Shown one piece after another: positions 1 through 64,000 of a DNA stretch of 64,000 nt. The notes beneath the pieces were generated by a model. It had not been told where the DNA came from. It did not search any database and was given only the letters and a program-made list of their open reading frames with translations. The position numbers and the translations under genes were made by a program. How positions within the stretch are numbered: position 1 is the stretch's first letter; each line of letters starts with the position of its first letter. Location of the stretch: NCBI GenBank assembly GCA_007376385.1, contig VMGC01000002.1:1-64000 (forward strand), in the 5' to 3' direction. This DNA comes from Parcubacteria group bacterium Gr01-1014_8 (GTDB lineage: Bacteria; Patescibacteriota; Minisyncoccia; Phycocordibacterales; UBA2100).

Positions 1-209
1 AGAACGTCCGCATGAGTCGCTCTCGCTGCGATCTCCGCTTCAATGTATCATTGCTGCATTACCGGCACGAGAGTGCCAAATGTACTGGACCCGTACAATT
101 GTTTGACATTAGGACGGGGCTTACATATAATCCCGCCACGTTGCGGCTTGCCCGGTAAAGTTTAGGGCTTAACTCCGCATTCATTTTACCAGTCTAGTCT
201 TCAAAAAAA

Positions 210-530
210 ATGAAAAAGGACTCAAAAAAGATCGGTATCATGCCTCTTGGCGACCGCGTGCTTGTGAAGCGTGAGGATACGGCTCAGAAGAAATCGCCCG
301 CTGGGATAATTATTCCAGATACGGCACAGAAGGAGAAATCTAAACGAGGGGTTGTCATAACGGTAGGGCCAGGAAAGATCAACGACGAAGGCACGCTTAT
401 TCCGATGTCGGTCAGACCCGGAGCGGAAGTCATATTCAGCGCAGGCTGGGACAACGAGGTCAAACTTGATGATAGCGAAGACGAATATTTTCTCGTTCAC
501 GAGTCGGATATTCTCGCCATCATCAAATAA
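210..530 (+). CDS. groES: co-chaperonin GroES (Hsp10)
   Basis: 106-aa ORF with typical GroES sequence (LGDRVLVK, IIIPDTA, GAEVIFS). It lies directly upstream of groEL. Confidence 0.92.
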   Translation: MKKDSKKIGIMPLGDRVLVKREDTAQKKSPAGIIIPDTAQKEKSKRGVVITVGPGKINDEGTLIPMSVRPGAEVIFSAGWDNEVKLDDSEDEYFLVHESDILAIIK

Positions 531-582
531 TTCTTCGTATTTATTTAGAACTTCAAACCAACCACGTAAAACCTAATTCAGT

Positions 583-2247
583 ATGGCAAAAAAAGTGATT
601 TTCGATGCAGAGGTTCGCGGAGCCTTGAAACGCGGTGTTGACATCGTTGCTGGCGCCGTACGCGTCACGCTTGGTCCCCGCGGGCGTAACGTCGCTCTCG
701 ACCGCTCGTGGGGTTCTCCTACCATCACGAACGATGGTGTTTCTATCGCGAAAGAAATAACCCTCGCGGACAAATTTGAGAACATGGGCGCGGCCATCGT
801 CAAAGAAGTTGCGACAAAAACAAATGACAAAGCAGGAGATGGGACAACGACAGCCGTTGTTCTCATGCAGGCCATCGTGCATGAAGGCTTGAAGCGCACT
901 GCGCTCGGTGCGAATGCGATGATGGTCCGTCGTGGCATCGAAAGGGCGGCAAAAGATGCCGTCGAAGAACTTAAGAAAATGGCAAAACCAATAAAGGGTA
1001 AGAATGATATCCGCCAAGTCGCATCCATTTCCGCTGAATCAGAAGAACTTGGAATAAAGATAGCGGATGTCGTAGAAAAAGTCGGTAAAGATGGCGTCGT
1101 TACAGTCGAAGAATCGCAGTCTATCGGTATCGAAACTGATTATGTAGAAGGCCTCGAATTTGATAAAGGCTATGTCTCTGCGTACATGATAACCAATGCG
1201 GAACGCATGGAAGCGGAGGCGCGCGATGTGCCAATATTGATAACAGACAAGAAGATATCAACCATCAAAGAGATACTTCCGCTCTTGGAAAAACTTGCTC
1301 AATCAGGAAAGAAAGATCTCGTTGTCATCGCGGATGATGTAGACGGAGAAGCGCTTGCAACATTCGTCGTCAATAAACTTCGCGGCGCATTCAACATTCT
1401 CGCCGTTAAAGCACCGGGATATGGCGACAGAAAGAAAGATATGTTGCAGGACATCGCGATCACCGTCGGCGCGCAAGTCATCTCGGAAGATCTCGGAATT
1501 AAGTTGGAGACCGCGGACCTCTCGATGTTGGGGAGAGCGAATCGCGTTGTTGCGACGAAAGACTCCACAGTCATCGTTGGCGGGAAGGGAAAGAAGTCAG
1601 AGATCGAGGCGCGAGTCGCCTCACTGAGGAAGCAGTCGGAGAACATTGATTCGAAATTCGACAAAGAAAAGATCGAGGAGCGGATCGCAAAACTCACTGG
1701 CGGCGTAGCGGTTATTCGCGTGGGCGCTGCAACAGAAACTGAAATGAAATATTTGAAGGACAAGATAGAGGACGCGGTGAACGCTACGAAGGCAGCCATC
1801 GCCGAGGGTATTGTCCCTGGAGGAGGTTCTGCACTCGCAAAGGTCTCTGAAAAACTTGCACGAAAGATAAATCCGAAATCGCACGATGAGGAAACGATAG
1901 GGTATCGAATTCTTCTCACCGCGCTTTCTGCTCCGCTTCTTCAGATAGCGAAGAATTCCGGACGTGAAGATGGTCCGGTCATCCTGCAGGAAATAATCAA
2001 GAAAGGAGGAAACATCGGATTCAACGCCGCGAGCGAGTCTGTAGACGCTGAAATGGTGGACATGATAGAAGCTGGCATCATTGACCCGGTGAAAGTGACG
2101 CGAAGCTGCGTCGAGAACGCAGCGTCAGCTGCCGCAGTTCTTCTCACAACGGAGGCAGCGGTCGCTGATGAACCAGAAGAAAAGAAATCTTCTGCTGGCG
2201 GCGGTATGCCGGGCGGCATGGGAGGAATGGGTGGGGAGGACTACTAG
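583..2247 (+). CDS. groEL: chaperonin GroEL (Hsp60)
   Basis: 554-aa ORF with a canonical GroEL N-terminus ([17 protein letters not shown]) and a C-terminal GGM repeat tail ([15 protein letters not shown]). Confidence 0.95.
2212..2246 (+). repeat. 35-bp direct repeat, copy 1 (groEL 3' end; left flank of the IS200-like element)
   Basis: ggcggcatgggaggaatgggtggggaggactacta is identical to 3087..3121. Confidence 0.85.
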
Positions 2248-3086
2248 TTGAGTTCAGTTTGTCCACAGCATAAAAACCATCAAGGCGACGCCTTGATGGT
2301 TTTTGCTATTATCCGGGAATGGCATTGCGTCGTCAGTCATTTGAAATCGACGAATGGTACCACTGTTACAACCGGGGAATCGATAAGCGTGCGACTTTTA
2401 AGTACGGGCACGATTACGAGCGTTTTCTGCAACTTCTATACCTCTGTAATGCAAAAGAGCCCGTTCATCGCAGCAATTTGACGGCTCGGACTACAAAAGA
2501 GGTTATGAATGTGCCTCGGCAGGCGGAGATTGTATCCATAGGGGCGTATTGTCTTATGCCTAACCATTTTCATTTGCTCGTGAAGGAAAAAACAATTGGT
2601 GGGATCACAGCATTTATGCAGCGTCTTGGCACGGCATATACAATGTATTTCAATATTAAGCATGGTCGTATAGGAAATCTTTTCTATAAACCGTTTCGAT
2701 CTCGGCATGTGATTGACGACAGATATTTCCAGAGGGTTGTTGAGTATTTACACTGTAATCCCGCGGAGCTTTTTGAAGTCAACTGGAAGCAGGGTGTTGT
2801 TAAAGATATGCAGGCGCTTGAAAAAAGAATCTCATCGTATCGATACTCAAGTTTTTCGGATTATCACGAGGAGAAGCCACGTTCGGAGCGGGTAATACTA
2901 TCGCCCGAAGGATTTGAGATCGCAAACGTACGACCTCTTCGACAGATGCTCGGAGAAGCTCGTGCATATTATGCGGATATTGCAATTGATGAAGCAACTT
3001 CGAAAACCATCAAGGCGTCGCCTTGATGGTGGGGTCGCCTTGAGGCTAGAAATGACGGGGTTTTACGTATCACCGTATTTTGGACA
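2247..3086 (+). mobile_element. IS200/IS605-like (RAYT-like) insertion carrying a single HUH Y1 transposase gene
   Basis: An 840-bp segment between 35-bp direct repeats. A subterminal perfect palindrome AAAACCATCAAGGCG-A-CGCCTTGATGGTTTT lies near the left end (about 2268-2298). A near-identical imperfect palindrome lies at the right end (about 3008-3036). The single ORF has the HUH motif. Confidence 0.6.
2319..3026 (+). CDS. IS200/IS605-family (Transposase_17 / RAYT-like) HUH tyrosine transposase
   Basis: 235-aa ORF. It has the HUH motif (YCLMPNHFHLLV) and a downstream YxxxNP tyrosine motif (VEYLHCNPAE) typical of TnpA(IS200) and REP-associated tyrosine transposases. Confidence 0.8.
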   Translation: MALRRQSFEIDEWYHCYNRGIDKRATFKYGHDYERFLQLLYLCNAKEPVHRSNLTARTTKEVMNVPRQAEIVSIGAYCLMPNHFHLLVKEKTIGGITAFMQRLGTAYTMYFNIKHGRIGNLFYKPFRSRHVIDDRYFQRVVEYLHCNPAELFEVNWKQGVVKDMQALEKRISSYRYSSFSDYHEEKPRSERVILSPEGFEIANVRPLRQMLGEARAYYADIAIDEATSKTIKASP

Positions 3087-3121
3087 GGCGGCATGGGAGG
3101 AATGGGTGGGGAGGACTACTA
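3087..3121 (+). repeat. 35-bp direct repeat, copy 2 (duplicate of groEL tail; right flank of the IS200-like element)
   Basis: Identical to 2212..2246. It is followed by the probable original groEL downstream sequence and hairpin. Confidence 0.85.
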
Positions 3122-3147
3122 ACGGCAATATATCTTGAAGAAATATA

Positions 3148-3180
3148 CAGCGGCTCGTTCCCATTAGGAACGAGCCGCTG
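3148..3180 (+). terminator. 14-bp-stem hairpin downstream of the duplicated groEL tail (terminator-like, no U-tract)
   Basis: cagcggctcgttcc-catta-ggaacgagccgctg forms a perfect stem. It is not followed by a T-run, so function as an intrinsic terminator is uncertain. Confidence 0.4.
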
Positions 3181-3207
3181 CTGTATAAGAGGTGTTAGAA
3201 TTTGTGC

Positions 3208-3816
3208 ATGAGTGAATTGAATAGACCGCGAAGTTTTTCGCCACAAGCAGGTTGGAGAACAAAACTTGCGCTCGCGCTCAGTCTTATGCCGGGGCAACTC
3301 GGAGTTGCTTCACATGCTGTGCATGCAGAACCAGGCAGATTCGACGAGATGATGAGAGACGAACAGGTCTTTTTGCGGGATGAGCGGGAAAGTAAAGAAA
3401 AAAGTGACGCGAGAAAACTTGCAGGAGAATTTGCGTTGAAACGTGCGTCTTTAGCAGAGGAAGAAGGCAAGTTGAAGATCCGTTTTAAAACATTCGAAGA
3501 GAGACAGCAGCGTTTGAAAGGGATAATAAACGAACGCGACTCAGCGGGCTTAAGTAAAGGCACCGTTGAAGAGCGCATGTTAGAAGACGAGGCAGGAGAA
3601 GGGACTATCGAGATGCTGGATCTATTGGAGTGGATACGAAAGAAGTATCCTGATCCGTCAAAGATGATAGAGCAATTTACCGAAGAGAGAGATAGAGATG
3701 CTTTAAAAAACGTGCGGCGCATAACTGAGATAATAGAAAAAATGTTGCAACTGCCTGGGACTCTAAAAGACCAGCAAATACTCCTCGAGTTGCTGCTTAC
3801 CCCTGGTTCTGATTAA
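3208..3816 (+). CDS. hypothetical acidic coiled-coil protein
   Basis: The ORF has a plausible start at 3208 (AAGAGG about 14 nt upstream). It is charged and helical, with no recognisable domain. Confidence 0.45.
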   Translation: MSELNRPRSFSPQAGWRTKLALALSLMPGQLGVASHAVHAEPGRFDEMMRDEQVFLRDERESKEKSDARKLAGEFALKRASLAEEEGKLKIRFKTFEERQQRLKGIINERDSAGLSKGTVEERMLEDEAGEGTIEMLDLLEWIRKKYPDPSKMIEQFTEERDRDALKNVRRITEIIEKMLQLPGTLKDQQILLELLLTPGSD

Positions 3817-3842
3817 AGTAAAGCAAGAATTGTAGAGATCGA

Positions 3843-6800
3843 GTGCATCGCACAAGCTCTCATACACAATGTTTGCTCGGTTCAACTGAAAGTGCAGGAT
3901 ACAATAGAGGCACATATCTCATGTCTGAAAAGACACACACGCCCCAGCATTTTTTTGGGCTCCTTTTGGTGCTCGTTTGTCTTGGTTTAATGTTAACGTT
4001 TGCGTTAAAGATCCCGTCGTCAAAAGCGCTCAGCGAGATTCCCGGCGATCCGAGCCCGGATTGCAAGGGGCCCTATTGTGTCAATAAGTCATTCAAAGGC
4101 AGCCCTTATCTCACAGCTGGTTGTGTTGAGCCTAAACAAGGGGAGACACCGACAAAAGACGGACTTATCGGTAAGAAATGTACTGTCACAAAAGATATTT
4201 CATGCACGGGAACTTGTATTGCCCCTCAACCTATTTGTGGTCACGCGAGTACATGTGATGGTAAGCCGGTAAAGAAAGCGGAAATTCCGAATGACCCGTG
4301 CGGATTAAGTCCTTGCCCTCCACCGCCGAACAATAATCAACAAGCCCCAAATAGTCCCGAAGAATCCGGGGGGCCACCTCCTTCGGAAGGAATGCCTCCT
4401 CCGCAATCCGGACTTGAACCTGATTTTTCGAAGTACGGAGAGTGGGGCGCGGAGCCACCGCCATCTGGAACACCTCCTTCTCCGGGGTCGGACTTCAAGT
4501 TCAGCGATTTTGGGGAATTAGGCAGCCTCCCTCCGCCACCAGATGCGCCCCCTTCTTCTGATGCTCCTCCGGGCAGATCTGGCTCAACTGGGTTTAATCC
4601 GCCGCCATCAGCTGGCGATATTAGCAGCGGTTTGGAGAATGTAGCAAAAGGCCTCGGCGACACGCTTTCAAAGATGGGACAAGATTTTATTCAAGCCGCA
4701 GGAGACGCTCTTAACAAAGGAAGAGAAACACTCGAAGACATCCTGCAAAGGCTTGCTGGTGCGGGGGATGGAACACCAGCTCCAACGCCAGATATTAAAA
4801 ACGAGATAGCAAAGAACGAAACAAAGGCAAGCCCAACACCCGCGGCAGAAAAAGGAATTGCTTCAACATACTGGCAACCGCAGAAACTTGCAGGTGGAGG
4901 ACAATTCAATCCAAACGCGATGACTGCGGCACATAAAACGCTTCCATTTGGGACACGTGTACGGGTTACTAATCTTAATAATGGAAGATCGGTCGAAGTG
5001 AAAATAAACGATCGAGGCCCTTATGTTAAGGGTCGCATAATCGACTTGTCGGATGCCGCGGGTAAGGCCATCGGGATCAATCGTTCAACTGCTCCAGTTA
5101 CAGTGGAGGTACTTGGCAAAGGCGCTGTTTCTTCAGGACCCTCGGGCGCGGCCTCGGGTTATCCGGTCGTTTCTCCCTCGGTCGGGCAAGGTTTAGGAGA
5201 AACCGAGCCGCCGTCATTCAACAACTCCACGTACGATGTTGCGCAAGGACTTGGTGAAAGTGAACCCCCATCGTTCAACAATTCCATGTATGATGTTGCG
5301 CAAGGTCTTGGAGAAACTTCGCCACCAGAATTCGGAAACATTGACTGGAGCCAGTACTCTTCGCAAGAGTTCGTAGGAACAGGACTCGGAGAAACCGAGC
5401 CGCCGTCATTCAACAACTCCACGTACGATGTTGCGCAGGGTCTCGGAGAAACGGAACCGCCAGCATTCGACGGTCCCGTAGAATCGCCACCGCTTGCTGA
5501 CGAGCAAGGTTTTATCGATTACGCGAATCAACTTGCAGACGAAACCTTTGCCGATACCATGGAAAAAGTACTCCAAGAGTGGACGGACGCGAAAGCATTT
5601 GCCGATGACATGGCAAAAGTTCTGCAAGAGTGGACTGAGACCAGAATGGCGGAAATGCAGGCAGCCGCTGAGGCTATGGCTGAGCAGTTGCGGGCATGGG
5701 AACAGGAGGCCAAGGACCTGTTGGCCAATATGGTCGCTCCAGAACCAGAAGAACCGCCTGTTGAAGGGATGGGTTTTGAGAAAGAAATTGAACTCGCAAA
5801 TAAAGTTGGTCAAGAAACAGAAGCGGCGCAAGCCGATAAAGCAGCAGCAGAACAGAAAGCTTCCGACGAAGCAGAACAGCAAAGGCGGGATGAACAGCAG
5901 AGGGCCGGAGAAGAATTACAGCGGCAGGCAGATGCGCAGGCCAAAGCGGAGGAACAGCAGCGAAGTGCAGAAGCGGAGCAAGAACGGCTAGATGAACAAC
6001 AGCGCGCAGGTGAAGAAATGCAACGACAGGAAGATGAAAGAGCTGCCGAGATAGAACGCCTCAAGAACGCAGACGCGGAAGATGCTTCCAAAATACCGGG
6101 CAAAGATGAAAAGATCGATTGGGGCAAATACGAGAAAGTTGACCAGTTTGATCAACAAGACAAGGAGTTAGGCGAGGAAATGAAGAGACAAGCTGACGCG
6201 AAAGCGGCAGAAGAAACGGCACGTGAGAAAAGTGCGGAAGCGGAGCGGCAAAGAAGCGCAGATGCAGAGCAAGAGCGATCGGGCGAACAAACAAGAGCAG
6301 GTGAAGAGTTAGAAAGACAAGCGGATGAGAAGGCACGGCAAGAAAAAGCAGCTGAAGAAGAACGTCAGCGACAGGACGAGATGAAGAGAGCAAGCGATGA
6401 AATGAAACGGCAGGCAGATACGTGGGCCGCGAAGGAAAAGAAATTATTCAAAGATACGACCGATGAACTTCGCGCGTGGGCGAAAGAGGACTGGGATAAA
6501 AACTACAAGGATGTGACGCCGGGTAAAACCGCGCCTGCACCGACACAGGGCAAAACTCCACCCGCAGGACCTCCTGCTAAAGCACCGCCAGCTGGTCCGC
6601 CGTCAGGTCCTCCGGGCGGAGGTACACCACCTCCAGGGGATGGAGGCCAGCCAGAAGGCGGCGGGGGCGGCATGGGAGAAATTCTTGGAAAAATCATGGA
6701 AATGTTGAAAGGGCTTCTTGGCATGGGAGGGGGCGGAGGAGGTGGAGGAGAAGAACAGCCAAGGCAACCAACTACGAACCCGTCCTCAACGAACCAACCA

Positions 6801-7103
6801 GGACCTATAGCGCCTCCTGCGAAAAAAGAACCGACAACAGCGAAACCAGTCGTTATCATGGTGGTGAATCCATCGAAGGTCGTCGAGGGCCATGATGCGC
6901 GCGTGTCATGGTCGAGCGTTCGCACACAAGAATGCGATGTTACAGACTCTGAAGGAAATACGATATCTACTGACGCAACCGATGGCACCGTGCTCATCGA
7001 AGACATGACAATAACAACAACGGTAACCATTACATGTTCAGCAGAAGGAAGAGACCCGATCACATCGGAACGGATCATTACCGTTGAGCCGTTCCCGATC
7101 TGA
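3843..7103 (+). CDS. giant secreted/membrane-anchored protein: N-terminal TM anchor, Cys-rich module, Pro-rich linkers, RlpA-like DPBB domain, tandem repeats, long E/Q/R/A coiled coil, C-terminal beta-sandwich-like domain
   Basis: 1086-aa ORF. The start is more likely about 3921 (MSEKTHT...FFGLLLVLVCLGLM). The DPBB region reads ASTYWQ...TAAHKTLPFGTRVRVTNLNNGRSVEVKINDRGPYVKGRIIDLSDAAGKAIG, which matches the RlpA family. The C-terminal approx. 80 aa (VSWSS..ECDV..TDG..EGRDPIT..ITVE) are shared with the next gene. Confidence 0.8.
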   Translation: MHRTSSHTQCLLGSTESAGYNRGTYLMSEKTHTPQHFFGLLLVLVCLGLMLTFALKIPSSKALSEIPGDPSPDCKGPYCVNKSFKGSPYLTAGCVEPKQGETPTKDGLIGKKCTVTKDISCTGTCIAPQPICGHASTCDGKPVKKAEIPNDPCGLSPCPPPPNNNQQAPNSPEESGGPPPSEGMPPPQSGLEPDFSKYGEWGAEPPPSGTPPSPGSDFKFSDFGELGSLPPPPDAPPSSDAPPGRSGSTGFNPPPSAGDISSGLENVAKGLGDTLSKMGQDFIQAAGDALNKGRETLEDILQRLAGAGDGTPAPTPDIKNEIAKNETKASPTPAAEKGIASTYWQPQKLAGGGQFNPNAMTAAHKTLPFGTRVRVTNLNNGRSVEVKINDRGPYVKGRIIDLSDAAGKAIGINRSTAPVTVEVLGKGAVSSGPSGAASGYPVVSPSVGQGLGETEPPSFNNSTYDVAQGLGESEPPSFNNSMYDVAQGLGETSPPEFGNIDWSQYSSQEFVGTGLGETEPPSFNNSTYDVAQGLGETEPPAFDGPVESPPLADEQGFIDYANQLADETFADTMEKVLQEWTDAKAFADDMAKVLQEWTETRMAEMQAAAEAMAEQLRAWEQEAKDLLANMVAPEPEEPPVEGMGFEKEIELANKVGQETEAAQADKAAAEQKASDEAEQQRRDEQQRAGEELQRQADAQAKAEEQQRSAEAEQERLDEQQRAGEEMQRQEDERAAEIERLKNADAEDASKIPGKDEKIDWGKYEKVDQFDQQDKELGEEMKRQADAKAAEETAREKSAEAERQRSADAEQERSGEQTRAGEELERQADEKARQEKAAEEERQRQDEMKRASDEMKRQADTWAAKEKKLFKDTTDELRAWAKEDWDKNYKDVTPGKTAPAPTQGKTPPAGPPAKAPPAGPPSGPPGGGTPPPGDGGQPEGGGGGMGEILGKIMEMLKGLLGMGGGGGGGGEEQPRQPTTNPSSTNQPGPIAPPAKKEPTTAKPVVIMVVNPSKVVEGHDARVSWSSVRTQECDVTDSEGNTISTDATDGTVLIEDMTITTTVTITCSAEGRDPITSERIITVEPFPI
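5185..5460 (+). repeat. intragenic tandem repeats (approx. 75-bp units encoding GLGETEPPSFNNSTYDVAQ)
   Basis: A 50-nt stretch is identical at about 5199-5250 and 5389-5440, with 3-4 repeat units. Confidence 0.8.
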
Positions 7104-7134
7104 GAACGAGAGCAGTCTTTGCACCGTTGCCAAC

Positions 7135-7151
7135 TTTTGAACAGTTGTTCG
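7135..7151 (+). promoter_or_regulatory. conserved near-palindromic motif TTTTGAACAGTTGTTCG upstream of the 826-aa paralog gene
   Basis: The identical 17-mer occurs at 9686..9702 upstream of the 2389-aa paralog. It lies about 33 bp upstream of the shared TATAAT. Confidence 0.45.
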
Positions 7152-7183
7152 CGCGCCGCACTCATTCGAGCGTTTATTAACTC

Positions 7184-7189
7184 TATAAT
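7184..7189 (+). promoter_or_regulatory. -10-like TATAAT box, 8 nt upstream of the ATG (possibly a leaderless or short-leader mRNA)
   Basis: ctcTATAATGATGAGTAATGCGAAACGCGC is shared 30/30 nt with the region upstream of 10031. Confidence 0.4.
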
Positions 7190-7197
7190 GATGAGTA

Positions 7198-9678
7198 ATG
7201 CGAAACGCGCGCGTCGCGGTTCCTTTGTTCGTAGCAACTATTTTGTGCTGCGCTCTCTTTGTTTTTGTACTTCTTTTCGCACAATCGAGTGAAAGTGCAA
7301 CGCCGCCGGCGGGTTCACCGGTGAATTGCGACGAACCGTACCGGACGTGTATAGCAGCGGCCGATCAAAAGTACGACGTACCGATGTCTACAACAGAAGC
7401 GGACAAGGCAGAGTGCCTAAACCGATGGAAGCTATGCATTACGAAAGACGCCGCATGCCAGTCTACGTTCAAAAGAAACACCGGGGGAAACTGCAGCACA
7501 AAACCGCAATGCAGGCATTGCAAGAACGTGATAACCGACAGCGAGGTGCGCTGCTGCTTTGAGCTGACGCATGGACCAGACGAAGAAAATTCGTGTGCAA
7601 CGAGTTTTGGCGGAAAATGCTATCACGCGGATAGAACATTGAGAAAGCCCCCTCCTTTTCTCGTAGGCTCAAACGATGTGGCGCGCATCATTTGTCCGGA
7701 CTGCATACGAATAGTGAATACCGATGGAAATGTTGTTGCCGTTCACCCGAGTACCCCCGCGCCGCCGAATTTCCAAAGTGTGGACAGCCCGCTCACTACA
7801 ATGGGCGATTTGGCTGCGAGAATTTCGGGCGAGAATGGATTGCCGCCCAACGAACTTCCCATGCAAATTGCACGAGAATACTTCGACTTCAAAAGTCTGA
7901 CTAGTGAGGGCGGATATCTTGACGTAAATACGGGCGAAGAGTATACGGATAGGGCAACAGATCTGGGAAAGACCTTACAGTTCCTGCAAGACAATGCGAC
8001 ATCACTTGACCCGCCAAAGCGTGAAGAGCCGCCTGATGATGGTGCAAATAAGGATACGCCTTGGGAAAAAGACGTCGGGTACAAGGCTGATGACACAAAA
8101 GCTAGCGAAGCGTTGGCGAAAGCGGCTGAACGCGAGCGAGCGGCGGAGCTTCAACGATGGAAAGAGCTCGGGGCCAAGGAAATAGAGGCGCAAAAAAGGG
8201 CAGAGGCCGATGAAGCCAAACGCCGGACAGAGCCGCCGTCTCTTTTGGAGCGCTCGAAGTATGACCTCGAGAAATTCCTGCGCACTGCAGGAATCAAGTC
8301 AACCCTCATTCCTCAAGGTGAGCCTGATGTACCGACGGTTCGTCCGATGTTTCCAACGTCAGCCGATGCTCCAGACCCGAACACAACCGCCGAATCGCGT
8401 TTCGCAGCAGTGCGAGATGCGGCGGAACAGTTTGATAAGTCTTCGAAGGAGCTTAGCGTGCTCCGTGCAGAACACGCAGATAATTATTATGATAAGGATT
8501 TTCGCGACCCGAGACTTCTGTATGCCGAAGAAGTAAATCGTGCCGACCGTGAAAGATTGGCTGCAGCGCTGGGAGCTGCGAAACAAGATCTCCCGCAACC
8601 GCTTGCGGAAAAGCTCGCGGCGCTTGAAAAGATGCACGATGATGCTCGAGCGCGGACAGAGGAAGTGAGAACAGGTTTCGAAAGAGCTACCGCAAATTTT
8701 CAAACGTGGGCAGAACAGAATGGCAAAACCACCCTGGGACATAAAGCAGATACTGATGCATTGTGGCATCGGGAAATACCAAAAGGCGCCGGCTCAAACA
8801 TATTTAACGATTGGTTTCCTGTTTGGATGCAAACGACACAAAGTCCGCAGCGAGAATATAGTGACGTGCGAACATATGACCGAGCGCAGGGGGAAATGTC
8901 CTCGGCAATTCAACGTGCGGAGACCGTCGAGCGTAATGCTGCGGCAGAGATACTTACTATCTTTGCTTCGGCTCCGCCGCCTCCCGTTGTAGCAGCAGCC
9001 GAGCCGAAGGCTTTAGAACCCACGGTGGTTATAGGAGCGGGACTGCCGACGGTTCTGCCATCGGGTCCGCCCCCCGCGCCAGATGATACAGCTGCTCCTC
9101 CTGTGCGACCGCCATCAGAGGACGGACCTGCAGGGCCTCCCTCTAAAACAACGCCGGGAGACGATCCTCCTCCGCCTTCTAAAGCGGCTCCTACGCCGCC
9201 CCCCGCACCCCCTCCGAACGGCCCAGGTCCTTTTCCGTTTCCGACCTACACTGACGGAAATGATAACGGTCAGCAAAACGGTGAAGAAAACAGCGGTGGC
9301 TTCGGTTCCGTTTTTGAGTACTTGAAAAAGGTGCTTGGTTTTGGTACTCCTCCTCAGAATAGTTCGCCTCCTCAACCTCCACCGACTGACCAGAAGACTG
9401 GTCCGGGTTCACAGCCTTACCTCGGTGCGCCGAAAGCAGTTGTCACCTTGATAGTAAGTCCAATAGTCGTTTCCGCTGGGCGTTCAGCGTATGTTTCGTG
9501 GTCAAGTATCAATACGAAAGAATGTGATGTGGGATCTGACGGAAAATTGCTTTCGGACAACAGCACGGACGGGATAGTCACCATCAAAAAGATAAAGACC
9601 TCGACAACTGTTCGCATCTCATGCGTGGTAGAAGGAAGGGACCCGATAACTGCAGAAAAAAAGATCACCGTCGAGTAA
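7198..9678 (+). CDS. secreted Cys-rich/Pro-rich surface protein (paralog family A) with C-terminal beta-sandwich-like domain
   Basis: 826-aa ORF. It has a signal peptide (VPLFVATILCCALFVFVLLFA). The N-terminal Cys-rich module is homologous to that of the 10031 gene. The C-terminal domain is homologous to the C-terminus of the 3843 gene. Confidence 0.8.
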   Translation: MRNARVAVPLFVATILCCALFVFVLLFAQSSESATPPAGSPVNCDEPYRTCIAAADQKYDVPMSTTEADKAECLNRWKLCITKDAACQSTFKRNTGGNCSTKPQCRHCKNVITDSEVRCCFELTHGPDEENSCATSFGGKCYHADRTLRKPPPFLVGSNDVARIICPDCIRIVNTDGNVVAVHPSTPAPPNFQSVDSPLTTMGDLAARISGENGLPPNELPMQIAREYFDFKSLTSEGGYLDVNTGEEYTDRATDLGKTLQFLQDNATSLDPPKREEPPDDGANKDTPWEKDVGYKADDTKASEALAKAAERERAAELQRWKELGAKEIEAQKRAEADEAKRRTEPPSLLERSKYDLEKFLRTAGIKSTLIPQGEPDVPTVRPMFPTSADAPDPNTTAESRFAAVRDAAEQFDKSSKELSVLRAEHADNYYDKDFRDPRLLYAEEVNRADRERLAAALGAAKQDLPQPLAEKLAALEKMHDDARARTEEVRTGFERATANFQTWAEQNGKTTLGHKADTDALWHREIPKGAGSNIFNDWFPVWMQTTQSPQREYSDVRTYDRAQGEMSSAIQRAETVERNAAAEILTIFASAPPPPVVAAAEPKALEPTVVIGAGLPTVLPSGPPPAPDDTAAPPVRPPSEDGPAGPPSKTTPGDDPPPPSKAAPTPPPAPPPNGPGPFPFPTYTDGNDNGQQNGEENSGGFGSVFEYLKKVLGFGTPPQNSSPPQPPPTDQKTGPGSQPYLGAPKAVVTLIVSPIVVSAGRSAYVSWSSINTKECDVGSDGKLLSDNSTDGIVTIKKIKTSTTVRISCVVEGRDPITAEKKITVE

Positions 9679-9685
9679 TTGCACG

Positions 9686-9702
9686 TTTTGAACAGTTGTT
9701 CG
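9686..9702 (+). promoter_or_regulatory. second copy of TTTTGAACAGTTGTTCG motif
   Basis: Identical to 7135..7151. Here it is separated from the TATAAT by the inserted 277-bp TIR element. Confidence 0.45.
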
Positions 9703-9734
9703 AATACAGGCCCCGTTTGAGACGGTATTCGCTC

Positions 9735-10021
9735 TATAACCCCGTGAGATAGTTACGCACTATTTTTAATGCGCGTCTTTATATATCGTTTGCCCCAAGC
9801 AGTTTTAAGATATTTTTCTCGAATGTGCGCGTCCTTAATCGAGGTGGATGCCTCGTAGTAAACAAGTTGCCACGGACCCCTATTTTTTGTTGAGAATACT
9901 TTGTTGCTGTTATGAAGATTGAATCTTCGGCGTAAATTATTCGTAGAGCCCACATAAAACTGCTTGGGGCCACGAATTACATACACATAGTACATGTACC
10001 TAATTATCTCACGGGGTATAA
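9735..10021 (-). mobile_element. TIR-bounded mini-element carrying only a GIY-YIG nuclease gene (TIR CCCCGTGAGATA / TATCTCACGGGG; 5-bp TSD TATAA)
   Basis: The left TIR core is at 9740..9751 and the right TIR core at 10005..10016. TATAA flanks both sides (9735..9739 and 10017..10021). The paralogous empty site at 7181..7210 contains a single TATAA. Confidence 0.6.
9753..9995 (-). CDS. GIY-YIG nuclease family protein (stand-alone URI domain, approx. 80 aa)
   Basis: MYYVYVIRGPKQFYVGSTNNLRRRFNLHN... shows the GIY-YIG signature (YVY..FYVG/YIG, R, H/N). It occupies almost the whole interior of the TIR element. The stop codon abuts the left TIR. Confidence 0.85.
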   Translation of the reverse strand: MYYVYVIRGPKQFYVGSTNNLRRRFNLHNSNKVFSTKNRGPWQLVYYEASTSIKDAHIREKYLKTAWGKRYIKTRIKNSA

Positions 10022-10030
10022 TGATGAGTA

Positions 10031-13000
10031 ATGCGAAACGCGCATGTCGCAGGTGTTTTGTTTGTAATTCTTGCAGCTACTATCTGCAGTGCTGCATTCA
10101 TAGCTCTCGGTTCATCATTTGTGCCTACTGCATCTGCACAAAGTGGACAGGGTAATTGCAAGACGCAATACGATGCGTGTATAAAGGCCGCGAATTCCGC
10201 TGCTGCGAAAGCACAGACCTCTGCGCAAGTACAACAGGCTGCGAAGGATAAAGCATCATGCATGCCGAAGTGGCGCACGTGCATGAACAAATGTAAGCAG
10301 CTTACGAAAGGTGCAGACGGTGCTTCGAGCTGTTCGACGGATAGTGAATGCAAAGGAAAACGCTGCAAGGATACCTATAACGATCTAACGAAAGAGAGAA
10401 AGTGTTGCGTAAATCTTTATGACCTCGGAAAAGAATCGCAAAATTCGTGCCCGAATGAAGTTACCTCTAGTGTAGGGCTGCGATGTTATGAAGATGCTGC
10501 GGCGCCTCATGACCCGACAAAAGGGGGAACGCCTGGGGGCACGCCATCTACGCCAGGCGGACAGCCGGAACAACCTTCGGGAGGAATGCCGCAAATTCCG
10601 CAACCGTCGCCGGGAGAAGGCTCACCGCCGAAAGAGCAACCCAAAGAAGAACCGACGCCAGAGCCGAAAAAGGAACCGACATTGTTTGAGAAATTCGCTC
10701 AGTATCTTGGAGGAGATACACCGAAGACAGATGATGCAAAATCACCGCTCGATTATTTCTTCAAGAAAGATGAGGTTGAGCTTGGTTCAACACCCGCTGA
10801 TACTTTAGGAAAGGATTTCCCCGATGCATCGGACAAATGGTGGAATGATGCTGTTGGGCAAAGCACATTCGGTGCGCCCGAAAATTCAGTAGTAACCACA
10901 GACCAGAGTAATTGGGAGCAATTCAAAGAACATATAGCAAATGGAGATATTGTCGCAGCGGGTGGAGATGTCATTGATGGCGCAAAAAATGTGCTTGGTC
11001 TAGGCGATGAAGTGGCTGCAGAGATTCCAGGCGATACAAAAACACTGACTGATGAAACTCCTGACGTGCCAAAAGAGGGACAACAATATGCTGAAGCAAA
11101 ACCCGGTGCCGCCCCGGAAAAACCGACGTCAGATTTAAGTAAAGAGGAGCAAAAGGCAATCACGGAAAAATCCCTGAAAGATACTGAAGCGAAGATCGCC
11201 GCTACCAACAAGGATCTTCAGAATCCCAATCTTGACGAAGCATCAAAAGAAGCACTTCGGGAAAATCTGAAGGACCTTCAATCGCAGCAAGCGGATCTTA
11301 AAAAGGAAATAAACGATCTCGCTAATCCTCCTGAGGCGATACGGAACAAAGCCATCATGGGTGAAGGTGCGCTAAGTGAACACCAACTGCCGTATGACGC
11401 CGAACCAGGGGGGAGAAAAGTATACGTTGAAACAGATGGACCGAACGGAAAGCATATCGTCGAAGTGGACTCGAAAACGGCGGGGACCGATGCCAATGGG
11501 AAGCCTACGACCCTGGGCGATATCGCCCAAGCAAATGGCGCCGGAAATTCGCCGACAAATCCGCTGCCGATGGATGCAGTGCGGTCAGCGGTGGGTGGAG
11601 ATGAAGGACTGAAGGCAATGACAACTCCTACTATAGAGAAGACAGGCGAGGCTCTTACATACAACCGGCCAGTCGGTCCTAATGATCAGGCAACTCTTGA
11701 TGTTAAAGTCGAAAAAAGTCCGGTCAGCAATTTATATGAAGTCAATCAAGATCCGCTGAAAGTCGCTTCGGAAGGGTATCAAGAGGGAGAGGGCAAAGTG
11801 GTGAACGAGGGCAAATTCCTTTTTGGTGAGGGAGCAAAACCACCACCCGCAGGGGAGCCACCTACAGCGGCGTCTCCGCCACCGCCTGCGGAATCTGAAA
11901 AAAGTGACGCATCAGTCGCACGCTCCCCGAATACGCCCGAAGAATATGCAAAAGCCGCCGAAGAAGCGATCAAGCGATCGATGGTAAATCTGGGGAATGG
12001 TTTTGCAAATGTCGTCGATGCCGCAAGAGAAGGAATTAGTAATGCTGCTGTTGAAGTTCAAAAATGGGCGCACGAGGCGAAACAAGCGGCAGCAGATGCA
12101 TACAATTATGTTGCCGGCACAATAGAAGATATACGTCCCGCAGGAAATCCTACAGACGTACAAGCGCCCTCCCCCGGGCCGGTGGCGCAGCAGCCGAGTC
12201 CATCGCCGGGCGATAATCCAGGCGGAGGCACTGTTGTACCTGATACACAAGGAACCATTCCTATAAAAGCGCCCACTGGTCCCGGAGATCAAAATCCTCC
12301 GGTTAAGTCTGGGGACGGATCGACTGATGGAGGAAAAACGGAACCAACGATTACTCCCACGGATAAACCTGGCAAAGACATAGACGCGCCTGTTCCTGAT
12401 CCGCAAGGGAAAACAAAACAACCGACAACGCCGAGTCCGGAAGGAAAGGAGCAGACGGTACCACAGCCTGCGCCGCCAAGCTCTCCTCCAAATCGGGGTT
12501 GGTTTAAAAGAATCGCCGATGCGCTCCGTGGTTTTCCGATTCCCGGTCCCTCACCTTCGCCGACAAATATCTCACCGTCCGTATTTCAACCGCAGCCACA
12601 AGGTCAAGATCAAAAGCAGGCCCCGCAGCCAACGCCTTCAGAAAAGAAAGGTCAACCGGAACCGGATCCGAAAGGGACCGCAAAAAGTAATTTTGCTCCG
12701 AAAACAAAAAATAACCTCCAGGAGTTTTTGGCAGATGCGCTCAAAAAATTCGCAGATGGAATTGCGAAGCGAACAGGTCAAGATCCTGGAGAAACTCCAG
12801 GAGGACAAGGTCCGAGCAAGACCGCGAAAGATAACGATCCGAATAAACCCCTTGGGAACAGCTTGGAGAATCCGAAGCAAGTGAAAGATGGAATTCCTGC
12901 GAAGAGCAATACCGGCGAAGCTGGAACCGGCAAAGGTCAGGAGGGAAAGCAGCAACAGCAGAAGGGAGCAAAAGACCAGGAAGGGCAGAAAAAAGGAGAC

Positions 13001-16000
13001 GATGGGAAGCAGGGAGTGCCATCTGGCACGCCAAGCAATACACCTGCGCCCCCTGACTTACCGCGACCGAATATGGTCGCGAAATTACAGGTACCGACTC
13101 CTGTAGCTTCGAATGACCCAAAGGGAAAAACCATCGAGGCTCAAAGCAAAGAGAATGTCCAAACACAGCCTGGCGATAGCGGGCAAGGGCAGGGACAGCC
13201 CAAAGGTGGAGGCAAATCTCTGCTTGAGAAACCGAGTTCTGAAAAAGTCGAAAACGCAACGCCGAGCCCGAGTCCTACCAGAGGTTTCCTTGCGAAGCTT
13301 CCAAATCCGCTTGTATCAATTCCAGGAAAAATAGTAGGCGTGAGTGCGCCTGACGGCGATGCAGTGCCAAGTCCGGCAGGCGATGTGATGCGAACGTCGG
13401 ATGGGCGGCTCAAAACACCGAGTATTTCTGGACGTTCATTGGAAGGACAGCCTGTCAAAGCCGTTGGAGATGCGAAGAAACTACTGCCGACTCTCATCTC
13501 GACGAGAGCTGAAGATGTGCGAGATTTTGTGAGAGGAAGCGGGGTCAGAACTCGGTTCGGTATCAAAGATTGTGCGGCAGCCCCTACTGGCTGGGTTTGT
13601 CAGAACTTAGGAGACATAGCGCAAAGGCAAGGATGTTCGCCTGGGGACCATTCGTGTTGGCAATCTGACGTTGCTGATGCGGAGGCATATTGGGCAAAGC
13701 TTCTCATGCAGCCAAATTACACGCGATGTCAGCCACTGACCGTGCAATGCATTATTAGCGGTCCTGATGGGAGAGGCAATTGGGTCGCCGATGATTCTGC
13801 ATGGAGACGTGCGCAAGGATTAGGCGGTACAGGCTCTAACGCTGACCATGTTGGCAGAGTCATCAGATTCATGGCCGAGAAAGGAGTAAATGTCCAGGGG
13901 AACACGCCTCTCGATCTGAATGATGCGAATGTGAGAAGGGCGTTGGCTTACGGTCAATCAAGAGCCGAACTTAGGGCAGGCGAGAGCGCATATGACGATA
14001 GCGTGATTGATACGGGTTATGAACGCGCTGTTGCGCGCGCTGGCGGAGCACCCCCGCCGCCAATTGTGCCGTCCACACCACCTGCGGCGATTCCGGTGCA
14101 ATCAACGCACGCGCAAGCTTTGCAAAAATATCAAGATGCATTGGCCTGCAAGGGCAATGAGTGTAGACAGCAGAAGATAGATGTTCGAAATCCCCAAGGT
14201 GTGTCGCCAGAGCTGGCGGAGCAAATAAAGCAGCGACATAGCACCGCTCCACAAAAACCTGGGTATGGTACGGAAGTGAACAAGGCGACTGTCATAGCCG
14301 ACCTTGCTGCGTGCGAGGCGATGGGGGGCGGCTGTGGCAGATTATCTTCGTCGGCCCGTTCGCCAGGACAGACGAGGCATGGTCCGGGAGATGCGATTGA
14401 CGTCACGTTCACCGACCCACAAACGCAAGGCACATATGCAGCGCTTTTCATGAACGGCGCCCATGCACTCGGGGCAACTCCTGGCATGGGTTTCAATACA
14501 GAATGCAGCACGGGTTGCATCGTACATGCAGACACGGTAGGCGCGAGTGCCGGACCTGGGGCAGCGAACGCGTGGGCCTATGGTCCTAACTGCGGAAGCG
14601 GAAGCAGCGACTGCATAAAAAATATAGTCGACCCACGGGTTCGTTCAATTGCGAATCTCGCGTATGCGGGGCAGCCGGTTCCTAATAACCTTGTTCCAGA
14701 ATCTATTACACCAGGGACTACGGTTCCAGGGGGGACACCCGCGAGTCAGGTTGTCCGTGGCCCACATGTTCCCGGTTCCGAGCCGGGCATTGTTCCGGGA
14801 AAGGAAGAAGCCAGCAGGTCGCCGGAGGAACAAAAGAAATTAGACGACGATGCGGCACGTGAAAAGCCAAGCCCCTCGGCCACAAAGTCTCCGCCTGGTC
14901 TCACTGGTGACGTTGCAAAAGACGCTGTAAATAAATTCTCACACGATCTTGGGCAAAGGGGATTTGTCTTTGGAAAGGACAGTAAGCTCCTCACGCCACA
15001 GGAAGCAGCAGAGCTATTCAAGAAAGGAGAAAAGCCGGATATCTATCTACCTCGCGACAAAGGTCCGAATCCATTTGCGAGCCCGGAGCAAAAAGCACAA
15101 TTTACGAAAGCTCCAAACGGGCAACATTATGAAAAATTCGAAGGGACTTTTGATGAGTATCGTCAGCGTCTGACGCAAGAATTAACAGCAGCCATTGAAA
15201 ATGCGATGCGTGACCAGCAGCTCAATTCGAAACCGGAGACGGAGAAACTTCGGGATGGAGGAAAACTTGTAACGAAGGGTGAGGGCCAGATACGCAATGT
15301 GTTTCGAGAAAAAGACGGAAAACTAAGTGACAAGCCTGTCGGTCAGGTGCGCGAGATAAGCAAAGAATTTGCGCAACTTCGAAAGGCAGTAGAACTGCAA
15401 GGCGACAAAGTGAAAGTGAAAGAAAAAAATGGACAGTTCAAAACAGAAGATGGAAGACGCGTCGAATTGCGTCCTGATACCGGCAAGGATGCGCCGCCGC
15501 CGTGCACTGATTTTACAAAATGTCATACGGGCGGAAAGATAGAGAATGGAAGATTTGTCGGAGCAGATGGTTCTAACATCGTGAATATACCGGGTGTTGG
15601 ACGCGTAAGATTTGAGCACAATCCATTCAGCCCGAATGCAGGAACGCAACGCGGAAATATGAGTGCGCTCGTCATCCATGAATTCAGAAACCCAGGCGGC
15701 GCAAGGAATGTTGATAGTACGGTGAGATGCCATCAGAACGGTTGCCGAGGAGGAGGCGTATATACGCAAGCGTATGTAAGCCAGCCCTATATTGCAGAGG
15801 ATGGAATGAAGGAAATACGCGTAGTTCAGCTCGGTTCGGCGTACGAGCGCAGTGGCCACGCGGGCTCGACACCGCTTGGCAGCCAGCCGGGACCCGGAAT
15901 AGAGAATGCGTGTCACGGAAGAGGAGATTGCAGTGATCCTCTGCAGATTGCGGCGAACGCTATTATGTATGACGCCTATCGTCAGCAATATCCGAATATG

Positions 16001-17200
16001 GCCGTGACGCATCACCAAGGGGATGAAGGTTTGCCTATTGCGCGTGCACTGTACGCACGCGTACAGGGCGGTTTGCAGGGTTCACTATCAGATGAGCCAG
16101 TCGCACTTTTCGCAGTATCGGAAAATGGAGATGCCGAGAAACTGGGCACCAGCATGAAGCCATCTGAACTTCCAGCGGCCGGCGGTACCGAATTCGAAAG
16201 TGTAGGGGACAATGGAAACCCAAATGGAGATGTCCGTATCGAACTTGATCCCATCAAGATAGGCACAGCAGACGTTCAGCCGACAATAGAAGGCGACAAA
16301 CTCGGTTTTGTCCCGACCTATACGCCGCCACCTCCTCCGCCCGCTCCACCGCCTCCTCCATCTTTTAGACAGAGAATGGCAGAAGCAGCGCGACGCCAAT
16401 TGGACAATTTGTCGAACGCGATGAAAAAAATGATGCAGCCGCCTAGCGGGGGCGGTGGAGGACAGCCGCAACCTCAACCGCAGCCACCTGTGCCACCTCC
16501 GCCTCCAATTCCACCAACATCGACAACGGGCGAGCCGAAAATAACCTGTACACCGACCGCTGCGATCGCGGATCAAAAAGTGAGAATTAAATGGTCGTGC
16601 CCTCCAACCCAGCTAGCAGTCGGCGTCGGCTTCGAGACCAAAGGTTTGGCGAATAGCGAAGTAGAAGTGCGCGTATCGAATGATAAGACACTATCGGAAG
16701 CGAAATATTCACTTCGCTGCGGAACGCTTCCGGAGCGTTCATGCACGGTGAAGATAGTCCGCCCGGCTATACTTATGATCGCCCAGCCTGGCGAAGTAGG
16801 ATCTGGGAAGACAACGAATCTAGCATGGGCGGCGACTCAAGTCCGAGTCTGCAAGATATACGACCCCGCATGCAAGGTTGTAGGTTCCGGTAATTCGGGT
16901 GGCAGAATAAAAACGAAAGCTCTGACTCGTTCAAGTACTTTCATGCTCGGCTGTGAGACAATTACAGGCGCAATGACCACGTCATCTGTTGTCGTAAAAG
17001 TGAAAGGAGATACGAAGGAACCACTTCCTGCGTGTCCGGCGGAAAGCATCCAACATGATGTTGTATTTACGACGAGCAGCTTGAACACTAAAAGTACTCC
17101 AACAGCCTACCCAGTACCATCTTCCAGCGGGTCCACAGAGCTGTGCAGTCCAAATCTTGATTTCGATTCTTTTATCAGATGTGTGATGGGTAAGAAGTAA
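10031..17200 (+). CDS. giant (2389 aa) secreted Cys-rich/Pro-rich surface protein (paralog family A) with two C-terminal beta-sandwich-like repeats
   Basis: It has a signal peptide. The N-terminal Cys-rich module is homologous to that of the 7198 gene. It contains long low-complexity P/G/Q/K-rich regions. A mid-region motif SPGQTRHGPGDAIDV resembles the HxxGxAxD zinc motif of peptidase M15/LAS enzymes (low confidence). The C-terminal domains show the VxxGxxxxxxW..C pattern. Confidence 0.85.
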   Translation: MRNAHVAGVLFVILAATICSAAFIALGSSFVPTASAQSGQGNCKTQYDACIKAANSAAAKAQTSAQVQQAAKDKASCMPKWRTCMNKCKQLTKGADGASSCSTDSECKGKRCKDTYNDLTKERKCCVNLYDLGKESQNSCPNEVTSSVGLRCYEDAAAPHDPTKGGTPGGTPSTPGGQPEQPSGGMPQIPQPSPGEGSPPKEQPKEEPTPEPKKEPTLFEKFAQYLGGDTPKTDDAKSPLDYFFKKDEVELGSTPADTLGKDFPDASDKWWNDAVGQSTFGAPENSVVTTDQSNWEQFKEHIANGDIVAAGGDVIDGAKNVLGLGDEVAAEIPGDTKTLTDETPDVPKEGQQYAEAKPGAAPEKPTSDLSKEEQKAITEKSLKDTEAKIAATNKDLQNPNLDEASKEALRENLKDLQSQQADLKKEINDLANPPEAIRNKAIMGEGALSEHQLPYDAEPGGRKVYVETDGPNGKHIVEVDSKTAGTDANGKPTTLGDIAQANGAGNSPTNPLPMDAVRSAVGGDEGLKAMTTPTIEKTGEALTYNRPVGPNDQATLDVKVEKSPVSNLYEVNQDPLKVASEGYQEGEGKVVNEGKFLFGEGAKPPPAGEPPTAASPPPPAESEKSDASVARSPNTPEEYAKAAEEAIKRSMVNLGNGFANVVDAAREGISNAAVEVQKWAHEAKQAAADAYNYVAGTIEDIRPAGNPTDVQAPSPGPVAQQPSPSPGDNPGGGTVVPDTQGTIPIKAPTGPGDQNPPVKSGDGSTDGGKTEPTITPTDKPGKDIDAPVPDPQGKTKQPTTPSPEGKEQTVPQPAPPSSPPNRGWFKRIADALRGFPIPGPSPSPTNISPSVFQPQPQGQDQKQAPQPTPSEKKGQPEPDPKGTAKSNFAPKTKNNLQEFLADALKKFADGIAKRTGQDPGETPGGQGPSKTAKDNDPNKPLGNSLENPKQVKDGIPAKSNTGEAGTGKGQEGKQQQQKGAKDQEGQKKGDDGKQGVPSGTPSNTPAPPDLPRPNMVAKLQVPTPVASNDPKGKTIEAQSKENVQTQPGDSGQGQGQPKGGGKSLLEKPSSEKVENATPSPSPTRGFLAKLPNPLVSIPGKIVGVSAPDGDAVPSPAGDVMRTSDGRLKTPSISGRSLEGQPVKAVGDAKKLLPTLISTRAEDVRDFVRGSGVRTRFGIKDCAAAPTGWVCQNLGDIAQRQGCSPGDHSCWQSDVADAEAYWAKLLMQPNYTRCQPLTVQCIISGPDGRGNWVADDSAWRRAQGLGGTGSNADHVGRVIRFMAEKGVNVQGNTPLDLNDANVRRALAYGQSRAELRAGESAYDDSVIDTGYERAVARAGGAPPPPIVPSTPPAAIPVQSTHAQALQKYQDALACKGNECRQQKIDVRNPQGVSPELAEQIKQRHSTAPQKPGYGTEVNKATVIADLAACEAMGGGCGRLSSSARSPGQTRHGPGDAIDVTFTDPQTQGTYAALFMNGAHALGATPGMGFNTECSTGCIVHADTVGASAGPGAANAWAYGPNCGSGSSDCIKNIVDPRVRSIANLAYAGQPVPNNLVPESITPGTTVPGGTPASQVVRGPHVPGSEPGIVPGKEEASRSPEEQKKLDDDAAREKPSPSATKSPPGLTGDVAKDAVNKFSHDLGQRGFVFGKDSKLLTPQEAAELFKKGEKPDIYLPRDKGPNPFASPEQKAQFTKAPNGQHYEKFEGTFDEYRQRLTQELTAAIENAMRDQQLNSKPETEKLRDGGKLVTKGEGQIRNVFREKDGKLSDKPVGQVREISKEFAQLRKAVELQGDKVKVKEKNGQFKTEDGRRVELRPDTGKDAPPPCTDFTKCHTGGKIENGRFVGADGSNIVNIPGVGRVRFEHNPFSPNAGTQRGNMSALVIHEFRNPGGARNVDSTVRCHQNGCRGGGVYTQAYVSQPYIAEDGMKEIRVVQLGSAYERSGHAGSTPLGSQPGPGIENACHGRGDCSDPLQIAANAIMYDAYRQQYPNMAVTHHQGDEGLPIARALYARVQGGLQGSLSDEPVALFAVSENGDAEKLGTSMKPSELPAAGGTEFESVGDNGNPNGDVRIELDPIKIGTADVQPTIEGDKLGFVPTYTPPPPPPAPPPPPSFRQRMAEAARRQLDNLSNAMKKMMQPPSGGGGGQPQPQPQPPVPPPPPIPPTSTTGEPKITCTPTAAIADQKVRIKWSCPPTQLAVGVGFETKGLANSEVEVRVSNDKTLSEAKYSLRCGTLPERSCTVKIVRPAILMIAQPGEVGSGKTTNLAWAATQVRVCKIYDPACKVVGSGNSGGRIKTKALTRSSTFMLGCETITGAMTTSSVVVKVKGDTKEPLPACPAESIQHDVVFTTSSLNTKSTPTAYPVPSSSGSTELCSPNLDFDSFIRCVMGKK

Positions 17201-17210
17201 TATCAGATGT

Positions 17211-17720
17211 ATGTTACGAGATTTCTTCAGAGGATTGGCCAAACGAGGACTTATACCTGTAAGCGTATTTTTGGTGCTAGCAGCATTTTCAGTGTGGGTT
17301 GGGACCGCACCACGATACGACGAGGAAGAATATCCTTCGTATCAGCAAGACCCGGGAGAGCTCAATATTTTCAACATTCTTGAAGGGGGCACCGTGCCGC
17401 AAACATTCGGCATCATTGGCGTTGCAAACGGTCAGTGGTTCTTTGATGGCTCTATGCCGGTAGAAGTTGTGACACCTGATGGAAACGTTATCTGGACAGG
17501 TCTTGCAGAAGCAACTGCAGGTGACTACATGAAAGACATCGAAATCCCATTTATTGCCAATGTTGACGTTGGAAACTACGTAGGACCCGTGGAAATAAGC
17601 ATTCGGCGCGCCTATCAAGGTGATGACCCTGCGTACGATAAAGAGTTTCGTATGCAGATAATTATCGAAGTTGATACCACGTCAGACCAACAAGACGCGC
17701 CGATGGAAGACTTGAATTGA
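17211..17720 (+). CDS. hypothetical secreted protein, possibly Gmad2/GerMN-like Ig domain
   Basis: 169-aa ORF with an N-terminal TM/signal segment. The pattern GQWFFDGSMPVEVVTPDGNVIWTG...GDYM is reminiscent of Gmad2-type domains. Confidence 0.55.
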   Translation: MLRDFFRGLAKRGLIPVSVFLVLAAFSVWVGTAPRYDEEEYPSYQQDPGELNIFNILEGGTVPQTFGIIGVANGQWFFDGSMPVEVVTPDGNVIWTGLAEATAGDYMKDIEIPFIANVDVGNYVGPVEISIRRAYQGDDPAYDKEFRMQIIIEVDTTSDQQDAPMEDLN

Positions 17721-17747
17721 ACCAGTCGAAGCGTATACTCTCCACAT

Positions 17748-18308
17748 ATGACACTTATCATCACACTTGGCGCAGCTGCGGTTTTGGTTCTTTGGGTTAT
17801 TTATGCATATAACCGACTTATTCAACTTACTAATCGCGGCGAGGAAGCGTGGTCGGATATCGACGTTCAATTGAAGCGCCGTTACGACCTCATTCCGAAC
17901 CTTGTGGAAGCAGTGAAAGGTTACATGACGCACGAAGCAGGAACTTTGCAGAAAGTGACCGAAGCCCGCACGAAAGCAATGGGCGCGCAGTCGGTTGGTG
18001 ACCACGCGGAAGCGGAAAATATGTTGACTGGCGCATTGAAGTCTTTGTTCGCAGTTGCGGAGAGTTACCCGGACTTGAAGGCGAATACGAACTTTGTTGA
18101 ATTACAACGAGAGCTGTCGGATACAGAAAATAAAATTCAAGCGGCTCGCAGGTTCTACAATTCTGTCGTGCAAGACCTTCAGAACGCACTTGAGTCATTC
18201 CCATCGAATATCATAGCCTCTTCATTTGGTTTCAAGACACGAGAATTCTTCACATTGTCGGAATCAGAGGCGGCTGCAGCAAAAGAGCCTGTGAAAGTTA
18301 GTTTTTAG
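17748..18308 (+). CDS. lemA: LemA family protein
   Basis: 186-aa ORF with an N-terminal TM segment and a conserved LemA core (YNRLIQLTN...RRYDLIPNLVE...RRFYN). Confidence 0.85.
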   Translation: MTLIITLGAAAVLVLWVIYAYNRLIQLTNRGEEAWSDIDVQLKRRYDLIPNLVEAVKGYMTHEAGTLQKVTEARTKAMGAQSVGDHAEAENMLTGALKSLFAVAESYPDLKANTNFVELQRELSDTENKIQAARRFYNSVVQDLQNALESFPSNIIASSFGFKTREFFTLSESEAAAAKEPVKVSF

Positions 18309-18331
18309 CCACTAGGGTATAGCCACTAGGG
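18309..18331 (+). repeat. left imperfect inverted repeat (tandem GCCACTAGGG units) flanking four-helix-bundle gene
   Basis: ccactagggtatagccactaggg is reverse-complement-related to 18713..18738 (ccctataccctaatggctaatggcta). Confidence 0.45.
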
Positions 18332-18334
18332 CGG

Positions 18335-18694
18335 ATGCAAACGTACAAAGATTTAATTGTTTGGCAACGGGGTGTCCAACTCGTGACTTCGGTGTACCAG
18401 TTGACAGAGAAATTACCCAAATCGGAAATATTTGGATTGACAAGCCAAATGCGACGATCAGCAGTTTCAATTCCCGCAAATATTGCCGAGGGGTATGCGC
18501 GCAAACATCGTGCGGAATATATCCAGTTCTTGAGAATTGCATATGGTTCGGGAGCGGAACTCGAGACACTCATGATAATCATTCAAAATTTAAGATATGC
18601 AAAAGGATCTGATATCAGAGAAGTCTCGGATTTACTAGATGAGACGATGCGCATGTTAAACAAGTTTATTTCATCGCTTACTCAAAAAACTTAA
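18335..18694 (+). CDS. four-helix-bundle protein (TIGR02436 / 23S rRNA intervening-sequence protein family)
   Basis: 119-aa ORF showing the family hallmarks (KDLIVWQ..., SIPANIAEGY.R....FL.IA.GS..E). Confidence 0.8.
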   Translation: MQTYKDLIVWQRGVQLVTSVYQLTEKLPKSEIFGLTSQMRRSAVSIPANIAEGYARKHRAEYIQFLRIAYGSGAELETLMIIIQNLRYAKGSDIREVSDLLDETMRMLNKFISSLTQKT

Positions 18695-18712
18695 TTTGCA
18701 TTTAACGCTAAA

Positions 18713-18738
18713 CCCTATACCCTAATGGCTAATGGCTA
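18713..18738 (+). repeat. right imperfect inverted repeat flanking the four-helix-bundle gene (overlaps the htpX start)
   Basis: See 18309..18331. Confidence 0.45.
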
Positions 18739-19637
18739 GTCTGTACACCCAAAAAGGAGCGAATATACGGCGGACGTGGCTTCTCATGACCGCGTTCTTT
18801 CTCCTCGTAATCGCGATTGGCTACGTCATGGCGTGGTATCTGGATAATCCAGGCATCCTCTACATCGCCGTCGCATTCAGCATCATGATGAACATCACAG
18901 CATATTGGTTCTCGGATAAGATAGCGTTATCTTCTACGGGCGCGAAAGAAGCAGACCCGACTCAATATCTGGAATTGCATCGTGCTGTCGAGAATCTTGC
19001 TATCACCGCAGGGCTTCCAAAGCCGCGTGTGTACGTCATTGACGACCCTGCGCCAAATGCGTTTGCTGCAGGAAGGAATCCTAAGCATGCGGTTGTTGCG
19101 GTTACTACCGGACTCCTCGCGCGCTTGGAAAAAACAGAATTGGAAGGCGTATTGGCGCACGAACTTTCGCACATTGGGAACAGGGACATTCTCGTAATGA
19201 CAGTAGCCGTCGTCCTCGCGGGATTTGTATCTGTCCTTGCGGATCTCTTCTTGAGATTCAGTTTTTTCAGCGGGGGAAACAGCAACAGTAGAGAGGGGAA
19301 AAATCCCGTGATGCTTATCATGGGTATCGTGGCGATAATTTTGGCACCGATTGCGGCACAATTGATACAGCTTGCGATATCGAGGAAGCGGGAATTTTTG
19401 GCGGACGCCTCCGGCGCGCTCCTCACGCGCTATCCAGACGCGCTAGCCTCAGCACTCAAGAAAATATCTTCGTACCAGGCGCCGATGCGAAGAGCAACAC
19501 ATGCAACTGCGCACCTTTTTATCTCGAATCCATTTGGTGCAGATGGAAGAGGAAAATTCATAGCAAAAATGTTCATGACGCATCCTCCTGTAGAGGAACG
19601 TATTGCCGCACTCGTTGAGATGCGGAATGTGCAATAG
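18732..19637 (+). CDS. htpX: HtpX-like M48 zinc metalloprotease
   Basis: 301-aa ORF with TM segments and an HELSH (HExxH) motif. Confidence 0.9.
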   Translation: MASLYTQKGANIRRTWLLMTAFFLLVIAIGYVMAWYLDNPGILYIAVAFSIMMNITAYWFSDKIALSSTGAKEADPTQYLELHRAVENLAITAGLPKPRVYVIDDPAPNAFAAGRNPKHAVVAVTTGLLARLEKTELEGVLAHELSHIGNRDILVMTVAVVLAGFVSVLADLFLRFSFFSGGNSNSREGKNPVMLIMGIVAIILAPIAAQLIQLAISRKREFLADASGALLTRYPDALASALKKISSYQAPMRRATHATAHLFISNPFGADGRGKFIAKMFMTHPPVEERIAALVEMRNVQ

Positions 19638-19640
19638 CAC

Positions 19641-20189
19641 ATGCACCGTTCTCCATACGGTTTCGTTCGAACCGACATCTGGAGAGAGGGGGATTATCTG
19701 GACTTGTGGAGCGTGCCGCATGTCCTCTCCGGCATCGCGGTCGCGCTCGGGTTGTATGTTTTGAACTTCAGAACGATATCGGCGTTCATCATTGCGTTCC
19801 TTGTGTTCGTGATGTATGAGATGTTCGAGGTGATCGCAAAGATAGAGGAGACGAGAATGAACCGCACACTCGACATAGTAGTGGGAATGGCAAGTTTTGC
19901 GCCGGCATTTTTATTCTCGTCTTATTTTACGTACTACGAACTTGTTCTCGCGTTCGCCGGAATAACTATTGCGGACGGCGTTCTAAGTTTCTTCGGATGG
20001 CGTGAGTCACAAAAAGCAGCGGTGTGGGAAGCAAAGATGCACCATGAATTTATTGAGCAAAGGGCCAAGATGAAGGAGCGCCGGGAGAAACTTAAAGGCC
20101 GATTTCGAAAGGATCGCTATCGAATGAAAAAAGTTGTTCAACGGATAGAGCAAGGCATAGAGCAAGCAGAGTCGAACTTTTCGAAGTGA
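19641..20189 (+). CDS. hypothetical membrane protein
   Basis: 182-aa ORF with 4 predicted TM helices and a basic C-terminal tail. Confidence 0.6.
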   Translation: MHRSPYGFVRTDIWREGDYLDLWSVPHVLSGIAVALGLYVLNFRTISAFIIAFLVFVMYEMFEVIAKIEETRMNRTLDIVVGMASFAPAFLFSSYFTYYELVLAFAGITIADGVLSFFGWRESQKAAVWEAKMHHEFIEQRAKMKERREKLKGRFRKDRYRMKKVVQRIEQGIEQAESNFSK

Positions 20190-20217
20190 GTGCTGGTATT
20201 AGTTATATTTAGAGCCA

Positions 20218-20239
20218 ATATACCGATATATCGGTATAT
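20218..20239 (+). promoter_or_regulatory. perfect 22-bp palindrome ATATACCGATATATCGGTATAT, 3' of the TrpR-like gene
   Basis: Self-complementary. A second copy of the 20-bp core is at 20682..20701. Confidence 0.55.
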
Positions 20240-20251
20240 GCTAGATGAGAG

Positions 20252-20671
20252 TCATCTAGAGCGACGCGATCTAAGCTCCCGAATTCTTTTAGCGTGACGC
20301 GGTCCGGCTATTGATGGCATACCCGCAGAAAGAAATATCTCCAGCGTTTCAAGAAACGAAATATCCGATCTCTTGCCTGTTATCGCATTGCGAATGGGAT
20401 CAAACATGCCTGCCAATAATCTACGATGTAAGCGTTTGATGGTTGAAGTACTTACTTTGAGGGTTTTTTCAATCCGATAGTAGGAGAAATCCTTTTCAAG
20501 CATCACGATGATCGCAAAACGCTTTGCCAGCATGACCTTTTCTGTCGAGGTAAGGAGAGACTGGAGCAACGGCTTGCCTCTATCTGCAGACGTAAAAAAA
20601 GCATTCATCAAGTTGTTGTTAATGCGGTTCTCAATCTTTCTATTCATTGTGTATTTTGATACATGAGTCAT
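20252..20671 (-). CDS. TrpR/YerC-YecD-like HTH DNA-binding protein
   Basis: 139-aa ORF. The helix-turn-helix region (TEKVMLAKRFAIIVMLEKDFSYYRIEKTLKVSTSTIKR) resembles the Trp repressor/YerC family. Confidence 0.55.
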   Translation of the reverse strand: MTHVSKYTMNRKIENRINNNLMNAFFTSADRGKPLLQSLLTSTEKVMLAKRFAIIVMLEKDFSYYRIEKTLKVSTSTIKRLHRRLLAGMFDPIRNAITGKRSDISFLETLEIFLSAGMPSIAGPRHAKRIRELRSRRSR

Positions 20672-20681
20672 ATGTTGCTAT

Positions 20682-20701
20682 TATACCGATATATCGGTAT
20701 A
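20682..20701 (+). promoter_or_regulatory. second copy of the perfect palindrome TATACCGATATATCGGTATA, 11 bp upstream of the TrpR-like gene start (candidate auto-operator)
   Basis: Identical 20-mer core to 20219..20238. Confidence 0.55.
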
Positions 20702-20752
20702 TAGTACTAGTGTCTTTTGAAAAACATTGCTCTGTGACTATACTGCCGTTTT

Positions 20753-20838
20753 GGAGGGTTCGCATAGTGGTCTAGTGCACCACGTTGGAAACGTGGCGTG
20801 GGGAAACCCACCGAGAGTTCGAATCTCTCACCCTCCGA
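20753..20838 (+). tRNA. tRNA-Ser (anticodon GGA)
   Basis: Cloverleaf with a long variable arm. The anticodon loop is TTGGAAA and the T-arm is GAGTTCGAATCTC. CCA is not encoded. Confidence 0.8.
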
Positions 20839-20888
20839 AATTGAGCGAACCGACGACCTCTTATCCTCCGCAACAGGTATAATTAGGC

Positions 20889-21722
20889 GTGATGGCCTTT
20901 CGCTATTTTTCTAAGAACGGAAAGCTGCTTGGGGTGGGAGAGGCGAATATACCGCTCTCAAATATCGAGTACTCATATGGCTTTGGAGTGTACGAGACGA
21001 TCCGCGTTGCGAACAAGACACCGTACTTTCTTGTGGACCATATCGAGCGCTTGGGCGAATCGGCGCGAATGATCGGACTTGAGCATCCATTTGGGGGCGA
21101 AGAAGTAGAGAAATATGTAACGGAACTCATCAAAAAAAATGAGGTCGAAACCGCGAACCTGAAAATGTTACTCATCGGTGCATCTAAGGCAGAAGATGCG
21201 CAGCTGTTCATCATCTGTTTAAATCCGTTGTTTCCTGATAAAAAACTATACCGAGATGGTGCGACATTCATCACATATGAATACGAGCGCGCATTTCCGC
21301 ACGCGAAAACACTCAACATGTTGCAAAGCTATCTTGCCTACAAAAAAGCGAAAGAAGCCGGAGCGTATGATGCACTTCTTGTTAACAGAAATGGCAGCCT
21401 CATCGAGGGAACTCGCACGAATTTTTTCTGCATTCAAGACAAAAACATTTTTACGCCGCGCGAAGAAGAAATATTGCTCGGTGTCACAAGAAAAGCGATG
21501 CTGAAAGTGGCGCTGGATAACGGATACACAGTGCAGGAAGGCGATATATCGTGGGGGGAGATACAAAACAGTGACGGCGCGTTCATCACCAGCACGTCAT
21601 CGAAAATAATTCCCGTGAGATCTATCGACGATACAGAGCTCAAAAGTATTCCTGACTCATTGCGAGACCTCATGCGTATCTTCGATGAATTTTTGGGCGG
21701 ATGCGCTGGAAAAATGGAATGA
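20889..21722 (+). CDS. class IV aminotransferase (branched-chain / D-amino-acid aminotransferase or ADC lyase family)
   Basis: 277-aa ORF with the conserved EGTRTNFF motif and a fold-type IV pattern. Confidence 0.8.
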   Translation: MMAFRYFSKNGKLLGVGEANIPLSNIEYSYGFGVYETIRVANKTPYFLVDHIERLGESARMIGLEHPFGGEEVEKYVTELIKKNEVETANLKMLLIGASKAEDAQLFIICLNPLFPDKKLYRDGATFITYEYERAFPHAKTLNMLQSYLAYKKAKEAGAYDALLVNRNGSLIEGTRTNFFCIQDKNIFTPREEEILLGVTRKAMLKVALDNGYTVQEGDISWGEIQNSDGAFITSTSSKIIPVRSIDDTELKSIPDSLRDLMRIFDEFLGGCAGKME

Positions 21723-21753
21723 TACAATTGCGCTTTGCGTATCAGACCGCACT

Positions 21754-22254
21754 ATGAAATATCTCTTAGCAGTCGTTATTTTCGCTACTGCTGGCGGCCT
21801 TTTCTTCTGGCAAATGAACGTCGCTCAGATGCCTGATACGGCTACTGTGCAGGAAAATGCACAGGCGGGGAACCCATTTGGCGATGATTCTACAGAGGTC
21901 GGGTCTCTCGACGATGATACGAACAGAGAAGTTGAGGTCGAAGACGAAGATGGCGGTACAACGAGTGCAGGAACAGGGACAGCAACCGTTCCCGCTGGCG
22001 GCGCATCCACTGGCTCCGTCATTCGTGCGACGTTAAAACTGCATAACAAGCAGGACGATTGTTGGGTGGCATATAAGAGCGTCGTGTATGATATTACACG
22101 TTGGTTGCCGAGACATCCCGGCTCCGCGGGGGCGATAGTTCCGTATTGCGGTACTGCCGAGGAATTTACCGCAGCGTTTACCAAACAGCATGGTACAAGT
22201 AAGGAAGGACGCTTGAAACAAGAAGCCGTCGTCGAGGGTGCCCTCTCAAATTAA
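21754..22254 (+). CDS. cytochrome b5-like heme-binding domain protein with N-terminal TM anchor
   Basis: HNKQDDCWVAYKSVVYDITRWLPRHPG matches the cyt-b5 family. The start was chosen at MKYLLAVVIF. Confidence 0.6.
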   Translation: MKYLLAVVIFATAGGLFFWQMNVAQMPDTATVQENAQAGNPFGDDSTEVGSLDDDTNREVEVEDEDGGTTSAGTGTATVPAGGASTGSVIRATLKLHNKQDDCWVAYKSVVYDITRWLPRHPGSAGAIVPYCGTAEEFTAAFTKQHGTSKEGRLKQEAVVEGALSN

Positions 22255-22255
22255 T

Positions 22256-22639
22256 ATGAGTACTCAAGGACAATGGGGTCTTACCGTCATACGCGTTGGA
22301 CTTGCAGCTGTGCTGTTATGGTTTGGTAGAGAGCAGCTCCTGCACGCAGCTGATTGGATAGGGTATGTGCCGAACTACGCGATGTCGCTTTCTGGTTTAC
22401 CCGCAACAACGATCGTACTTGCAAATGGTAGCGCGGAAATCGCGTTCGGCCTTCTGCTTTTCCTCGGCCTATTTACAAGAATATCTGCGTTTGTGATGGG
22501 TGTTCATCTTGCGCTGATAGCGTTTTCTCTCGGCTTGAATCAAATTGGCGTCCGCGATTGGGGACTTGCCGCAGCGCTCTTTGGCATTGCGCTTGCCGGG
22601 CCTGGCACTCTAAGCATTGATGGGGATGCGAGTCATTAA
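22256..22639 (+). CDS. DoxX family membrane protein
   Basis: It has four TM helices, and RVGLAAVLLWFGREQL resembles DoxX. Confidence 0.65.
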   Translation: MSTQGQWGLTVIRVGLAAVLLWFGREQLLHAADWIGYVPNYAMSLSGLPATTIVLANGSAEIAFGLLLFLGLFTRISAFVMGVHLALIAFSLGLNQIGVRDWGLAAALFGIALAGPGTLSIDGDASH

Positions 22640-22733
22640 TCTTCCCCTCAACATTAGTTGCGCACAGCGGAAGCTGGCGCGTCTGGTATGAGCCGTTATC
22701 ATTAGAATATCTTACCCGCGTAATGTACCTTGT

Positions 22734-23138
22734 ATGTACGAATTATCACTGTGGTCAATTCTTGGTTCTGCGCTTTCATCAGTCGTTCTTGCTTTCATCT
22801 GGTACAACCCGAAAGTTTTTGGTACTGCGTGGATGCGGCTCTCGAATATCTCCCCGGAAGCGGCCGAAAGGGGAAAGAGGAGGATGCCAATAATGGCCTT
22901 CTTTGCATTTCTTGCCAGCATGATAGTTGCGTATGTGATGACACATTTCGGGATAGCGTGGGGTGTTTTTGATTGGATAGGCGGATTTGAACTTGGTTTT
23001 TGGCTATGGCTTGGGTTTGCCGCACCGGTTCTCCTCGGTTCCGTGCTGTGGGAAGGAAAAAGTTTCAAGTTGTACGCAATAAATGCAGGATATTGGCTCA
23101 TATCACTTATTTTGATGGGCGTTATTCTTTCCTTTTAG
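22734..23138 (+). CDS. hypothetical membrane protein (DUF1761-like)
   Basis: 134-aa ORF with 4 TM helices. Confidence 0.55.
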   Translation: MYELSLWSILGSALSSVVLAFIWYNPKVFGTAWMRLSNISPEAAERGKRRMPIMAFFAFLASMIVAYVMTHFGIAWGVFDWIGGFELGFWLWLGFAAPVLLGSVLWEGKSFKLYAINAGYWLISLILMGVILSF

Positions 23139-23141
23139 CCA

Positions 23142-23603
23142 ATGAGGACGGTTTCAATACTGATCGCGATCCCGATCATCGCGTTTGGCGCGCTATACAT
23201 TTTCTTTTCTTCTGAGTGGTCTCAAAAAAATGGATCTATTGCGGGGAATGAGTTGAAGACGGTTCAGATCGGAGGGGTTCCCGTTAGTGTTACCGTCGTT
23301 GACACTCCCGAGGAGCGAACGCAGGGCCTTAGCGGCCGTGCGGGACTTGCTCAAGATGAGGGTATGCTCTTTGTTTTCCCTAAAGACGGCGATCATGGCT
23401 TTTGGATGAAAGACATGCTCTTTTCGATAGACATTGTCTGGCTCTCGGCTGAAAAAAAAGTGGTCTATATCGAGGAGGGGGTATCTCCCCTCAGCTATCC
23501 ACGCTCATTTAAGCCAACTGCGCCAGCTCGCTATGTTCTGGAGTTGCCCGCGGGGTTCGTGAAGGCGTATACTGTGGACGTAGGAAGCCTTGCAACGTGG
23601 TAA
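23142..23603 (+). CDS. DUF192 domain protein
   Basis: Signal/TM segment followed by ...VSVTVVDTPEERTQGL...GMLFVFP...FWMKDMLFSIDIVWL, typical of DUF192. Confidence 0.65.
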   Translation: MRTVSILIAIPIIAFGALYIFFSSEWSQKNGSIAGNELKTVQIGGVPVSVTVVDTPEERTQGLSGRAGLAQDEGMLFVFPKDGDHGFWMKDMLFSIDIVWLSAEKKVVYIEEGVSPLSYPRSFKPTAPARYVLELPAGFVKAYTVDVGSLATW

Positions 23604-23628
23604 GGGGGATTTACCCCTTTTTGTGGCG
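23603..23628 (+). terminator. putative intrinsic terminator
   Basis: GGGGG-attta-CCCC followed by TTTTTG, directly after the DUF192 stop. Confidence 0.45.
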
Positions 23629-23856
23629 TCGTTCGGACAATATGAAAGCAAGGCTTTCATATTGGTTCCACTCAAGCCGCAATGACACGAGATATCCACA
23701 GTATTGATCGGGTTTCGGACTGGAAAGGCGGGTCTACAATGAGCAGACTTTATTGGGGAGTGTGAACAAGGAGGGACGTGCGGATTTCCGATTGACGGAT
23801 CGGGCGCATAAGAGCCCCCAATATAGAGAAATTTTATTCACGTCATTCAAAGCACC

Positions 23857-26223
23857 ATGACTAACCAGATAGCGGCCAAGGATACGCGACACTCTACACC
23901 AAAAGTGAGGGAGAGTGGTGTCACTTCGAGTGCGATAGCGGGAGTTTACAAAAAATATTTACCGCAAATTCAGAAGCGAGACGGAAGGATCGTTCCGTTC
24001 GGGTTTGACAAAGTAGTGAACGCTATCCAAAAATCAATGGCAGCATCGGGCGAAGGCTCTCATGCAGAGGCTGAAGTTGTCGCGCACAAAGTCGCAGGCG
24101 AAATGGTGCGCATCGCACGTACCTACAAGAACTTTTTGCCGACGGTTGAGGGCTGCCAGGACGAAGTAGAGCGCCAATTGATGCTCTCCGACTATGTTGC
24201 AACCTCGAAGGCATACATTTTGTATCGAGCAGACCGTGCAAAGATACGAAGAGAGCAAGGCGCGGTGCCGGACCACGTAAAAAAATTAGTCGAGGAGAGT
24301 TCAAAGTACTTCAAAGGCAATGCACTTGGTGAATTCGTGTATTTGCGGACATATGCAAGGTGGATAGAAAGCGAACAGCGCAGGGAAACATGGATAGAGA
24401 CCGTTGACCGCTACGTGAATTTCATGAAAGAGAATCTCGGTGACAAGCTCACGAAGCGCGAGTACGCGGAGGTGCGCGACGCCATCCTCAAGCAGGAAGT
24501 GATGCCATCGATGCGCGCGATGCAGTTCTCCGGTGATCCAGCGCGAAAATGCAATACGTGTTTTTACAACTGCACGTTCACGGCGCCGGTAAAATTGGAA
24601 GATTTCGCGGAAATAATGTATCTCTCGATGCAAGGATGCGGCGTTGGATATGCAGTCGAGAGCATCAACATTCAGCAACTTCCGCAGATAGAAAAACAAA
24701 CAGGAGAAAAATTGTCTACACACGTGGTAACCGACACGAAAGAGGGATGGTGCGATGCCTTAACACTCGGACTTCGCACGTGGTATGCGGGGAAAGATGT
24801 TGAGTTCGATCATTCGCTCATACGTCCCGCTGGCGCGCGTCTAAAGACGATGGGCGGAAAGGCATCGGGGCCGGAGCCGCTCCGTTCGCTTCTTGGATTC
24901 GCGCGCGAGAGAATTCTGCGGCGCCAGGGCAGGCGCCTCCGCAACATCGACGCGCACGACATCATCTGCAAAATAGGCGAGTGCGTAGTCGCAGGCGGCG
25001 TTCGCAGAACGGCGATGATCAGTCTCTCCGACTTGGACGATGTGGAGCTGAGGGACGCCAAAAAAGGCCAATTCTTCCTTACTGACCCGTACCGTTCAGT
25101 TGCAAACAATTCCGCCGTCTATGAGACTAGACCTACGAATACTGAACTTATGGACGAATGGGTAGCTTTGATGAAAAGTGGCACAGGTGAACGCGGCATC
25201 TTCAACCGAGGTTCTCTCGCTGCAACGCTTCCGGAGCGCCGATTGAGATTCCTGCAGAAGAAACACGGCAAAAAAAACGGATACATCGGACAGTTGGGGA
25301 CGAATCCGTGCGCGGAGATAATTTTGCAATCAAAACAATTCTGCAATCTCTCTGAAGTTATCGCGCGCGTTGATGATACTGAGAAAACTCTCCTTCGAAA
25401 GGCACGACTTGCGACTCTTCTGGGTACATACCAGTCCACGCTTTCCAAATTCAACTATATCTCTAAGGAGTGGACGGAAAACAACGAAGCAGAGCGGTTG
25501 CTCGGCGTGTCCATCACAGGACAGTGGGACTCTCCCGCTGTTCGAGATCCGAAAGTGATGCGCAAAATGAGAATGGCCACTATTCAGACGAACCAGAAAT
25601 ATGCAAAGCGATTCGGCATCAATACGTCGAATTCAATCACCTGCGTAAAGCCGTCCGGAACCGTGTCGCAGACATTCAATTGCGCATCCGGTCTTCACCC
25701 GCGGCACTCGCAGTATTACATCAGACGCATTCGCATCTCTGCAACCGACTCGCTTTTCAAGATGGTTCGCGACCAAGGGATCCCGCTTCATCCGGAAGTA
25801 GGACAAACAGAAGGAGAAGCGAACACATACGTCCTCGAGTTCCCGGTCAAGTCACCGAACGGTTCTATCTTCAAAAATGACCTCTCTGCGCTTGAGCAGC
25901 TTGAGTACTGGAAGATGGTGAAATTAAATTGGACCGAGCACAACCCATCTGCAACGGTATCTGTGAGCGAAGACGAGTGGATAGCGGTCGTCGAATGGAT
26001 AGAGAAGAATTGGGAGATCATCGGCGGTCTTTCGTTCTTGCCGCGAGATGCGCACGTGTACCGCTTAGCTCCATATGAAGCGATCGATAAAAAAACATAC
26101 GAGCAGATGCAGGCACGATTCCCAAAGATAGACTACTCGAAGCTTGTTATCTACGAGAGAACCGATGAGACAGACAACAAAAAAGAATTGGCGTGCGTAG
26201 GCGGTACGTGCGAGATCATATAG
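23857..26223 (+). CDS. nrdJ: class II (adenosylcobalamin-dependent) ribonucleotide reductase
   Basis: 788-aa ORF with an ATP-cone-like N-terminus and the active-site NPCAEI motif of class II RNR. Confidence 0.88.
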   Translation: MTNQIAAKDTRHSTPKVRESGVTSSAIAGVYKKYLPQIQKRDGRIVPFGFDKVVNAIQKSMAASGEGSHAEAEVVAHKVAGEMVRIARTYKNFLPTVEGCQDEVERQLMLSDYVATSKAYILYRADRAKIRREQGAVPDHVKKLVEESSKYFKGNALGEFVYLRTYARWIESEQRRETWIETVDRYVNFMKENLGDKLTKREYAEVRDAILKQEVMPSMRAMQFSGDPARKCNTCFYNCTFTAPVKLEDFAEIMYLSMQGCGVGYAVESINIQQLPQIEKQTGEKLSTHVVTDTKEGWCDALTLGLRTWYAGKDVEFDHSLIRPAGARLKTMGGKASGPEPLRSLLGFARERILRRQGRRLRNIDAHDIICKIGECVVAGGVRRTAMISLSDLDDVELRDAKKGQFFLTDPYRSVANNSAVYETRPTNTELMDEWVALMKSGTGERGIFNRGSLAATLPERRLRFLQKKHGKKNGYIGQLGTNPCAEIILQSKQFCNLSEVIARVDDTEKTLLRKARLATLLGTYQSTLSKFNYISKEWTENNEAERLLGVSITGQWDSPAVRDPKVMRKMRMATIQTNQKYAKRFGINTSNSITCVKPSGTVSQTFNCASGLHPRHSQYYIRRIRISATDSLFKMVRDQGIPLHPEVGQTEGEANTYVLEFPVKSPNGSIFKNDLSALEQLEYWKMVKLNWTEHNPSATVSVSEDEWIAVVEWIEKNWEIIGGLSFLPRDAHVYRLAPYEAIDKKTYEQMQARFPKIDYSKLVIYERTDETDNKKELACVGGTCEII

Positions 26224-26225
26224 GT

Positions 26226-26354
26226 ATGGCTGACGATGGAACACGCGCGCTTGTTTCTGCAATAGAGAAAATCGCGGCAGAATTGAAAGAGATCAAAGTC
26301 CAGCTTAAATATATCTACGAGTTGCAGAAAACTGACACAGGTCGGCGCTTTTAG
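26226..26354 (+). CDS. possible small protein (42 aa)
   Basis: MADDGTRALVSAIEKIAAELKEIKVQLKYIYELQKTDTGRRF begins 3 nt after the nrdJ stop. It is below the ORF-track cutoff and has weak support. Confidence 0.25.
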   Translation: MADDGTRALVSAIEKIAAELKEIKVQLKYIYELQKTDTGRRF

Positions 26355-26383
26355 TCTCTGAATTATTGTGGCATAATGCTGCC

Positions 26384-26838
26384 CTGCGCTGGGTAGTCGC
26401 CCCGTGAGATAATTGCTCAGATATGTACTACGTGTACGTGCTTTGGGGCAAGGGGTATCTGAAGTTGCGTATCAAACATAGGGAGTAACTATCTCACGGG
26501 GAGGAAAGTCCGGGCACAGGCCCTTTTTGGGCAGCAGGGTAGCGGGTAACGCCCGTACGCCGCAAGGCGAGAGGTGCGAACAGAGACGCTTCCGACGAAA
26601 GGTAGGAAGCATCTCCGAAGGTCGAAAGGCTCTTGGAGACGAGCTCTTCAGGCGACTGGAGAGGTGCAACGGCAAAATCCTTACTTCTGTGCAAGACCGT
26701 GTCCAGTTGGGGTTTTATTCAATTGATAAAACTTCATCTGGAAGAGTCGCTAGAGGTGAGCGGTAACGCTCATCCTAAGATAAATGACTGCACATTCCGT
26801 CTTAGACGGAAGGACAGAACCCGGCTTATAGGCGCAGC
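26384..26838 (+). ncRNA. rnpB: RNase P RNA (bacterial type A-like)
   Basis: It contains the conserved CR-I AGGAAAGTCCGGGC (26501-26514) and CR-V ACAGAACCCGGCTTA (26815-26829). The ends are approximate. Candidate P1/P2 pairing is CTGCGC (26384-26389) with GCGCAG (26832-26837). Confidence 0.75.
26400..26501 (+). mobile_element. copy of the CCCCGTGAGATA/TATCTCACGGGG TIR element (102 bp, no ORF, no TSD) at the RNase P RNA P3 position
   Basis: The TIR cores are at 26400..26411 and 26490..26501. The right TIR abuts AGGAAAGTCCGGGC. Confidence 0.55.
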
Positions 26839-27240
26839 GAAATGAGCGAGGCGAAAAAGCCTCGCTTTTTCGTATCCGAATGAGCAAGCCTAGGAGCGTA
26901 GCGATATAGACGCAGACAGACAGGCGAAGCAGAAATGCTTCGCTTTTCTGCTTCGGAGCAAACGTTAGATCCAGCGAAATGAGCGACCAATTTTTGTTGG
27001 CCGCAGACGTTACAAAAATGGGAGTGCCCCTGTGGTGCGAAACGAAAAAGCTTTGCTTTTTCATTTCCGAATGAGCAAGCTTATATGAGCCTTGGCGAAT
27101 TGAGGCGCAGCGCAGCGAGCAACGCAAACGAGTGTTGCTCGTTTGCGTTTGAACCAGCAAGTTTGGGAGCGTAGCGATATAGCACGCAACAAAAAAGTCA
27201 GCTCGGAAGGCCTCACCTCTTCTTTTTTTCGTATGTTAAA
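26836..27240 (+). repeat. hairpin-rich degenerate tandem repeat region
   Basis: These units repeat: GCGAAATGAGCGA (26837, 26953); CGAAAAAGCYTYGCTTTTTC..TCCGAATGAGCAAGC (26852, 27047); GGAGCGTAGCGATATAG (26893, 27164). There are several 9-10 bp stem hairpins. Confidence 0.6.
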
Positions 27241-27279
27241 ATATCCACTACGCGTTACAAGTGGTAAAATCCTAGATTC

Positions 27280-29547
27280 ATGGCTATGCAAACAGATTCA
27301 TTTTTTTCGTCCATCTCACGATATGCGCTTATCGTACTTGTCGGACTTTTCCCATTTTTCTTTGTTCCTGGAGGAACGGTTATTGTGGCTCAAGGAAAGA
27401 TGCTCATCGCCACGCTCCTTGTTGCGATCGCTGGGGTCAGCTGGTGCGTAGCAGTGCTATTCGGCTCGTCTCGTATTCCCAGACATAGCGTTATCGCGCT
27501 TGCCGCGCTGCTTCCGATAGCGTATGCGATATCCGCAATTCTCTCTGGCTGGCCGACTTCCTCTATCGTAAGCGGAGTCGGCGTCCATGACACCGTCGTC
27601 TCGGCTGCGTTATATTTCGCTGCTCTGCTTGTGGGCGCGGCTGTATTTGCACATGCAACTAAAGGAATTGTCTGGTTTCTTCGCTCTTTGCTCGTGGGGA
27701 CGCTGGTATTAATGCTCTTTCAAGCAGTCAGACTTATGTGGCCGGAACCTTCTTCATTCGGGGTATTTCTAAATCAGGCAAGTACGGCGGCAGGCTCCTG
27801 GCATGACTTTGGCATAGTTCTCGGCCTATCGGTAATTCTCTCGCTGCTGCTTCTTCGCACGTCCGTTGCGCGGAGTTTGTTGTGGCGGGCATGCTTGTTC
27901 GTTACCGCGATCGCTGGCCTTATGTCGATGGTCATAGTGAATATGGCCGATATTTGGTATGTCTTTGGGGCGGTTTCTTTTCTTATCGCGATCTACGTAG
28001 CGTTTCGTCCGTTCGAGGGGAATACATTGCTGCAGATAGCGCTTTGGGTTCTGCTCGCCGCCGCTTCGGCTGCGCTGGGATATTTTGGCTCTCAAGTCTA
28101 CGCATATCTGCCTGCGCCGGTTCAGGTGGCGGCGGTAGAGGTTCGACCTTCGTGGGAGGGTACATTTGCGATCGGTCAGGAGGCGCTTGGAGAGTCTCGA
28201 ACGCTCTTTTTCGGTTCTGGTCCGAACTCTTTCAATCGAAGTTGGGCCCTTCACAAACCTACATCGGTGAACGCTACGGATTTTTGGGCGTTCGATTTTA
28301 ATGCAGGGGTTGGCGTGTTGCCGACTGCTTTCGTTACACTTGGCGTTTTTGGTCTTGCTGCCTGGCTACTCACGAGCGTGGGTTTTTTAGCGGCAATGTG
28401 GCGCATGTTTCGCCGCAAGGAGGGCAATGAATCAAGCATTGCATTCTCATTGGCCGCATCCGTACTCTTTTTGTTCATCTTTCATGTTATGTATGCGCCG
28501 GGTTTCGTGGCCTCGATGCTGCTTTTTATTCTGCTTGGACTTTTTGTTGCGACATCGCTGACTGTGCCGCGGGATCCAGTCGAACAAGTCTTCCGGGTGG
28601 AGGAGAACAGCGCATCAAAGATAGACATGATAGGCGCTGCTCTTGCAGCGATACTCATCGTAGTTATTTCCGGTGTATCAATGAGGGCGCTCGCCTCGGA
28701 CATGATGGTTAATAAGGCCGTAGTCGAATTTGCGAAGGATAGAGACTCGGGAGCAGCCAGCATGGCCATCGAACGCGCGCTCGTCATTTGGCCGTCGAAC
28801 GAACGCGCTCACCGCGCCGCAGTTGAACTCGGCGTGCTTAGCTTGTCCGAACAAGGTGCGAAAGCAAATGACCCGGAGGCGCAAGCTCGCCTTCAAGCAA
28901 CACTGACACAAGCTATTCAGCATGGTTTGTCTGCTGTTTCAATAGGTCGCACTGATTATCAAAACTGGCTGACACTTGCCCAGTTGTACCAGGAATTAGC
29001 AGGAGCAGGAGTGGGAGGGGCGTATGAGCAGGCGAGGGAGGCATATGCGACAGCAAGAGCCGAAAATCCAACAAATCCAGTTCCCGTCTTTCGGCTTGCG
29101 CAACTGGAAGCCGTGCAAGGGAATCGTGACGCGGCAATAGGGCTCTTAAAGGAGACAATACAGCTGAAGCAGAATTTTGCGGCTGCATACTATCTTATTT
29201 CGCAGCTGTATGCTGAAAAGCAGCAGTATCAAGAAGCGACAGAGGCATCGGCCATTGCGGTTCAGCTCGTACCGCAAGATCCCTTGGGCTGGTATAACCT
29301 GGGAACGATCCTCTATGCATCGAAACAGAACCGAGATGCTGCCGCGGCGTTTTCTCAGGCCATTACCTTGATGCCAAACTACTCGAACGCGATATTCATG
29401 CTCGCGCTCACCTACGCTCAGCTAGGAGAAACAGATAGCGCAGCCTTAACAATGGCGCGCGTTGCAGAGCTTAATCCGGATGATGCCGGCGTGCAGCGCA
29501 TGGTGGAGAATATAAAAGCGAAGAAAGATCCGTTTACTGGACTTTAA
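27280..29547 (+). CDS. polytopic membrane protein (O-antigen ligase/Wzy-like) with C-terminal TPR repeats
   Basis: 755-aa ORF. The N-terminal half has more than 10 TM helices. The C-terminus has TPR-like repeats (AYYLISQLYAEKQQYQEA..., GWYNLGTILYASKQNRDA...). Confidence 0.75.
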   Translation: MAMQTDSFFSSISRYALIVLVGLFPFFFVPGGTVIVAQGKMLIATLLVAIAGVSWCVAVLFGSSRIPRHSVIALAALLPIAYAISAILSGWPTSSIVSGVGVHDTVVSAALYFAALLVGAAVFAHATKGIVWFLRSLLVGTLVLMLFQAVRLMWPEPSSFGVFLNQASTAAGSWHDFGIVLGLSVILSLLLLRTSVARSLLWRACLFVTAIAGLMSMVIVNMADIWYVFGAVSFLIAIYVAFRPFEGNTLLQIALWVLLAAASAALGYFGSQVYAYLPAPVQVAAVEVRPSWEGTFAIGQEALGESRTLFFGSGPNSFNRSWALHKPTSVNATDFWAFDFNAGVGVLPTAFVTLGVFGLAAWLLTSVGFLAAMWRMFRRKEGNESSIAFSLAASVLFLFIFHVMYAPGFVASMLLFILLGLFVATSLTVPRDPVEQVFRVEENSASKIDMIGAALAAILIVVISGVSMRALASDMMVNKAVVEFAKDRDSGAASMAIERALVIWPSNERAHRAAVELGVLSLSEQGAKANDPEAQARLQATLTQAIQHGLSAVSIGRTDYQNWLTLAQLYQELAGAGVGGAYEQAREAYATARAENPTNPVPVFRLAQLEAVQGNRDAAIGLLKETIQLKQNFAAAYYLISQLYAEKQQYQEATEASAIAVQLVPQDPLGWYNLGTILYASKQNRDAAAAFSQAITLMPNYSNAIFMLALTYAQLGETDSAALTMARVAELNPDDAGVQRMVENIKAKKDPFTGL

Positions 29548-29603
29548 AAGCGGGCGATGGCTGCTGCGTAACTAGCATGATAGGGTGCATGCTCAAGGTT
29601 TAA

Positions 29604-31340
29604 GTGACGTCGGTCCAGAATAATTCCGCTATGATAGGAACGCTTAGAAGAGGACTCTCAATCACAGGCCGCGCGTTTGAGTTCCTTTCGCGTGAGGTTC
29701 GAGGGATGCATGCTGCAGCGTACATTCTCGGTTTTTCATCTCTTCTGTCGTCGCTGCTTGCACTTCTAAGAGACCGACTTCTTGCGCACACGTTCGGCGC
29801 GGGAATAGAACTCGACCTCTATTATGCAGCGTTCCGCATTCCTGACCTTTTGTTTGTCGCCATCGGCGCGCTCGTGTCCGCGTATGTGCTTATTCCGGTC
29901 CTCGCAACGCGAGACGAGACGGGTCAGCACCGATATATTGACGCCGTCGTCGTCGGATTTTCGATACTTGCTATAAGTGCAAGCGCACTGGCTGCGCTTG
30001 CAGCGCCCTGGCTTCTCGGTTGGTTCTTTCCATCGCTCGCGGCCGGCGCGACGTTTCCGACACTCATACTGCTCACCCGGATCTTATTGCTTCAGCCGAT
30101 ATTTCTAGGTTTCTCGAATATTCTTGCTGCAGTAACGCAGTCACGGCATCGATACGCACTCTATGCGGCCGCGCCCATCGTGTATAACGTCGGCATCATC
30201 TTGGGCATAATTCTTCTATATCCATTTTTTGGTCTCGCTGGTGTCGCGTGGGGTGTCGTCTTAGGCGCGCTCTTGCATGCGCTCATCCAAGTTCCATCCG
30301 TGATCCGCGATGGTTTTTTACGAGTTGAACCCCTCCGAGCGGAGCTGTGGGTCATTTTCGATACCGTTCGAATTTCTTTTCCGCGGGCGCTCGCACTTTC
30401 GATGAATCAGCTTGCTTTCCTAGGTTTGCTCATTATAGCGAGTTCTCTTACAACTGGTTCCATTTCTATTTTTATGTTTGCCTTCAACTTGCAGGCCGTC
30501 CCTCTCGCGATAATTGGCGCATCATACTCTGTCGCGGCGTTTCCGACGCTGGCAACGCTCTCTCGCAACGGTTCGGATGAATTCATGTCCTATGTTGCGA
30601 CAGCTGCACGGCACGTGTTGTTCTGGTCAATGCCGGTCCTGATGCTCATCATTGTCCTTAGGGCGCACGTCGTTCGCGTTGTCTTGGGGTCGGGGGAGTT
30701 CAACTGGATCGACACAAGGCTGACCGCTGCGGCACTCGCTCTATTCGCGATATCTCTTGCGGCACAGGGAATTATGCTGCTTCTTGTTCGCGCATATTAT
30801 GCTTCAGGCAAAACACTGGTCCCGCTCGTGGTTTCGGGGGCGAGCGCTCTCGCTGCTATCCTTCTCGGTCTTTTATTCCTTGGGGCATTTGATGACCCGA
30901 GTGCTCTTACATTCATTGAAGCATTGCTTCGGGTTGAATTCATACGAGGGACAGAGATCCTTGCGCTTCCGCTTGCGTATTCAATGGCATCACTGCTTGG
31001 GATAGTCATACTTGCCATTCACTTTGAGTTTTCCAACAGGGGTTTTTTTGTGTCTGTCGGTCGAGCGTTCGGTGAGAGTATTACTGCAGCGTTCGTGGGC
31101 GCAGTTGCGGCATATGGGACACTTGTTGTTCTCGGTACAGTAACATTTTCCTCGACACTCGCATCGGTCTTGATGCGGGGAGGGGTTGCCGGCCTTGTAG
31201 GCTTGCTCGCAACTGCGATCGCGTACGCGCTTCTCGGAAGCCGCGAATTTTCAGAAACAGTGCAATCGCTTTCCCGTCGAGTCTGGCGCAATGTTGAACC
31301 AGTATCATCTGCTGAAGCGACAGATGTATCGAGAGCGTAA
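29604..31340 (+). CDS. murJ: lipid II flippase MurJ (MviN)
   Basis: 578-aa polytopic membrane protein. LLALLRDRLLAHTFGAGIELDLYYAAFRIPDLLF matches the MurJ N-terminal signature. The true start may be a downstream Met. Confidence 0.85.
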   Translation: MTSVQNNSAMIGTLRRGLSITGRAFEFLSREVRGMHAAAYILGFSSLLSSLLALLRDRLLAHTFGAGIELDLYYAAFRIPDLLFVAIGALVSAYVLIPVLATRDETGQHRYIDAVVVGFSILAISASALAALAAPWLLGWFFPSLAAGATFPTLILLTRILLLQPIFLGFSNILAAVTQSRHRYALYAAAPIVYNVGIILGIILLYPFFGLAGVAWGVVLGALLHALIQVPSVIRDGFLRVEPLRAELWVIFDTVRISFPRALALSMNQLAFLGLLIIASSLTTGSISIFMFAFNLQAVPLAIIGASYSVAAFPTLATLSRNGSDEFMSYVATAARHVLFWSMPVLMLIIVLRAHVVRVVLGSGEFNWIDTRLTAAALALFAISLAAQGIMLLLVRAYYASGKTLVPLVVSGASALAAILLGLLFLGAFDDPSALTFIEALLRVEFIRGTEILALPLAYSMASLLGIVILAIHFEFSNRGFFVSVGRAFGESITAAFVGAVAAYGTLVVLGTVTFSSTLASVLMRGGVAGLVGLLATAIAYALLGSREFSETVQSLSRRVWRNVEPVSSAEATDVSRA

Positions 31341-31393
31341 TGCTGTAGCGATGATGCCACTCATGGGGTATAACCTGTGTGGGACTCACACAT

Positions 31394-31427
31394 ATGAACA
31401 TTCGAAACTTTTCCATCATTGCGCACC
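31394..31427 (+). repeat. decayed duplicate #1 of the lepA 5' end (encodes MNIRNFSIIAH)
   Basis: ATGAACATTCGAAACTTTTCCATCATTGCGCAC compared with the real start ATGGCAAACATAAGAAATTTTTCGATAATAGCGCAC. Confidence 0.7.
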
Positions 31428-31454
31428 CCAGTACCACGACGCTTCGCGTCGGCT

Positions 31455-31494
31455 ACCTGCCTGCGCCGAGGCGTCGGCAGGCAGGCGGGGGCAT
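31455..31494 (+). repeat. GC-rich REP-like palindrome
   Basis: cctgcctgcgccgaggcgtcggcaggcagg. The outer 9 bp are perfectly complementary. It is related to the palindromes at about 55925-55951 and 57310-57336. Confidence 0.6.
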
Positions 31495-31506
31495 GCATTG
31501 ACCACT

Positions 31507-31538
31507 ATGAGTATTAGGAATTTTTCCATAATTGCACC
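31507..31538 (+). repeat. decayed duplicate #2 of the lepA 5' end (encodes MSIRNFSIIAP)
   Basis: ATGAGTATTAGGAATTTTTCCATAATTGCACC. Confidence 0.7.
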
Positions 31539-31719
31539 TATCGTCGCCGCAACCGCGGCTCCTTGGAGAACAATGATGTGGGGCATCATTGTTCCGGTTT
31601 CCTGCGGGTTTTTCCAGGGCGGGAAAACTTCTGAAAAGCTCCTTTACCCGCTTTTCAGTCCCTCGCCCTTTCGAACAATGTGTGCACAACATGCGATTGT
31701 ATTTCCACTTAGCTAGTCT

Positions 31720-33501
31720 ATGGCAAACATAAGAAATTTTTCGATAATAGCGCACATTGATCACGGGAAAAGTACTCTTGCCGACAGGATGCTCGAATTG
31801 ACCGGTACCATTGAGGCGCGGCGAATGCAGGACCAGGTTCTGGACAAAATGGACCTAGAGCGCGAACGAGGCATTACCATCAAAATGGCGCCGGTGCGCA
31901 TGCAGTGGAAAAAGGATTCTACGGACTTTGTGCTTAATCTCATAGACACGCCTGGGCACGTGGACTTTTCGTATGAGGTGTCCAGAGCGCTTACGGCAGT
32001 CGAAGGCGTTATTTTGCTCGTTGATGCGACGCAGGGGGTGGAAGCTCAAACACTGTCCGTACTTGCTGTCGCGAAGCAGTTGGGGCGCGTTATCATTCCG
32101 GTCGTATCGAAGATAGATGCTCCACATGCACGCAGAGCCGACATTACGACGGAGCTCGCCATGCTTCTTGGCATCGAAGAATCGCAGGTACTAGGATGTT
32201 CGGGTAAAACGGGGGAGGGCGTTGTAGAGCTTCTCGATGCAGTTGTGGCTCGGATACCTCCACCGCAAACGATAGGTATTGGAGCGCAGGGTTTGATATT
32301 TGATTTCGGATATTCAGACCACCGCGGCATTATCGTGTATCTGCGCATCTTTGGAGGACAATTCAAAAAAGGAGATTATTTGCGCTTTGTCGCTGCGGAC
32401 GCGGATTTCATAGCGCTTGAGGTCGGTGTATTAACACCTGGCGAGACGCCCCGCGAATCGTTAGGCGAAGGGGAGATAGGCTACATCGTGACAGGAATAA
32501 AAAAGCCTGGCATAGCGTCTGTTGGTGACACCATCACGCAAGCAAAACGCCCTGCAGAGGCACTGCATGGCTACCAGGCGCCTACTCCGGTTATATGGGC
32601 GAGCGTGTACCCTGAATCGCAAGATGACCTTACCATGCTGCGTCAGTCGCTCGATAAATTGAAGTTGTCGGATTCGTCGCTTTCGTACGAAGAGGAATCA
32701 TCCGGCGTGATGGGCCGAGGGTTCCGCTGCGGTTTTTTAGGGATGCTCCATTTGGAGATAATCATCGAGCGCCTTAAACGCGAATTTAATATGGCGCTTG
32801 TAGTAACGCAGCCAACGACAGTGTATGAAATAACGAAGATGAACGGGAATGTAGAGGAAATATATGCGCCAGCGAAGTTTCCCGATGATGGGACGACAAA
32901 GTTAGTGCGGGAAAAATGGGCGAGCGTGACCATACTCACGCCGCCTTCGTATATCGGAAGCATTTCGCAGCTCCTGTATGACCATGAAGCTTCCGTGGGA
33001 CATACTGAAACGCTGCCGGATGGCAAAGTCGAACTTCATTCGGAAATGCCATTGCGGGAGCTGATGCGGGGTTTTTTTGATAAGTTGAAAAGCGCGTCGT
33101 CAGGATTTGCGTCGCTATCCTACGAAATACTGGGCCTTCGCGAGGCGAATGTTGTCAGACTCGATGTGTTGGTGGCGGAGGAAATGGTCCCTGCTTTCTC
33201 GCGCATTGTATCAAAGCGGCGTATCAATACCGAAGCAGAAACTCTCGTAGATAAGCTTGAAGAGCTTTTGCCCCGACAATTGTTCGAGTTAAAGATCCAA
33301 GCGAAGGCAAAAGGGAGGATCATTGCTTCGCGTCGTAAATCGGCGATGCGAAAAGATGTGACGGGTTATCTGTATGGCGGGGACATCACACGAAAGATGA
33401 AATTGTTGGAAAAACAGAAAAAAGGGAAGAAGAAAATGCTTGCACGCGGTAAGGTGGACATTCCAAACGAGGTCTTTTTAAAGGTCGTAAGAGAAAGCTA
33501 G
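31720..33501 (+). CDS. lepA: translation elongation factor 4 (LepA)
   Basis: 593-aa ORF with a GTPase domain (NFSIIAHIDHGKSTL, DTPGHVDF) and LepA-specific C-terminal domains. Confidence 0.95.
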   Translation: MANIRNFSIIAHIDHGKSTLADRMLELTGTIEARRMQDQVLDKMDLERERGITIKMAPVRMQWKKDSTDFVLNLIDTPGHVDFSYEVSRALTAVEGVILLVDATQGVEAQTLSVLAVAKQLGRVIIPVVSKIDAPHARRADITTELAMLLGIEESQVLGCSGKTGEGVVELLDAVVARIPPPQTIGIGAQGLIFDFGYSDHRGIIVYLRIFGGQFKKGDYLRFVAADADFIALEVGVLTPGETPRESLGEGEIGYIVTGIKKPGIASVGDTITQAKRPAEALHGYQAPTPVIWASVYPESQDDLTMLRQSLDKLKLSDSSLSYEEESSGVMGRGFRCGFLGMLHLEIIIERLKREFNMALVVTQPTTVYEITKMNGNVEEIYAPAKFPDDGTTKLVREKWASVTILTPPSYIGSISQLLYDHEASVGHTETLPDGKVELHSEMPLRELMRGFFDKLKSASSGFASLSYEILGLREANVVRLDVLVAEEMVPAFSRIVSKRRINTEAETLVDKLEELLPRQLFELKIQAKAKGRIIASRRKSAMRKDVTGYLYGGDITRKMKLLEKQKKGKKKMLARGKVDIPNEVFLKVVRES

Positions 33502-33505
33502 GTCT

Positions 33506-33634
33506 TTATGCAACGAGCAGGTTGATGACGCCTGGTGCGAAGAAAAATACCATGCCGAGGGCAATGATGACCGCCAATATACCCCAGACGAATTTCATTA
33601 CGCGTCGTGTTTTATGATGGAAAAGAAAGCTCAT
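33506..33634 (-). CDS. possible 42-aa single-TM membrane protein
   Basis: MSFLFHHKTRRVMKFVWGILAVIIALGMVFFFAPGVINLLVA has a hydrophobic core. It is below the ORF-track cutoff. Confidence 0.3.
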   Translation of the reverse strand: MSFLFHHKTRRVMKFVWGILAVIIALGMVFFFAPGVINLLVA

Positions 33635-33676
33635 GTGTTTATTGCCTAAATTTTAAGAATGGTAGGATTATAGCCT

Positions 33677-34051
33677 ATGCGGCCGTTCCTTGAAAGGAAA
33701 GATCCGGTTCGACTTTTGCGGCGGCGGCTCCTCATAGTTTGTCTTCTTCTGCTGATCGCGGTCACGGTGCGAGGTGTCTGGGGAGTCTATAAAAAAGAAC
33801 ACGAATCAAGAGTGCTTCGGGATGAAGCGGAGATACAATTGGCAGACCTTCGAGCACGCGAAGCTTCATTGCGGGGAGATATTTCCAAGCTTAAGAGTGA
33901 TAGAGGAATGGAGGAAGTGCTTAGAGAAGAATATGAACTTGCGAAGCATGGCGAGGGGCTTATCGTCATAGTAGAGCCAAATGCCTCCCTTCCGGATGAG
34001 AAATCTCGAACAATGGAATGGTTGCACAGGGCTCTGCCGTGGTGGTATTGA
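33677..34051 (+). CDS. septum formation initiator (FtsB/DivIC-like)
   Basis: It has an N-terminal TM segment followed by a coiled coil (EIQLADLRAREASLRGDISKLKSD) and RG.EE.LREEY motifs. Confidence 0.55.
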   Translation: MRPFLERKDPVRLLRRRLLIVCLLLLIAVTVRGVWGVYKKEHESRVLRDEAEIQLADLRAREASLRGDISKLKSDRGMEEVLREEYELAKHGEGLIVIVEPNASLPDEKSRTMEWLHRALPWWY

Positions 34052-34306
34052 GGACGCTCGATGACCATACTTCTTTCGGGCACGTGATTTTCCTGCTAGA
34101 AAATCACTCAAATCCTCGCCCGTCGGCTGCGGGGTCCCTCCAGAAGTATGGCCACGCTCGCTTAGAGTAGTCAATGCAAAAAAAGTCTTACATTTGGCGG
34201 CAAAACAACTTATAGTTACATCAGTAAGCTCTGGATTAGTATAGAAGTTAAGGAATCCGTTTTGCGGGCGTAGTTTAGTGGCTCTGTTTTGGATTGCGGC
34301 CGGTGT

Positions 34307-34378
34307 GCGGGATTGGTTCAGTGGTAGAACGACTGCTTCCCAAGCAGTAGACACGAGTTCAATTCTCGTATCCCGCAC
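34307..34378 (+). tRNA. tRNA-Gly (anticodon CCC)
   Basis: Acceptor GCGGGAT/ATCCCGC, D-arm GTTCAGTGGTAGAAC, anticodon loop TTCCCAA, T-arm ACGAGTTCAATTCTCGT. Confidence 0.85.
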
Positions 34379-34534
34379 AGCGACCGCAAAAAATGAAAAG
34401 CTCCTTAAACCGCTTTTCATTCCCTCGCATTAGAAAGGGGTTCGATTCCCCTCGCCCGCACAAAAAATGTCCACAGGGCGCTTAACCAAGGCGTGGTATA
34501 CTGTCTTTCCTTATAAATAATTGTCTGTAACGTT

Positions 34535-34777
34535 ATGGCGGCGCAACCACAGGTAACAATTTATTCGACTCCGACGTGTCATTTTTGCCGTGAAGCAAAG
34601 AATTTTTTCGATGACAACAAGGTCGCCTACACAGACTACAATGTCGCATCGGATATGGTGAAGCGAAAGGAAATGATACAAAAAAGCGGTCAAATGGGAG
34701 TGCCCGTGATCTATATCGGCGACAAACTCGTTGTCGGATACGATCAGGATCAACTTAAGCAATTGCTTAACCTCTAA
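34535..34777 (+). CDS. glutaredoxin-like protein (NrdH/Grx family)
   Basis: 80-aa ORF. TIYSTPTCHFCREAK has the CxxC active site, and GVPVIYIGDKLVVGYD is the Grx C-terminal motif. Confidence 0.85.
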   Translation: MAAQPQVTIYSTPTCHFCREAKNFFDDNKVAYTDYNVASDMVKRKEMIQKSGQMGVPVIYIGDKLVVGYDQDQLKQLLNL

Positions 34778-34810
34778 TTCTTTCGTGGAAAGTTTGCTAC
34801 AGTGCGGTCA

Positions 34811-34883
34811 CCCCGCGTAGTTCAATGGATCAGAACGGACCCGTCCTAAGGGCCTGATCTCGGTTCGATTCCGGGCGCGGGGA
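34811..34883 (+). tRNA. tRNA-Arg (probable anticodon CCU)
   Basis: Acceptor CCCCGCG/CGCGGGG, D-arm GTTCAATGGATCAGAAC, T-arm CTCGGTTCGATTCCGGG. The anticodon stem has one A-C mismatch, so the isotype call is tentative. Confidence 0.6.
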
Positions 34884-34968
34884 ATAGTGTGTGGATAATC
34901 GATTCTGTCCGGCCTGAAAGGTACTGTACAATGGCGGGTAGCGATATATTAAATAATTATTCATACCT

Positions 34969-35196
34969 ATGAAAAAGCATCTATTGAAGTGTTGGTTGTG
35001 GAAAGCATTGTGGGCGCTCAGCGTGATTGCGTTCGTGCTTGCGTGGGTGAGCGTGATCCGGCGCGCACCGATAGGTCAGTTTGATCCGCTGTTCTTGTTC
35101 TGGAATGCGCTTATTCTCGGAGTTCTTGCAGTTCCAATAAAGTTAGATTGTCAGACATGTGAGACATGCACGGTGCCCGCTCCTCGGCAGATGTGA
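34969..35196 (+). CDS. small membrane protein (75 aa)
   Basis: It has two TM segments and a CQTCETC tail. Confidence 0.4.
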   Translation: MKKHLLKCWLWKALWALSVIAFVLAWVSVIRRAPIGQFDPLFLFWNALILGVLAVPIKLDCQTCETCTVPAPRQM

Positions 35197-35199
35197 GCC

Positions 35200-35517
35200 A
35201 TGCAGATAGACGACTTGGATAGAACAGAGCTGGAACAGATATTGAAGCTTACGAAGGAGAATAATCGCATGCTGCATGCGATGAGGCGCAACGCGTGGCT
35301 GGGCGGTATCTTTAAGGTCTTGCTTTGGGCGGGACTTATCATTATCCCGTTCTGGCTGTATATGCAATATCTCGCGCCTGTTATGCAGAGCGCGATGGAC
35401 ACCATGGATCAGCTGCAGGGAACCGGTGCCAAAGCTCAAGCGCAATTCAGTGACCTCAATAACGCGATGCAGAAGCTTCAGGATCTGTACCCGCAATATT
35501 TTCAGAGTAAACAGTGA
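35200..35517 (+). CDS. hypothetical membrane protein (105 aa)
   Basis: It starts one codon after the in-frame TGA of the previous ORF and has one TM helix. Confidence 0.5.
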   Translation: MQIDDLDRTELEQILKLTKENNRMLHAMRRNAWLGGIFKVLLWAGLIIIPFWLYMQYLAPVMQSAMDTMDQLQGTGAKAQAQFSDLNNAMQKLQDLYPQYFQSKQ

Positions 35518-35758
35518 AGCGCGAGCTTCACTTTTAAGAACCCACGGTTCTCAACGCTCGCTCTGCTCACTGCTCTCCTCCTCGGGAAAACTACAGTTTT
35601 CCCGACCCCTTTCGAACTCGCTTTACCTTATTCAAGGCTAAGAACATAGATGGCAAGCGAGGTAGATGGTATAGTGCCTCACGCGCCTGGATATATGTGT
35701 ATCCAGTCGTCGCTCGGAGAAAATGCAAAAGCGAGCTTCCGCATTTTGCTCCTTGTTA

Positions 35759-35832
35759 GCCTGGATAGCTCAGGTAGTCAGAGCATTCCCCTGAAGAGGG
35801 AAGGGTGGTCAGTGCAAGTCTGACTCCAGGCA
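35759..35832 (+). tRNA. tRNA-Phe (anticodon GAA)
   Basis: Acceptor GCCTGGA/TCCAGGC, D-arm GCTCAGGTAGTCAGAGC, anticodon loop CTGAAGA. The T-loop is unusual (TGCAAGT). Confidence 0.75.
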
Positions 35833-35836
35833 CAAT

Positions 35837-36247
35837 CTACTTCTCTTCTTTTAGGATCTCACTTTCAACGAGAGCTATGGCTGTCGCCATGGGAATGCCA
35901 ATTGCGGTAAAACGTCCTATGAGCCAACCTCTGTGCTGATCCCGAAAAGCCTCGACGATCTCAGGCGCTTCGTTGGAAGATCCATATTTTTCCATAGTTC
36001 GTCGGTGATGTTCCTTTGTTTCCCGTAACGTCGTTTCAAAATCCTCGTTCGCCTTTTCAAGCGCCCTGTCGTCGTCAACTGGGTAACCCATGTTGATAAT
36101 ATCTTGCACGATTTTTGCACGGATCCCCGTAAGAGGTTGGCCAGTACCGTATATGGCGACGTTTTTTAGCTCCTTTGCCCTACGTTCCTCGGGCGCCTCT
36201 GCTTTTTCTGGGGCTTGCGTTCTTGTGGGGGTAAGCTCATCGTCCAT
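35837..36247 (-). CDS. hypothetical protein
   Basis: 136-aa acidic ORF in the coding-dense minus-strand block. Confidence 0.55.
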   Translation of the reverse strand: MDDELTPTRTQAPEKAEAPEERRAKELKNVAIYGTGQPLTGIRAKIVQDIINMGYPVDDDRALEKANEDFETTLRETKEHHRRTMEKYGSSNEAPEIVEAFRDQHRGWLIGRFTAIGIPMATAIALVESEILKEEK

Positions 36248-36251
36248 GTTC

Positions 36252-36746
36252 TTATCTGCTTCTCACTTTCAACTTCGTCTGCCTCTTCTTGTTTATTTTT
36301 GGCAATCGGATCATCAAGATCCCGTGCTTTTCTGATGCCTCAGCAAGCTCTACATCTACCTCCTCTGGCAAGAGAATGGTTCGTGAAAATGAGCCCCAGT
36401 AAAGCTCTCGTTGGAAATAGTTGTCCTCCTCAACCTCACGCTCGTCTTCTCGGGTGCCGCTGATGGTAAGCATCTCGCGGGTTAGGGAGATATCAATGGA
36501 TGTAGGCTGCACTCCGGCAACAAGAGCCTTTACCACTATGGCATCCGGCGTTTGATACACATCTACTGCCAACTCACCCCCTTCCTCCGCCTCTCCTAAG
36601 TCGCCTTGGTCGCCAGTAGTGACGTGGGCGTGGCGCTGAGAGCCGCTGCCAGTGAACTTTACATGTTCTGCCTGCGGGTCATCAAAATAGTCATCGTATT
36701 GGTCACCTGCGCCCGTTAGTCTCGCGAAAAATGAGGGTTTTTTCAT
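36252..36746 (-). CDS. Hsp20/alpha-crystallin family small heat-shock protein
   Basis: It has an alpha-crystallin domain (AVDVYQTPDAIVVKALVAGV...GILMIRLPK). Confidence 0.85.
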   Translation of the reverse strand: MKKPSFFARLTGAGDQYDDYFDDPQAEHVKFTGSGSQRHAHVTTGDQGDLGEAEEGGELAVDVYQTPDAIVVKALVAGVQPTSIDISLTREMLTISGTREDEREVEEDNYFQRELYWGSFSRTILLPEEVDVELAEASEKHGILMIRLPKINKKRQTKLKVRSR

Positions 36747-36764
36747 GTGTCTCCAAGCTTAATT

Positions 36765-37460
36765 CTAATTTCTTCTCCAGCGAGGTTTGATACGTTTTAC
36801 GAACTCAATGCCTCCCAACACAACAATCACACCTGCCCATACTATAGCAAACGTTTGAAGCAGGGACTCTTCCGGAGCGTTCAGTATAAGAAAATTGAAG
36901 CCGCTGTGCAAAAGAGATGCGAGGATAACTCCGGCGGCTACGTACCATGCATGGATTTTGTGCGGTTTGTAGAACGAGAAGGCAAGGGCGAGCCCGACGA
37001 CGGCAGAAGAGAGCACGTGAAGCAATGTAGCCCCGACAAATCGCAAATTTCCGGTCATGATGGTCTCGATAGGGGTATTCCCCGCGAGCGGACTCATCAG
37101 AAAAAGGGTATTTTCAAGCGCGGCAAAACCGAGCGCGACAGCAACCATATAGATTACAGGGTCAATCGGCTCATCATCTTCGTGCCGCCAGAGGACCGCG
37201 ATACGCGCCGCGACATATTTCATCACTTCTTCGATGACAGACCACGCTGTAAAAATAGCCGTCGTGCTGACGAGAAAGGGTGCAACGAACTTTTGGAGCG
37301 GAATGACGACACCGACTGTTATCATTCCTGCGAAAAAAGCGAGGGCAATGAGCCGGCGAGGTTCTGGATGAGAATCTTCCCGCCGCCAGAACCAGAGCCA
37401 TGCAAGGGCGGGGAAGAGCCCTCCTGCTATCGCCGCGAGAAACGGATAAAACTCTGACAT
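36765..37460 (-). CDS. PrsW-family intramembrane protease
   Basis: Polytopic membrane protein with EEVMKYVAAR (EExxK) and GFAALEN motifs typical of PrsW. Confidence 0.7.
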   Translation of the reverse strand: MSEFYPFLAAIAGGLFPALAWLWFWRREDSHPEPRRLIALAFFAGMITVGVVIPLQKFVAPFLVSTTAIFTAWSVIEEVMKYVAARIAVLWRHEDDEPIDPVIYMVAVALGFAALENTLFLMSPLAGNTPIETIMTGNLRFVGATLLHVLSSAVVGLALAFSFYKPHKIHAWYVAAGVILASLLHSGFNFLILNAPEESLLQTFAIVWAGVIVVLGGIEFVKRIKPRWRRN

Positions 37461-37474
37461 TGCGTTAAATTGTA

Positions 37475-37804
37475 TCAGGCTTCTGGCCCGTCCTTCTTCA
37501 CACCTCTTGCCGCCCGCGAGGCGTTAACTAGGGTTCGCATGTCTAGATTCTCAATCGGAATTATCACACCACCGACTCGTTGTCCTGGATCATGGAACGT
37601 TCCGCGCAGTTTGGCAGATATCGCATCCATATCTTCGCTACCTGCTGTCCACCACAAATATTTACAATTCTGTCTGAGTGCCTGCTCTTTGAGACTTTTT
37701 ACAAGCTTACTATTAATACCAGCCGCCCGCTCCGCCTCCAATACTTCCAGGTCGATAATGAACATCACATTTCCTTTTATTCTTCCAAGGTTGACCTCCA
37801 TCAC
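37475..37804 (-). CDS. hypothetical protein (109 aa)
   Basis: Its start overlaps the upstream ORF stop by 4 nt (ATGA), indicating translational coupling. Confidence 0.5.
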   Translation of the reverse strand: MMEVNLGRIKGNVMFIIDLEVLEAERAAGINSKLVKSLKEQALRQNCKYLWWTAGSEDMDAISAKLRGTFHDPGQRVGGVIIPIENLDMRTLVNASRAARGVKKDGPEA

Positions 37805-38012
37805 ATCCCAAAAATTACGCCAATTGGCTGGGTGTCTCTACGCAATATCATTCCCGATTCAGGTGTAAGAACCGGAAGCTCCTCCTCTTTTGGGTCAAGC
37901 CCTACAACTCCCGCTTCTATTTCGCGAACGTCTTCTTGGTCTTTGCCGCTTCCCGTGATTACTTCCCAGCGTGAAGGTTGCTTCTCAACTTTGATATCTC
38001 CTTGGTCACTCA
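37801..38012 (-). CDS. hypothetical protein (approx. 70 aa, start MSDQGDIKVEK)
   Basis: This is the internal Met of the longer track ORF. The upstream portion overlaps valS and is probably not translated. Confidence 0.4.
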
Positions 38013-40133
38013 TATGGGCCACTTTGCGACCATGAGGAGTGGTTCGTCCTTGTGCGGCATCTTTTGCCAGATAGCTTCCGTCACGAACGGCATGAACGGG
38101 TGGAGCAGTTTGAGAGAAGTTACAAGCAGCTCGTAGAGCAATCGTTGGCGGGACTGCCTCTCTGTGGGGTCTTCGCTTTTGAGAATGGATTTCGATTCTT
38201 CGATGACTTCGCTCGCGAAGCGATTCCAAAGGAAATGATACAGGTTTTCAGCTGCCAAATAGAATCGATATTTATCTATACTCTCTGTCGTGTCTGCTAT
38301 CACGTACGACATTTCATTAATGAGATCTGCGTCGTAGGTCGTGAATTCTGCCTTCAGGAAATCTGCTGATGCATCTGTATTCTCAAGGACAAAGCGCGCA
38401 ACATTCCAGAGTTTATTCGAAAAGAGTTTATACGCCTTTATCTTTTGTTCGGAGAGGGCCATGTCCATGCCCGGTGTGTTGCCGACAAGGAGCGCCATGC
38501 GCAGTGCGTCGGTCCCAAATACTCTTGTAACTTCCAGGGGGTTGATAACGTTGCCTTTGCTCTTGCTCATTTTCTGTTTCTGGGCATCGCGCACAAGTCC
38601 GTGCAAAAAGACATCCCGGAAGGGAACTTCACCGGTTCGATACAGGCCAAGCATTATCATGCGCATCACCCAAAAGAACAGGATGTCATAACCTGTTTCC
38701 ATGACTGACGTCGGATAGTAGGTTTTGAAGTCCGGCGAGTCAGGATAGCCAAGTGTGGCAAACGGCCACTGTCCTGACGAGAACCATGTGTCGAAGGTGT
38801 CGGGATCCTGTACCCATCCTTCGCCTGGGGATTCCGCTTGAATTTTTATCTCGTCGTCTTTGAACCATGCGGGTATTGGTATGCCCCAGACTATCTGCCG
38901 CGAAATATTCCAATCGCGGAGCCCTTCGAGCCAGTGGAAGAATATCTTTCTGTACTGTTCACTGACGAACGTGATGCGGCCGTCTTCAACTGCCTTGCCT
39001 GCCATATCAGCGAGAGGCTTTATCTTTACGAACCACTGCGGCATGACACGAGGCTCGAGGATGTCGTGCTCGCTTTTGTAATTGACAAGGACGTTGTGCG
39101 TGTACTTTTCATCGACTTTCACGAGCATACCTTTCTCTTCAAGGTCGCGAGCAACGGCTGCACGAGCTTCAAGTATTTTCATGCCCGCATATTTTCCGCA
39201 TTTTTCATTGAGACGCCCAAATTTGTCGATGACTTCGACAACAGGCAAACCATGTCGCTGTGCCACCGCGAAGTCATTTGGGTCATGTGCCGGCGTGATC
39301 TTGACAACGCCCGTACCGAATGCTTGGTCGACGTATTCATCCGCGATGACCTTGAGCTTCACGGTGCCCGTGAGACCCTCGAATTCGATCTCCTTGCCGA
39401 CCCATTTTTTATATCGTTCATCATTCGGATTTACTGCGACGGCTGTATCGCCGAATTTTGTCTCTGGTCTCACGGTCGCGAGTACGAAGGGCCCGTATTT
39501 CAGGTAGTACAGCGGGTCATTTCTCTCGACCACCTTAGTTTCGAGATCGGAAAGCGATGTCTGGTATTTGGTGCTCCAATGAACGGGACGCGAGCCCCGC
39601 ACGACGAGTCCGTCGTTGAACATCTTTTTGAATGTGCCGTAGACGGTAGATACAATTTTCGGGTCGAGTGTAAAGGTATTGCGGCTCCAATCGCACGAAG
39701 CGCCAAGCTCACGCAGCTGTCCTTCCATGAATTTTTTGTTCTCAAGCGTGAAGGCAAGCGTTTCTTTGTAGAATTCATCTCGCGGCATTTTGAAACGCGA
39801 ACGGCCCTCTTTTTCAAGTTTTTTCTCGAATACGATCTGGGTCTCGAATCCGGCATGGTCGCCTCCCGGCAGCCAGAGGGTCTTGTATCCCCGCATTCGT
39901 TTGTAGCGTATAAGAAGGTCTTGGAGGGTTACGAAAAGCGCGTGGCCAACATGAAGAGAGCCGTTGGCGTTCGGCGGCGGCATGATAATGCAGAATGGCT
40001 CCTTGTGTTCTTCGGGAAGGTTATCTGGATTAAAGTAGCCGCTTTGTTCCCATAAGGAATAGATGCCCGGCTCAGTGTCCGCCGGATCGTACGGTTTGAG
40101 GAATTCTTCTGGTGCGCTGCCTCGATTCTCCAC
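38010..40133 (-). CDS. valS: valyl-tRNA synthetase (short form, 707 aa)
   Basis: It has the HIGH motif (SLHVGHAL) and the KMSKS motif (KMSKSKGN). PPPNANGSLHVGHALFVTLQDLLIRYKRMRGYKTLWLPGGDHAGFETQ matches ValRS. It lacks the usual C-terminal coiled coil. Confidence 0.88.
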   Translation of the reverse strand: MENRGSAPEEFLKPYDPADTEPGIYSLWEQSGYFNPDNLPEEHKEPFCIIMPPPNANGSLHVGHALFVTLQDLLIRYKRMRGYKTLWLPGGDHAGFETQIVFEKKLEKEGRSRFKMPRDEFYKETLAFTLENKKFMEGQLRELGASCDWSRNTFTLDPKIVSTVYGTFKKMFNDGLVVRGSRPVHWSTKYQTSLSDLETKVVERNDPLYYLKYGPFVLATVRPETKFGDTAVAVNPNDERYKKWVGKEIEFEGLTGTVKLKVIADEYVDQAFGTGVVKITPAHDPNDFAVAQRHGLPVVEVIDKFGRLNEKCGKYAGMKILEARAAVARDLEEKGMLVKVDEKYTHNVLVNYKSEHDILEPRVMPQWFVKIKPLADMAGKAVEDGRITFVSEQYRKIFFHWLEGLRDWNISRQIVWGIPIPAWFKDDEIKIQAESPGEGWVQDPDTFDTWFSSGQWPFATLGYPDSPDFKTYYPTSVMETGYDILFFWVMRMIMLGLYRTGEVPFRDVFLHGLVRDAQKQKMSKSKGNVINPLEVTRVFGTDALRMALLVGNTPGMDMALSEQKIKAYKLFSNKLWNVARFVLENTDASADFLKAEFTTYDADLINEMSYVIADTTESIDKYRFYLAAENLYHFLWNRFASEVIEESKSILKSEDPTERQSRQRLLYELLVTSLKLLHPFMPFVTEAIWQKMPHKDEPLLMVAKWPI

Positions 40134-40249
40134 AGGGCGATGGTAACAGATTCAGAAGAACCCTGCGAGACGCGTCTTCTATTGTGCTATCGCTTTTCGT
40201 CGGCTACTATGCTTCCGTACCGATCATATAAAGTAGTCACATAGATACT

Positions 40250-40684
40250 ATGGATGAAAAAAAGAGAGCATTTGAATTTAAAGTAGTCACGCAGCTTAAA
40301 GTGGTCCTTGACCATGTGCCTGGATCACTCGCGAGAGTTGCCGAAGCCCTGCAAAAAGCGGACATCAACATCGAAGGGACGTGCAACATGGAAGGCTATG
40401 ACGAGACCATGCCGCTGCGGCTGGTCGTTGATAAGCCTGACGCCGCGAAGAAAGCCATCGAGGCTCTTGGCGAACCCGTAACTATCGAGCAGGCGCTGTC
40501 TTTCAGAAGTCTCGATGACAAGCCGGGTTTCATTGCTGCAGTTGCGCGGAAACTAGGGGACGCGAAAATAAACATTCAAAGCATTTATCACACGTCATCG
40601 GGAAGAGGGGGCGAAGCGACGATATTTATTTCTGTCGACAAAGCAAATCTTGAACGAGCGACGCAGCTGATGCAGTCTCTGTAA
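40250..40684 (+). CDS. ACT-domain protein (two ACT repeats)
   Basis: 144-aa ORF. VLDHVPGSLARVAEAL and FIAAVARKLGDAKINI match the ACT fold pattern. Confidence 0.65.
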   Translation: MDEKKRAFEFKVVTQLKVVLDHVPGSLARVAEALQKADINIEGTCNMEGYDETMPLRLVVDKPDAAKKAIEALGEPVTIEQALSFRSLDDKPGFIAAVARKLGDAKINIQSIYHTSSGRGGEATIFISVDKANLERATQLMQSL

Positions 40685-40690
40685 TTTTTC

Positions 40691-41773
40691 TCACGTGAAC
40701 GATGACGTACCCTCTGCAAGTTTGAGGTTGCCTTGGGCGCGCAGTTGTTCAGGGTTTGAGAATTCTCTTTTTAATGCGCGGAAATAGCCGGCAAGGGCGA
40801 TCATGAGCGCATTATCAGTTGCAAGTTCCACAGGAGGAAGGACAAGTGTTACGCCAATGTCCGCACAAGCCTTAGCTAGTCGTGAGCGGATCTCTGTATT
40901 TGCGGAAACTCCGCCTCCAACAACGAGTGTTCGCGCTCCACATTCCTCGATTGCGCGCGAGGTTTTGTCTACGAGAACATCTGTCACCGCATCTTCAAAT
41001 TCTTGCGCGACCAGTTTTTTAAATTCTTCGGTCACCGATCCCTTTCCTTCAACAATCCTTCGGACGGCCGTTTTCAAACCCGCGAATGAAAAATCAAAAT
41101 TCTTTTTATGCAGCATCGGCCTCGGCAAAATGACCGACATACGATGTCGGTCAGTTTGCCGTGCTTCTTCGGCAAGGCGAGAAATGTGCGGACCGCCAGG
41201 ATAGGGAAGTCCAAGCATACGCGCTACTTTATCGAATGCTTCGCCGACAGCGTCATCTCGTGTTCGGCCGATGTATTCATACTCCATCCATTTCCGGGAC
41301 AGAATTAGATCGGTATGCCCTCCAGAAATAAGGAGGGAGAGCATCGGGAATTGGATTTGTCTGCCTCCATTCTCGGCGAGGGCGGAAATGATGATGTGTC
41401 CCTCCATGTGATTCACCGGTACGATGGGAACATTCCATTTTTTTGCCCACTCCTGTGCAAAAGTGATACCGGTCCACAAACATGGCTCAAGTCCTGGTCC
41501 CATGGTGACGGCAATAGCGTCGATATTAGTCCTTCCTTTTTGCTTTTTCTCTGCTTCGTTCAAGACTTCAGTAAGGAGGAGTGGAAGATTCTTTGCATGC
41601 TCGCTTTTGGCAACATTTGGATAGATGCCGCCGTATTTTGCGTGAAGCTCTGATTGTGTTGTAACGAGGTTCGCGAGCACTTCAAATTTAAAATAACCGC
41701 CAAACGAACCATGTGCGTCAATGAGCGCGATTCCCGTGTCGTCTGCTGATGTTTCGATACCTAGTATTCTCAT
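40691..41773 (-). CDS. tsaD: tRNA N6-threonylcarbamoyladenosine synthase TsaD (Kae1/Gcp)
   Basis: MRILGIETSADDTGIAL..., HMEGHI and GGVSAN motifs. The start was set at MRILG. Confidence 0.85.
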   Translation of the reverse strand: MRILGIETSADDTGIALIDAHGSFGGYFKFEVLANLVTTQSELHAKYGGIYPNVAKSEHAKNLPLLLTEVLNEAEKKQKGRTNIDAIAVTMGPGLEPCLWTGITFAQEWAKKWNVPIVPVNHMEGHIIISALAENGGRQIQFPMLSLLISGGHTDLILSRKWMEYEYIGRTRDDAVGEAFDKVARMLGLPYPGGPHISRLAEEARQTDRHRMSVILPRPMLHKKNFDFSFAGLKTAVRRIVEGKGSVTEEFKKLVAQEFEDAVTDVLVDKTSRAIEECGARTLVVGGGVSANTEIRSRLAKACADIGVTLVLPPVELATDNALMIALAGYFRALKREFSNPEQLRAQGNLKLAEGTSSFT

Positions 41774-41983
41774 TACGGCGATAGTACACAAGATAGTGAA
41801 TAATCTCTACTTAAGTTACCTGCCCATGAACCAACTTTGGCTCACCTCAATAAGCTCGCATTGATCACGAATGAAAGATCTGCCTTGTCGGCGATCGCGG
41901 AATTTTTATCCAAATTTCTGGTAGAGTCAGCGCTTGGTGCGGGGGTAGCGCACATGAAGAAAATGAGCCACGATACGGTGCGT

Positions 41984-42086
41984 TATACCCCATGAGATAA
42001 ATACATTGAAATTAACCGGGCAACTCGAATATATCTACACAAAAGATAACTGCAAAAAACACCACATGACTATCTCACGGGGTATA
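41984..42086 (+). mobile_element. ORF-less copy of the CCCC(A/G)TGAGATA/TATCTCACGGGG TIR element (95 bp) with 4-bp TSD TATA
   Basis: TIR cores at 41988..41999 and 42071..42082. TATA is at 41984..41987 and 42083..42086. The right end sits 9 bp upstream of the ABC transporter ATG and creates a TATACT -10-like box. Confidence 0.6.
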
Positions 42087-42094
42087 CTTGTCCA

Positions 42095-43876
42095 ATGAGT
42101 TCCTACTGGCGTGAAGACATACCACTCGACACGAATCCATTTCGATTCTTTTTGTTTGTCTCGAGAGCTCACTGGAAGATGGTCTGGTTATCTATTGCTG
42201 CAGTTGTCGCAGCCGGCATATGTTCTGCCTTTACCGCGTATTCCTTCAAGATAATCGCCAACGCTGCAACAATGCTCCCGCAAAGTACTGCCTACGATAA
42301 TCTCGTGTGGGGAAGCGGCATATATCTGCTTTCCCTTCTCGCTGCAAAGGCATTTTGGCGATGGAGCGGCTTCACCGGCGGTAAATGGGCGACAGGCTCA
42401 AGGGCCACCGCTCGTCATGCGCTCACTGCCTATGTAACGCTTCATAGCAGAACCTATTTCTCGAACCGTTTTGCAGGCTCAATTGCAAATAAAATAGGTC
42501 ATGCGGCGAGTGGAATGGTTGATATGGTCGAGTTGCTATTGTGGGAATTTATCGAGCTTTTTGTTGCGGTCATCACGAGTTTCATGATCGCTTTCATTGC
42601 TTCTCCCTCTATCGCGATCGTCTTTTTTGCGTGGGTTGTTGCAGTCGCGGTTCTTAATGTTTTTTTCGCGTATAAGCGAACGCCTCTTTCGGCGCGGGCT
42701 CAACAGCTCGAGACGGGTCTAACTGGTGCGACTGTGGATCTTCTTTCAAACATCACTGCTATGCAGGAGTATGCGAGGCGCCCCTTCGAGATAGGGCGCC
42801 TTAGGGATGCGATAGACGAACGAAGAAAAGCGGGACTTCGCAATTGGTGGTACGGGGAGCGTGTGCTCGTCATCAACAATATTCTCCAGACTTTTTTCGG
42901 GGCTCTCATGCTTTTTACCGCGGTAAAACTGGCGATGTCGGGAACTATCTCGCCCGGCGATGTTGTATTGGTGATAACGGTAATTTTCCGAATAGAAGGT
43001 TTGCTGCAGACGCTCGGCTCCAACCTCAATAAAATATCAAATGTGTGGGGAGAGGTCGAAGAAAGCCTCAATGAAATAGTTGAGCCCCACGAGATCCCCG
43101 ACAGGGAAGATGCGATGATGCTTGAAGTTGGCGAAGGGGCGATAGATGTAAATAATATTTCATTTGCTTATGAGGAGACACAAGTCTTTCAGCACCTTTC
43201 CGTACATGTGAAGGCAGGACAGCGCGTAGGGCTTGTGGGTAAAAGCGGTTCGGGAAAAAGTACGCTCATGCGGCTTCTTTTGCACCATCACGATATTCAA
43301 GCGGGCTCTATCACGATAGACGGTGTTGACATAGCGGACGTGAAGCAAGAGAGTTTGCGGCGAGCCATATCGATCGTCCCGCAGGAGCCGTTGTTATTCC
43401 ACCGGAATATTCTTGAGAATATCGGATACGGCAAGCCGAGCGCGACCGCTAAACAGATAATGGAAGCGGCAAAGCTTGCACAGGCGCATGAGTTCATACA
43501 GCATCTCCCTGGCGGATACGATTCCGTCGTCGGAGAGCGCGGAATCAAGCTCTCCGGAGGTGAACGCCAACGTGTTGTTATTGCAAGAGCCATATTGAAG
43601 AACGCCCCTATTCTTCTGTTGGATGAAGCAACATCGGCGCTTGATAGCGAAAGCGAAGTTGCTATTCAGGAGGCGCTTCGAAAATTGATGCAAGGAAAGA
43701 CAGTTATCGCAATAGCGCACCGCCTCTCAACCTTGCGCGAAATGGATCGCATCCTTGTCATGGATGCAGGTAAAATAGTCGAGGATGGCACGCACGATGA
43801 ATTATTGCGCCGCGGAGGTAAGTATTCAGAGTTGTGGGCGCATCAGGCTGGCGGATTCTTGCAGGAAGAGGAGTAG
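42095..43876 (+). CDS. ABC transporter, fused permease/ATP-binding exporter (MsbA-like)
   Basis: Six TM helices, Walker A GKSGSGKST, ABC signature LSGGERQRV and Walker B LLLDEATSALD. Confidence 0.9.
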   Translation: MSSYWREDIPLDTNPFRFFLFVSRAHWKMVWLSIAAVVAAGICSAFTAYSFKIIANAATMLPQSTAYDNLVWGSGIYLLSLLAAKAFWRWSGFTGGKWATGSRATARHALTAYVTLHSRTYFSNRFAGSIANKIGHAASGMVDMVELLLWEFIELFVAVITSFMIAFIASPSIAIVFFAWVVAVAVLNVFFAYKRTPLSARAQQLETGLTGATVDLLSNITAMQEYARRPFEIGRLRDAIDERRKAGLRNWWYGERVLVINNILQTFFGALMLFTAVKLAMSGTISPGDVVLVITVIFRIEGLLQTLGSNLNKISNVWGEVEESLNEIVEPHEIPDREDAMMLEVGEGAIDVNNISFAYEETQVFQHLSVHVKAGQRVGLVGKSGSGKSTLMRLLLHHHDIQAGSITIDGVDIADVKQESLRRAISIVPQEPLLFHRNILENIGYGKPSATAKQIMEAAKLAQAHEFIQHLPGGYDSVVGERGIKLSGGERQRVVIARAILKNAPILLLDEATSALDSESEVAIQEALRKLMQGKTVIAIAHRLSTLREMDRILVMDAGKIVEDGTHDELLRRGGKYSELWAHQAGGFLQEEE

Positions 43877-43882
43877 GATTTG

Positions 43883-43954
43883 TGCGCGGTGAGGGATTTG
43901 AACCCCCGGCCCTCCCCACGTCAAGGGGATGCTCTACCACTGAGCTAACCGCGC
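43883..43954 (-). tRNA. tRNA-Val (anticodon GAC)
   Basis: The reverse complement gives GCGCGGTTAGCTCAGTGGTAGAGCATCCCCTTGACGTGGGGAGGGCCGGGGGTTCAAATCCCTCACCGCGCA. A duplicate of the tRNA 5' end (gagctaaccgcgcata) occurs at about 44024-44039. Confidence 0.85.
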
Positions 43955-44102
43955 ATAGTCTGACCTATTTTACGCTGCACTCGTCTCAGATCCAGAATAT
44001 GTGTCAGCATCGTCCTCCGGAGCTAACCGCGCATATTCTGAATATCTTACACTGTGCGTGCCCAATATAGCAGAAACTCAATATGTTCGGTAGCATTCTC
44101 CT

Positions 44103-44723
44103 ATGGAAATAGTTACGTTAGGGAAAGATTTAGGCGGATGTGTTCTAAAAGCATCAGGAATTTTGCGCCACGGCGGCGTAATCATCTTTCCCACAGACAC
44201 ATTGTATGGTCTTGGGGCTGATGCGCTTTCTGATGAAGCTGTGGCAAAGATATACGGTGTAAAAGGCCGGAATGAAGGAAAGCCAATGCATGCCATCTTT
44301 GCAAATCTTGAAATGGCCGCGGAATATGCAGAGATAAACGATGCAGCAATAAAACTTGCCAAGAAATTTTTGCCCGGTGCGCTTACGCTGGTCTTAAAAA
44401 AGAAAAAAGGAGTTGATACGGGAATCGTAAAGGGCATTGATACGATAGGAATGCGCATACCTGATAACGATTTCTGCCTCGACCTTGCGAAGACTTTCGG
44501 CAAGCCATATACGGCGACAAGTGCCAACAAAGCGGGGAGTCCGCCGCAACTGTCATCCAAGAAAGTATTGGAGCAGCTAGGAAGGAACGCGGAACAAGTT
44601 GACCTCGTTGTCGATGACGGATTGTTGCCGATGCGATTGCCGACGACGGTGGTGAATGTTGTCTCCGACTACCCGGTCATTTTGCGAGAAGGTGCAATAC
44701 CTCCAAGGGAGATTTTGGGTTAA
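44103..44723 (+). CDS. tsaC: L-threonylcarbamoyladenylate synthase (TsaC/YrdC/Sua5 family)
   Basis: VIIFPTDTLYGLGADALSDEAVAKIYGVKGR matches the YrdC domain signature. Confidence 0.85.
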   Translation: MEIVTLGKDLGGCVLKASGILRHGGVIIFPTDTLYGLGADALSDEAVAKIYGVKGRNEGKPMHAIFANLEMAAEYAEINDAAIKLAKKFLPGALTLVLKKKKGVDTGIVKGIDTIGMRIPDNDFCLDLAKTFGKPYTATSANKAGSPPQLSSKKVLEQLGRNAEQVDLVVDDGLLPMRLPTTVVNVVSDYPVILREGAIPPREILG

Positions 44724-45032
44724 AAAGTCCGGACCCGGCGCAGATAAGCTATGCGCGCCGGGTCCGCGGCTTCACGAAGGATCGTCGCGACTTTCCTTTC
44801 GCTCGTCCTCCTCCCCCTCCTTTTGGACTTTGCCAAGGGCGAGAAGACCTTTAATAACGGCGACAAGAACGACGAGGCCGACGATCATCGCAAGCCAGTT
44901 GTCCACCAGGAATCTCCACATGGCGATTCCTCATACCTTTCTTCCCCGGTTTACCCTCAATCTGTCTTTGCCGGGGAGCATGACAGCGGGTGATGGGGAG
45001 AGATTATCCCACGAAATAGCGGCACGTCAAGT

Positions 45033-45602
45033 TTACCATGTGATCCTTTTGTTCACTTTTCGTGCAAGTTCTTGAACGAACTCGTGATACTCCTGGGGAG
45101 AAAATGTCTTAAGGTGCAACGCCTGTGCTTGCAGTAAAATTTTTGTTTGTGTTCTTGCAAGAGTTGTTTTATCCGTAATGCGTTTTTCCGCCTCAAAAAA
45201 CAAAATACCCTTTCCGGCGTTAACAATGCTCCACTCAACTCCTTTATAGATATATACTTCTTTTTTGCGATGCATCTCAAGCCCGCGGGAGAACCCGAGT
45301 ATCTTTACGACCTGCTTCACGGCGCTCAGGTTCGTGCCCGCAAGTTTCAGCGAGATCTCTTCACGTGCGGTGTTGTGAGTTGAGACTTTCTTCTTCACCA
45401 TGATCTCGCATTGTCCGTCGGTATCACGCAGGCGAACGTCAACCTTCCGCTTCGTCGGGTTGGCATGATATCCCGGATAATCGAACAGAAGTATCTGAAC
45501 CCTGTTGTGAGTTTCGAGATGTTTCCCATGTTTTCGCAGGAGCGCTCTCAATCTGAGCGCTTGGGTGTTGGTTAATCTCCCCCGTAGTTCAATTTCTATC
45601 AT
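45033..45602 (-). CDS. CYTH-domain protein (CyaB/ThTPase-like)
   Basis: N-terminal MIEIELRG (the EIE[LR]K CYTH hallmark) and a downstream acidic/basic pattern. Confidence 0.65.
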   Translation of the reverse strand: MIEIELRGRLTNTQALRLRALLRKHGKHLETHNRVQILLFDYPGYHANPTKRKVDVRLRDTDGQCEIMVKKKVSTHNTAREEISLKLAGTNLSAVKQVVKILGFSRGLEMHRKKEVYIYKGVEWSIVNAGKGILFFEAEKRITDKTTLARTQTKILLQAQALHLKTFSPQEYHEFVQELARKVNKRITW

Positions 45603-45606
45603 GATG

Positions 45607-46263
45607 TCAGTCTATCTTTTTCTTCTCCTCATCAGCGACACGCCAAAGGTACCAGGATGCAATGGACGCATGTTCGCGCCATGGTTTTGCAAGTTGCTCC
45701 ATTTCCTCCGGAGTTGGAAGCGAGTCGAGTTGGTACAAGATCTGGAATCCCTTACGGACGCCCAAGTCTCCCGTCGGTAAGACGTCGGGGCGGTTCAGTG
45801 AAAAGATGAGAAACATATGTACGGTCCATACGCCAATGCCTTTGACCTGAGTTAAATGAGCCACTATTTCATCGCTTCTCATTTTATTAAGCGAGCGATG
45901 TCGAATAGTGCCGTCGGAAAACTTTTTCGCCAAATCCTTAAGATAGGCGACTTTTTGTTTTGACAATCCGGCAGAGCGCAGGCGAGCGGGGGACATACGT
46001 ATAACATCTTGAGCGATCGGGAATTTTCTTGCTTTAGGTTTTTCCCAGTCCAACGGCTCTTTCAAATGAATTCCAAAAAGCGCAACGAATTTCTTGTAAA
46101 CGGATGCAGCTGCTTTGCCGGAGATCTGTTGGTAAATGATAGCTCTGCTAAGTGCCTGGAACGTATTCTTGCCACGCTTCAATTTCGGAGGTCCGTGTCT
46201 TTCAATGAGGGCGCGGAATTTGGGGTGTTGCTTGAGTGCGACCAGTGACTTATTCATGTGCAT
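45607..46263 (-). CDS. HhH-GPD DNA glycosylase (AlkA/3-methyladenine DNA glycosylase II-like)
   Basis: Helix-hairpin-helix VKGIGVWTVHMFLIFSL...LPTGDLGVRKG with the catalytic Asp region. Confidence 0.78.
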   Translation of the reverse strand: MHMNKSLVALKQHPKFRALIERHGPPKLKRGKNTFQALSRAIIYQQISGKAAASVYKKFVALFGIHLKEPLDWEKPKARKFPIAQDVIRMSPARLRSAGLSKQKVAYLKDLAKKFSDGTIRHRSLNKMRSDEIVAHLTQVKGIGVWTVHMFLIFSLNRPDVLPTGDLGVRKGFQILYQLDSLPTPEEMEQLAKPWREHASIASWYLWRVADEEKKKID

Positions 46264-46361
46264 ACATTACTGACGACGTAGAGCGAGCGCAATGCGTAAA
46301 TATATTTTCGCATTACCGAGCCGAGGAGTTAGAAAACCCGCTTCTTTTTTTTAAAACAGGT

Positions 46362-46868
46362 TTACCACGAACCCGTATTTTGCATCGATGTCCAGGGCTC
46401 TTCCAGCGGGAGCGCATTACCTATCTGCAGGAGTTCAATTGATATCCCGTCGGGGGAGCGTATGAACGCCATGCGGCCATCGCGGGGAGGGCGGTTGATG
46501 GTGACGTCGAGTTTTTGGAGACGTTCACAGTATTCGTAAATGTTATCTACTGCATACGCTACGTGTCCAAAATTCCGACCGCCTGTATATTCTTCAGGCT
46601 TGCCTAACTGAGCAGGCCAGTTGTACGTGAGTTCAAGCAAAGGTGCTTTCTTTTTGTCCATGTCTACGTCACCTGCCTGCGCCGCGGATTGCGTCGCGGC
46701 AGGCAGGTCGCCTGGCGCCTTTAGAAACACATTCGTGTATTTTCCTTTCTCGTCGTCTCGTCTACTGACCTCTTGAAGCCCGAGCTTATTGCAATAGAAA
46801 TCCAGTGCTTCATCGAGATCTGTAACTCGGACCATCGCGTGCAGGTAATGCATGCAGAAATTGTACAT
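46362..46868 (-). CDS. VOC/glyoxalase I family protein
   Basis: [22 protein letters not shown]... and [17 protein letters not shown] show the glyoxalase beta-alpha-beta-beta-beta pattern. The start is possibly at MHYLHAMV. Confidence 0.78.
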
Positions 46869-46894
46869 TAATCAGATTTTTTCTAAAAGAGGGG

Positions 46895-47578
46895 TTATTT
46901 CTTAGGCAGATCTTTTAGCCACATGTCGTTCGGAAGCTCAACGTCGAGACGGTGCCTGGCTCCCTCAAGGCTCACGAATCCCAAACGGACTGCAATATTA
47001 TCGTCCGTTATCGGTATGTTCTCTTCTCGCAAAAAATTCGTCGCAACTGCTATAGCCTCAGCGTGGATCCTATCTTTAATTTCTCGCGGCGAAACAAAGT
47101 CTCCGCTTTCCCATTTGAACTTTTTCTTGGCACTGTGCCATATTGCGCGAGGTCCTTTTGAGTCGTAGGGGTGTTCTGAGAAATACAAGATATGCCGGAG
47201 TTCCGAGGCGGCAATAAGAGCGCGCGCTAACATAGTTTCCACTATTTTGATGTCAGCATGTATGTGCGAGATTTGCTCATCGGAAAATGCAGCGTCACCC
47301 TCGTCGATGTATCCACGGATGGCTCCCAAGTTTTGAGCGACATTTTTTCGTGCATAGGTCAATTCATCTCGCAGATGCTTCGCTCTTTCGTTATACTTAC
47401 TCGCAACTTTTTTCTCCATAACTCCGCGCATTTGCCCGCCAAGGTATTCGTAATTATTCGCGGAGACAGTAAGCGTTCTCAATAATTCATTTTTCTGGAG
47501 TTCGTTTGCGGTGGGCTCACTGGTGAGCGGGATATTTTGGCGAGGTCGATCGGGAGAATTGCCCATAGGTACCCGCAT
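46895..47578 (-). CDS. hypothetical protein (227 aa)
   Basis: No recognisable domain. Confidence 0.55.
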   Translation of the reverse strand: MRVPMGNSPDRPRQNIPLTSEPTANELQKNELLRTLTVSANNYEYLGGQMRGVMEKKVASKYNERAKHLRDELTYARKNVAQNLGAIRGYIDEGDAAFSDEQISHIHADIKIVETMLARALIAASELRHILYFSEHPYDSKGPRAIWHSAKKKFKWESGDFVSPREIKDRIHAEAIAVATNFLREENIPITDDNIAVRLGFVSLEGARHRLDVELPNDMWLKDLPKK

Positions 47579-47617
47579 TGTATCTCATGCGGTTTTCTAG
47601 CCAAAGAATGAAGAAAC

Positions 47618-48277
47618 TTAATGCGCCAACCCTTTCTTAATGGCATCCAGAAACTCGTGTGCGTCAGATTTTTCATCTCGGGCAACTTTATAGGGGAGCG
47701 TGACGTCTGCGAGTGATATGTATTTCTTTAGGCGGTAGCGAAGTAGTTCTGGATAACAACGAGATAGAGCTTCGAGGTCACTTTCGCCTTTATTGCGATT
47801 GAAAGAATCTCCCCATACTACTGGCTTAGGCTCCGTCATGTACTGTTTGAAAAGCTTCTCGCGAGCAGTTTCGCCCGCCTCAAGGTGAATGACCAGGCTC
47901 CGATCCTTCAGTTGTTTTTGAATATCAGGTGAAAGATACACAACGCTTCCGGTTGCATCAATGATCGTATTGCCTTTGATGGAATGTAGCGCATGACTTA
48001 CAGAGTCTTCTTCAAGTTGAAGATATTGCGCTTCTCGCTCCTTATATAGGGGTGTGTATGGCTGTCCCATCCACGTGCCTAAGCCTGCCACGTCTTCCGA
48101 CTGCAGGAGTCCTGGGATTCGGGAAGCAATGACGTTATCGCAATTAATGTGGCGAAAACCGATAAAGCTGAATTGCTGTCCGCGATACGATTTGCCGATC
48201 GCAGACATACCAATAAACGTAATGACCAGTTTGCCGCTCTCTAGTCGAGAGTCGAATTCTGCAGGGGAGAGGAGCAT
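47618..48277 (-). CDS. P-loop NTPase/kinase-like protein
   Basis: Walker A-like ITFIGMSAIGKSY resembles shikimate/AAA-type small kinases. Confidence 0.55.
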   Translation of the reverse strand: MLLSPAEFDSRLESGKLVITFIGMSAIGKSYRGQQFSFIGFRHINCDNVIASRIPGLLQSEDVAGLGTWMGQPYTPLYKEREAQYLQLEEDSVSHALHSIKGNTIIDATGSVVYLSPDIQKQLKDRSLVIHLEAGETAREKLFKQYMTEPKPVVWGDSFNRNKGESDLEALSRCYPELLRYRLKKYISLADVTLPYKVARDEKSDAHEFLDAIKKGLAH

Positions 48278-48507
48278 AGGTTCAGGTCGTGGCAGAAATG
48301 GAAATAATGTTTCCCATACTACCCTTAATCGGGCAATTTACCAGCATTAAGACTATTGGCCTTATGGCTTGGCTTTCCGAACTGGCGAGTCAGCGTGCAT
48401 GGATAGCCCTAAGTATACGGAAATTGTCGGCCAGCTTGCCGGCTTCTTAATTCGGTTTACTGATACACTGGTACAATTGTATCTATTATCGGGTAACCTC
48501 GACGAAT

Positions 48508-49122
48508 ATGGTAGAGAGTGCTACGCCTGAAAAGGGAGTAACGTCATCAGACGATCAGCTATCAGCAGAGGAAGGTGCGCGATTAGAATCCATTAAACAG
48601 GGAGACACATGGCCTACCGTCGAGTATTTGACGAGCCATCCGCGCGTCATAGATGCCGTCTTGGATAGTCCGGAAGGTATAACCGCGATGCGAGTCCTTA
48701 TAGAGCGCGCAGTAAAGCCGGAACAAAGGAAGAAACTTCTCGCAACCGCCAAAACACTTGTAAAAGAAAAGGCAGGTAATATTGAGACAGCTGACACGAT
48801 TTCTACGGCATCTATTTTTACAGGTGGCATGCTCGGCACAGGTGCGGCACTTTTTGCTGCTGCGCACTTCGTTTTTCAAGACGAATTCGGAGCTGATCCA
48901 AATGCGATGCCCATAGACTTAATTCTGGCACTTATCCTTGTTGTTGCAGCGGTGATCACGTTGGGGGCTGGTGGACTCGCATCAAAAGCGATGAAGGTGC
49001 CGCGTCAGCATCTCGATTCTGTATTTGAGGAATTGTTCGGGCATGAATGGAGAAAGACACGGCAGGGCGCGAATCGTGATCCAAGAAATGGTCCTATGGA
49101 CGATCCGTATCAGTACCTGTGA
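48508..49122 (+). CDS. hypothetical membrane protein (204 aa)
   Basis: Two C-terminal TM helices. The stop overlaps the 3' end of the tRNA-Glu on the opposite strand. Confidence 0.55.
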   Translation: MVESATPEKGVTSSDDQLSAEEGARLESIKQGDTWPTVEYLTSHPRVIDAVLDSPEGITAMRVLIERAVKPEQRKKLLATAKTLVKEKAGNIETADTISTASIFTGGMLGTGAALFAAAHFVFQDEFGADPNAMPIDLILALILVVAAVITLGAGGLASKAMKVPRQHLDSVFEELFGHEWRKTRQGANRDPRNGPMDDPYQYL

Positions 49123-49191
49123 CCTCACGGGGAGTCGAACCCCGGTTACTTGCTTGAAAAGCAAGTGTCCTAACCATTAGACGATGAGGCC
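49120..49191 (-). tRNA. tRNA-Glu (anticodon UUC)
   Basis: The reverse complement gives GGCCTCATCGTCTAATGGTTAGGACACTTGCTTTTCAAGCAAGTAACCGGGGTTCGACTCCCCGTGAGGTCA. Confidence 0.85.
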
Positions 49192-49268
49192 GTGGAGACC
49201 ATACTAGCGCAAAAGGGGGCGAAAAAAAAGTATTCAAATTTAGTACATTCTGCTACACTCGCGGGATT

Positions 49269-49355
49269 GGAGGCGTCGCATAGTGGTCTAGTGCAGCGGT
49301 TTCGAAAACCGCCAGGGTGAATAGCCCTCGTGAGTTCAAATCTCACCGCCTCCGC
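49269..49355 (+). tRNA. tRNA-Ser (anticodon CGA)
   Basis: GGAGGCGTCGCATAGTGGTCTAGTGCAGCGGTTTCGAAAACCGCC... with a long variable arm, ending GAGTTCAAATCTCACCGCCTCCG. Confidence 0.8.
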
Positions 49356-49502
49356 AGATCGAAACTTCTCTGTCTGAAAGGGCGAATCCGTGGGGTTCTG
49401 CCTTTTAGGCATGGGTGGCGCGGTACCTAGGAACTGTACAAACGTCTTGTTAGTTTTGGGCTATAATGCGGGCATTAATTAATATATTCCTCGCAATACG
49501 AT

Positions 49503-50690
49503 ATGTCCGAAGCATTAAGAAGAAATGAGAATCTTGTTGACGAAGAGGCTCCGGAAGTGACGGAATATGAAAGACTGGTTGAAATGCTAAGACACGGAGA
49601 CGCGCAACAGCAATCTGAAACCGTCCCAACAGCTGAAGTCAGCCGGAGATCTGTGTTGCGTGGAGGGGCGGCATTGGCGGCAGTAGCCACGGCTCCGATT
49701 CTCGACCTTGTAATATCAGCTACCACTTCTCCTGCCGAAGCCGCAGAAAAGAAAAAAGAAGTTTATGATGCTGCGCGCAAATTGCTTGCAACCACAAGAA
49801 TCCACAATGGTGTACACATGGTTAACGTGTTCCACAATGGTGCGATAGTGCCTTTGGGTGAACTAAACACACAGGCTCCACTACGGGAGCAGCAGGATGA
49901 GATTGAAGATGACAGAATAGATCAAGTATTTGAAGAGTTGGGTTTCAGCGATGCCGTAGCCTTTGCGGAACGCTATAATGCAGATTTTCCACATCGCGCA
50001 GCAAATGACAAGACACGACTTGTCGAAGACGCGAACTTTGTCGCAAGAATGCGCGCTGCGAATGTAGATATTCCAATCCGTAATCCTCAATTCATTAACA
50101 TTCGCTTGGCAGTAATGATCTGGCTCGCGAGTGAACGTTTGACGCAAGATCATTCCAAAACGTTCATGTTGGGAGGAAAAACCTTTAACACGCCTGAAGC
50201 ATTAAAAGTCTTGCCAGGGCTGAAAGGAAATGGCCTTGCGCGTCTTTTGCTTGACCACGAATTGACTCCTCACTTGGAATTGATGATGGAGCTCGCGAAA
50301 AAGAATCTCCGAATCCCAGATTTAACGCGCCCTTCTGTTCCCGCGGTCGCTCAATTTATACGAGCTGTTGCAGGTGTCACCGCAGGAGGACAAATACCGG
50401 AAGGCATTTTTAGTCAGATGACCAGTATTTATCATCGGATGAGTCCCGATTTACACGGAAAAGGAACGGGAAGCGGCCCATCTTTTATTTACGGTCAATT
50501 CATCGCATCCCCCGTTGGAAAGCAATACAATGCTTTTCTCGATTTACTAAATGGTACGAAATTACCTCGTAATCAATGGGGCGATACGGAGGTTACAAAT
50601 TCAGATTTCGCGAGAGCACTTGAGAAGTTGCCGGCGGATGATCCAAATTTCGTCACCATCAACAAATATCTTCCGTGGTGGGGAAATTAA
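49503..50690 (+). CDS. hypothetical exported protein with twin-arginine (Tat) signal
   Basis: SRRSVLRGGAALAAVATAP is a Tat motif. The rest has no recognised domain. Confidence 0.65.
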   Translation: MSEALRRNENLVDEEAPEVTEYERLVEMLRHGDAQQQSETVPTAEVSRRSVLRGGAALAAVATAPILDLVISATTSPAEAAEKKKEVYDAARKLLATTRIHNGVHMVNVFHNGAIVPLGELNTQAPLREQQDEIEDDRIDQVFEELGFSDAVAFAERYNADFPHRAANDKTRLVEDANFVARMRAANVDIPIRNPQFINIRLAVMIWLASERLTQDHSKTFMLGGKTFNTPEALKVLPGLKGNGLARLLLDHELTPHLELMMELAKKNLRIPDLTRPSVPAVAQFIRAVAGVTAGGQIPEGIFSQMTSIYHRMSPDLHGKGTGSGPSFIYGQFIASPVGKQYNAFLDLLNGTKLPRNQWGDTEVTNSDFARALEKLPADDPNFVTINKYLPWWGN

Positions 50691-50809
50691 GGGCAATAGC
50701 AGATTAGATAATTCTGTACGATGCACCTCGCCCTTTTCCATTTTTCTACTCGTGGTTTGTTGAGAGTGGAGGGAAAGGGGCGAGGCGTAATATATGTTCT
50801 AGCCGGCAA

Positions 50810-51991
50810 ATGCATACAGTAGGAGTTTTATTTCGGATTTGCGATACAATCATTTCTATGAGTAAACTCGACCAGCCAGGCATGAGTCCTGATTTTAATT
50901 CCGACAATTATCTTGCCCGACTCGGCTTGGAGGCTGGCGCAAACAAAAATGATATCCAACAGGCGTTTCGCAGACTCATGAAGGCAAACCATCCTGACTT
51001 ACATCCTGAAGAGCGCGATAAGTTTGTGGAGATAAGTAAATCATTGGGCGAAGCGTACGATGGTCTGAAGAATGGAGTTACTCAAAAACCAAGCGGGCCG
51101 AACATTGCTGCAAGTGGTGTAGGAAACCCATTTGACTCGCCAGAATTCAGGGCAGCTGCTGCTGCGGAGATGCAAATGGAGCAGGCTTGGTATGACGCGG
51201 TTCAATCTCAATACGATGCAGCATACAAAGAGCTGAAACCGCAAGTTGATCTCGTACAAGACGAGTTATGGAAGAAATACGGCATAATAATTTCTACCGT
51301 CCCGCGGAAAGGCGAGAAATATGAAAATCCGAACATACAAGACGTTCTTCGATTGCTGAAAGATGTTGTTGAAAAGGTCGAAAATCTCCATCCGGATGAG
51401 CGTGCGCTTTTGCGAGGTTCTATAATCACGATAGAGACAGAAGAGCATACAAGTCCGTTCAAGTTTAGTACGAATGGCCGTTTTTACAGCGTGTCGAACC
51501 AGGTATATATGTGGGCAAATATTCCTGGCTTTCCATTTTCGGATACCCCATCCTTCGAAATTGCGCAAGACGCAAAACGTCTAAAATGGGCGTCCGGATT
51601 TACGGCGGCGAGTGGAACTTCAAAAATTGACGCGCAGATGATCCGATTGAGCATAACAGGCAAGCGGGAACCGGAGAAAGTAAGCCCGGATCCTTGGATC
51701 AGATTGTTGTCTGCGTTTGCGAGAGATTCCGGGGTTGCTGTCGCGTATGCCCGGGGCGAAAGGTCTCGAGATATTGCCCTGCAAGCAGTTGCAGACCTCC
51801 TATATTTGAAAGAACAGTGCATTGACCTGGGAGTTGATCTCAAGAGTCGCAATTTCAAAATCGAAGGCAAATTTGATACTGAGAAAAAATATTACGTGTA
51901 TACGCTGTTTATAGATGGTCGCAAAGGATACCATCCTGAAGATATGGTCGGAACCGTGTTGCGAATAAAAGATTTAATACGAAATCACTGA
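50810..51991 (+). CDS. J-domain (DnaJ-like) protein
   Basis: YLARLGLEAGANKNDIQQAFRRLMKANHPDL is a J-domain with the HPD motif. The remainder is unique. The start is possibly at 50864. Confidence 0.7.
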   Translation: MHTVGVLFRICDTIISMSKLDQPGMSPDFNSDNYLARLGLEAGANKNDIQQAFRRLMKANHPDLHPEERDKFVEISKSLGEAYDGLKNGVTQKPSGPNIAASGVGNPFDSPEFRAAAAAEMQMEQAWYDAVQSQYDAAYKELKPQVDLVQDELWKKYGIIISTVPRKGEKYENPNIQDVLRLLKDVVEKVENLHPDERALLRGSIITIETEEHTSPFKFSTNGRFYSVSNQVYMWANIPGFPFSDTPSFEIAQDAKRLKWASGFTAASGTSKIDAQMIRLSITGKREPEKVSPDPWIRLLSAFARDSGVAVAYARGERSRDIALQAVADLLYLKEQCIDLGVDLKSRNFKIEGKFDTEKKYYVYTLFIDGRKGYHPEDMVGTVLRIKDLIRNH

Positions 51992-52110
51992 AACGAACAG
52001 TATATCTTCAGAACATCGCTCCTGCCGGAAAGGCAGAACCCCGAACGCTAGCTTCGCCGCTCGAAAAGAGTTCGGACAAAGGATATAATTTCACCGCACG
52101 AAAGAAAACT

Positions 52111-52132
52111 GCGTCCCATGGGACGTTTTTTC
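52111..52132 (+). terminator. intrinsic terminator
   Basis: GCGTCCC-atg-GGACG followed by TTTTTT. Confidence 0.55.
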
Positions 52133-52339
52133 TTTCAGAGGAAGGGATCCGAAAGGCGGAGCGAGGAGTGAAGCGACGAGTGAGTCTAGTGCCGAACCGT
52201 GTCTGTAAATGACCTGGTACACTGTTCGCATGTTTGAGGTGGCCGACCTGTTTGGATATGCTGGAACCCTTACCGGGATATCGTTCATGATTCCCCAGGT
52301 ATATCACACGTACAAAACAAAAAGTGTTGAAGACATATC

Positions 52340-52543
52340 ATGGACGCATATGTGACGCCTACGTTCCGAGGCAGGGGGATTTTTACGTCATTACATTCCA
52401 GGGCAGAGGAGTATCTTCTCCGTGCCGAGCCCATAAAGCTCATTAGGATCACTGTTCTGTCAAACAATGCAGAGGCTGTGCATGCTTACAAAAAGGCTGG
52501 ATATGAGCCAGAAGAGCTCATCATGGTAAAAAAAGTGGTGTAG
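52340..52543 (+). pseudogene. GNAT acetyltransferase C-terminal fragment (67 aa)
   Basis: GRGIFTSLHSRAEEY...AYKKAGYE matches only the C-terminal acetyl-CoA-binding half of GNATs. The N-terminal half is missing. Confidence 0.35.
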
Positions 52544-52633
52544 GCGGCTATCCAAGGGGGGTTGCACACAAAAGGCATAAGGGATGGTACTATAAGGGCA
52601 TAGCAAACAATTAATCAGATAACTAATTCACGT

Positions 52634-52885
52634 ATGGCGAAATCGAATTCAGCATTTATGAAGCCGAAACAGTTGAGTCCAGAGTTGGAAGCTGTGGTTG
52701 GAAAAGGACCAATGCCTCAATCCGAGGTTGTTAAGCAGATGTGGGTATACATCAAGAAGCACGATCTCCAGAACCCAAAGAATAAGAGGAACATCTTGGC
52801 AGACGACAAGCTTAAGGCGATCTTCGGAAAGAACGAAGTCACGATGTTCGAGATGAGCGGGCTCGTCTTCAAACACCTCTCTTAG
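52634..52885 (+). CDS. SWIB/MDM2 domain protein
   Basis: PELEAVVGKGPMPQSEVVKQMWVYIKKHDLQNPKNKRNILADDKLKAIFGK matches the SWIB domain. Confidence 0.8.
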   Translation: MAKSNSAFMKPKQLSPELEAVVGKGPMPQSEVVKQMWVYIKKHDLQNPKNKRNILADDKLKAIFGKNEVTMFEMSGLVFKHLS

Positions 52886-52933
52886 AAGTCAGTTTTGAAA
52901 AAATGAAAGACACGCTATCATAGCGCCTCAGCT

Positions 52934-54226
52934 ATGAATGCTCTTCTGCGTTACCACAATGCGCTAGCCTATATTGAGGGGCTTGCAAATCTGCCGCACT
53001 CGGACGACTACATGTCGGGTCGTACAAAGCCGGCACTATTCTTAAAAAGAACGCGCGCCTTTCTGGACGCGCTTGGCCGCCCTGAGAAGGGCTTCAAGTA
53101 TGTCCACATCAGCGGTACCGCAGGAAAGGGAACTGTGACGACCATGATCCATGACGCGCTACATGCATCAGGGAAGCGCGTGGGTTCGTTCACGTCGCCG
53201 TACGTTACCGCGGCAATAGAAAAAATACGAGTAGGCCTGCCGGGAGAGGGGAACACATATATCTCTCCTGATGAATTTGCCGATATCGTCGATGAATTGA
53301 AACCACACATTGATTCTGCGCACTTTCGCGGTGCCTATGGGCGCCCTTCATATTTCGAGATCTACTTGGGGATGGCCCTCGTCAACTTCAGACAGAAAAA
53401 ATGCGAGTGGGTTATTCTGGAAGTTGGTGCGGGAGGTACGTATGACGCAACAAATATAATTGAGAAACCAGAGGTTACCGCCATCACCAGCATTGATTAT
53501 GACCACGTACAGATATTGGGGAAAACACTCCGCAGCATTGCCGATAACAAAGCGGGGATCATAAAAAAGGGTTCCACGTTCTTCACGTCAGAAAAAAGAC
53601 CCGGTATCGTAAACATGTTCAAAAGAACATGCGACCGCGTTAATGCCGATCTTACATACATCGCTCCCGAAACGGATCATCAGGAAACGAATAAAAAATT
53701 GGCCCAAGCAATATGTGATCATATCGGTCTCAAATCTCACATTTCAAAGAAAGCCATCGATAGCTCGATGCTCCCGTGCAGATTTGAGGTTATCGGGAAA
53801 CGTCCTCGGATCGTGCTTGATGGCGCACACAATCGGGCGAAAATGCAAAGTACTGCGGCAAACATACAAAAACTCCCATTTTCGCGATTGCATCTGGTAT
53901 TTGCAGCCGGCGCAATAAAAGATACGACCGCACTGTTTCAAGTGATAGCGCCTTTTGCGGACTCGGTGTATCTGACCAGATTTCAACACGCCATGGTGCC
54001 TTGTGCGGATCCAAAGATCCTGGCAAAAGACATCAAAAAATATCTCAAGCGCAGTGCATCAGTAACAATGCACCTGGATCTTAATGATGCCTTTGATGCC
54101 GCGCTTCGGGCTGCGGGTGCAGATGACATCATTCTTGTAACCGGTTCTTTTTATTTGAGCGGAGAGTTACGCAAGCGCTGGTATCCAGAGACGTGGGTCC
54201 TGTCGCATCGAAAAAGTTTTCGTTAA
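52934..54226 (+). CDS. Mur-ligase family protein, folylpolyglutamate synthase-like
   Basis: P-loop HISGTAGKGTVTTMI plus Mur ligase middle and C-terminal domain patterns. Confidence 0.78.
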   Translation: MNALLRYHNALAYIEGLANLPHSDDYMSGRTKPALFLKRTRAFLDALGRPEKGFKYVHISGTAGKGTVTTMIHDALHASGKRVGSFTSPYVTAAIEKIRVGLPGEGNTYISPDEFADIVDELKPHIDSAHFRGAYGRPSYFEIYLGMALVNFRQKKCEWVILEVGAGGTYDATNIIEKPEVTAITSIDYDHVQILGKTLRSIADNKAGIIKKGSTFFTSEKRPGIVNMFKRTCDRVNADLTYIAPETDHQETNKKLAQAICDHIGLKSHISKKAIDSSMLPCRFEVIGKRPRIVLDGAHNRAKMQSTAANIQKLPFSRLHLVFAAGAIKDTTALFQVIAPFADSVYLTRFQHAMVPCADPKILAKDIKKYLKRSASVTMHLDLNDAFDAALRAAGADDIILVTGSFYLSGELRKRWYPETWVLSHRKSFR

Positions 54227-54288
54227 TTTGGTAGACTTATCGCCATGCACATCAGCGCGAATAGCAGGAGGGCATAGTCACTTCGGAC

Positions 54289-54870
54289 ATGTTCTTTGAT
54301 CACTATGTTGCAGTTGGGATCGTAGCTACGACAATTGGCCTCATAAGCTACATACCGTACTTTCGAGATATTTTTCGTGGTACAACGAAGCCTCATCCCT
54401 TCTCGTGGTTTGCGTGGGGGACAATTACCGCAGTCGCATTTGCAGCGCAGATCGTTAAAGGCGGCGGAGCAGGAACATGGGCGACAGGCATCACTGTCGT
54501 TGCGTGTTATGGAATTGCGGCGCTCGCTCTTGTCAAAGGAGAGAAGACCATCTCAACGTTAGATTGGTTCTGTTTTGCAGGCGCTCTCTTTGGCATAGCG
54601 CTCTGGATAGCAACGTCAAACCCGCTTGCTGCGGTCGTTATTGTTTGCATTGTTGATCTTATAGCGTTCGTTCCGACGTTTGCAAAAGCATACCGCAAGC
54701 CTGATGAAGAAACCGTCAGCACATATTCACTTGGCGTTGCAAAATGGATCCTCAGCATTCTTGCGCTTCGCTCGGTTAATCTCACAACAGCGCTGTTTCC
54801 CGTCGTTGTTACCGTGCTCAATGCGGTCTTTGTAGTGATGGTTCTATTGAAGCGCAGACGCGCAGCCTAA
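54289..54870 (+). CDS. hypothetical membrane protein
   Basis: 193-aa ORF with 6 TM helices. Confidence 0.6.
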   Translation: MFFDHYVAVGIVATTIGLISYIPYFRDIFRGTTKPHPFSWFAWGTITAVAFAAQIVKGGGAGTWATGITVVACYGIAALALVKGEKTISTLDWFCFAGALFGIALWIATSNPLAAVVIVCIVDLIAFVPTFAKAYRKPDEETVSTYSLGVAKWILSILALRSVNLTTALFPVVVTVLNAVFVVMVLLKRRRAA

Positions 54871-54871
54871 A

Positions 54872-55747
54872 ATGGCCGAAGTCGCATGGCAAAATATACG
54901 AAGTCCTGTTACGATACCAACCATGGAGCGCCATTTCGGGAATCTTCTCGAGGCCCAATGGGACAAGGGCCATTTTTTGTGCGTGGGACTGGATCCGGAT
55001 ATTGAAAAAATTCCTACGACAGAAAAAAAGGCGAGTATTCGCGAGACCATCGCAAGCTTTAATCGCGCCATCGTTGATGCTACAAAAGATATTGTATGCG
55101 CATACAAACCCAACCAAGCGTTTTACGAAGCACAAGGTACCGAAGGCTGGGAAGCGCTCAAAGATACGGTCAGTTACATCAGAGAAGTTGCCTCGAATGT
55201 TCCGATTATTTTGGATGCGAAACGCGGAGATATTGGGAACACCAACAACGGGTACGAACGCATGGCGTTTGATTTTTTCGGCGTGGACGCTATCACCGTG
55301 CATGCGTATCAGGGATGTGAGGCGCTTGAACCTTTTTTTGCGAGGAAAGACAAAGGCGTATTCATACTGGCGCGAACGTCTAATCCCGGGGCGGGCGAAT
55401 TTCAAGACCTTGAAGTGGAAGGTGAGCCGCTCTACAAGATAATCGCACGAGCTGCTGTCAGATGGAATACAAATGCAAACGTGGGCGTTGTCGTCGGTAC
55501 GACATATCCAAAGGAACTGGCCCTCGTCCGAGCAGTTGTCGGAGAAATGCCGATATTGATGCCCGGAACGGGAGCACAGGGAGGCGACTTAGAAGCATCT
55601 GTTCGCTTAGGAAAAAATAAAGTTGGAAAGGGGATCATCATCAACGCATCGCGGGCGATACTGTACGTTTCCAAAAATGCGGATTTTGCGCGTCTGGCAA
55701 GAAGCAAAGCAGAAGAACTTCATAGCGCAATTCAAAAGGCACTGTAA
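54872..55747 (+). CDS. pyrF: orotidine-5'-phosphate decarboxylase (type 2)
   Basis: FLCVGLDPD and ILDAKRGDIGNT motifs. Confidence 0.85.
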   Translation: MAEVAWQNIRSPVTIPTMERHFGNLLEAQWDKGHFLCVGLDPDIEKIPTTEKKASIRETIASFNRAIVDATKDIVCAYKPNQAFYEAQGTEGWEALKDTVSYIREVASNVPIILDAKRGDIGNTNNGYERMAFDFFGVDAITVHAYQGCEALEPFFARKDKGVFILARTSNPGAGEFQDLEVEGEPLYKIIARAAVRWNTNANVGVVVGTTYPKELALVRAVVGEMPILMPGTGAQGGDLEASVRLGKNKVGKGIIINASRAILYVSKNADFARLARSKAEELHSAIQKAL

Positions 55748-55876
55748 TATGACCCCGTAACGAAATGTGCCTTAGGCTTGAACATCATATGAAAACAAAT
55801 CACCAAAACGGACAAATCAACAAAGTCGAACTTTATCTGTCGAGGATAGCAAGCGAAATGCGAAAGCGCAGGTTTC

Positions 55877-56025
55877 GCATTTCCGAGCGACACAGACAGC
55901 AAAGGTTTAAAACCCCGCGGCTTGCCTGCCTGTGCGATGCACGCAGACAGGCCGCGGAATTTGGGAAACGAGCAGCGCTCGTTTTCCAGAGTCCAGGGCT
56001 TGCCCTGGGGGTTGAAACCTTTCAT
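55877..56025 (+). repeat. REP-like repeat copy 1 (with nested GC-rich palindrome insertion)
   Basis: It shares gcatttccgagcgacRcagacagcaaaggtttaaaaccccgcggcttgcc ... gggttgaaacctttcat with 63362..63433. Copy 1 carries an extra approx. 77 bp holding three hairpins. Confidence 0.7.
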
Positions 56026-56084
56026 CCGACCACGCCGCGGCAGCCGGCAGGCGTCTGCCGCAAAGGCACATTTTCTAACGGAGT

Positions 56085-56726
56085 ATGACGAGCACGATGA
56101 CAGAAGCTGATGTACTGGATCTCTTAGAGCGTGTTGGTGCCTTCCGAAAAGGGCATTTTGTGCTTACTTCCGGAAGACACGGTGATACGTATATAAACAA
56201 AGACGCCATATATCCTTACACCCGCGAAACATCTGCGCTGTGTAGGGCGATGGCAGAAAAATTCAAAGACCTCAATATAGAGGTTGTCGTAGGTCCGGCG
56301 GTCGGTGCGGCCATTCTTTCTCAATGGGTCGCCTACCATTTGTCCGAGATGAACGGCCACGATGTACTGGGCATCTATGCGGATAAGGATGGCCAGGGCG
56401 GATTTATCTTGAAACGAGGCTTTGACAAACTGGCGGAAGGGAAACGAGTGATCGTTGTTGAAGATCTGATGACGACAGGCGGCTCGGTAAAAAAGGTCAT
56501 TGATGTCGTCCGTCAAAAAGGAGCAGAGGTCGTCGGAGTCGGGGTTGTGTGCAATCGAGGCAATGTGCTCCCCGAAGATATCGGGGATCCGCCGAAGTTG
56601 ATATCGCTTGTTGATGTGCAGCTCGATTCGTGGGAGGCAGCGGATTGCGCCTTGTGCGAGAGAAAAATACCCGTAAATCCAGACATCGGTCATGGAAGAG
56701 AATTTCTAGCTACGCATGGAATATAA
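56085..56726 (+). CDS. pyrE: orotate phosphoribosyltransferase
   Basis: GHFVLTSGRHGDTYINK and the PRPP-binding motif VIVVEDLMTTGGS. Confidence 0.9.
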   Translation: MTSTMTEADVLDLLERVGAFRKGHFVLTSGRHGDTYINKDAIYPYTRETSALCRAMAEKFKDLNIEVVVGPAVGAAILSQWVAYHLSEMNGHDVLGIYADKDGQGGFILKRGFDKLAEGKRVIVVEDLMTTGGSVKKVIDVVRQKGAEVVGVGVVCNRGNVLPEDIGDPPKLISLVDVQLDSWEAADCALCERKIPVNPDIGHGREFLATHGI

Positions 56727-57792
56727 AGTGCTAAGGCGGCGTACATGCGCCACATGTGCAAGTCTCGCTTTTTTATTATTACCTGTTGCCGCCGCAGCGC
56801 ACGAAGTATACGTCCTGACGCCTGAAGAGATCACGGCAGCGATGGCAGGGGAGCGCTCCTCTCACGTAGCGACCATCGCAGAACACCTCGGTCAATTCAT
56901 GTTCTGGGGTCTTGTTACGTCCATCGTTGTGACCACCGTATTTTTCATGTCCATTTCGCATTGGCTTGAGAATCTCAGCGCGCCATTCTTCCGACGGATC
57001 AAAAGCTACGCGCCGTACGTGTTGCAAGTCGGGTTGGGAGTCAGCCTCCTCTGCACAGCATGGTACGGAGCATTCATGGGGCCGGAGCTGCCCTTCAACG
57101 CAATTTTTGGTTCTGTCGCGTGGCTTGCGAGGGTGATACTCGTACTGTGCGGGGCGAGCATCCTCCTTGGTTACAACGCGCGTTCGGCGGCAATAGCCGC
57201 ACTTCTTCTTTTCCTGCCGGTTGCGGCGAAACACGGAACGTACCTGCTTACATACACTGAATACATCGGCGCGCTCCTATTTGTTGCGATAGGGGGCGGT
57301 GGGTATGCAACACGCATGCCTGTGCGACGCACGCAGACAGGCGAGGCGCGCCTTGCAGCGAGGCTTGAGTCGTGGATGCGAGTGCTTCTGCAATACCGAT
57401 ACGCTATCCTTCGTATGTCATTCGGGTTTGCCGTTATGTTCGCCGCGGTCTACGCAAAAATAGTACACAACTCGCTCGCACTGGCGGTTGTTGATACATA
57501 TGATCTCACAAGCTATGCGCTATTCTCCGCCTTCGAGCCGAACTTTCTTGTTCTCGGAGCGGCACTGATAGAATTTTTGGCCGGCCTCCTCTTATTCTTA
57601 GGCATAGAGATACGACACACGGTTGTGTTTCTGGCGTTCTGGCTGACGCTCTCACTTTTATTCTTTGGCGAGGCTGTGTGGCCGCATATCATACTCTTCG
57701 CGATAGCTGGAACGCTCTTTCTCTACGGATACGACGCGTACTCGCTTGAAGGACGATTCTTCAAGAAGGGGGGCAGGGAGCCTGTTTTGTGA
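56716..57792 (+). CDS. hypothetical polytopic membrane protein
   Basis: 358-aa ORF with signal peptide/TM helices. It contains an in-frame copy of the GC-rich palindrome (about 57310-57336). Confidence 0.6.
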   Translation: MEYKVLRRRTCATCASLAFLLLPVAAAAHEVYVLTPEEITAAMAGERSSHVATIAEHLGQFMFWGLVTSIVVTTVFFMSISHWLENLSAPFFRRIKSYAPYVLQVGLGVSLLCTAWYGAFMGPELPFNAIFGSVAWLARVILVLCGASILLGYNARSAAIAALLLFLPVAAKHGTYLLTYTEYIGALLFVAIGGGGYATRMPVRRTQTGEARLAARLESWMRVLLQYRYAILRMSFGFAVMFAAVYAKIVHNSLALAVVDTYDLTSYALFSAFEPNFLVLGAALIEFLAGLLLFLGIEIRHTVVFLAFWLTLSLLFFGEAVWPHIILFAIAGTLFLYGYDAYSLEGRFFKKGGREPVL

Positions 57793-57911
57793 TAAAGGTT
57801 CCTCATTGAACCTATGTTGACTCCTCGCTCCGAAGTGAACATGCGTACATGCCCGCTTCCCTCGCAACGCTCGTCAATGAAAGGGTCTTCTTGTCTAGAG
57901 CGAGGGAGTGA

Positions 57912-58019
57912 TATACCCCGTGAGATATGTATAAAAAAGGCATCTTAACTAGCTGATTATTCATTTGAATTTATAGATTGTGATGAGAAATTTGGAGTGT
58001 ACCTATCTCATGGGGTATA
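57912..58019 (+). mobile_element. ORF-less copy of the TIR element (100 bp) with 4-bp TSD TATA
   Basis: TIR cores at 57916..57927 (CCCCGTGAGATA) and 58004..58015 (TATCTCATGGGG). TATA is at 57912..57915 and 58016..58019. Confidence 0.6.
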
Positions 58020-58044
58020 CTTCTCACGACAGGCGCTTGTAACC

Positions 58045-58503
58045 ATGAAGTCGATAATTTCGATCGTAGCAGTGTTGCTGATGGCAGGAGTCGCGTACAT
58101 TATATGGCCGCAGTTCGCGAATGCACCGCAAATAGATGATCCTAGCGCGACAGAACGGGTCTCGGAACAGAAGAATGTACCGGTGGATGAGCAATTTGCA
58201 ACACTTATTACGTACACAGATGGGGGGTATAGCCCGCAAACGGTTTCAATAAAAAAAGGTCAGACAGTCAGGTTCGTTAATAACGCAGAACGCCAGGATA
58301 CATGGCCTGCGTCCGCCATACATCCCACCCATTCGATCTATCCGCAAAAAACGGACAGCGATTGTCTAGGGAGTTCATTCGATCCATGCCACGGATTAAA
58401 GCCGGGAGAGTTCTGGGAGTTTACGTTCAATGAAGTCGGGGAGTGGGGTTTCCATGACCACTTGCATCCGTCGAAGTTCGGGAAGATCCTCGTTACTGAA
58501 TAG
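58045..58503 (+). CDS. hypothetical exported protein, possibly cupredoxin-like
   Basis: It has an N-terminal TM/signal segment (MKSIISIVAVLLMAGVAYIIW) and a small beta-rich domain with conserved His/Cys (HPTHSIYP, DPCHG, FHDHLHP). The start was chosen at 58045. Confidence 0.55.
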   Translation: MKSIISIVAVLLMAGVAYIIWPQFANAPQIDDPSATERVSEQKNVPVDEQFATLITYTDGGYSPQTVSIKKGQTVRFVNNAERQDTWPASAIHPTHSIYPQKTDSDCLGSSFDPCHGLKPGEFWEFTFNEVGEWGFHDHLHPSKFGKILVTE

Positions 58504-58518
58504 AGAGAGATACTCGGC

Positions 58519-58615
58519 GGGGGTATGTGTTTTTCCGGGCACCGATCTTTCTTGGAAGAAAGATCCTCGAGTCCTCGGTCGTCACCTGCGGGGTCCCTGC
58601 GAAACACATACCCCC
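58519..58615 (+). repeat. compound hairpin between convergent genes (candidate bidirectional terminator)
   Basis: A 14-bp outer stem (GGGGGTATGTGTTT / AAACACATACCCCC) encloses an inner 9-bp hairpin (ATCTTTCTT-gg-AAGAAAGAT). Confidence 0.5.
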
Positions 58616-58651
58616 GTGCTCGCCGGAAGCTAGAATGCAAAGATCGAATAC

Positions 58652-59578
58652 CTATTTTTGGGCGTGCAATGTAAGATAGATATCCTCTAGAGCTTTCACG
58701 GCGTCTCCCGCAGCTATGTTATTTTGATGGAAAAGGCCGTCGGTCGAATCGCCAGCTGCCCAAATACCTGGCGTTGAGGTGCGCTGCGTGCGGGGGTCAA
58801 CCTTAATACGCGCCCACTCGTTCAATTCCACAACTCCTTTAGCAAGATCTGTCGACGGCACCATGCCGATCTCCACGAAAATGCCAGCGGCAGGGATCTC
58901 CGATGTTTTTCCCGTTGCCGTGTTCTTAACGACAATGCTTTGCACGAACTGCCCTCCTTTTATTTCAATGGGCGCGGTATTGGTAAGCGCTTTCATATTC
59001 GGATGTTTGAGGACAGCTTCTACCGTCGAGGCATCTGCTTTCGAGAAATCTGGGCCGCGATGCAGCAGCGTGACTGATTTTGCATACGCAAGAAGCTGCG
59101 CTGCCGTCTCGAACCCAGCGTTGCCCCCGCCGACAACGATAGTATCTTGGTCTGCGAAAAGAGGTCCGTCGCATGATGCGCAATACGTGAGCCCTTTATT
59201 CTCGTACTCCTTTGCACCAGGGATCTCGAGTTGTTTTCGAAAGCCGCCTGTTGCGATGAGAATTGCCCGCGTATCGTATGCGCTTTTATTTGTTTTTACT
59301 GAAAAGCCTTTCTCGGTTTTTTCTATTTTTTCAACTCGTTCGCCGATGTGTATATCCAGGCCCTGGCTCGCATACGCCCTCAAGTGGCCTTCGAACGCCT
59401 TCGCGAGGTCTTGCCCTGTTATTTTCTCAGTGCCTATCCAGTTCTGTATCTCATTTGAATCAAAACTCTGTCCTCCTATCTTCTCTGCAACGAGAACTGT
59501 CTTGAGGCGTTTTCTCGCGGCGTATACGCCGGCAGATACTCCTGCTGGCCCGCCTCCGATTATGACTAGATCGTACAT
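58652..59578 (-). CDS. trxB: thioredoxin-disulfide reductase
   Basis: FAD motif GGGPAGVSAGVYAAR, redox-active CASCDG and the NADPH motif. Confidence 0.9.
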   Translation of the reverse strand: MYDLVIIGGGPAGVSAGVYAARKRLKTVLVAEKIGGQSFDSNEIQNWIGTEKITGQDLAKAFEGHLRAYASQGLDIHIGERVEKIEKTEKGFSVKTNKSAYDTRAILIATGGFRKQLEIPGAKEYENKGLTYCASCDGPLFADQDTIVVGGGNAGFETAAQLLAYAKSVTLLHRGPDFSKADASTVEAVLKHPNMKALTNTAPIEIKGGQFVQSIVVKNTATGKTSEIPAAGIFVEIGMVPSTDLAKGVVELNEWARIKVDPRTQRTSTPGIWAAGDSTDGLFHQNNIAAGDAVKALEDIYLTLHAQK

Positions 59579-59637
59579 AGTAGGTCAAAGAATAACATGG
59601 CCGTTTGTAGTCCGGCCTCGCTTCGTTCCCACGGTGC

Positions 59638-60840
59638 TTATTTTCGACGAAGGAAGGAAGGAAGTCCACCCCATGCGTCATCGTCGTCGTCAGAAGCCGG
59701 ATCGCTTGCTCGCGGAATTTCCCTTGGAGATGGCGTTTCGCTTGGCTTTTGCGTTTCCACGCTCTTTCTCTCCATTCGCAAAGGCGGCAGCTCGTCAGCC
59801 TTGCGGCCGGCGAGTCTTTGAGGACCAAAAAGCTGTCTCCCTGTTCCTTCTGGAAAGCCTGTCGCGATGACCGTGACTCGTACCTGGCCTTTCTTGAGAT
59901 TGTCGTCCGTAACAGCGCCAAAAATAACCTTTGCCTCCGGGTCGATGGCTTCTGTTATGACATTGGCTGCATCCTGGATCTCCAACATGCCGAGATCCTC
60001 GCCGCCTGCGATGGAGAAGAGGACGCCCTTCGCACCTGTTATAGAAACTTCGAGGAGGGGAGAGTTTATTGCGGCACGAGCAGCGGACTCTGCACGCTTC
60101 TCACCCATAGCCGTTCCGATGCCCATAAGCGCCGAGCCCGCATTTTGCATGATGGTGCGCACGTCCGCGAAGTCTACGTTTATGATACCCGTTGTTGTAA
60201 TGAGGTCGGAAATACCCTCGACCGCCTGTTTTAAGATATCGTCACACATCGCGAAGGCGTTCTTGATGCCAGTATCTCTCGAAACAATAGAGAGAAGTTT
60301 TTCGTTCGGTATGATGATGATGGCGTCAACTGCCTTCCGGAGCTCCGAGATGCCTTGCTCTGCAAGCCTCATTCTCTGCGCTCCTTCAAATGCAAAGGGT
60401 TTCGTGACTACTCCAACCGTGAGGGCGCCAAGCTCGCGCGCTACTTTCGCGATGACGGGAGCCGCACCGGTCCCCGTGCCGCCGCCCATTCCACCGGTAA
60501 TAAACACCATGTCGGAACCTTTGAGGGCATCTTGAATATCTTCCTTCGTCTCTTCCGCCGCTTGTTTGCCAATATCAACATTCATGCCTGCGCCAAGTCC
60601 GCGCGTCAAACTTTTGCCGATATGGATCTTTTTCTTGGCTCTCGATTTATGGAGGTCCTGCGCGTCTGTGTTTATTGAAATGAAATCTACGCCGACGACG
60701 TGGGACGCCACCATGTGATTAACGGCGTTTCCGCCGGAGCCGCCGACGCCAACTACGCGTATCCGAGCAAATGACTCAACGTCGGGCTTGATCTGCTTGG
60801 CCATGGTGAGCCCATGATAGCAGGGTTTTACGAAAGGCAA
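59638..60840 (-). CDS. ftsZ: cell division protein FtsZ
   Basis: Tubulin signature GGGTGTGAAPVIA. The N-terminal domain is typical. Confidence 0.95.
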   Translation of the reverse strand: MPFVKPCYHGLTMAKQIKPDVESFARIRVVGVGGSGGNAVNHMVASHVVGVDFISINTDAQDLHKSRAKKKIHIGKSLTRGLGAGMNVDIGKQAAEETKEDIQDALKGSDMVFITGGMGGGTGTGAAPVIAKVARELGALTVGVVTKPFAFEGAQRMRLAEQGISELRKAVDAIIIIPNEKLLSIVSRDTGIKNAFAMCDDILKQAVEGISDLITTTGIINVDFADVRTIMQNAGSALMGIGTAMGEKRAESAARAAINSPLLEVSITGAKGVLFSIAGGEDLGMLEIQDAANVITEAIDPEAKVIFGAVTDDNLKKGQVRVTVIATGFPEGTGRQLFGPQRLAGRKADELPPLRMERKSVETQKPSETPSPREIPRASDPASDDDDDAWGGLPSFLRRK

Positions 60841-60989
60841 ACCCGCACGCTAATGGTGCCTTGGTTGCGAAGTGTTTTCACAATATTACCAACAAAATTG
60901 CAAGTGTGATATCAGAATATGCGCCGCGGTGACTGACGCTGGAGGGGCAACAAAAACACAAAGGCACCATTTAGTGTGCGGGCAAATCG

Positions 60990-61095
60990 TTGACCCCGTG
61001 AGATAAACATGGTGACGTTCGAGTCGAACATGTGGTTTTGTTGTGGCTCTCAAGCACCGCCTAACAATAAGGAATGGGTTATCTCACGGGGTTGA
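60990..61095 (+). mobile_element. ORF-less copy of the TIR element (98 bp) with 4-bp TSD TTGA, in the ftsA-ftsZ intergenic region
   Basis: TIR cores at 60994..61005 and 61080..61091. TTGA is at 60990..60993 and 61092..61095. Confidence 0.6.
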
Positions 61096-61297
61096 CTTTA
61101 TCTATCGTTTATTGCGGCTAGCGAGGAATCGAGGCGAGAGATTGCTCTCATCTCGTCCGAGCGACGACGCAACATACGGGTCGAATACCCCGCGGCTTGC
61201 CGCGGGTGAGGACGTGCGAAGCGCGTTCCTCATGGTGGGGCTTGCCCCGTGGTATGAATACCCTTTTTATTCCCTGGTGTACGAGAGGGAGGTGAGG

Positions 61298-62470
61298 TTA
61301 GGGCAAAAGCGTCCTAAAACCAGTGCGAAGCGAGTCGATCGTGCGGGAAAGAATGTCTCCAAACGTATGCATTGGCGCGGCGGCGTCTTCCGTGTACGCC
61401 CAGCGGCACAGCCCGTAGGCGACAGCCCACGTCGCGTCCAGACTACCAAGGCGCGGGATACCTGCTGGGACGCCGATCTGCGAAGGAATGCGAAGCGTTG
61501 TGCGTGCAATATCTGTCGCTTGTGCTACACCAGAACCGCCGCCGGTAATAACGATGCCAGCGGGAAGCAGCCGGTGCCGCCCGATAGTTTTTAAGTGTGC
61601 ATTCATCAGCAGGTACATTTCTTTGAGTTGGCTGGAAACAATGCTTCCCATTTTGCGCGGAGGAATGTCGCTGCCGGTTACCGCCCCTCGTTTCATCTGC
61701 TCTGCTTCCGAAAGCGGGATTTGGAACGAAAGCGCTATCGCGTTAGTGATATCCGATGAGCCGATAGGAAACACTTTCACGGAAATAGGTACATCGTTGT
61801 CATAGACGATGATGGAAAGCGTTTCAGCTCCGATATTCGCAAGAACTACACCGGCTGTCTTTTGCGCTTTGGTAAGTGTGACAAAACTCGCGGCGAGAGG
61901 GGAAGCCATCACGCCTTCTACTTCAATGCCGGCCGATTCGACTGCGTCAATAAGATCATCATGGTGCTGCGTCAGGATAGAAATAATGAGCGTGTCTACG
62001 GAAAGTTTTGTACCCTGAAGACCGTGCGGGCGGCCGCGAACAGGGATGCCGTCTATGCGGTACTCAAGAGGTATGGTATGCAGTATTGTACGATTTATGA
62101 GCCTGGAAATTGCCTTTTTTTCACTCTCGCGCTGTGAGCGCTCGATCTCTCTCTCGGTCGCAATTCCTCCCGATGTCGTTAGCGTGACATCTCCGGTCGA
62201 GCGCATTTCTTCTAAGCTGACTCCTCCCATTGCGATGCGGGCGCTCCGTACAGGCGTTTTTGACGCTTGAGCCGCCCTACCGACTGCCTCGCGGATGCTC
62301 CGTGTTACTTCCTTAGGGTCTACAAGATATCCGTGGCGCATGCCTTTCGAAGAGGCAGAGCCGGTGCCGATGATGGTCATTGGCAGCTCGGGTGAATCCG
62401 GGGGACTCGCAATGACTGCTTTCACATGGTACGTACCGATATCAATTCCTGTATAGATAGTTCGGCGCAT
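61298..62470 (-). CDS. ftsA: cell division protein FtsA
   Basis: It has an actin-like ATPase fold (IDIGTYHVKAV..., GGGSGVAQ). It lies upstream of ftsZ. Confidence 0.9.
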   Translation of the reverse strand: MRRTIYTGIDIGTYHVKAVIASPPDSPELPMTIIGTGSASSKGMRHGYLVDPKEVTRSIREAVGRAAQASKTPVRSARIAMGGVSLEEMRSTGDVTLTTSGGIATEREIERSQRESEKKAISRLINRTILHTIPLEYRIDGIPVRGRPHGLQGTKLSVDTLIISILTQHHDDLIDAVESAGIEVEGVMASPLAASFVTLTKAQKTAGVVLANIGAETLSIIVYDNDVPISVKVFPIGSSDITNAIALSFQIPLSEAEQMKRGAVTGSDIPPRKMGSIVSSQLKEMYLLMNAHLKTIGRHRLLPAGIVITGGGSGVAQATDIARTTLRIPSQIGVPAGIPRLGSLDATWAVAYGLCRWAYTEDAAAPMHTFGDILSRTIDSLRTGFRTLLP

Positions 62471-62532
62471 ATGCGTAGCGCCTCATTGTAGCGCGCAATA
62501 CCTGGATTCCAAATGCAGATACGTCGTGGATA

Positions 62533-62931
62533 TTAAAATCCCGCTTTTTTCACGTACCGCTGTTCGAGATCGTCCATTTTTTTACCATGCTTAAGACCCT
62601 TGAGATGCAAACAGCCATGAACAAAGAGAAATGCGGTGTGTCTAGCGATCGAAACTCGAAGTGCGCGGGCTTCCCGCTCGGCTTTTCGCATATTCAGGAA
62701 TATCTCGCCCTCGCTCCTACTAATAGGGAATGAAAGTACGTTTGGCGAGTAGTCTTTTTTGCCTGACCGGCCAGGTCGATATTTTTTGTTTATGACGCGT
62801 GAAAGCGCGTCTCCGCAGACCACAAGGGAGAGAGAATAGTTATTTCCGAGAATTGCTCTCGCTATTTTCTCAAACGAAACGCGCGGCAGCGTGCCGCGAA
62901 TGGAGACCGTAGTATCGAACTGAAATGACAT
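62533..62931 (-). CDS. ybeY: rRNA maturation RNase YbeY
   Basis: The HGCLHLKGLKH zinc-binding motif is present. Confidence 0.85.
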   Translation of the reverse strand: MSFQFDTTVSIRGTLPRVSFEKIARAILGNNYSLSLVVCGDALSRVINKKYRPGRSGKKDYSPNVLSFPISRSEGEIFLNMRKAEREARALRVSIARHTAFLFVHGCLHLKGLKHGKKMDDLEQRYVKKAGF

Positions 62932-63267
62932 CTACCGTGCTATCGGAGTATCCTCGCCGAAACGCGCAGGTGTGGGGGAAGCAGGCGAGCTTTCTCGTGG
63001 AGCAGAGTTTTGCGGCCGGCCGCGGAAACCTCGGCGTGTCGGTGCTTCAGCAATTTTGCCTTCTTTTACGAGACGGCGGAATTCATCGCGACGTTTGATG
63101 CGCTTCAGCGCTTTTTTCTTTGCAACTGCCTTTGATGTGGTACGCACGTAGTACCTGCGTTTTCGAGCATTTTGGATGAGACCGGTGCCCTGTACGCGTC
63201 GGCTGAACTTCCGAATGACCGAGAGCGGGCTTTCGTTTCCGGCCTTATTTACTTCTGCGTTTACCAT
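62932..63267 (-). CDS. rpsU: ribosomal protein bS21 with basic C-terminal extension
   Basis: MVNAEVNKAGNESPLSVIRKFSRRVQGTGLIQNARKRRYY matches S21. The start was taken at the internal Met of the track ORF. Confidence 0.65.
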   Translation of the reverse strand: MVNAEVNKAGNESPLSVIRKFSRRVQGTGLIQNARKRRYYVRTTSKAVAKKKALKRIKRRDEFRRLVKEGKIAEAPTRRGFRGRPQNSAPRESSPASPTPARFGEDTPIAR

Positions 63268-63361
63268 TGCGCTGGACAATAGCACGAGATACACACGTAG
63301 GCAAATAGAGGGGCCCTCTTTATTTGCGAGCGTTGCGAGAGAAACGCAGAAGAGCACTTTT

Positions 63362-63433
63362 GCATTTCCGAGCGACGCAGACAGCAAAGGTTTAAAACCC
63401 CGCGGCTTGCCCGTATGGGTTGAAACCTTTCAT
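63362..63433 (+). repeat. REP-like repeat copy 2
   Basis: See 55877..56025. The imperfect 13-bp stem AAAGGTTTAAAACCC / GGGTTGAAACCTTT forms a stem-loop. Confidence 0.7.
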
Positions 63434-64000
63434 ACGAGAGATGTCGCCGCGATTGATTTGTAACGGCGCAGATAACCAGGAAGTTCTGTGAGTGCAACGG
63501 CTTCCTGCGAGTTCGTTGCGACCTCTCGCACGAGCACCGTTCCTTCCATTGCTTCTTTGTGCCCCATCAGTAAGAGGTGAGACACGCTTGTCTTCTTTGC
63601 GTGTTCCATTTGTTCGCCTAGGCGCTCATACATAAGGGATTGATGCACCGGAATTCCTGCGTGGCGGAGCGTTTCGAGCACAGAGAGTGCCTTGCGGCGC
63701 GCTTCCATGCCAAGGTGTGCGAAATAAAGGGATGGTGCCATGCGCACGGCAGGTTTAACGCGCGTCTTTCCTCGCAGCTCGCAAGCGATGGATACGACGA
63801 CAGCAGGAGTCTCTCGTGCGGCAAAGCGCGAGGCTAGAGGGTCATAGCGTCCGCCGCTTGCGAAAGGAATTCGCGAGCCCGTTTCTTCATCGACTGACGC
63901 CATTTCAAATAACGTATGCGCCCAAAAATCGCGGCTTCCGAGTACGCTGGGCGAGAGTTCGTATGGAACGCCGAATACTTCGAGATATTCAAGGAGGTCC
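63430..64000 (-). CDS. hisS: histidyl-tRNA synthetase, 3' portion (gene continues beyond window end)
   Basis: Motif 3 GGRYD and the anticodon-binding domain are present. The reading frame stays open to position 64000 (...DLLEYLEVFGVPYELSPSVLGSRDFWAH...). Confidence 0.8.
   Translation of the reverse strand, partial: DLLEYLEVFGVPYELSPSVLGSRDFWAHTLFEMASVDEETGSRIPFASGGRYDPLASRFAARETPAVVVSIACELRGKTRVKPAVRMAPSLYFAHLGMEARRKALSVLETLRHAGIPVHQSLMYERLGEQMEHAKKTSVSHLLLMGHKEAMEGTVLVREVATNSQEAVALTELPGYLRRYKSIAATSLV

Follow-up and report, generated by a model that had tools for sequence, protein, structure and literature searches.

The groEL gene of the 64-kb window (the whole stretch of DNA that was analysed) is followed, from the last base of its stop codon, by an 840-bp insert (2247-3086), which is best explained as a unit of the REPtron/TIRtron type, with a gene for a RAYT-like Y1 HUH single-stranded DNA endonuclease located between inverted copies of its own palindrome. 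The 35-bp direct repeat flanking this insert is most likely the overlap of two groEL ends and not a target duplication made by the transposase. We give about even chances to the proposal that the element came together with a groEL end by recombination, pushing aside the resident end (Table 1).

Table 1. Features of the groESL operon and of the element at the end of groEL (positions in the window; a slash marks a junction)
Feature	Position	Strand	Remarks
Promoter, perfect TTGACA-17-TATAAT	103-131		Upstream of groES; promoter scan
groES	210-530	+	106 aa; first gene of the operon; ORF list, Cpn10 likewise placed in relatives
groEL	583-2247	+	554 aa; TAG stop 2245-2247, its G being base 1 of the insert
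Repeat copy 1	2212-2246	+	Final 35 bases of functional groEL
Left-end spacer of the element	2248-2271	+	Contains TTTGTCCACA at 2258-2267, resembling the DnaA box TTATCCACA
Left palindromic hairpin	2272-2304	+	16+1+16, A5...T5
Putative -10 box TATTAT	2307-2312	+	6 nt 5' of the HUH gene ATG
HUH/Y1 (RAYT-like) gene	2319-3026	+	235 aa, intact
Right palindromic hairpin	3003-3030	+	12+1+12; overlaps the HUH gene at its TGA stop and final 7 codons
Right flank of the insert	3031-3086	+	Partial third arm copy GGGGTCGCCTTGA at 3031-3043; CTAG at 3046-3049; then 37 nt to GGACA/GGCGGC
Repeat copy 2 and TAA	3087-3122	+	Displaced resident groEL tail, now non-coding; TAA as in relatives
Native groEL terminator hairpin	3148-3180	+	14+5+14; now 3' of the HUH gene

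The first-pass annotation had described the repeat and its surroundings, and most of this description holds. The 35-mer GGCGGCATGGGAGGAATGGGTGGGGAGGACTACTA occurs exactly twice, with copies identical at 35/35 positions and 840 bp apart, zero matches being expected by chance (up to 3 mismatches, 100 shuffles), and the similarity stops directly beyond the edges of the copies. The first copy is the end of groEL, where base 2247 completes TAG, and the second is completed to TAA (3120-3122) and followed by the terminator hairpin (DNA fold of -19.8 kcal/mol, z -8.9). The sole long open reading frame of the insert encodes a 235-aa protein with NHFHLL at residues 82-87 and Y143-x-x-x-N147-P148. The left hairpin is a perfect palindrome (-17.4 kcal/mol, z -8.6), and the right one, which had been called imperfect, is actually a shorter perfect palindrome. 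Positions 2276-2303 and 3003-3030 are complementary at 28/28, the right hairpin being the exact reverse complement even at its centre base (A in the left, T in the right). This hairpin sits within the HUH reading frame, encoding the terminal KTIKASP and containing the TGA stop (3024-3026). The left hairpin lies at position -47 from the ATG of the HUH gene (family median, -48) and, together with its T-run, is now probably also the groESL terminator. With TATTAT so placed, the mRNA of the HUH gene would be leaderless, and the left end carries a motif (TTTGTCCACA) that resembles a DnaA box. The left junction reads CTACTA/G at the groEL stop codon; for the right end of the element, 3049 and 3086 are the candidates. 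Window positions 1-5000 gave no match to Rfam families at E values up to 1.

The assignment of the reading frame to the HUH family is supported by Pfam PF01797 (Y1_Tnp), which matches residues 40-124 with 29.1 bits against a gathering threshold of 23, and the protein can be assigned to the Y1 transposase fold. Residues H83, H85, Y143 and N147 are invariant among 25 homologues (52-67% identity), and the HUH and tyrosine motifs are intact. A helical C-terminal extension (approximately residues 150-230) is also conserved. Of the 25 proteins in the alignment, 7, namely the query and six homologues, end in (I/V)KA(S/T)P, the motif encoded by the right hairpin. The protein scored 37.8 bits with the NCBIfam model REP_Tyr_transpos (NF047646), missing the equivalog cut-off of 80, and no Bac_DnaA_C or HTH domain was detected in it. 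Its structure is nearer to TnpA-REP than to the TnpA of IS608 or ISDra2, and a sequence search of the PDB gave ISDra2 at only E=0.66. The insert contains no other family-matching open reading frame, and no tyrosine or serine site-specific recombinase. The closest homologue is 67% identical and lies on a 2.3-kb contig without groEL; the exact protein (90%-identity cluster) is present on one contig only, and there is no second HUH copy within the 64-kb window.

Insertion of IS200/IS605 elements normally proceeds without target duplication, and Y1 HUH elements (IS200/IS605 and RAYTs) are textbook cases of this. The window element resembles IS608 and ISDra2 in having subterminal hairpins at both ends and a left junction ~20-25 nt 5' of the left hairpin. 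It differs from them in its protein, which, as had been noted, is longer than the IS200-type TnpA (about 130-155 aa), by ~80-100 aa, and closer to TnpA-REP; in its two hairpins, which are the same palindrome and jointly form an inverted repeat instead of distinct left and right structures; and in the lack of tnpB and of identical copies (one copy in the window). Compared with IS200/IS605 insertion 3' of a fixed tetra- or pentanucleotide without duplication, most loci of the present family are duplication-free, whereas the window has its 35-bp repeat.

The likeness to the REPtron of E. coli (TnpA-REP, RAYT, PDB 4ER8) lies in the HUH and YxxxN motifs, in the two inverted palindrome copies flanking the gene, and in the low copy number of a family that is partly syntenic across genomes. 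Nevertheless, no dispersed REP/REPIN population of its palindrome was found in the window or in the flanks of relatives. GC-rich REP-like palindromes had been described as scattered through the window, but the hairpin arm is found only at the two element ends in the 64 kb, and the flanks of relatives (324 kb) have distant arm copies in 3 loci only; REP-like dispersal of the hairpin was discarded for both. In addition, the protein is below the NCBIfam RAYT cut-off and is extended by ~85 aa at its C-terminus; the hairpins, near-perfect palindromes around a 1-nt centre, lack a GTAG tag; and several family members are clearly at different sites.

TIRtrons, with their TIRYT proteins (PMC3733652), and the TnpA-Y1 subclass 2.1 (PMC6006769) comprise RAYT-like Y1 proteins that are longer and share a conserved extension at the C-terminus; inverted repeats, and not abundant REPs, flank their genes, and they prevail in REP-free genomes. 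The window element appears to be like them in protein length, extension and flanking inverted repeats, but no Bac_DnaA_C or HTH domain was detected in its protein. A DnaA-box-like motif is located beside the left repeat here, whereas those authors report none (PMC3733652; PMC6006769). The text of Di Nocera et al. (2013) makes no mention of target site or duplication (PMC3733652), and the single mention of 'duplication' in Quentin et al. (2018) refers to gene duplication (PMC6006769).

Related genomes show the groEL site without the element. L081 and L084, which among the loci with an empty site are nearest by GroEL, have a single TAA tail and carry no pre-existing 35-bp duplication, the alternative that the first-pass annotation had raised; therefore, the downstream copy of the groEL tail in the window is the ancestral one. 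TAA is the groEL stop in these two loci and also in L082, which has a different element. Indeed, the groEL stop is a site of independent landings by distantly related Y1 elements: L082/L083/L169 and L167 have Y1 genes at this position that are 27-34% identical to the window gene and to one another, with hairpins beginning 23-26 nt past the stop codon, and the presence of such distantly related elements at one groEL stop in two other relatives makes the site a hot spot. The stop of L167 is TAG, as in the window. No flanking duplication was found in L082, L071, L085 and L086, and reading L167 by eye revealed no groEL-tail relic.

We scanned ~140 distinct family loci, taken from the best 160 of a family that has more than 580 loci in each of the two collections, genomes and metagenomes. 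Among the 108 unique loci with sufficient flank, a left hairpin is present in 74, a right one also in 74, and both in 59; in 45 of these 59 the apical 9-mer is identical in the two hairpins, its sequence varying between elements. The -10 box is recognizable by T -12, A -11 and T -7, each conserved in 66-80% of 87 loci. The motif T[CT]C[AC]CA precedes the left hairpin by no more than 30 nt in 15/61 family loci (1.2 expected, P=8e-13), an enrichment limited to the coding strand and to the left side. The window, L006 and L167 all have CTACTAG at the junction, but the enrichment of CTAG (P=0.23 left, 0.003 right) is too weak to make it a general target. The two ends of L086 are inverted copies of each other without a mismatch although each hairpin alone is imperfect, which had suggested apex-to-apex hairpin insertion; this idea was dropped because ends being mutual inverted copies explain the pattern equally well.

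Some subfamilies are syntenic across genomes, for example upstream of the RNase P RNA gene (rnpB) or between the same two genes, and some genomes have 2-3 diverged family copies, paralogues within a genome being at most ~84% identical. The many members at syntenic loci in different genomes, together with the single copy in the window and the single contig carrying the exact protein cluster, would suit a domesticated, immobile RAYT-type resident at the end of groEL, the repeat being an unrelated event, such as replication slippage in the repetitive GGM-coding tail. We regard this as very unlikely: the groEL sites of close relatives are empty, the same element type occurs in different flanks (L002/L005, which belong to one genome, L008/L095 and L001/L006), slippage is expected to yield a tandem repeat and not copies exactly flanking an 840-bp insert, and gene-end repeats recur at other members.

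Most scanned family loci have no flanking duplication, and only three duplications (the window, L015 and L135) are above the null distribution, with L029 and L006 borderline by score. The duplication in L135 covers the first 20 htpX codons; all 7/7 differences are synonymous, including a recoded Ser-Ser (P=6e-5), and the displaced copy keeps its ATGA coupling to the upstream gene. In L015 the duplication comprises 63 nt of the folD tail, with 17 differences and 15/21 residues kept (P=0.003-0.008 under neutral decay). L029 has 17 nt of the C-terminus of a convergent gene duplicated, with the in-frame stop kept in the relic; the element of L111, with 82% DNA identity to that of L029, adjoins apparently the same gene without a duplication. 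The repeat of L006 (24 nt, stop codon included) has 3/4 synonymous differences. The outer repeat edge coincides with the end or start of a coding sequence in the window, L006 and L135. Other repeat candidates were rejected: different tRNA genes on either side of the element (L100/L096), a 15-mer common to two TPR-like genes that are distant from the element (L053), additional hairpin copies (L043, L039 and L045) and a terminator-like T-run (L069).

The copies in L135 and L015 differ almost only synonymously and, therefore, seem to represent two separately evolving functional alleles and not an in-situ duplication followed by decay, which points to two functional alleles, and away from target-site duplication, as the source of the diverged gene-end copies. 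The same test is inapplicable in the window, because its copies are identical. By analogy, we infer that the two-allele process of the other loci may also have made the window repeat. The first-pass annotation had suggested a target-site duplication by the transposase; the repeat itself is real, but this origin is doubtful, as most family loci have no duplication and the copies of L135 and L015 are allele-like.

The recurrence of this layout also bears on the assembly. The window comes from a metagenome-assembled genome, and strain mixtures, common in such data, could have led the assembler to fuse groEL 3' regions that belong to two different strains. We consider this extremely improbable: a de Bruijn mis-join requires a k-mer shared at the junction and GGACA/GGCGGC has none, both junctions are unique sequence, and the same gene end-element-gene end layout appears in independent assemblies of other studies (L015, L135 and L029).

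In the proposed import by recombination, the groEL end in use would be the one contiguous with the element, with its TAG stop, and the resident end would have been moved to the far side, retaining TAA and its native terminator. The source of the donor DNA, a groEL end with the element, would be a very closely related genome or a sister-chromosome circle including the tail. One side of the incoming DNA would have recombined within groEL homology and the other, at a point 56 nt past the right hairpin, would have been joined non-homologously to the resident groEL at its position -35, in an event of the Campbell type or of homology-facilitated illegitimate recombination. The HUH enzyme may have made this non-homologous joint. 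The distances from the non-homologous junctions to the hairpins (about 5, 8, 14-17, 56 and ~300 nt) are inconsistent, a point against this reading, and give no support to a defined HUH cleavage site. As an outcome, GroEL stays intact, the left hairpin and T-run probably end the groESL transcript now, and the old terminator follows the HUH gene.

Against import, no more than three duplications exceed the null distribution, the identical 35/35 copies fit an origin in situ equally well, the search for a donor-type allele (groEL-TAG-element without relic) or a near-identical element elsewhere found none (the nearest protein, at 67%, is not beside groEL), and the synonymous pattern of L135 and L015 could come from in-situ duplication followed by allelic replacement of the functional gene. 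An in-situ history, in which the repeat formed in the very genome where the element had jumped into the groEL stop codon, appears somewhat unlikely to us. The repeat could then stem from aberrant joining at two sites while the single strand was inserted, from a template switch at the hairpins, or from a tandem duplication of tail and element after which one element was excised precisely. This history agrees with the identity of the copies and its abrupt end at their edges, and with a left junction that, at ~24 nt from the hairpin, has the look of an ordinary Y1 junction (compare L006, L082 and L167); judged by GC skew, the lagging-strand template would be the strand that codes for the element, in keeping with IS608-type insertion, which is weak evidence given a 50% prior. 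However, it leaves most family loci without a duplication and, by in-situ duplication alone, does not explain the two-allele signatures of the diverged L135 and L015, nor does it suit a repeat end that coincides with the stop codon and stops that differ (TAG and TAA). No HUH/Y1, IS91 or Helitron element is known to produce target duplications, which also counts against it.

Islands and prophages specific for tRNA, tmRNA or dusA genes are bounded by direct repeats of the host gene end, the attached copy being functional and the displaced copy keeping its native flank. In the same way, direct repeats of the target gene end are found in the window, L135, L015 and L029, with a functional copy attached to the gene and a displaced copy with native flank, those of L135 and L015 differing as alleles. 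In contrast to such integrative elements, no tyrosine or serine integrase is present, the HUH gene being the only open reading frame, and the repeats, which range in length from 17 to 63 nt, are restricted to a minority of loci, so that they look like occasional by-products and not obligatory att sites. A bolder proposal, which we hold to be rather improbable, is that in Patescibacteria the RAYT-like HUH elements pass from lineage to lineage as cassettes that swap gene ends, using a conserved gene as attachment or homology site and the HUH enzyme or hairpins for the second, non-homologous joint. Such cassettes would settle at the very ends of highly conserved genes (groEL, the RNase P RNA gene, tRNA arrays, folD and htpX) and would be transferred to new genomes together with a spare copy of the gene end. 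If true, this would be integrase-free site-specific integration by a single-stranded DNA transposase family.

The elements described here, which bear on how RAYT-like genes without REPs persist and move, form a large, well-defined RAYT-like family in the reduced genomes of Patescibacteria, with their own promoter, paired hairpins and a DnaA-box-like motif at the left end. The stop codon of groEL is a recurrent landing place for Y1 elements. A minority of copies are flanked by two-allele gene ends, which suggests that recombination via conserved neighbour genes, besides transposition, carries RAYT-like elements between lineages. If the HUH enzyme is involved, this would be a new mode of integration; if it is not, the repeats would still be a natural marker of horizontal import in unculturable organisms.

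The window, part of a metagenome-assembled Patescibacteria genome, starts with the groESL operon (see table), in which a promoter scan identified a perfect TTGACA-17-TATAAT promoter. In the protein database, GroEL and the product of the insert ORF described below have identical entries from 'Parcubacteria group bacterium Gr01-1014_8'. We noticed that the 35-mer GGCGGCATGGGAGGAATGGGTGGGGAGGACTACTA, for which chance predicts no occurrence, is present exactly twice: the first copy provides the codons of the GroEL C-terminus, its TAG being completed by base 2247, and the second is completed to TAA and followed by a strong hairpin. The 840 bp between the copies contain a single long ORF and two palindromes that are exact reverse complements over 28 nt, the odd base at the centre included. 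The first-pass annotation, which had described the two 35-mers, the insert, its ORF and the hairpins, is borne out, except that the right hairpin, recorded as imperfect, is a perfect palindrome located within the ORF, and that, where REP-like palindromes were said to be scattered through the window, none of the element-hairpin kind was found.

Features of the groESL region and of the loci compared with it (coordinates of L-numbered loci, which encode or flank relatives, are their own)
Feature	Coordinates	Strand	Remarks
groESL promoter	103-131		TTGACA-17-TATAAT
groES	210-530		
groEL	583-2247		
35-mer, first copy	2212-2246		GroEL C-terminus, TAG
Left-end motif	2258-2267	coding	TTTGTCCACA
Left palindrome	2272-2304		perfect 16+1+16, 5' of ORF
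-10 box of HUH gene	2307-2312		TATTAT, instance of family TAnnnT
HUH ORF	2319-3026		235 aa
Right palindrome	3003-3030		12+1+12 copy of left palindrome, contains ORF end
35-mer, second copy	3087-3121		TAA
Hairpin 3' of second copy	3148-3180		14+5+14, -19.8 kcal/mol, z -8.9
Y1 element after groEL, L082 (also L083, L169)	4686-5467	same as groEL	different 229-aa Y1 gene
Third Y1 type after groEL, L167	2215-3010	opposite to groEL	
Element-rnpB, L044	3956-4289		conserved arrangement
Element-rnpB, L130	1147-1447		conserved arrangement
Element-rnpB, L054	4737-5080		conserved arrangement
Element-rnpB, L045	4745-5087		conserved arrangement

Directly downstream lies a 1,086-residue ORF (3843-7103), rich in Pro/Gly/Glu low-complexity sequence with internal 91-nt repeats (5189-5471) and with a stretch that resembles, by eye, RlpA-type double-psi beta-barrel proteins. 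Other repeats were observed in the window: a segment of ~150 nt, repeated at 95-96% identity 7.5 kb apart (55873-56029 and 63358-63437), which holds GGTTTAAAACCCCGCGGCTTGCC and palindromic GC-rich stretches and has a third, partial copy at 61179-61201; three related units 190-270 nt apart (26830-27182), each with a terminator-like hairpin (e.g. GCGAGGCGAAAAAGCCTCGCTTTTTCG) and ending in GAGCGTAGCGATATAG; and repeated upstream regions at 7135-7233 and 9686-10066 (TTTTGAACAGTTGTTCG...CTCTATAA and TATAATGATGAGTAATGCGAAACGCG...), which probably represent a duplication of promoters and leaders belonging to paralogous genes.

HUH-family homology of the ORF was recovered by profile search (Pfam Y1_Tnp, 29.1 against a gathering score of 23), and the NCBIfam RAYT model matched at 37.8, under its cut-off of 80. 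Searching 5.8 billion proteins returned 1,893 relatives, which are 220-240 residues long and 50-67% identical over their full length; those with a name are nearly all from Parcubacteria, Kaiserbacteria or Paceibacterota. H83 and H85 (HUH motif) and Y143 and N147 (Y-x-x-x-N-P motif) are invariant in an alignment of 25 relatives, and so are many residues of the C-terminal extension (e.g. W156, Y174, Y176, S177, S178, Y217 and Y218). Given the profile matches and the invariant motif residues, the protein is, judging from its sequence, an intact RAYT-like Y1 HUH endonuclease with predicted catalytic activity; no DnaA-type DNA-binding domain was detected in it.

From collections of genomes and metagenomes, the best 160 loci with a gene for a relative were retrieved and analyzed by script, and hairpins (perfect, at least 9 bp) were counted in the 108 unique loci with enough flank. 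A left hairpin is present in 74 of the 108 (median start -48 from the ATG), a hairpin at the stop codon likewise in 74 (median +2.5), and both in 59, with identical apical 9-mers in 45 of these 59. Hairpin sequences vary between elements, with common cores such as AAGGCG-N-CGCCTT, GAGGTG-N-CACCTC and GAGATG-N-CATCTC. We also identified a TAnnnT box at -12 to -7, each of its three positions conserved at 66-80% (87 loci), which implies a leaderless mRNA, and a motif T[CT]C[AC]CA close to the outer side of the left hairpin (15/61 loci against 1.2 expected, P = 8e-13), found exclusively on the left side and on the coding strand, often as a full DnaA-box-like TTATCCACA. This motif marks the left end as belonging to the unit. 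In the window and in L017, L044, L158, L063 and L027, the left hairpin is directly preceded by a DnaA-box-like 9-mer (TTATCCACA or TTGTCCACA). In L086, each hairpin taken alone (735-760, 1482-1506) has two mismatches, yet the 25-mer on the left is a perfect inverted copy of that on the right, which suggests that the two ends coevolve or have swapped arms and that the hairpins are not maintained one by one. Since the hairpin arm is almost absent away from the element (only 3 loci in 324 kb of relatives' flanks), the family members are not REP-dispersing RAYTs.

Part of the family is syntenic across genomes, with flanks 75-97% identical in DNA and the HUH protein just 55-80%; other pairs share the element type in unrelated flanks, among them L002 and L005, two copies within one genome. 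In several Paceibacterota genomes, the RNase P RNA gene (Rfam RF00010, 110-127 bits) is directly preceded by members of one HUH subfamily (proteins ending ...ADSDIP, hairpins CGTAAGGTGACACCTTACG). At the orthologous loci L112 and L150 (also L018, L104, L155 and L158), DNA identity is 89-97% in the flanks and drops sharply to ~70% (protein 74%) within the HUH cassette, whose limits are near -120 and about +40 past the stop; either the cassette evolves very fast or it has been replaced at a fixed site. A family member was also seen within a tRNA gene array (Val, Pro, Pro, element, Ala; L100 649-2366, L096 538-2250).

Among the closest GroEL relatives (89-93% identity), the empty site that the first-pass annotation had proposed to look for is present in L081 and L084, each with one groEL tail, a TAA stop and no repeat within 2.5 kb; therefore, the 35-bp repeat was not pre-existing, the possibility raised against an insertion, and the TAA copy of the window is ancestral. 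In other relatives, distinct Y1 elements sit behind groEL, which makes the groEL end a recurrent landing place. The hairpins of the L082, L083 and L169 element (in L082, TACAAGTCAGACTTGTA doublets) begin 23 nt past the groEL TAA, that of L167 begins 26 nt past a TAG, the stop also used in the window, and the left hairpin of the window begins 24 nt past the stop; the three Y1 proteins share only 27-34% identity. L167 hairpins read ATATCGACCTCGTAGGTCGATA, one copy lying also within the gene, and TTATCCAC adjoins the far hairpin. In L071, a family member is convergent with groEL, ~240 nt away. The junction sequence CTACTAG is found in the window, in L167 and, at an unrelated gene, in L006; a general CTAG target had no statistical support.

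DNA outside the hairpins was compared side against side for each element, at nucleotide and protein level, with non-cognate pairs as null. Most loci have no flanking duplication, and three are clearly above the null: the window, L015 and L135. In L135, the element has the first 20 codons of htpX on either side, and all seven nucleotide differences are synonymous (P = 6e-5 under random substitution), including a recoded Ser-Ser (AGT TCG vs TCG AGC); the displaced copy remains coupled to the upstream gene through ATGA, and the functional htpX uses the other. The L015 duplication covers 63 nt of the folD tail; its copies have 17 differences and retain 15/21 residues, including Ser TCC/AGC and Arg CGN/AGG switches (P = 0.003-0.008 under neutral decay). 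Two borderline loci have the same layout: L006, where 24 nt including the stop are duplicated (3/4 differences synonymous), and L029, where the duplication covers 17 nt from the C-terminal end of a convergent gene and the relic has an in-frame stop; the L111 element, 82% identical in DNA to that of L029, is beside apparently the same gene and no duplication was seen. In L135 (1143-1349, minus strand, 68 residues) and L006 (4764-4925, 53 residues, CxxC...CxxC), a small passenger ORF separates the HUH unit from the duplicated gene end.

Duplication in situ followed by decay of the unused copy cannot yield such allele-like differences, which indicate that one copy has its origin in a functional gene that was evolving separately. 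These duplications are most simply read as import of the element along with the end of a neighbouring gene. The element would arrive together with that gene end, either in circular form (Campbell type) or as a linear piece of DNA (homology-facilitated illegitimate recombination); one side would be resolved by homology inside the gene and the other joined non-homologously, possibly by the HUH enzyme, to a point some dozens of bases within the resident gene end, leaving the latter as a relic. The outer repeat edge coincides with a coding sequence end or start in the window, L006 and L135, as expected if the donor carries beyond it the element or an unrelated intergenic region. Relic-side junctions lie ~5, 8, 14-17, 56 and ~300 nt from the nearest hairpin, a scatter that does not suggest a fixed cleavage site.

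The window fits this import scheme, since the functional tail is contiguous with the complete left end, the stops differ and the relic keeps the native terminator, and we consider the chances about even that its 35-bp repeat is such a recombinational overlap. As the copies are identical, the donor would need to have been very closely related, or else a sister chromosome; the search for a donor-type allele found none. This identity also suits duplication in situ, whether through aberrant joining, through template switching or through a tandem duplication that was then reduced by precise excision, an origin which we hold to be possible but less likely, given that the diverged copies of L135 and L015 differ like alleles. 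That an unrelated duplication merely lies beside a domesticated HUH gene seems unlikely, and an assembly artefact is highly improbable: there is no sequence in common between the junctions, and independent assemblies show this architecture as well.

The family picture matches the REPtrons and TIRtrons described in PMC3733652 and the long TnpA-Y1 subclass 2.1 described in PMC6006769. The element itself is a member of the known RAYT-like REPtron or TIRtron kind, in good agreement with its first classification. Less ordinary are the reuse of the groEL stop by unrelated Y1 elements, the DnaA-box-like left-end motif and the recurrence of duplicated, allele-like ends of neighbouring genes, the last having no mention in Di Nocera 2013 (by term search) or in passages of Quentin 2018.

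GC skew is positive over the whole window, by which the element's coding strand would fall on the presumed template of the lagging strand, a weak indication of the placement expected for single-strand transposons. GroEL is intact after the insertion; groESL transcription now probably terminates at the left hairpin, with its A5/T5 flanks, and the old groEL terminator would lie 3' of the HUH gene. Between the hairpin and its ATG, the HUH gene has its own predicted promoter, and binding of the enzyme to the hairpin could thus provide autoregulation.

Follow-up and report, generated by a model that had tools for sequence, protein, structure and literature searches.

The groEL-lemA slot and its three large genes

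The window, by which we mean the whole 64-kb stretch of DNA analysed, comes from Parcubacteria bacterium Gr01-1014_8. An initial annotation had supposed a small-genome bacterium, and this is confirmed: both the GenBank source and the encoded GroEL, which is 78-91% identical to that of Kaiserbacteria/Paceibacteria MAGs, identify a small-genome CPR bacterium. Between groEL and lemA lies a variable slot, spanning 15.5 kb in this genome, that holds three ORFs (3843..7103, 7198..9678 and 10031..17200), all intact and all on the + strand (Table 1). The ORFs are those originally proposed, and they correspond to deposited GenBank proteins. Since they run without interruption and agree exactly with the gene calls on deposit, the frameshift fusion that had been raised as a possible objection does not apply. 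For gene 1 the ORF stands, but not its GTG start at 3843; the public annotation uses the ATG at 3921, just downstream of which lies a TM helix.

Table 1. Features of the groEL-lemA region, with positions numbered along the window
Feature	Position	Strand	Evidence or remarks
groEL, left border of variable slot	583..2247	+	Pfam
IS200-like Y1 transposase gene	2319-3026		directly upstream of array
Gene 1	3921..7103	+	1060 aa from ATG 3921; ORF opens at GTG 3843; TSC86410.1, 'rare lipoprotein A' in GenBank
Gene 1 signal/anchor helix FFGLLLVLVCLGLMLTFAL	3951..4007	+	only segment of the protein with Kyte-Doolittle >1.8
Gene 1 Cys-rich N-module	4056..4286	+	type differs from genes 2/3; 43% identical to N-terminus of L003 slot protein
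RlpA-family double-psi beta-barrel (putative lytic transglycosylase domain)	4851..5126	+	Pfam DPBB_1 8e-21; TIGR00413 3e-30
Five tandem repeats (QGLGETEPPSFNNSTYDVA)	5189..5471	+	repeat analysis; 57-nt (19-aa) period, one unit 26 aa
Two 17-aa repeats (FADxMxKVLQEWT)	5540..5638	+	~90% DNA identity to segment of L003 slot gene
Gene 1 E/Q/R/A-rich spacer, presumably helical, candidate coiled coil	5760..6542	+	read from translation
Gene 1 C-terminal Ig-like domain	6837..7088	+	52% identical to gene 2 domain; HMM match; gene 2 homologue modelled as beta-sandwich
Intergenic segment, TATAAT box and first gene 2 codons	7135..7233	+	second copy ahead of gene 3
Gene 2	7198..9678	+	826 aa, TSC86411.1; signal/anchor, Cys-rich N-module, long helices, P-rich linker, Ig-like domain
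Gene 2 Cys-rich N-module	7327..7626	+	12 Cys aligned with gene 3; model pLDDT 25-45
Gene 2 C-terminal Ig-like beta-sandwich	9430..9675	+	7 strands, pLDDT 90-96 (model)
Copy of intergenic segment 7135-7188	9686..9739	+	70% identical
Copy of promoter and start segment	10017..10066	+	27 nt TATAATGATGAGTAATGCGAAACGCGC identical to gene 2
Gene 3	10031..17200	+	2389 aa, TSC86413.1
Gene 3 Cys-rich N-module	10154..10492	+	paralogous to gene 2 N-module
~1000-aa P/G/Q/K/T/E-rich low-complexity spacer	10493..13480	+	few small, possibly folded islands; translation, hydrophobicity profile
'Domain X', Cys-rich, aa 1180-1340	13568..14050	+	no homologue match covers it
LAS/M15-like putative metallopeptidase domain, aa 1355-1557	14093..14701	+	RH-x6-D and IVHAD invariant in 4 homologues
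Alpha/beta domain, aa ~1626-1819	14906..15487	+	common to giant proteins P0005 and P0006
Amidase_2/PGRP-fold domain, putative N-acetylmuramoyl-L-alanine amidase, aa ~1860-2020	15608..16090	+	predicted fold
Small beta domain after amidase, aa ~2024-2099	16100..16327	+	model
Two tandem beta domains	16526..17005	+	second (aa 2242-2325) homologous to gene 1/2 Ig-like domain; first a divergent relative
Gene 3 C-terminal tail ELCSPNLDFDSFIRCVMGKK	17138..17197	+	motif C-x-P-x(5-7)-[FY]-[IV]-x-C; common to L003 and L060 slot proteins and P0005
lemA, right border of variable slot	17748..18308	+	followed by Avd-like and M48 genes
Avd-like 23S-IVP protein	18335-18694		Pfam
M48 peptidase (htpX-like)	18732-19637		

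Each protein was expected to begin with a signal or anchor segment, and hydropathy analysis agrees, giving one N-terminal hydrophobic segment per protein and zero elsewhere (Kyte-Doolittle >1.8); a canonical cleavage site, ASA|Q, is present in gene 3. The search for a sortase motif that had been called for found no LPXTG-like motif near any C-terminus of the three proteins, and no C-terminal hydrophobic segment, which rules out sortase anchoring.

The content of the slot differs in every related genome, being either empty or occupied by other mosaic giants, and the distance between groEL and lemA in these relatives can be as small as ~0.06 kb or reach at least 8 kb (0.4 kb in L004 and 0.14 kb in L011). 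Independent MAGs have related giants in this syntenic slot, and the relatives' slot proteins carry PG_binding_1 (1e-18, 2e-8) and DPBB_1 domains. The giants are not bound to this slot, as the related proteins P0004 and P0005 sit elsewhere in their genomes. The flanking groEL, lemA and htpX-like M48 genes would fit a role in maintaining the cell's own envelope just as well as one against a host wall. The Avd-like neighbour is a cue for a diversity-generating retroelement, which is ruled out by the absence of a reverse transcriptase among the 30 larger ORFs scanned with Pfam and of any TR/VR-like repeat pair in positions 1-30000.

Modular architecture of the three proteins

Judged by their sequences and predicted structures, the three proteins are modular mosaics in which three different putative peptidoglycan-cutting modules are carried on long flexible spacers. 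Whole proteins and 10 excised fragments were searched against Pfam, NCBIfam, PHROGs and PDB sequences, and the gene 1 DPBB was the sole match; the HMM searches suggested at the outset thus returned DPBB_1 in gene 1 but no further Pfam domain in any of the three. The assignment of that domain to the RlpA family is upheld. Residues 337-428 score 74.5 bits against DPBB_1 (cut-off 28.8) and 105.7 bits against TIGR00413 (cut-off 82.15), with the RlpA motifs intact. Against the RlpA equivalog model NF007953 gene 1 reaches 85 bits, below the cut-off of 201, and Pfam gives no SPOR domain at E<=0.1. The five tandem repeats described downstream of the barrel are present, but their unit length of 25 aa had to be revised (Table 1).

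An N-terminal module is common to genes 2 and 3, with ~31-33% identity over ~150 aa (BLASTP 8e-15). At least 10 conserved Cys had been claimed for it, and we find 12 aligned in the mature part. Moreover, genes 2 and 3 are, to judge from their nucleotide sequences, products of a tandem duplication that took in the promoter, because both the promoter and the 5′ end are present in duplicate between them (Table 1).

A second module is found at the C-terminus, where genes 1 and 2 are 52% identical over 80 aa. In gene 3 the second copy (aa 2242-2325) is ~18-20% identical to these domains (BLASTP 2e-6, 2e-3), and the first (aa 2166-2243), placed by alignment only, is 13% identical to the gene 1 domain and retains just the Trp and the second Cys. 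The consensus VSWSS..ECDV..EGRDPIT, initially extended to all of these copies, describes genes 1 and 2 but not gene 3. Structure prediction, also proposed in the initial annotation, settled one of the two shared modules: the AlphaFold model of gene 2 left the Cys-rich N-module (pLDDT 25-45) and the helical middle unresolved, but gave residues 745-826 as a two-sheet sandwich of 7 strands at pLDDT 90-96. In Foldseek this region matched SoxYZ, Fc receptors and titin Ig as well as an FN3-like module, with prob 1.0 and E between 9e-4 and 1e-2. The terminal domain had been called unassignable, and by sequence it remains so, with no Pfam match (Big, PKD, FN3 etc.) at E<=10 and no meaningful match of its alignment profile to PDB sequences. 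By its modelled fold, however, it is an ordinary Ig-like beta-sandwich, and the early caution that the shared modules might prove to be ordinary known domains is borne out in this one case.

Candidate hydrolase domains of gene 3

The gene 3 model has a mean pLDDT of 75.7. For 'domain X' (aa 1180-1340) no homologue was found in the cluster-representative search or with Pfam on the excised fragment. In the fold searches phage endolysins gave the best matches, and several PGRPs also appeared. Residues ~1860-2020 are predicted to adopt the Amidase_2 alpha/beta fold. The alignment of this domain shows an invariant His, GxGxE and His...Glu-Gly; the H of IHEF, the E of GPGIE and the H of THH fall, at the level of the alignment, in the expected places. 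The canonical third Zn ligand (Cys/Asp ~8 residues past the second His) is not evident, and an invariant Glu at +4 would have to replace it. Neither the isolated gene 3 fragment nor 12 homologues matched Pfam Amidase_2 at E<=10, the profile of the domain returned nothing meaningful from PDB sequences, and the hhalign comparison with T7 lysozyme was not significant (prob 0.09).

The LAS-like domain has RH-GPGDAI-D and IVH-A-D, which are invariant in gene 3, P0001, P0003 and P0004 and are in register with YH-TKGQAM-D and FVH-I-D of E. coli MepK. The hhalign comparison with MepK was not significant (E 0.23), no Peptidase_M15 profile in Pfam or NCBIfam matched the domain, and its own profile found nothing meaningful among PDB sequences. 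On sequence comparison, the amidase-like and LAS-like domains are two families absent from Pfam, NCBIfam and PDB. In both families the residues proposed for catalysis and metal binding do not vary, even among members only 20-50% identical. The modules also recur in other combinations: P0001 joins a DPBB-like stretch (BLAST only), a LAS-like domain and an Ig-like domain in one polypeptide, and P0006 has a weak DPBB_1 match and an amidase-like domain. The proteins had been read from the start as possibly cell-wall-targeting, and the Amidase_2-fold and LAS/M15-like domains of gene 3, together with PG_binding_1 and DPBB in the relatives' slot proteins, strengthen that reading.

Proposed function and comparison with known systems

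Taken together, these data lead us to favour, with moderate confidence, the interpretation that the array encodes tandem, partly paralogous envelope proteins, Sec-exported and either N-terminally tethered or cleaved, that together form a peptidoglycan-degrading toolkit. The Amidase_2-type domain of gene 3 would remove stem peptides from the glycan, its LAS/M15-type metallopeptidase would cleave within these peptides or within cross-links, and the RlpA-type lytic transglycosylase of gene 1 would act on the peptide-free ('denuded') glycan left by the amidase. RlpA is known to need denuded glycans and to work in tandem with amidases (PMC6895207). The spacers, of hundreds to a thousand residues and probably disordered or helical, would lie between a membrane-near disulfide-rich N-module and the distal Ig-like domain, and given this length and placement the enzymes could act tens of nanometres from the exporting membrane. 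Gene 2, in which no enzyme domain was detected with Pfam, in excised fragments or in the model, would be the same chassis with no recognisable enzyme, and perhaps serves as a scaffold or as a partner in binding. Because related genomes have either nothing or something else in the slot, we regard the proteins as accessory and fast-evolving, not core autolysins, and therefore favour a foreign (host) wall over the cell's own as substrate. From this variability and the architecture of the proteins, a host cell wall is a plausible target.

The strongest competing explanation, which we consider unlikely but worth serious attention, is that genes 1-3 are housekeeping autolysins that remodel the cell's own wall, for example in septum splitting and daughter-cell separation, with spacers that merely span a thick wall or S-layer. 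Amidase and RlpA form a classical septal pair in Proteobacteria (PMC6895207), the neighbours groEL, lemA and M48 are housekeeping genes with envelope and stress functions, genes for MurJ, FtsZ, FtsA and a Mur ligase occur within the same window, and no host-interaction machinery was seen beside the array. However, close relatives such as L004 and L011 have an empty slot or wholly different proteins in it, and a 1000-aa spacer far exceeds the thickness of a wall. Moreover, all three proteins are singletons at 90% clustering among 15 billion sequences, and 1.84 billion cluster representatives include just 15 relatives of the enzymatic region of gene 3, which would be unexpected of essential division enzymes.

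We give distinctly less credence to the proteins being adhesins or surface fibrils, in which degenerate, non-catalytic hydrolase-like folds just bind peptidoglycan and the whole polypeptides serve as attachment fibres. E. coli RlpA is catalytically inactive, and a DPBB domain is therefore no proof of activity; many PGRPs, several of which are among the fold matches, are likewise non-catalytic binders. The chassis has repeats and probable coiled coils as well as Ig-like domains at its tip, no enzyme module was detected in gene 2, and an attachment role has been suggested for giant membrane proteins of CPR bacteria (PMC8080830). Against this, the invariance of the candidate catalytic and metal residues in both gene 3 families at such low overall identity, and the intact RlpA motifs of gene 1, argue for retained catalysis. 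Lastly, it is very improbable that the array is a mis-assembly, a frameshift fusion or foreign DNA such as phage or mobile-element cargo (tail lysins, for instance): a transposase gene does lie directly upstream, phage endolysins head the fold matches and two PHROGs are matched by the DPBB of gene 1, but the ORFs are uninterrupted as deposited on a 200-kb contig, the GC content of the array is uniform with its flanks, related giants occupy the same slot in independent MAGs, and a prophage or mobile-element origin is ruled out by the absence of phage structural, integrase and conjugation genes from the 64 kb and of any tblastn match to the LAS-like domain among 50,697 phage genomes.

The toolkit interpretation can be taken further, although we do so tentatively and think the extension rather doubtful. 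The groEL-lemA slot of Kaiserbacteria-like Parcubacteria might be a dedicated diversification site for undescribed host-wall-breaching 'tethered murein hydrolases', in which a conserved chassis would be combined with swappable lytic cargo, including two unrecognised hydrolase families, and cargo and tip would set the host range. The chassis would comprise the signal peptide, disulfide-rich N-module, very long spacer and Ig-like tip, sometimes with a C-x-P...C tail.

To our knowledge, almost nothing is known of physical host interaction and envelope management in Parcubacteria, a very large uncultured radiation. The locus offers expressible candidates for three different putative peptidoglycan-cleaving activities in one array, and the slot is a simple genomic marker by which the equivalent fast-evolving proteins of relatives can be found. 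Should the enzymes act on foreign walls, the locus would open a way into the host specificity of CPR bacteria; the amidase-like family would, in addition, provide an annotation for a set of orphan proteins from other bacteria. If only the cell's own wall is cut, the finding shrinks to an unusually elaborate autolysin set.

Among known systems, gene 1 resembles proteobacterial RlpA in having an RlpA-family DPBB above the TIGR00413 and Pfam cut-offs and in the amidase-like domain encoded nearby in gene 3, which fits the amidase-then-RlpA order on denuded glycans. It differs in having neither a SPOR domain nor an evident lipobox, in its 1060 aa with Cys-rich N-module, tandem repeats, 250-aa charged and presumably helical spacer and Ig-like C-terminus, and in coming from a monoderm-like CPR bacterium. 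In contrast to the Amidase_2/PGRP amidases (T7 lysozyme, XlyA, PlyG, LytA, AmpD), the gene 3 domain has no sequence similarity detectable by Pfam, PDB or hhalign searches, shows no third metal ligand at the canonical position and sits inside a 2389-aa protein; its closest sequence relatives form a Pfam-less family that also includes stand-alone proteins of 230-530 aa. The LAS metallopeptidases of family M15 (E. coli MepK/YcbK, the L-Ala-D-Glu peptidases of phage T5, Ply500 and LysB4, and the Streptomyces Zn DD-peptidase) are also among the closest known systems.

Gram-positive autolysins and conjugation hydrolases (staphylococcal Atl, PrgK-type T4SS) unite several lytic modules in one exported, N-terminally anchored polypeptide, and the proteins described here similarly combine different putative peptidoglycan-cleaving modules. 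They lack repeat-type domains for wall binding (LysM, SH3b, GW, CW_binding) and neighbouring T4SS genes, and differ further in their far longer spacers and their distinct Cys-rich N- and Ig-like C-modules. Giant CPR surface proteins, as in Vampirococcus, have been proposed to act in host contact or attachment (PMC8080830), and giant Omnitrophota genes have been implicated in cell-wall degradation (bioRxiv 10.1101/2023.11.21.568195). These too are very large proteins tethered to the membrane, and they come from bacteria with small genomes and a host-dependent or predatory way of life. By described domain content they are set apart, with WD40, PKD, integrin and fibronectin there and DPBB, LAS-like and Amidase_2-like domains here, and by size, at over 10 kaa compared with 0.8-2.4 kaa. 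Set beside these systems, the locus is a variant of modular cell-wall hydrolases, interesting and not revolutionary.

Three exported ORFs in a variable chromosomal slot

The window is chromosomal, encoding groEL, RNR, murJ, lepA, leuS, tsaD, ftsZ, ftsA, a Mur ligase and seven tRNAs, and its GroEL shows 78-91% identity to those of Kaiserbacteria/Paceibacteria MAGs. The three adjoining giant ORFs of the initial annotation (genes 1-3) were recovered with exactly the same boundaries, and the base composition of the array is uniform with that of its flanks. Exact protein sequences are deposited for all three from a 200-kb source contig (TSC86410.1, TSC86411.1 and TSC86413.1 for genes 1, 2 and 3), which excludes fusion of the ORFs by frameshifts. 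TSC86410.1, annotated as 'rare lipoprotein A', is 1060 aa long and therefore gene 1 starts at ATG 3921 and not GTG 3843. As had been claimed for the signal or anchor segments, each protein carries a single hydrophobic segment, at its N-terminus, with no second one anywhere in the three proteins. The signal-peptidase site of gene 3 is canonical (ASA|Q), and the sortase motif LPXTG is absent from all three.

The array sits between groEL and lemA-M48, a pairing kept in dozens of Paceibacteria. In relatives, groEL and lemA lie as little as 56 bp and as much as 8 kb or more apart, versus 15.5 kb here. Large gaps in relatives hold one or two giant ORFs, each with a signal segment followed by a Cys-rich module at its start; the same Ig-like domain closes most of them, and their middles are mutually unrelated. 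PG_binding_1 was detected in two of these slot ORFs (1e-18 and 2e-8) and a weak DPBB_1 match in one. Two relatives of gene 3 (P0004 and P0005) are encoded at other loci of their genomes, showing that the family is not limited to this slot.

No phage, conjugation, sortase or reverse-transcriptase genes occur among the window ORFs scanned. Y1 transposase genes lie at varying positions near groEL-lemA-M48 of relatives and may help to rearrange the slot. An Avd-like neighbour made us consider a DGR, for which there is no evidence since no reverse transcriptase was found among the ORFs scanned and no TR/VR repeat pair in 1-30000.

Features of the array, its flanks and related loci (window coordinates unless a related locus, L, or gene 3 residues are named; P, protein relatives of gene 3)
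Feature	Position	Remarks
Gene 1	3843..7103 (+)	
Gene 2	7198..9678 (+)	
Gene 3	10031..17200 (+)	
IS200-like Y1 transposase gene	2319-3026	directly 3' of groEL
Perfect 16-bp GC-rich hairpin	3147-3181	after Y1 transposase gene
204-aa ORF	3202-3816	upstream of gene 1; Glu-rich, helical, possible signal sequence, no family
105-nt segment	5535-5639; L003 16810-16914	17-aa repeat FADxMxKVLQEWT; about 90% DNA identity
Domain X, Cys-rich	13568-14050	gene 3 aa 1180-1340; upstream of LAS-like domain
LAS-like domain	gene 3 aa 1355-1557	matched by P0001, P0003, P0004 (41-49% identity)
Region containing amidase-like domain	gene 3 aa 1581-2130	matched by P0005, P0006 (about 30% identity)
Amidase-like core	gene 3 aa about 1873-2040	matched by ten short proteins, 227-529 aa (29-35% identity)
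Terminal tail motif	17138-17197; L003 ORF ending 19995; L060 ORFs ending 12048, 16392	C-terminus of gene 3; also P0005 C-terminus
169-aa ORF	17211-17720	starts 10 nt past gene 3 stop; weak Gmad2 Ig-like match (E 0.0024)
23S-rRNA-IVP / Avd-like four-helix-bundle protein	18335-18694	between lemA and M48 peptidase; same position in L004, L006
Direct repeat x3, roughly 50-80 nt	26830-27182	GC-rich hairpins; intergenic, between ribonucleotide reductase and TPR protein genes
TATAAT-like boxes	7184-7200; 10017-10033; 17197-17213; 17733-17750; 42080-42097; others	
Y1 transposase genes of relatives	L003 11720-12415; L025 3844-4518; L040 10950-11621	
Slot ORFs of relatives		L001 (P0001) 1637 aa; L003 1635 aa; L005 1572 aa; L006 832 aa; L008 2274 aa; L013 725 + 448 aa; L060 1048 + 1426 aa

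Hydrolase-type domains and Ig-like termini

The RlpA-family double-psi beta-barrel proposed for gene 1 was confirmed at aa 337-428 (DPBB_1, 8e-21; TIGR00413, 105.7 bits against a cut-off of 82.15), with no SPOR domain in that protein. The rest of genes 1-3 gave no Pfam, NCBIfam, PHROGs or PDB-sequence match, and neither did fragments cut from it and searched at E<=10. An exhaustive phmmer search of 1.84 billion representatives with gene 3 aa 1150-2130 returned 15 relatives besides gene 3, none with a Pfam match in the parts shared with it. Domain X had no homologue among the 1.84 billion representative proteins. Gene 3 aa 1340-2130 was modelled with AlphaFold2, the sequences of the phmmer relatives serving as input alignment, and the model reached a mean pLDDT of 75.7 (80-97 in the block aa 1349-1560). 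The single polypeptide P0001 has a DPBB-like stretch together with both the LAS-like and the Ig-like domain, and in P0006 a weak DPBB_1 match accompanies the amidase-like domain; therefore, modules divided here between genes 1 and 3 co-occur elsewhere.

The amidase-like core also occurs in stand-alone Arg-rich proteins on short metagenome contigs (P0007-P0016; e.g. L084 540-1790). Having a conserved N-terminal region (C..L.C.L.LP...GW.P.GR.W.SP) and lacking Pfam annotation, they make up a family without annotation that is separate from the giant proteins.

In the gene 2 model the C-terminal domain is the sole part resolved (seven strands, pLDDT 90-96), its Cys-rich N-module remaining at 25-45. 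The C-terminal domain, initially called unassignable, indeed has no sequence match, but its fold matches generic Ig-like sandwiches in the PDB (SoxYZ, Fc receptors, an FN3-like module and titin).

Shared modules and tandem duplication

BLASTP among the three proteins showed that the C-terminal domains of genes 1 and 2 share 52% identity over 80 aa. The consensus proposed for all three proteins (VSWSS..ECDV..EGRDPIT) holds for these two and fails in gene 3, whose second C-terminal domain is only distantly related (about 18-20% identity, E 2e-6 and 2e-3), whilst its first is 13% identical to that of gene 1 and keeps only the Trp and one Cys. The N-terminal module common to genes 2 and 3 was borne out (about 31-33% identity over about 150 aa, 8e-15), with 12 cysteines aligned in the mature part where at least 10 had been claimed; that of gene 1 is Cys-rich and of its own, distinct type. 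The tandem repeats of gene 1, described as 25 aa, have a measured period of 57 nt (19 aa).

Genes 2 and 3 share an identical 27-nt stretch, TATAATGATGAGTAATGCGAAACGCGC, which extends from the -10 box (8 nt ahead of the ATG) past the start codon into coding sequence, and a 54-nt upstream intergenic segment. At the nucleotide level, these mark the two genes as products of tandem duplication, promoter included.

In many genes a TATAAT-like box precedes the ATG by 12-15 nt and there is no Shine-Dalgarno sequence, a pattern which suggests mRNAs with no leader or a very short one. Gene 3 and the ABC transporter gene at 42095 have the motif TATCTCACGGGGTATAMT upstream in common. Around the 105-nt segment the flanks of gene 1 and L003 are not alignable, which points either to recombination or to the repeat being strongly constrained. 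Some slot proteins end, after an S/T/P-rich linker, in C-x-P-x(5-7)-[FY]-[IV]-x-C, which matches no known family and is absent in genes 1 and 2; this tail may form a disulfide loop or serve as a signal for sorting or anchoring.

Proposed role and relation to known systems

Taken together, the array encodes three exported mosaic proteins with three domains of peptidoglycan-hydrolase type, long spacers that are helical or of low complexity, and Ig-like C-termini, in a variable accessory slot. RlpA needs glycan strands from which the stem peptides have been removed, and acts in tandem with amidases (PMC6895207). Here, the putative amidase of gene 3 would denude the glycan, which the RlpA domain of gene 1 would then cleave, and the LAS-like peptidase of gene 3 would cut stems or cross-links; the N-terminus would hold the proteins at the cell, the spacers giving the enzymes outward reach. 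It is possible that the hydrolase-like modules are binding-only and non-catalytic. We consider housekeeping autolysis somewhat less likely than an accessory role, probably directed at a host, because close relatives lack these proteins or carry entirely different ones and genes 1-3 are singletons at 90% clustering; this is the weakest step of the argument.

Modular exported peptidoglycan hydrolases and giant surface proteins of CPR bacteria are both of a known kind (PMC8080830; bioRxiv 10.1101/2023.11.21.568195). New are the particular chassis of the array proteins, two hydrolase-like sequence families missed by current profile libraries, the combination of predicted amidase, LAS peptidase and RlpA domains, and the finding that the groEL-lemA interval is a variable slot where such proteins are encoded.

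Follow-up and report, generated by a model that had tools for sequence, protein, structure and literature searches.

Two neighbouring genes for secreted proteins in a Parcubacteria (Kaiserbacteria-like) genome probably carry the same bipartite 5' module, and in the downstream gene the -10 box of this module appears to have been split by a transposing GIY-YIG element, the target duplication of which rebuilt the TATAAT. The genes were studied in a 64,000-nucleotide stretch of Parcubacteria group bacterium Gr01-1014_8 (the window), in which they occupy a lineage-specific island flanked by groEL and lemA. The locus contains the following features.

7135-7151, plus strand: first copy of the 17-mer TTTTGAACAGTTGTTCG, a near-palindrome TGAACA-GT-TGTTCG with the core GAAC-N4-GTTC
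7184-7210, plus strand: uninterrupted promoter/start block of the 826-aa gene, used as the empty-site reference
7198-9678, plus strand: gene for the 826-aa secreted paralog
9686-9702, plus strand: second, exact copy of the 17-mer TTTTGAACAGTTGTTCG, starting 7 nt past the stop of the 826-aa gene
9740-10016, minus strand: IS-like element of 277 bp, with terminal inverted repeats (TIRs) at 9740-9751 and 10005-10016
10017-10043, plus strand: promoter/start block of the 2389-aa gene, including the right TATAA copy (10017-10021)
10031-17200, plus strand: gene for the 2389-aa secreted giant paralog

The 826-aa and 2389-aa proteins have an N-terminal signal peptide and a Cys-rich region in common (28% identity), and the C-terminal domain of the 826-aa protein is also found in the 1086-aa DPBB protein (36% identity). 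The 2389-aa protein matches 'uncharacterized protein G01um10148_399' (Parcubacteria group bacterium Gr01-1014_8) at 100% identity. A full-length search with it retrieved only itself and one partial homologue, and a search with the N-terminal 200 aa of the 826-aa protein retrieved no homologues.

As the original prediction stated, the 17-mer is exact in both paralogs. The first copy begins 31 nt past the 1086-aa gene's stop, and 32 nt separate its end from a TATAAT (7184-7189), which is followed by 8 nt, the ATG at 7198 and the first four codons of the 826-aa gene. The second copy now lies 314 nt upstream of the TATAAT of the 2389-aa gene, a regenerated hexamer (10017-10022) followed by 8 nt, the ATG at 10031 and the first codons. 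The 27-mer TATAATGATGAGTAATGCGAAACGCGC is exact at both 7184-7210 and 10017-10043. In both paralogs 32 nt separate the 17-mer from TATAA(T) (7152-7183 and 9703-9734); the spacing, put at about 33 bp for the upstream paralog in the original prediction, thus measures exactly 32 nt.

The element between them has TIRs CCCCGTGAGATA / TATCTCACGGGG, with 12/12 complementary ends, and is flanked by a TATAA target-site duplication (9735-9739 on the left, 10017-10021 on the right). Its sole ORF (9753-9995, minus strand, 80 aa) encodes a stand-alone GIY-YIG nuclease domain, which matched Pfam PF01541 with 54.6 bits (cut-off 22.6, E = 1.4e-14) and weakly matched PDB 1ZG2, a UPF0213 protein. A GATAAT in the TIR-proximal region (10003-10008, minus strand) stands 7 nt before the ATG of this ORF. 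No recognised transposase (DDE, HUH, Ser or Tyr) was detected in the element, and in Rfam no family covers it and no intron match was obtained. A perfect 16-bp internal inverted repeat (9792-9807 and 9955-9970) is limited to the closest subfamily, and an internal stem was rejected as a family-wide structure. Folded as RNA, the element scored far better than shuffled sequences (z = -7.8).

To reconstruct the empty site, we deleted 9740-10021 and aligned the result without gaps against 7120-7260. The 282 bp removed comprise the 277-bp element and one TATAA, which separate motif and TATAAT in the downstream paralog as had been claimed, and their removal restores the architecture of the upstream paralog at the same spacing, with the junction CGCTCTATAATGATGAGTAATG. 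Identity between the reconstituted and the upstream sequence is 17/17 in the 17-mer, 13/29 in the spacer, 30/30 in the promoter/start block and 19/50 in the next 50 nt. This block pattern differs from uniform divergence: when the match vector was shuffled 100,000 times, no shuffle contained one run of 30 or more and another of 17 or more. The paralogs have in common CTC, TATAAT and 21 nt running into the ATG, and in the downstream gene the element splits the CTC from the TATAAT. The 30/30 identity therefore exists only after excision, because the CTC (9732-9734) stands to the left of the element; the match as such holds, but its second occurrence, given as 10014-10040, was 3 nt off (10017-10043).

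The upstream paralog is thus a valid empty-site control, and an insertion with duplication of TATAA agrees with the original prediction. That the insertion was also recent is plausible, judging from the perfect duplication, perfect TIRs and intact ORF. All three assemblies with the locus carry the element, and these may derive from one sample. Two paralogs alone cannot fix the polarity of the event, that is, insertion as opposed to precise loss in the upstream paralog. In the account that we favour, the shared 5' module would consist of the GAAC-N4-GTTC near-palindrome and, 32 nt on, a TATAAT 8 nt before the ATG; the 277-bp element would have entered the -10 hexamer of the 2389-aa gene, duplicating TATAA, with its ORF facing away from the gene.

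The TATAAT of both paralogs is very probably a real -10 box, as it fits the leaderless geometry found throughout the genome. In the window, 19/46 genes have TANNNT 6-9 nt before the ATG, a leaderless geometry, and a Shine-Dalgarno sequence precedes 3/46. The 8-nt gap between TATAAT and ATG in the paralogs is the modal class of this -10 set. G is the commonest base at positions -2 and -1 of the boxes (11 and 9 of the 19, a set that includes two promoters rebuilt by element insertions), and the regenerated TATAAT of the 2389-aa gene is preceded by GGGG from the TIR. In a consensus scan, neither paralog gave a pair with a -35 hexamer 16-18 nt upstream, and no -35 consensus emerged from the 19 aligned promoters. 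Promoters of leaderless genes in Actinobacteria and Deinococcus likewise have TANNNT close to the start codon. The -10 box 6-9 nt before the ATG and the missing Shine-Dalgarno sequence are features held in common with them, whereas the pattern here is documented statistically, from one Parcubacteria window.

The element, placed between the palindrome and the -10 box in the original prediction, lies inside the -10 hexamer. The left TATAA copy (9735-9739) is followed by C, so that the hexamer there is disabled (TATAAC), and the core promoter of the 2389-aa gene is kept because on the side of the gene the duplication restores a complete TATAAT. This core promoter and its leaderless start would probably still work. 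The palindrome would have shifted from about -45/-61 to about -327/-343, and any regulation acting through it was probably lost or weakened. The insertion had also been thought to cut the giant gene from its operator or -35 region; the palindrome is indeed displaced by 282 bp, but no -35 is detectable. IS-mediated activation of the bgl operon in E. coli is a promoter-proximal insertion that rewires regulation. There, as here, a mobile element parts a gene from upstream regulatory DNA and leaves or creates a working core promoter; unlike those cases, here it is the target duplication that preserves the -10 box, and the promoter is leaderless and of the -10-only type. Two paralogs with one 5' module, one of them uncoupled from the palindrome by 282 bp with its -10 box kept, form a natural experiment, and comparing their expression would reveal the role of the palindrome and how far -10-only leaderless promoters of the CPR need upstream DNA.

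That the 17-mer is a regulator site is plausible from its exact conservation and fixed spacing in the two paralogs. As a candidate operator it retains its near-palindromic form and fixed spacing, but it is absent from the rest of the window (no further copies, even with up to 3 mismatches), from the loci of 80 GroEL-anchored relatives and from the one positional orthologue of the island that was found. In those 80 relatives, lemA and an M48 peptidase gene come immediately after groEL, and no paralog orthologues, 17-mer or 27-mer were found at these loci. The positional orthologue (L170) has TACAAT, 10 nt and ATG, and the palindrome is absent there. Other functions of the 17-mer were considered and rejected. 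Its end, 32 nt upstream of the -10 box, is too far away for a -35 element, and 17 nt past its TTGAAC stand ACTCAT and CCCCGT, hexamers that are neither -10-like nor conserved. As a terminator it would have a stem of 4-5 bp, a loop of 2-4 nt and a T run on the wrong side, and the terminator scan predicted none at this site.

It is unlikely, in our view, that the 17-mer and 27-mer are relics of recent duplication or gene conversion with no regulatory meaning, the element having hit neutral intergenic DNA. Such an origin would fit the tandem arrangement of the paralogs, the nucleotide identity that remains high until about 36 nt into the coding region, and the lack of conservation of the motif in relatives. 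However, a single tract would diverge uniformly, whereas here perfect stretches of 17 and 30 nt lie on either side of a 29-nt spacer with 45% identity, a block pattern that the shuffles failed to reproduce; the proteins, moreover, are only 28% identical, and the spacing to the -10 box is exactly kept. A LexA-type SOS box with the core GAAC-N4-GTTC, as in the Gram-positive Cheo box, would make both surface-protein genes damage-inducible, which we consider very unlikely. By eye, the 17-mer agrees at 12/14 positions with CGAACRNRYGTTYC, the Cheo-box consensus. Yet the site is not over the -10 box but 32 nt upstream of it, and the core occurs in the window at the two paralog sites only, a number of matches (two or more) that 33/100 shuffles also gave. 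A review also places the Patescibacteria LexA study among direct-repeat motif cases.

Within the window there are five element copies with the same TIRs, including the 277-bp one, and direct repeats flank four of the five (TATAA, TATA, TATA and TTGA). The other four, listed here, are ORF-less or decayed.

26400-26501, plus strand: decayed copy of 102 bp in the RNase P RNA, without a flanking duplication
41988-42082, plus strand: ORF-less copy of 95 bp with TATA/TATA flanks, in the -10 box of an ABC-transporter gene
57916-58015, plus strand: ORF-less copy of 100 bp with TATA/TATA flanks, directly followed by TATACT
60994-61091, plus strand: ORF-less copy of 98 bp flanked by the non-palindromic direct repeat TTGA/TTGA

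Behind the 95-bp copy, the ABC-transporter gene has TATACT (42083-42088), 6 nt and the ATG at 42095. Orthologous ABC-transporter promoters of three relatives have an uninterrupted TATAAT, 6 nt and ATG, with the element absent, which gives an orthologous empty site for this copy. Three of the four intergenic copies lie in TATA sites (P ~2e-6 given the intergenic TATA frequency). Judged by these sites, the element family in this genome prefers TATA, that is, -10 boxes.

Homologues of the 80-aa protein were collected by protein similarity alone, giving 80 family loci. A TIR pair of 12-16 bp flanks the homologous GIY-YIG ORF in at least 65 of these, from more than 10 phyla, and as a rule the ORF continues across the right TIR. 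Each of the 11 TIR pairs is preserved in 49 or more of 50 sequences, with compensatory double changes at 4 pairs, and the 12-nt arm sequence itself is conserved across phyla, beyond pairing. At least 90% of 50 members conserve residues Y5, Y14/G16, R24, H28 and E48/E60, which the window protein also has; these catalytic-type residues and the profile match place the 80-aa protein in the GIY-YIG superfamily. No constant neighbouring gene was found among the family loci, and tandem arrays of ORF-less TIR units occur in other genomes. Periodic TIR arrays (58-61 nt) at one locus (L045) were rejected as CRISPR-like, the 'spacers' being near-identical copies. Outside the Parcubacteria subfamily no clear target duplications were seen; there the TIR-flanking bases consist of the TIR extension and the ORF stop codon. 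Phages were rejected as vectors, as no exact TIR-bounded unit occurs in 2.9 million viral contigs. The element suggests that a very large family of GIY-YIG mini-elements exists, bounded by TIRs and accompanied by MITE-like derivatives. In the literature searched we found no published description of bacterial GIY-YIG elements with TIRs or target duplications, and the family has apparently not been described there as a transposon.

Insertion sequences and their MITE derivatives (IS3, IS5 and IS701 types, with 3-5-bp duplications) resemble the element in their TIRs, short duplication, several copies per genome, ORF-less derivatives, an ORF running into one repeat, and promoter insertion. Unlike these, the only protein here is an 80-aa GIY-YIG protein, with no DDE, HUH, serine or tyrosine enzyme, and the TIR sequence is conserved across phyla. 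To our knowledge, the whole unit of ~277 bp is far below any known IS. I-TevI, the Seg proteins and the Slx1/YhbQ-like UPF0213 proteins have the GIY-YIG domain with the conserved Tyr, Tyr, Arg, His and Glu in common with the 80-aa protein, which also resembles the prokaryotic Slx1-like proteins, a minimal GIY-YIG domain without extensions (PMC1564403). Unlike homing endonucleases, the element has no DNA-binding extension, no intron or intein and no single conserved site; its targets are unrelated save for TATA, and it is bounded by TIRs and a duplication. A homing endonuclease gene was rejected, with copies at unrelated sites (promoters, RNase P P3, intergenic DNA) and no intron or intein. In REP/BIME sequences with RAYT (Y1) and in REPINs, a small nuclease gene is likewise bracketed by inverted short repeats, and dispersed and tandem hairpin units of 30-100 bp are intergenic. 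The enzyme class differs, however, there is no GTAG-type REP head, and target duplications are present. A REP/RAYT system was rejected, in that the repeats bracket the GIY-YIG gene, the Y1-like ORF is unflanked and duplications are present. The 23S rRNA intervening sequences (IVS; PF05635 ORFs) and the rRNA insertions of CPR bacteria are also hairpin-bounded inserts with a single small ORF that a helix of a structural RNA can accommodate, in the present case P3 of RNase P; non-intron rRNA insertions with GIY-YIG ORFs have been reported from the CPR (PMC11270868), in a paper that mentions neither inverted repeats nor RNase P. Unlike the rRNA IVS, the element family also occurs in promoters and between genes, with target duplications.

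The TIRs, target duplication and matching empty site suggest that the element is a DNA transposon, the movement of which we infer. Most probably, the GIY-YIG nuclease would recognise and cut at the TIRs, and the host would fill in a staggered 4-5-nt target cut. More tentatively, and with considerable doubt, the 277-bp unit may be an autonomous DNA transposon with the 80-aa GIY-YIG protein as its sole protein and a new transposase class, the smallest self-encoding mobile element of bacteria, spread over more than 10 phyla with nearly invariant 12-16-bp ends; in Parcubacteria its TATA targeting of leaderless -10 boxes would preserve promoters, and it would have colonised P3 of RNase P. We know of no strand-transfer activity of an 80-aa hydrolytic nuclease and of no established GIY-YIG-only DNA transposon. 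Should the nuclease drive movement, it would represent a new enzyme class in prokaryotic transposition and a very compact mobile unit.

A rather unlikely alternative is that the element is non-autonomous, its TIRs being served by an unlinked transposase (a DDE enzyme or the Y1/RAYT-like ORF at 2319-3026), with the GIY-YIG gene acting as a passenger or for addiction. Several DDE IS families typically produce 4-5-bp duplications; the ORF-less copies are mobilised in trans in any case, short TIR hairpins occur in REP/BIME-like arrays, and the same island contains the Y1_Tnp/REP-associated-transposase-like ORF, although its NCBIfam score is below the cut-off (37.8 bits against 80, NF047646). Against a passenger role, TIRs and ORF are associated across the family loci and phyla with no constant neighbour, and the ORF usually extends through the right TIR. 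The Y1-like gene, in addition, is without these flanking repeats, and Y1 transposases make no target duplications, which are present here. We regard it as improbable that the inverted repeats act mainly in RNA, as an IVS-like hairpin cassette folded or cut out of transcripts and spread by recombination. The folding score, the P3 position in the window and six other MAGs, the GIY-YIG ORFs in CPR rRNA insertions and the co-variation of the two arms, as in a helix, would all agree with this. However, the -10 box implies a transcription start downstream of the 277-bp element, a position that a role in RNA alone does not explain; the direct target repeats around four copies are likewise unexplained by such a role alone, and the 12-nt arms are conserved in sequence and not in pairing only.

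The 102-bp copy, which keeps the MYYVYV start of a GIY-YIG gene, occupies the position of the P3 stem-loop in the RNase P RNA (about 26384-26842). The RF00010 (class A) covariance model, aligned along its whole length, gave this RNA 97.9 bits (E = 1.9e-30), where the gathering score is 100; the 5' P1/P2 strand was mis-aligned because of the insert. At six other MAG loci an intact element lies at the same place in P3, with RF00010 scores of 53-92 bits. The RNase P RNA genes of several Patescibacteria fall below the Rfam gathering score because of such inserts, and standard annotation therefore misses them.

The two paralogous genes and the insert between them lie as follows:

7198-9678, + strand: gene for the 826-aa protein, the upstream paralog
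9740-10016, - strand: 277-bp element with terminal inverted repeats (TIRs), ends CCCCGTGAGATA / TATCTCACGGGG, TATAA at either flank
9753-9995, - strand: ORF of the element, encoding an 80-aa GIY-YIG domain
10031-17200, + strand: gene for the 2389-aa protein, the downstream paralog (giant gene)

As originally predicted, the paralogs are preceded by the same 17-mer, TTTTGAACAGTTGTTCG, exact at 7135-7151 and 9686-9702; no further copy was found in the 64-kb window with up to three mismatches allowed. A promoter/start block, TATAATGATGAGTAATGCGAAACGCGC, was exact at 7184-7210 and 10017-10043, and the spacing from 17-mer to TATAA(T) is exactly 32 nt in both copies. When 9740-10021 was deleted in silico, the two promoters aligned without gaps, with 17/17 matches in the 17-mer, 13/29 in the spacer, 30/30 in the start block and 19/50 in the next 50 nt. 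Removal of the element and one TATAA had been expected to restore the upstream promoter, and it does so for both motifs and their spacing but not for the spacer sequence. The 30/30 start identity had been placed at 10014-10040, which is 3 nt off; because the 'ctc' of the 30-mer is found on the left side of the element, at 9732-9734, the identity exists only after excision. Shuffling the match vector 100,000 times never produced a near-random spacer between perfect 17-nt and 30-nt runs, and the spacer was too different for uniform divergence as well (P = 2e-4). This block pattern argues against the shared blocks being neutral leftovers of gene conversion. The two proteins have only their N-terminal 240 residues in common (28% identity), so that conservation is far higher in the exact nucleotide blocks than in the paralogs themselves. 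A 282-bp insertion interrupts the -10 hexamer of the giant gene, in locus-bearing assemblies that may all come from one sample; it regenerated TATAAT on the gene side of the element and displaced the near-palindromic 17-mer (the palindrome).

A TANNNT hexamer ends 6-9 nt before the start codon in 19 of the 46 ATG-started genes of the window, against a background of about one gene per position, and only 3/46 carry a Shine-Dalgarno-like tetramer; starts were taken from simple ORF calls, and these statistics cover 64 kb of the source genome. Judged from sequence, this promoter geometry is that of leaderless genes. Because both paralogs (TATAAT, 8 nt, ATG) fall into the modal class of window genes, TATAAT is well supported as their putative -10 box. 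No -35 consensus appeared among the 19 hexamer-aligned promoters, and neither paralog gave a -35/-10 pair in a sigma-70 scan; these genes offer no support for a -35 element. The suggestion that the insertion parted the giant gene from its putative operator or -35 region survives for the palindrome only. In the aligned promoters, 2 of which are the ones rebuilt by element insertions, G was commonest at -2 (11/19) and -1 (9/19). Because the G-rich TIR end would mimic this context, the giant gene would retain a working core promoter, and it would lose palindrome-dependent control.

Some 51 nt separate the centre of the 17-mer from the expected start site downstream of it, a position that would suit an activator or upstream element better than a repressor operator overlapping the promoter. 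Because it keeps a constant distance from the -10 box but a varying one from the preceding stop codon (31 nt vs 7 nt), the 17-mer belongs to the downstream promoter. It was rejected as a terminator and as a -35, and the motif was absent from the loci of 80 relatives. We consider it plausible, at about an even chance, that it is a binding site for a dimeric regulator controlling both paralogs. Its core, GAAC-N4-GTTC, resembles the Gram-positive LexA box; this is only a lead. Beyond these two copies the window has no other instance of the core, and at least two matches turned up in 33 of 100 shuffles.

The element is almost entirely ORF and ends, with 1 nt between stop codon and left TIR and 9 nt between right TIR and ATG. 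The nearest solved structure for its 80-aa protein was a UPF0213 protein (weak match). Because a GATAAT (10003-10008, - strand) stands 7 nt before the GIY-YIG ATG, the element may have a leaderless promoter of its own, which would stand back to back with the TATAAT of the giant gene and 8 bp from it. Within the coding sequence is a perfect 16-bp inverted repeat (9792-9807 / 9955-9970) in which GPKQFY codons pair with LKTAWG codons; it is common only to the closest subfamily, and other subfamilies have different internal repeats involving WGKRY codons. Relative to shuffles, the folding z-score of the element is -7.8 for RNA and -6.0 for DNA.

Four additional units with the same ends were found in the window:

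26400-26501: decayed gene start MYYVYV kept, without flanking repeat
41988-42082: flanks TATA/TATA
57916-58015: flanks TATA/TATA
60994-61091: flanks TTGA/TTGA

Because TATAA and TTGA are non-palindromic, these two flanking repeats are direct duplications and not TIR extensions. Three of the four intergenic copies occupy a TATA site (intergenic TATA frequency 0.8%; P about 2e-6), and the element thus prefers TATA as a target in the window. Immediately after the copy at 41988 come TATACT, 6 nt and the start codon (ATG) of an ABC-transporter gene. Synteny there, with a divergent tsaD gene, is kept in three relatives (proteins 84-86% identical), two of which have TATAAT, 6 nt, ATG in a short intergenic region and no element. 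The locus in these relatives is a second, orthologous empty site, again within a -10 box.

Protein similarity alone retrieved 80 genomic loci, at 53-76% identity; the phyla represented include Patescibacteria, Ignavibacteriota, Verrucomicrobiota, Bacteroidota, Planctomycetota, KSB1, Acidobacteriota and Chloroflexota. The same repeat pair surrounded the GIY-YIG ORF in 65/80, with units of 265-320 bp, and catalytic-type GIY-YIG residues were conserved across the family. In a 50-sequence alignment, end-to-end pairing was the only conserved structure: all 11 pairs were present in at least 49/50 sequences, and 4 of the 11 showed compensatory double changes, so that the ends co-vary family-wide. In most phyla the reading frame continues across the right repeat (TAT CTC ACG GGG TAA, YLTG plus stop), which accounts for the constant T[A/G]A that follows and lengthens the repeat to 16 bp, TTYACCCCGTGAGATA. 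Several Patescibacteria have a co-oriented start codon 3-15 nt beyond the end of the unit. Other genomes also hold short ORF-less units (30-100 bp), single or in tandem, and this mix of units with and without ORF is the pattern that an autonomous element forms together with its non-autonomous derivatives. Tandem ORF-less hairpins (58-95 bp) stand 3-5 nt apart, with junctions reading GGGG-TTCA-CCCC, and sometimes end in a full GIY-YIG unit; the layout is similar to REP/BIME clusters. Such arrays lie in four retrieved loci:

L045, 50-291
L080, 1726-2295
L084, 116-491
L033, 2253-2815

The 102-bp unit at 26400-26501 lies inside the predicted class A RNase P RNA gene (26384-26842), with the P2 strand on one side and the conserved AGGAAAGTCCGGGC on the other, at the position of the P3 stem-loop. 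Six Patescibacteria MAG loci (L007, L008, L010, L011, L013 and L014) carry an intact GIY-YIG unit at the same place, and in L008 and L014 another short TIR hairpin lies deeper within the RNase P match. All insert-bearing RNase P RNAs score 53-98 bits (97.9 in the window) against the Rfam gathering score of 100, so default annotation misses them.

A search of full-text literature, which leaves most subscription journals outside and does not prove novelty, returned no published description of a TIR-bounded GIY-YIG element. The paper on GIY-YIG ORFs in non-intron insertions of CPR rRNA genes says nothing of inverted repeats or of RNase P (PMC11270868), and a 2006 GIY-YIG phylogenomic study, in which the minimal ancestral form is seen in stand-alone prokaryotic domains of the Slx1 type, leaves inverted repeats unmentioned (PMC1564403). 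The unit behaves like an insertion sequence with MITE derivatives but encodes no recognised transposase; it has the GIY-YIG domain of homing endonucleases but not their context features; and its layout is like REP/RAYT, whereas enzyme and target duplication differ.

In the mechanism that we favour, the GIY-YIG protein would act on the element ends, and a staggered 4-5-nt target cut would be filled in by the host. These are the weakest steps: strand transfer is not known for a hydrolytic 80-aa nuclease, and clear target duplications were seen only in the Parcubacteria subfamily. A more radical reading, that of a GIY-YIG-only transposon, is possible although rather doubtful. Mobilisation of the element in trans by another transposase, with the GIY-YIG gene as passenger, is possible but less likely; the cross-phylum linkage of TIR and ORF speaks against it, and so does the absence of a constant neighbouring gene around the family loci. 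An RNA-level cassette resembling an intervening sequence may well apply to the copies in RNase P RNA and rRNA genes, but leaves the target duplications unexplained.

Two window proteins match proteins from Parcubacteria group bacterium Gr01-1014_8 at 100% identity, and the nearest relatives are named Candidatus Kaiserbacteria. Because groEL is followed directly by lemA and the M48 peptidase gene in relatives with 80-85% identical GroEL, the roughly 15.5 kb at 2250-17740 form a lineage-specific island, a cluster of secreted-protein genes that contains:

2319-3026: Y1-transposase-like ORF (235 aa), at the left edge right after the groEL terminator; weak match to IS200-like Y1 / REP-associated tyrosine transposases
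204-aa ORF
1086-aa DPBB protein
826-aa and 2389-aa proteins
169-aa ORF

The groEL-lemA interval spans 0.1-6 kb in relatives and is a variable hotspot for giant surface proteins. In relative L170, a single 1637-aa gene, partly homologous to the giant gene, occupies the island position behind a terminator hairpin, TACAAT, 10 nt and ATG; the palindrome is absent upstream of it. The Y1-like ORF scored 29.1 bits in Pfam and 37.8 bits in NCBIfam (cut-off 80), and the element's TIR repeat does not flank it. The 1086-aa and 826-aa proteins have a common C-terminal domain (36% identity). At 5189-5471 the DPBB gene contains imperfect coding repeats of a 57-nt (19-codon) unit, with three 91-nt copies starting 57 and 135 nt apart and 71-86% identical.

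Between lemA and the M48 gene, a 16-bp inverted repeat, AGCCAYTAGGGTATAG (18307-18322 / 18715-18730, 15/16), encloses the gene for a 119-aa '23S rRNA intervening sequence protein' (PF05635, 18335-18694). This insert (18307-18730) fills the entire interval, ends 1 nt before the M48 ATG, and represents a further compact, hairpin-bounded, single-gene insert; in relative L086 the gap is only about 100 nt. At the left locus border, a 2.6-kb contig (L165, ENA ERZ27284380 k139_4703) encodes an identical GroES protein, with an rve-type integrase gene before it and short ORFs instead of groEL after it, which points to a variant strain or to a difference in assembly.
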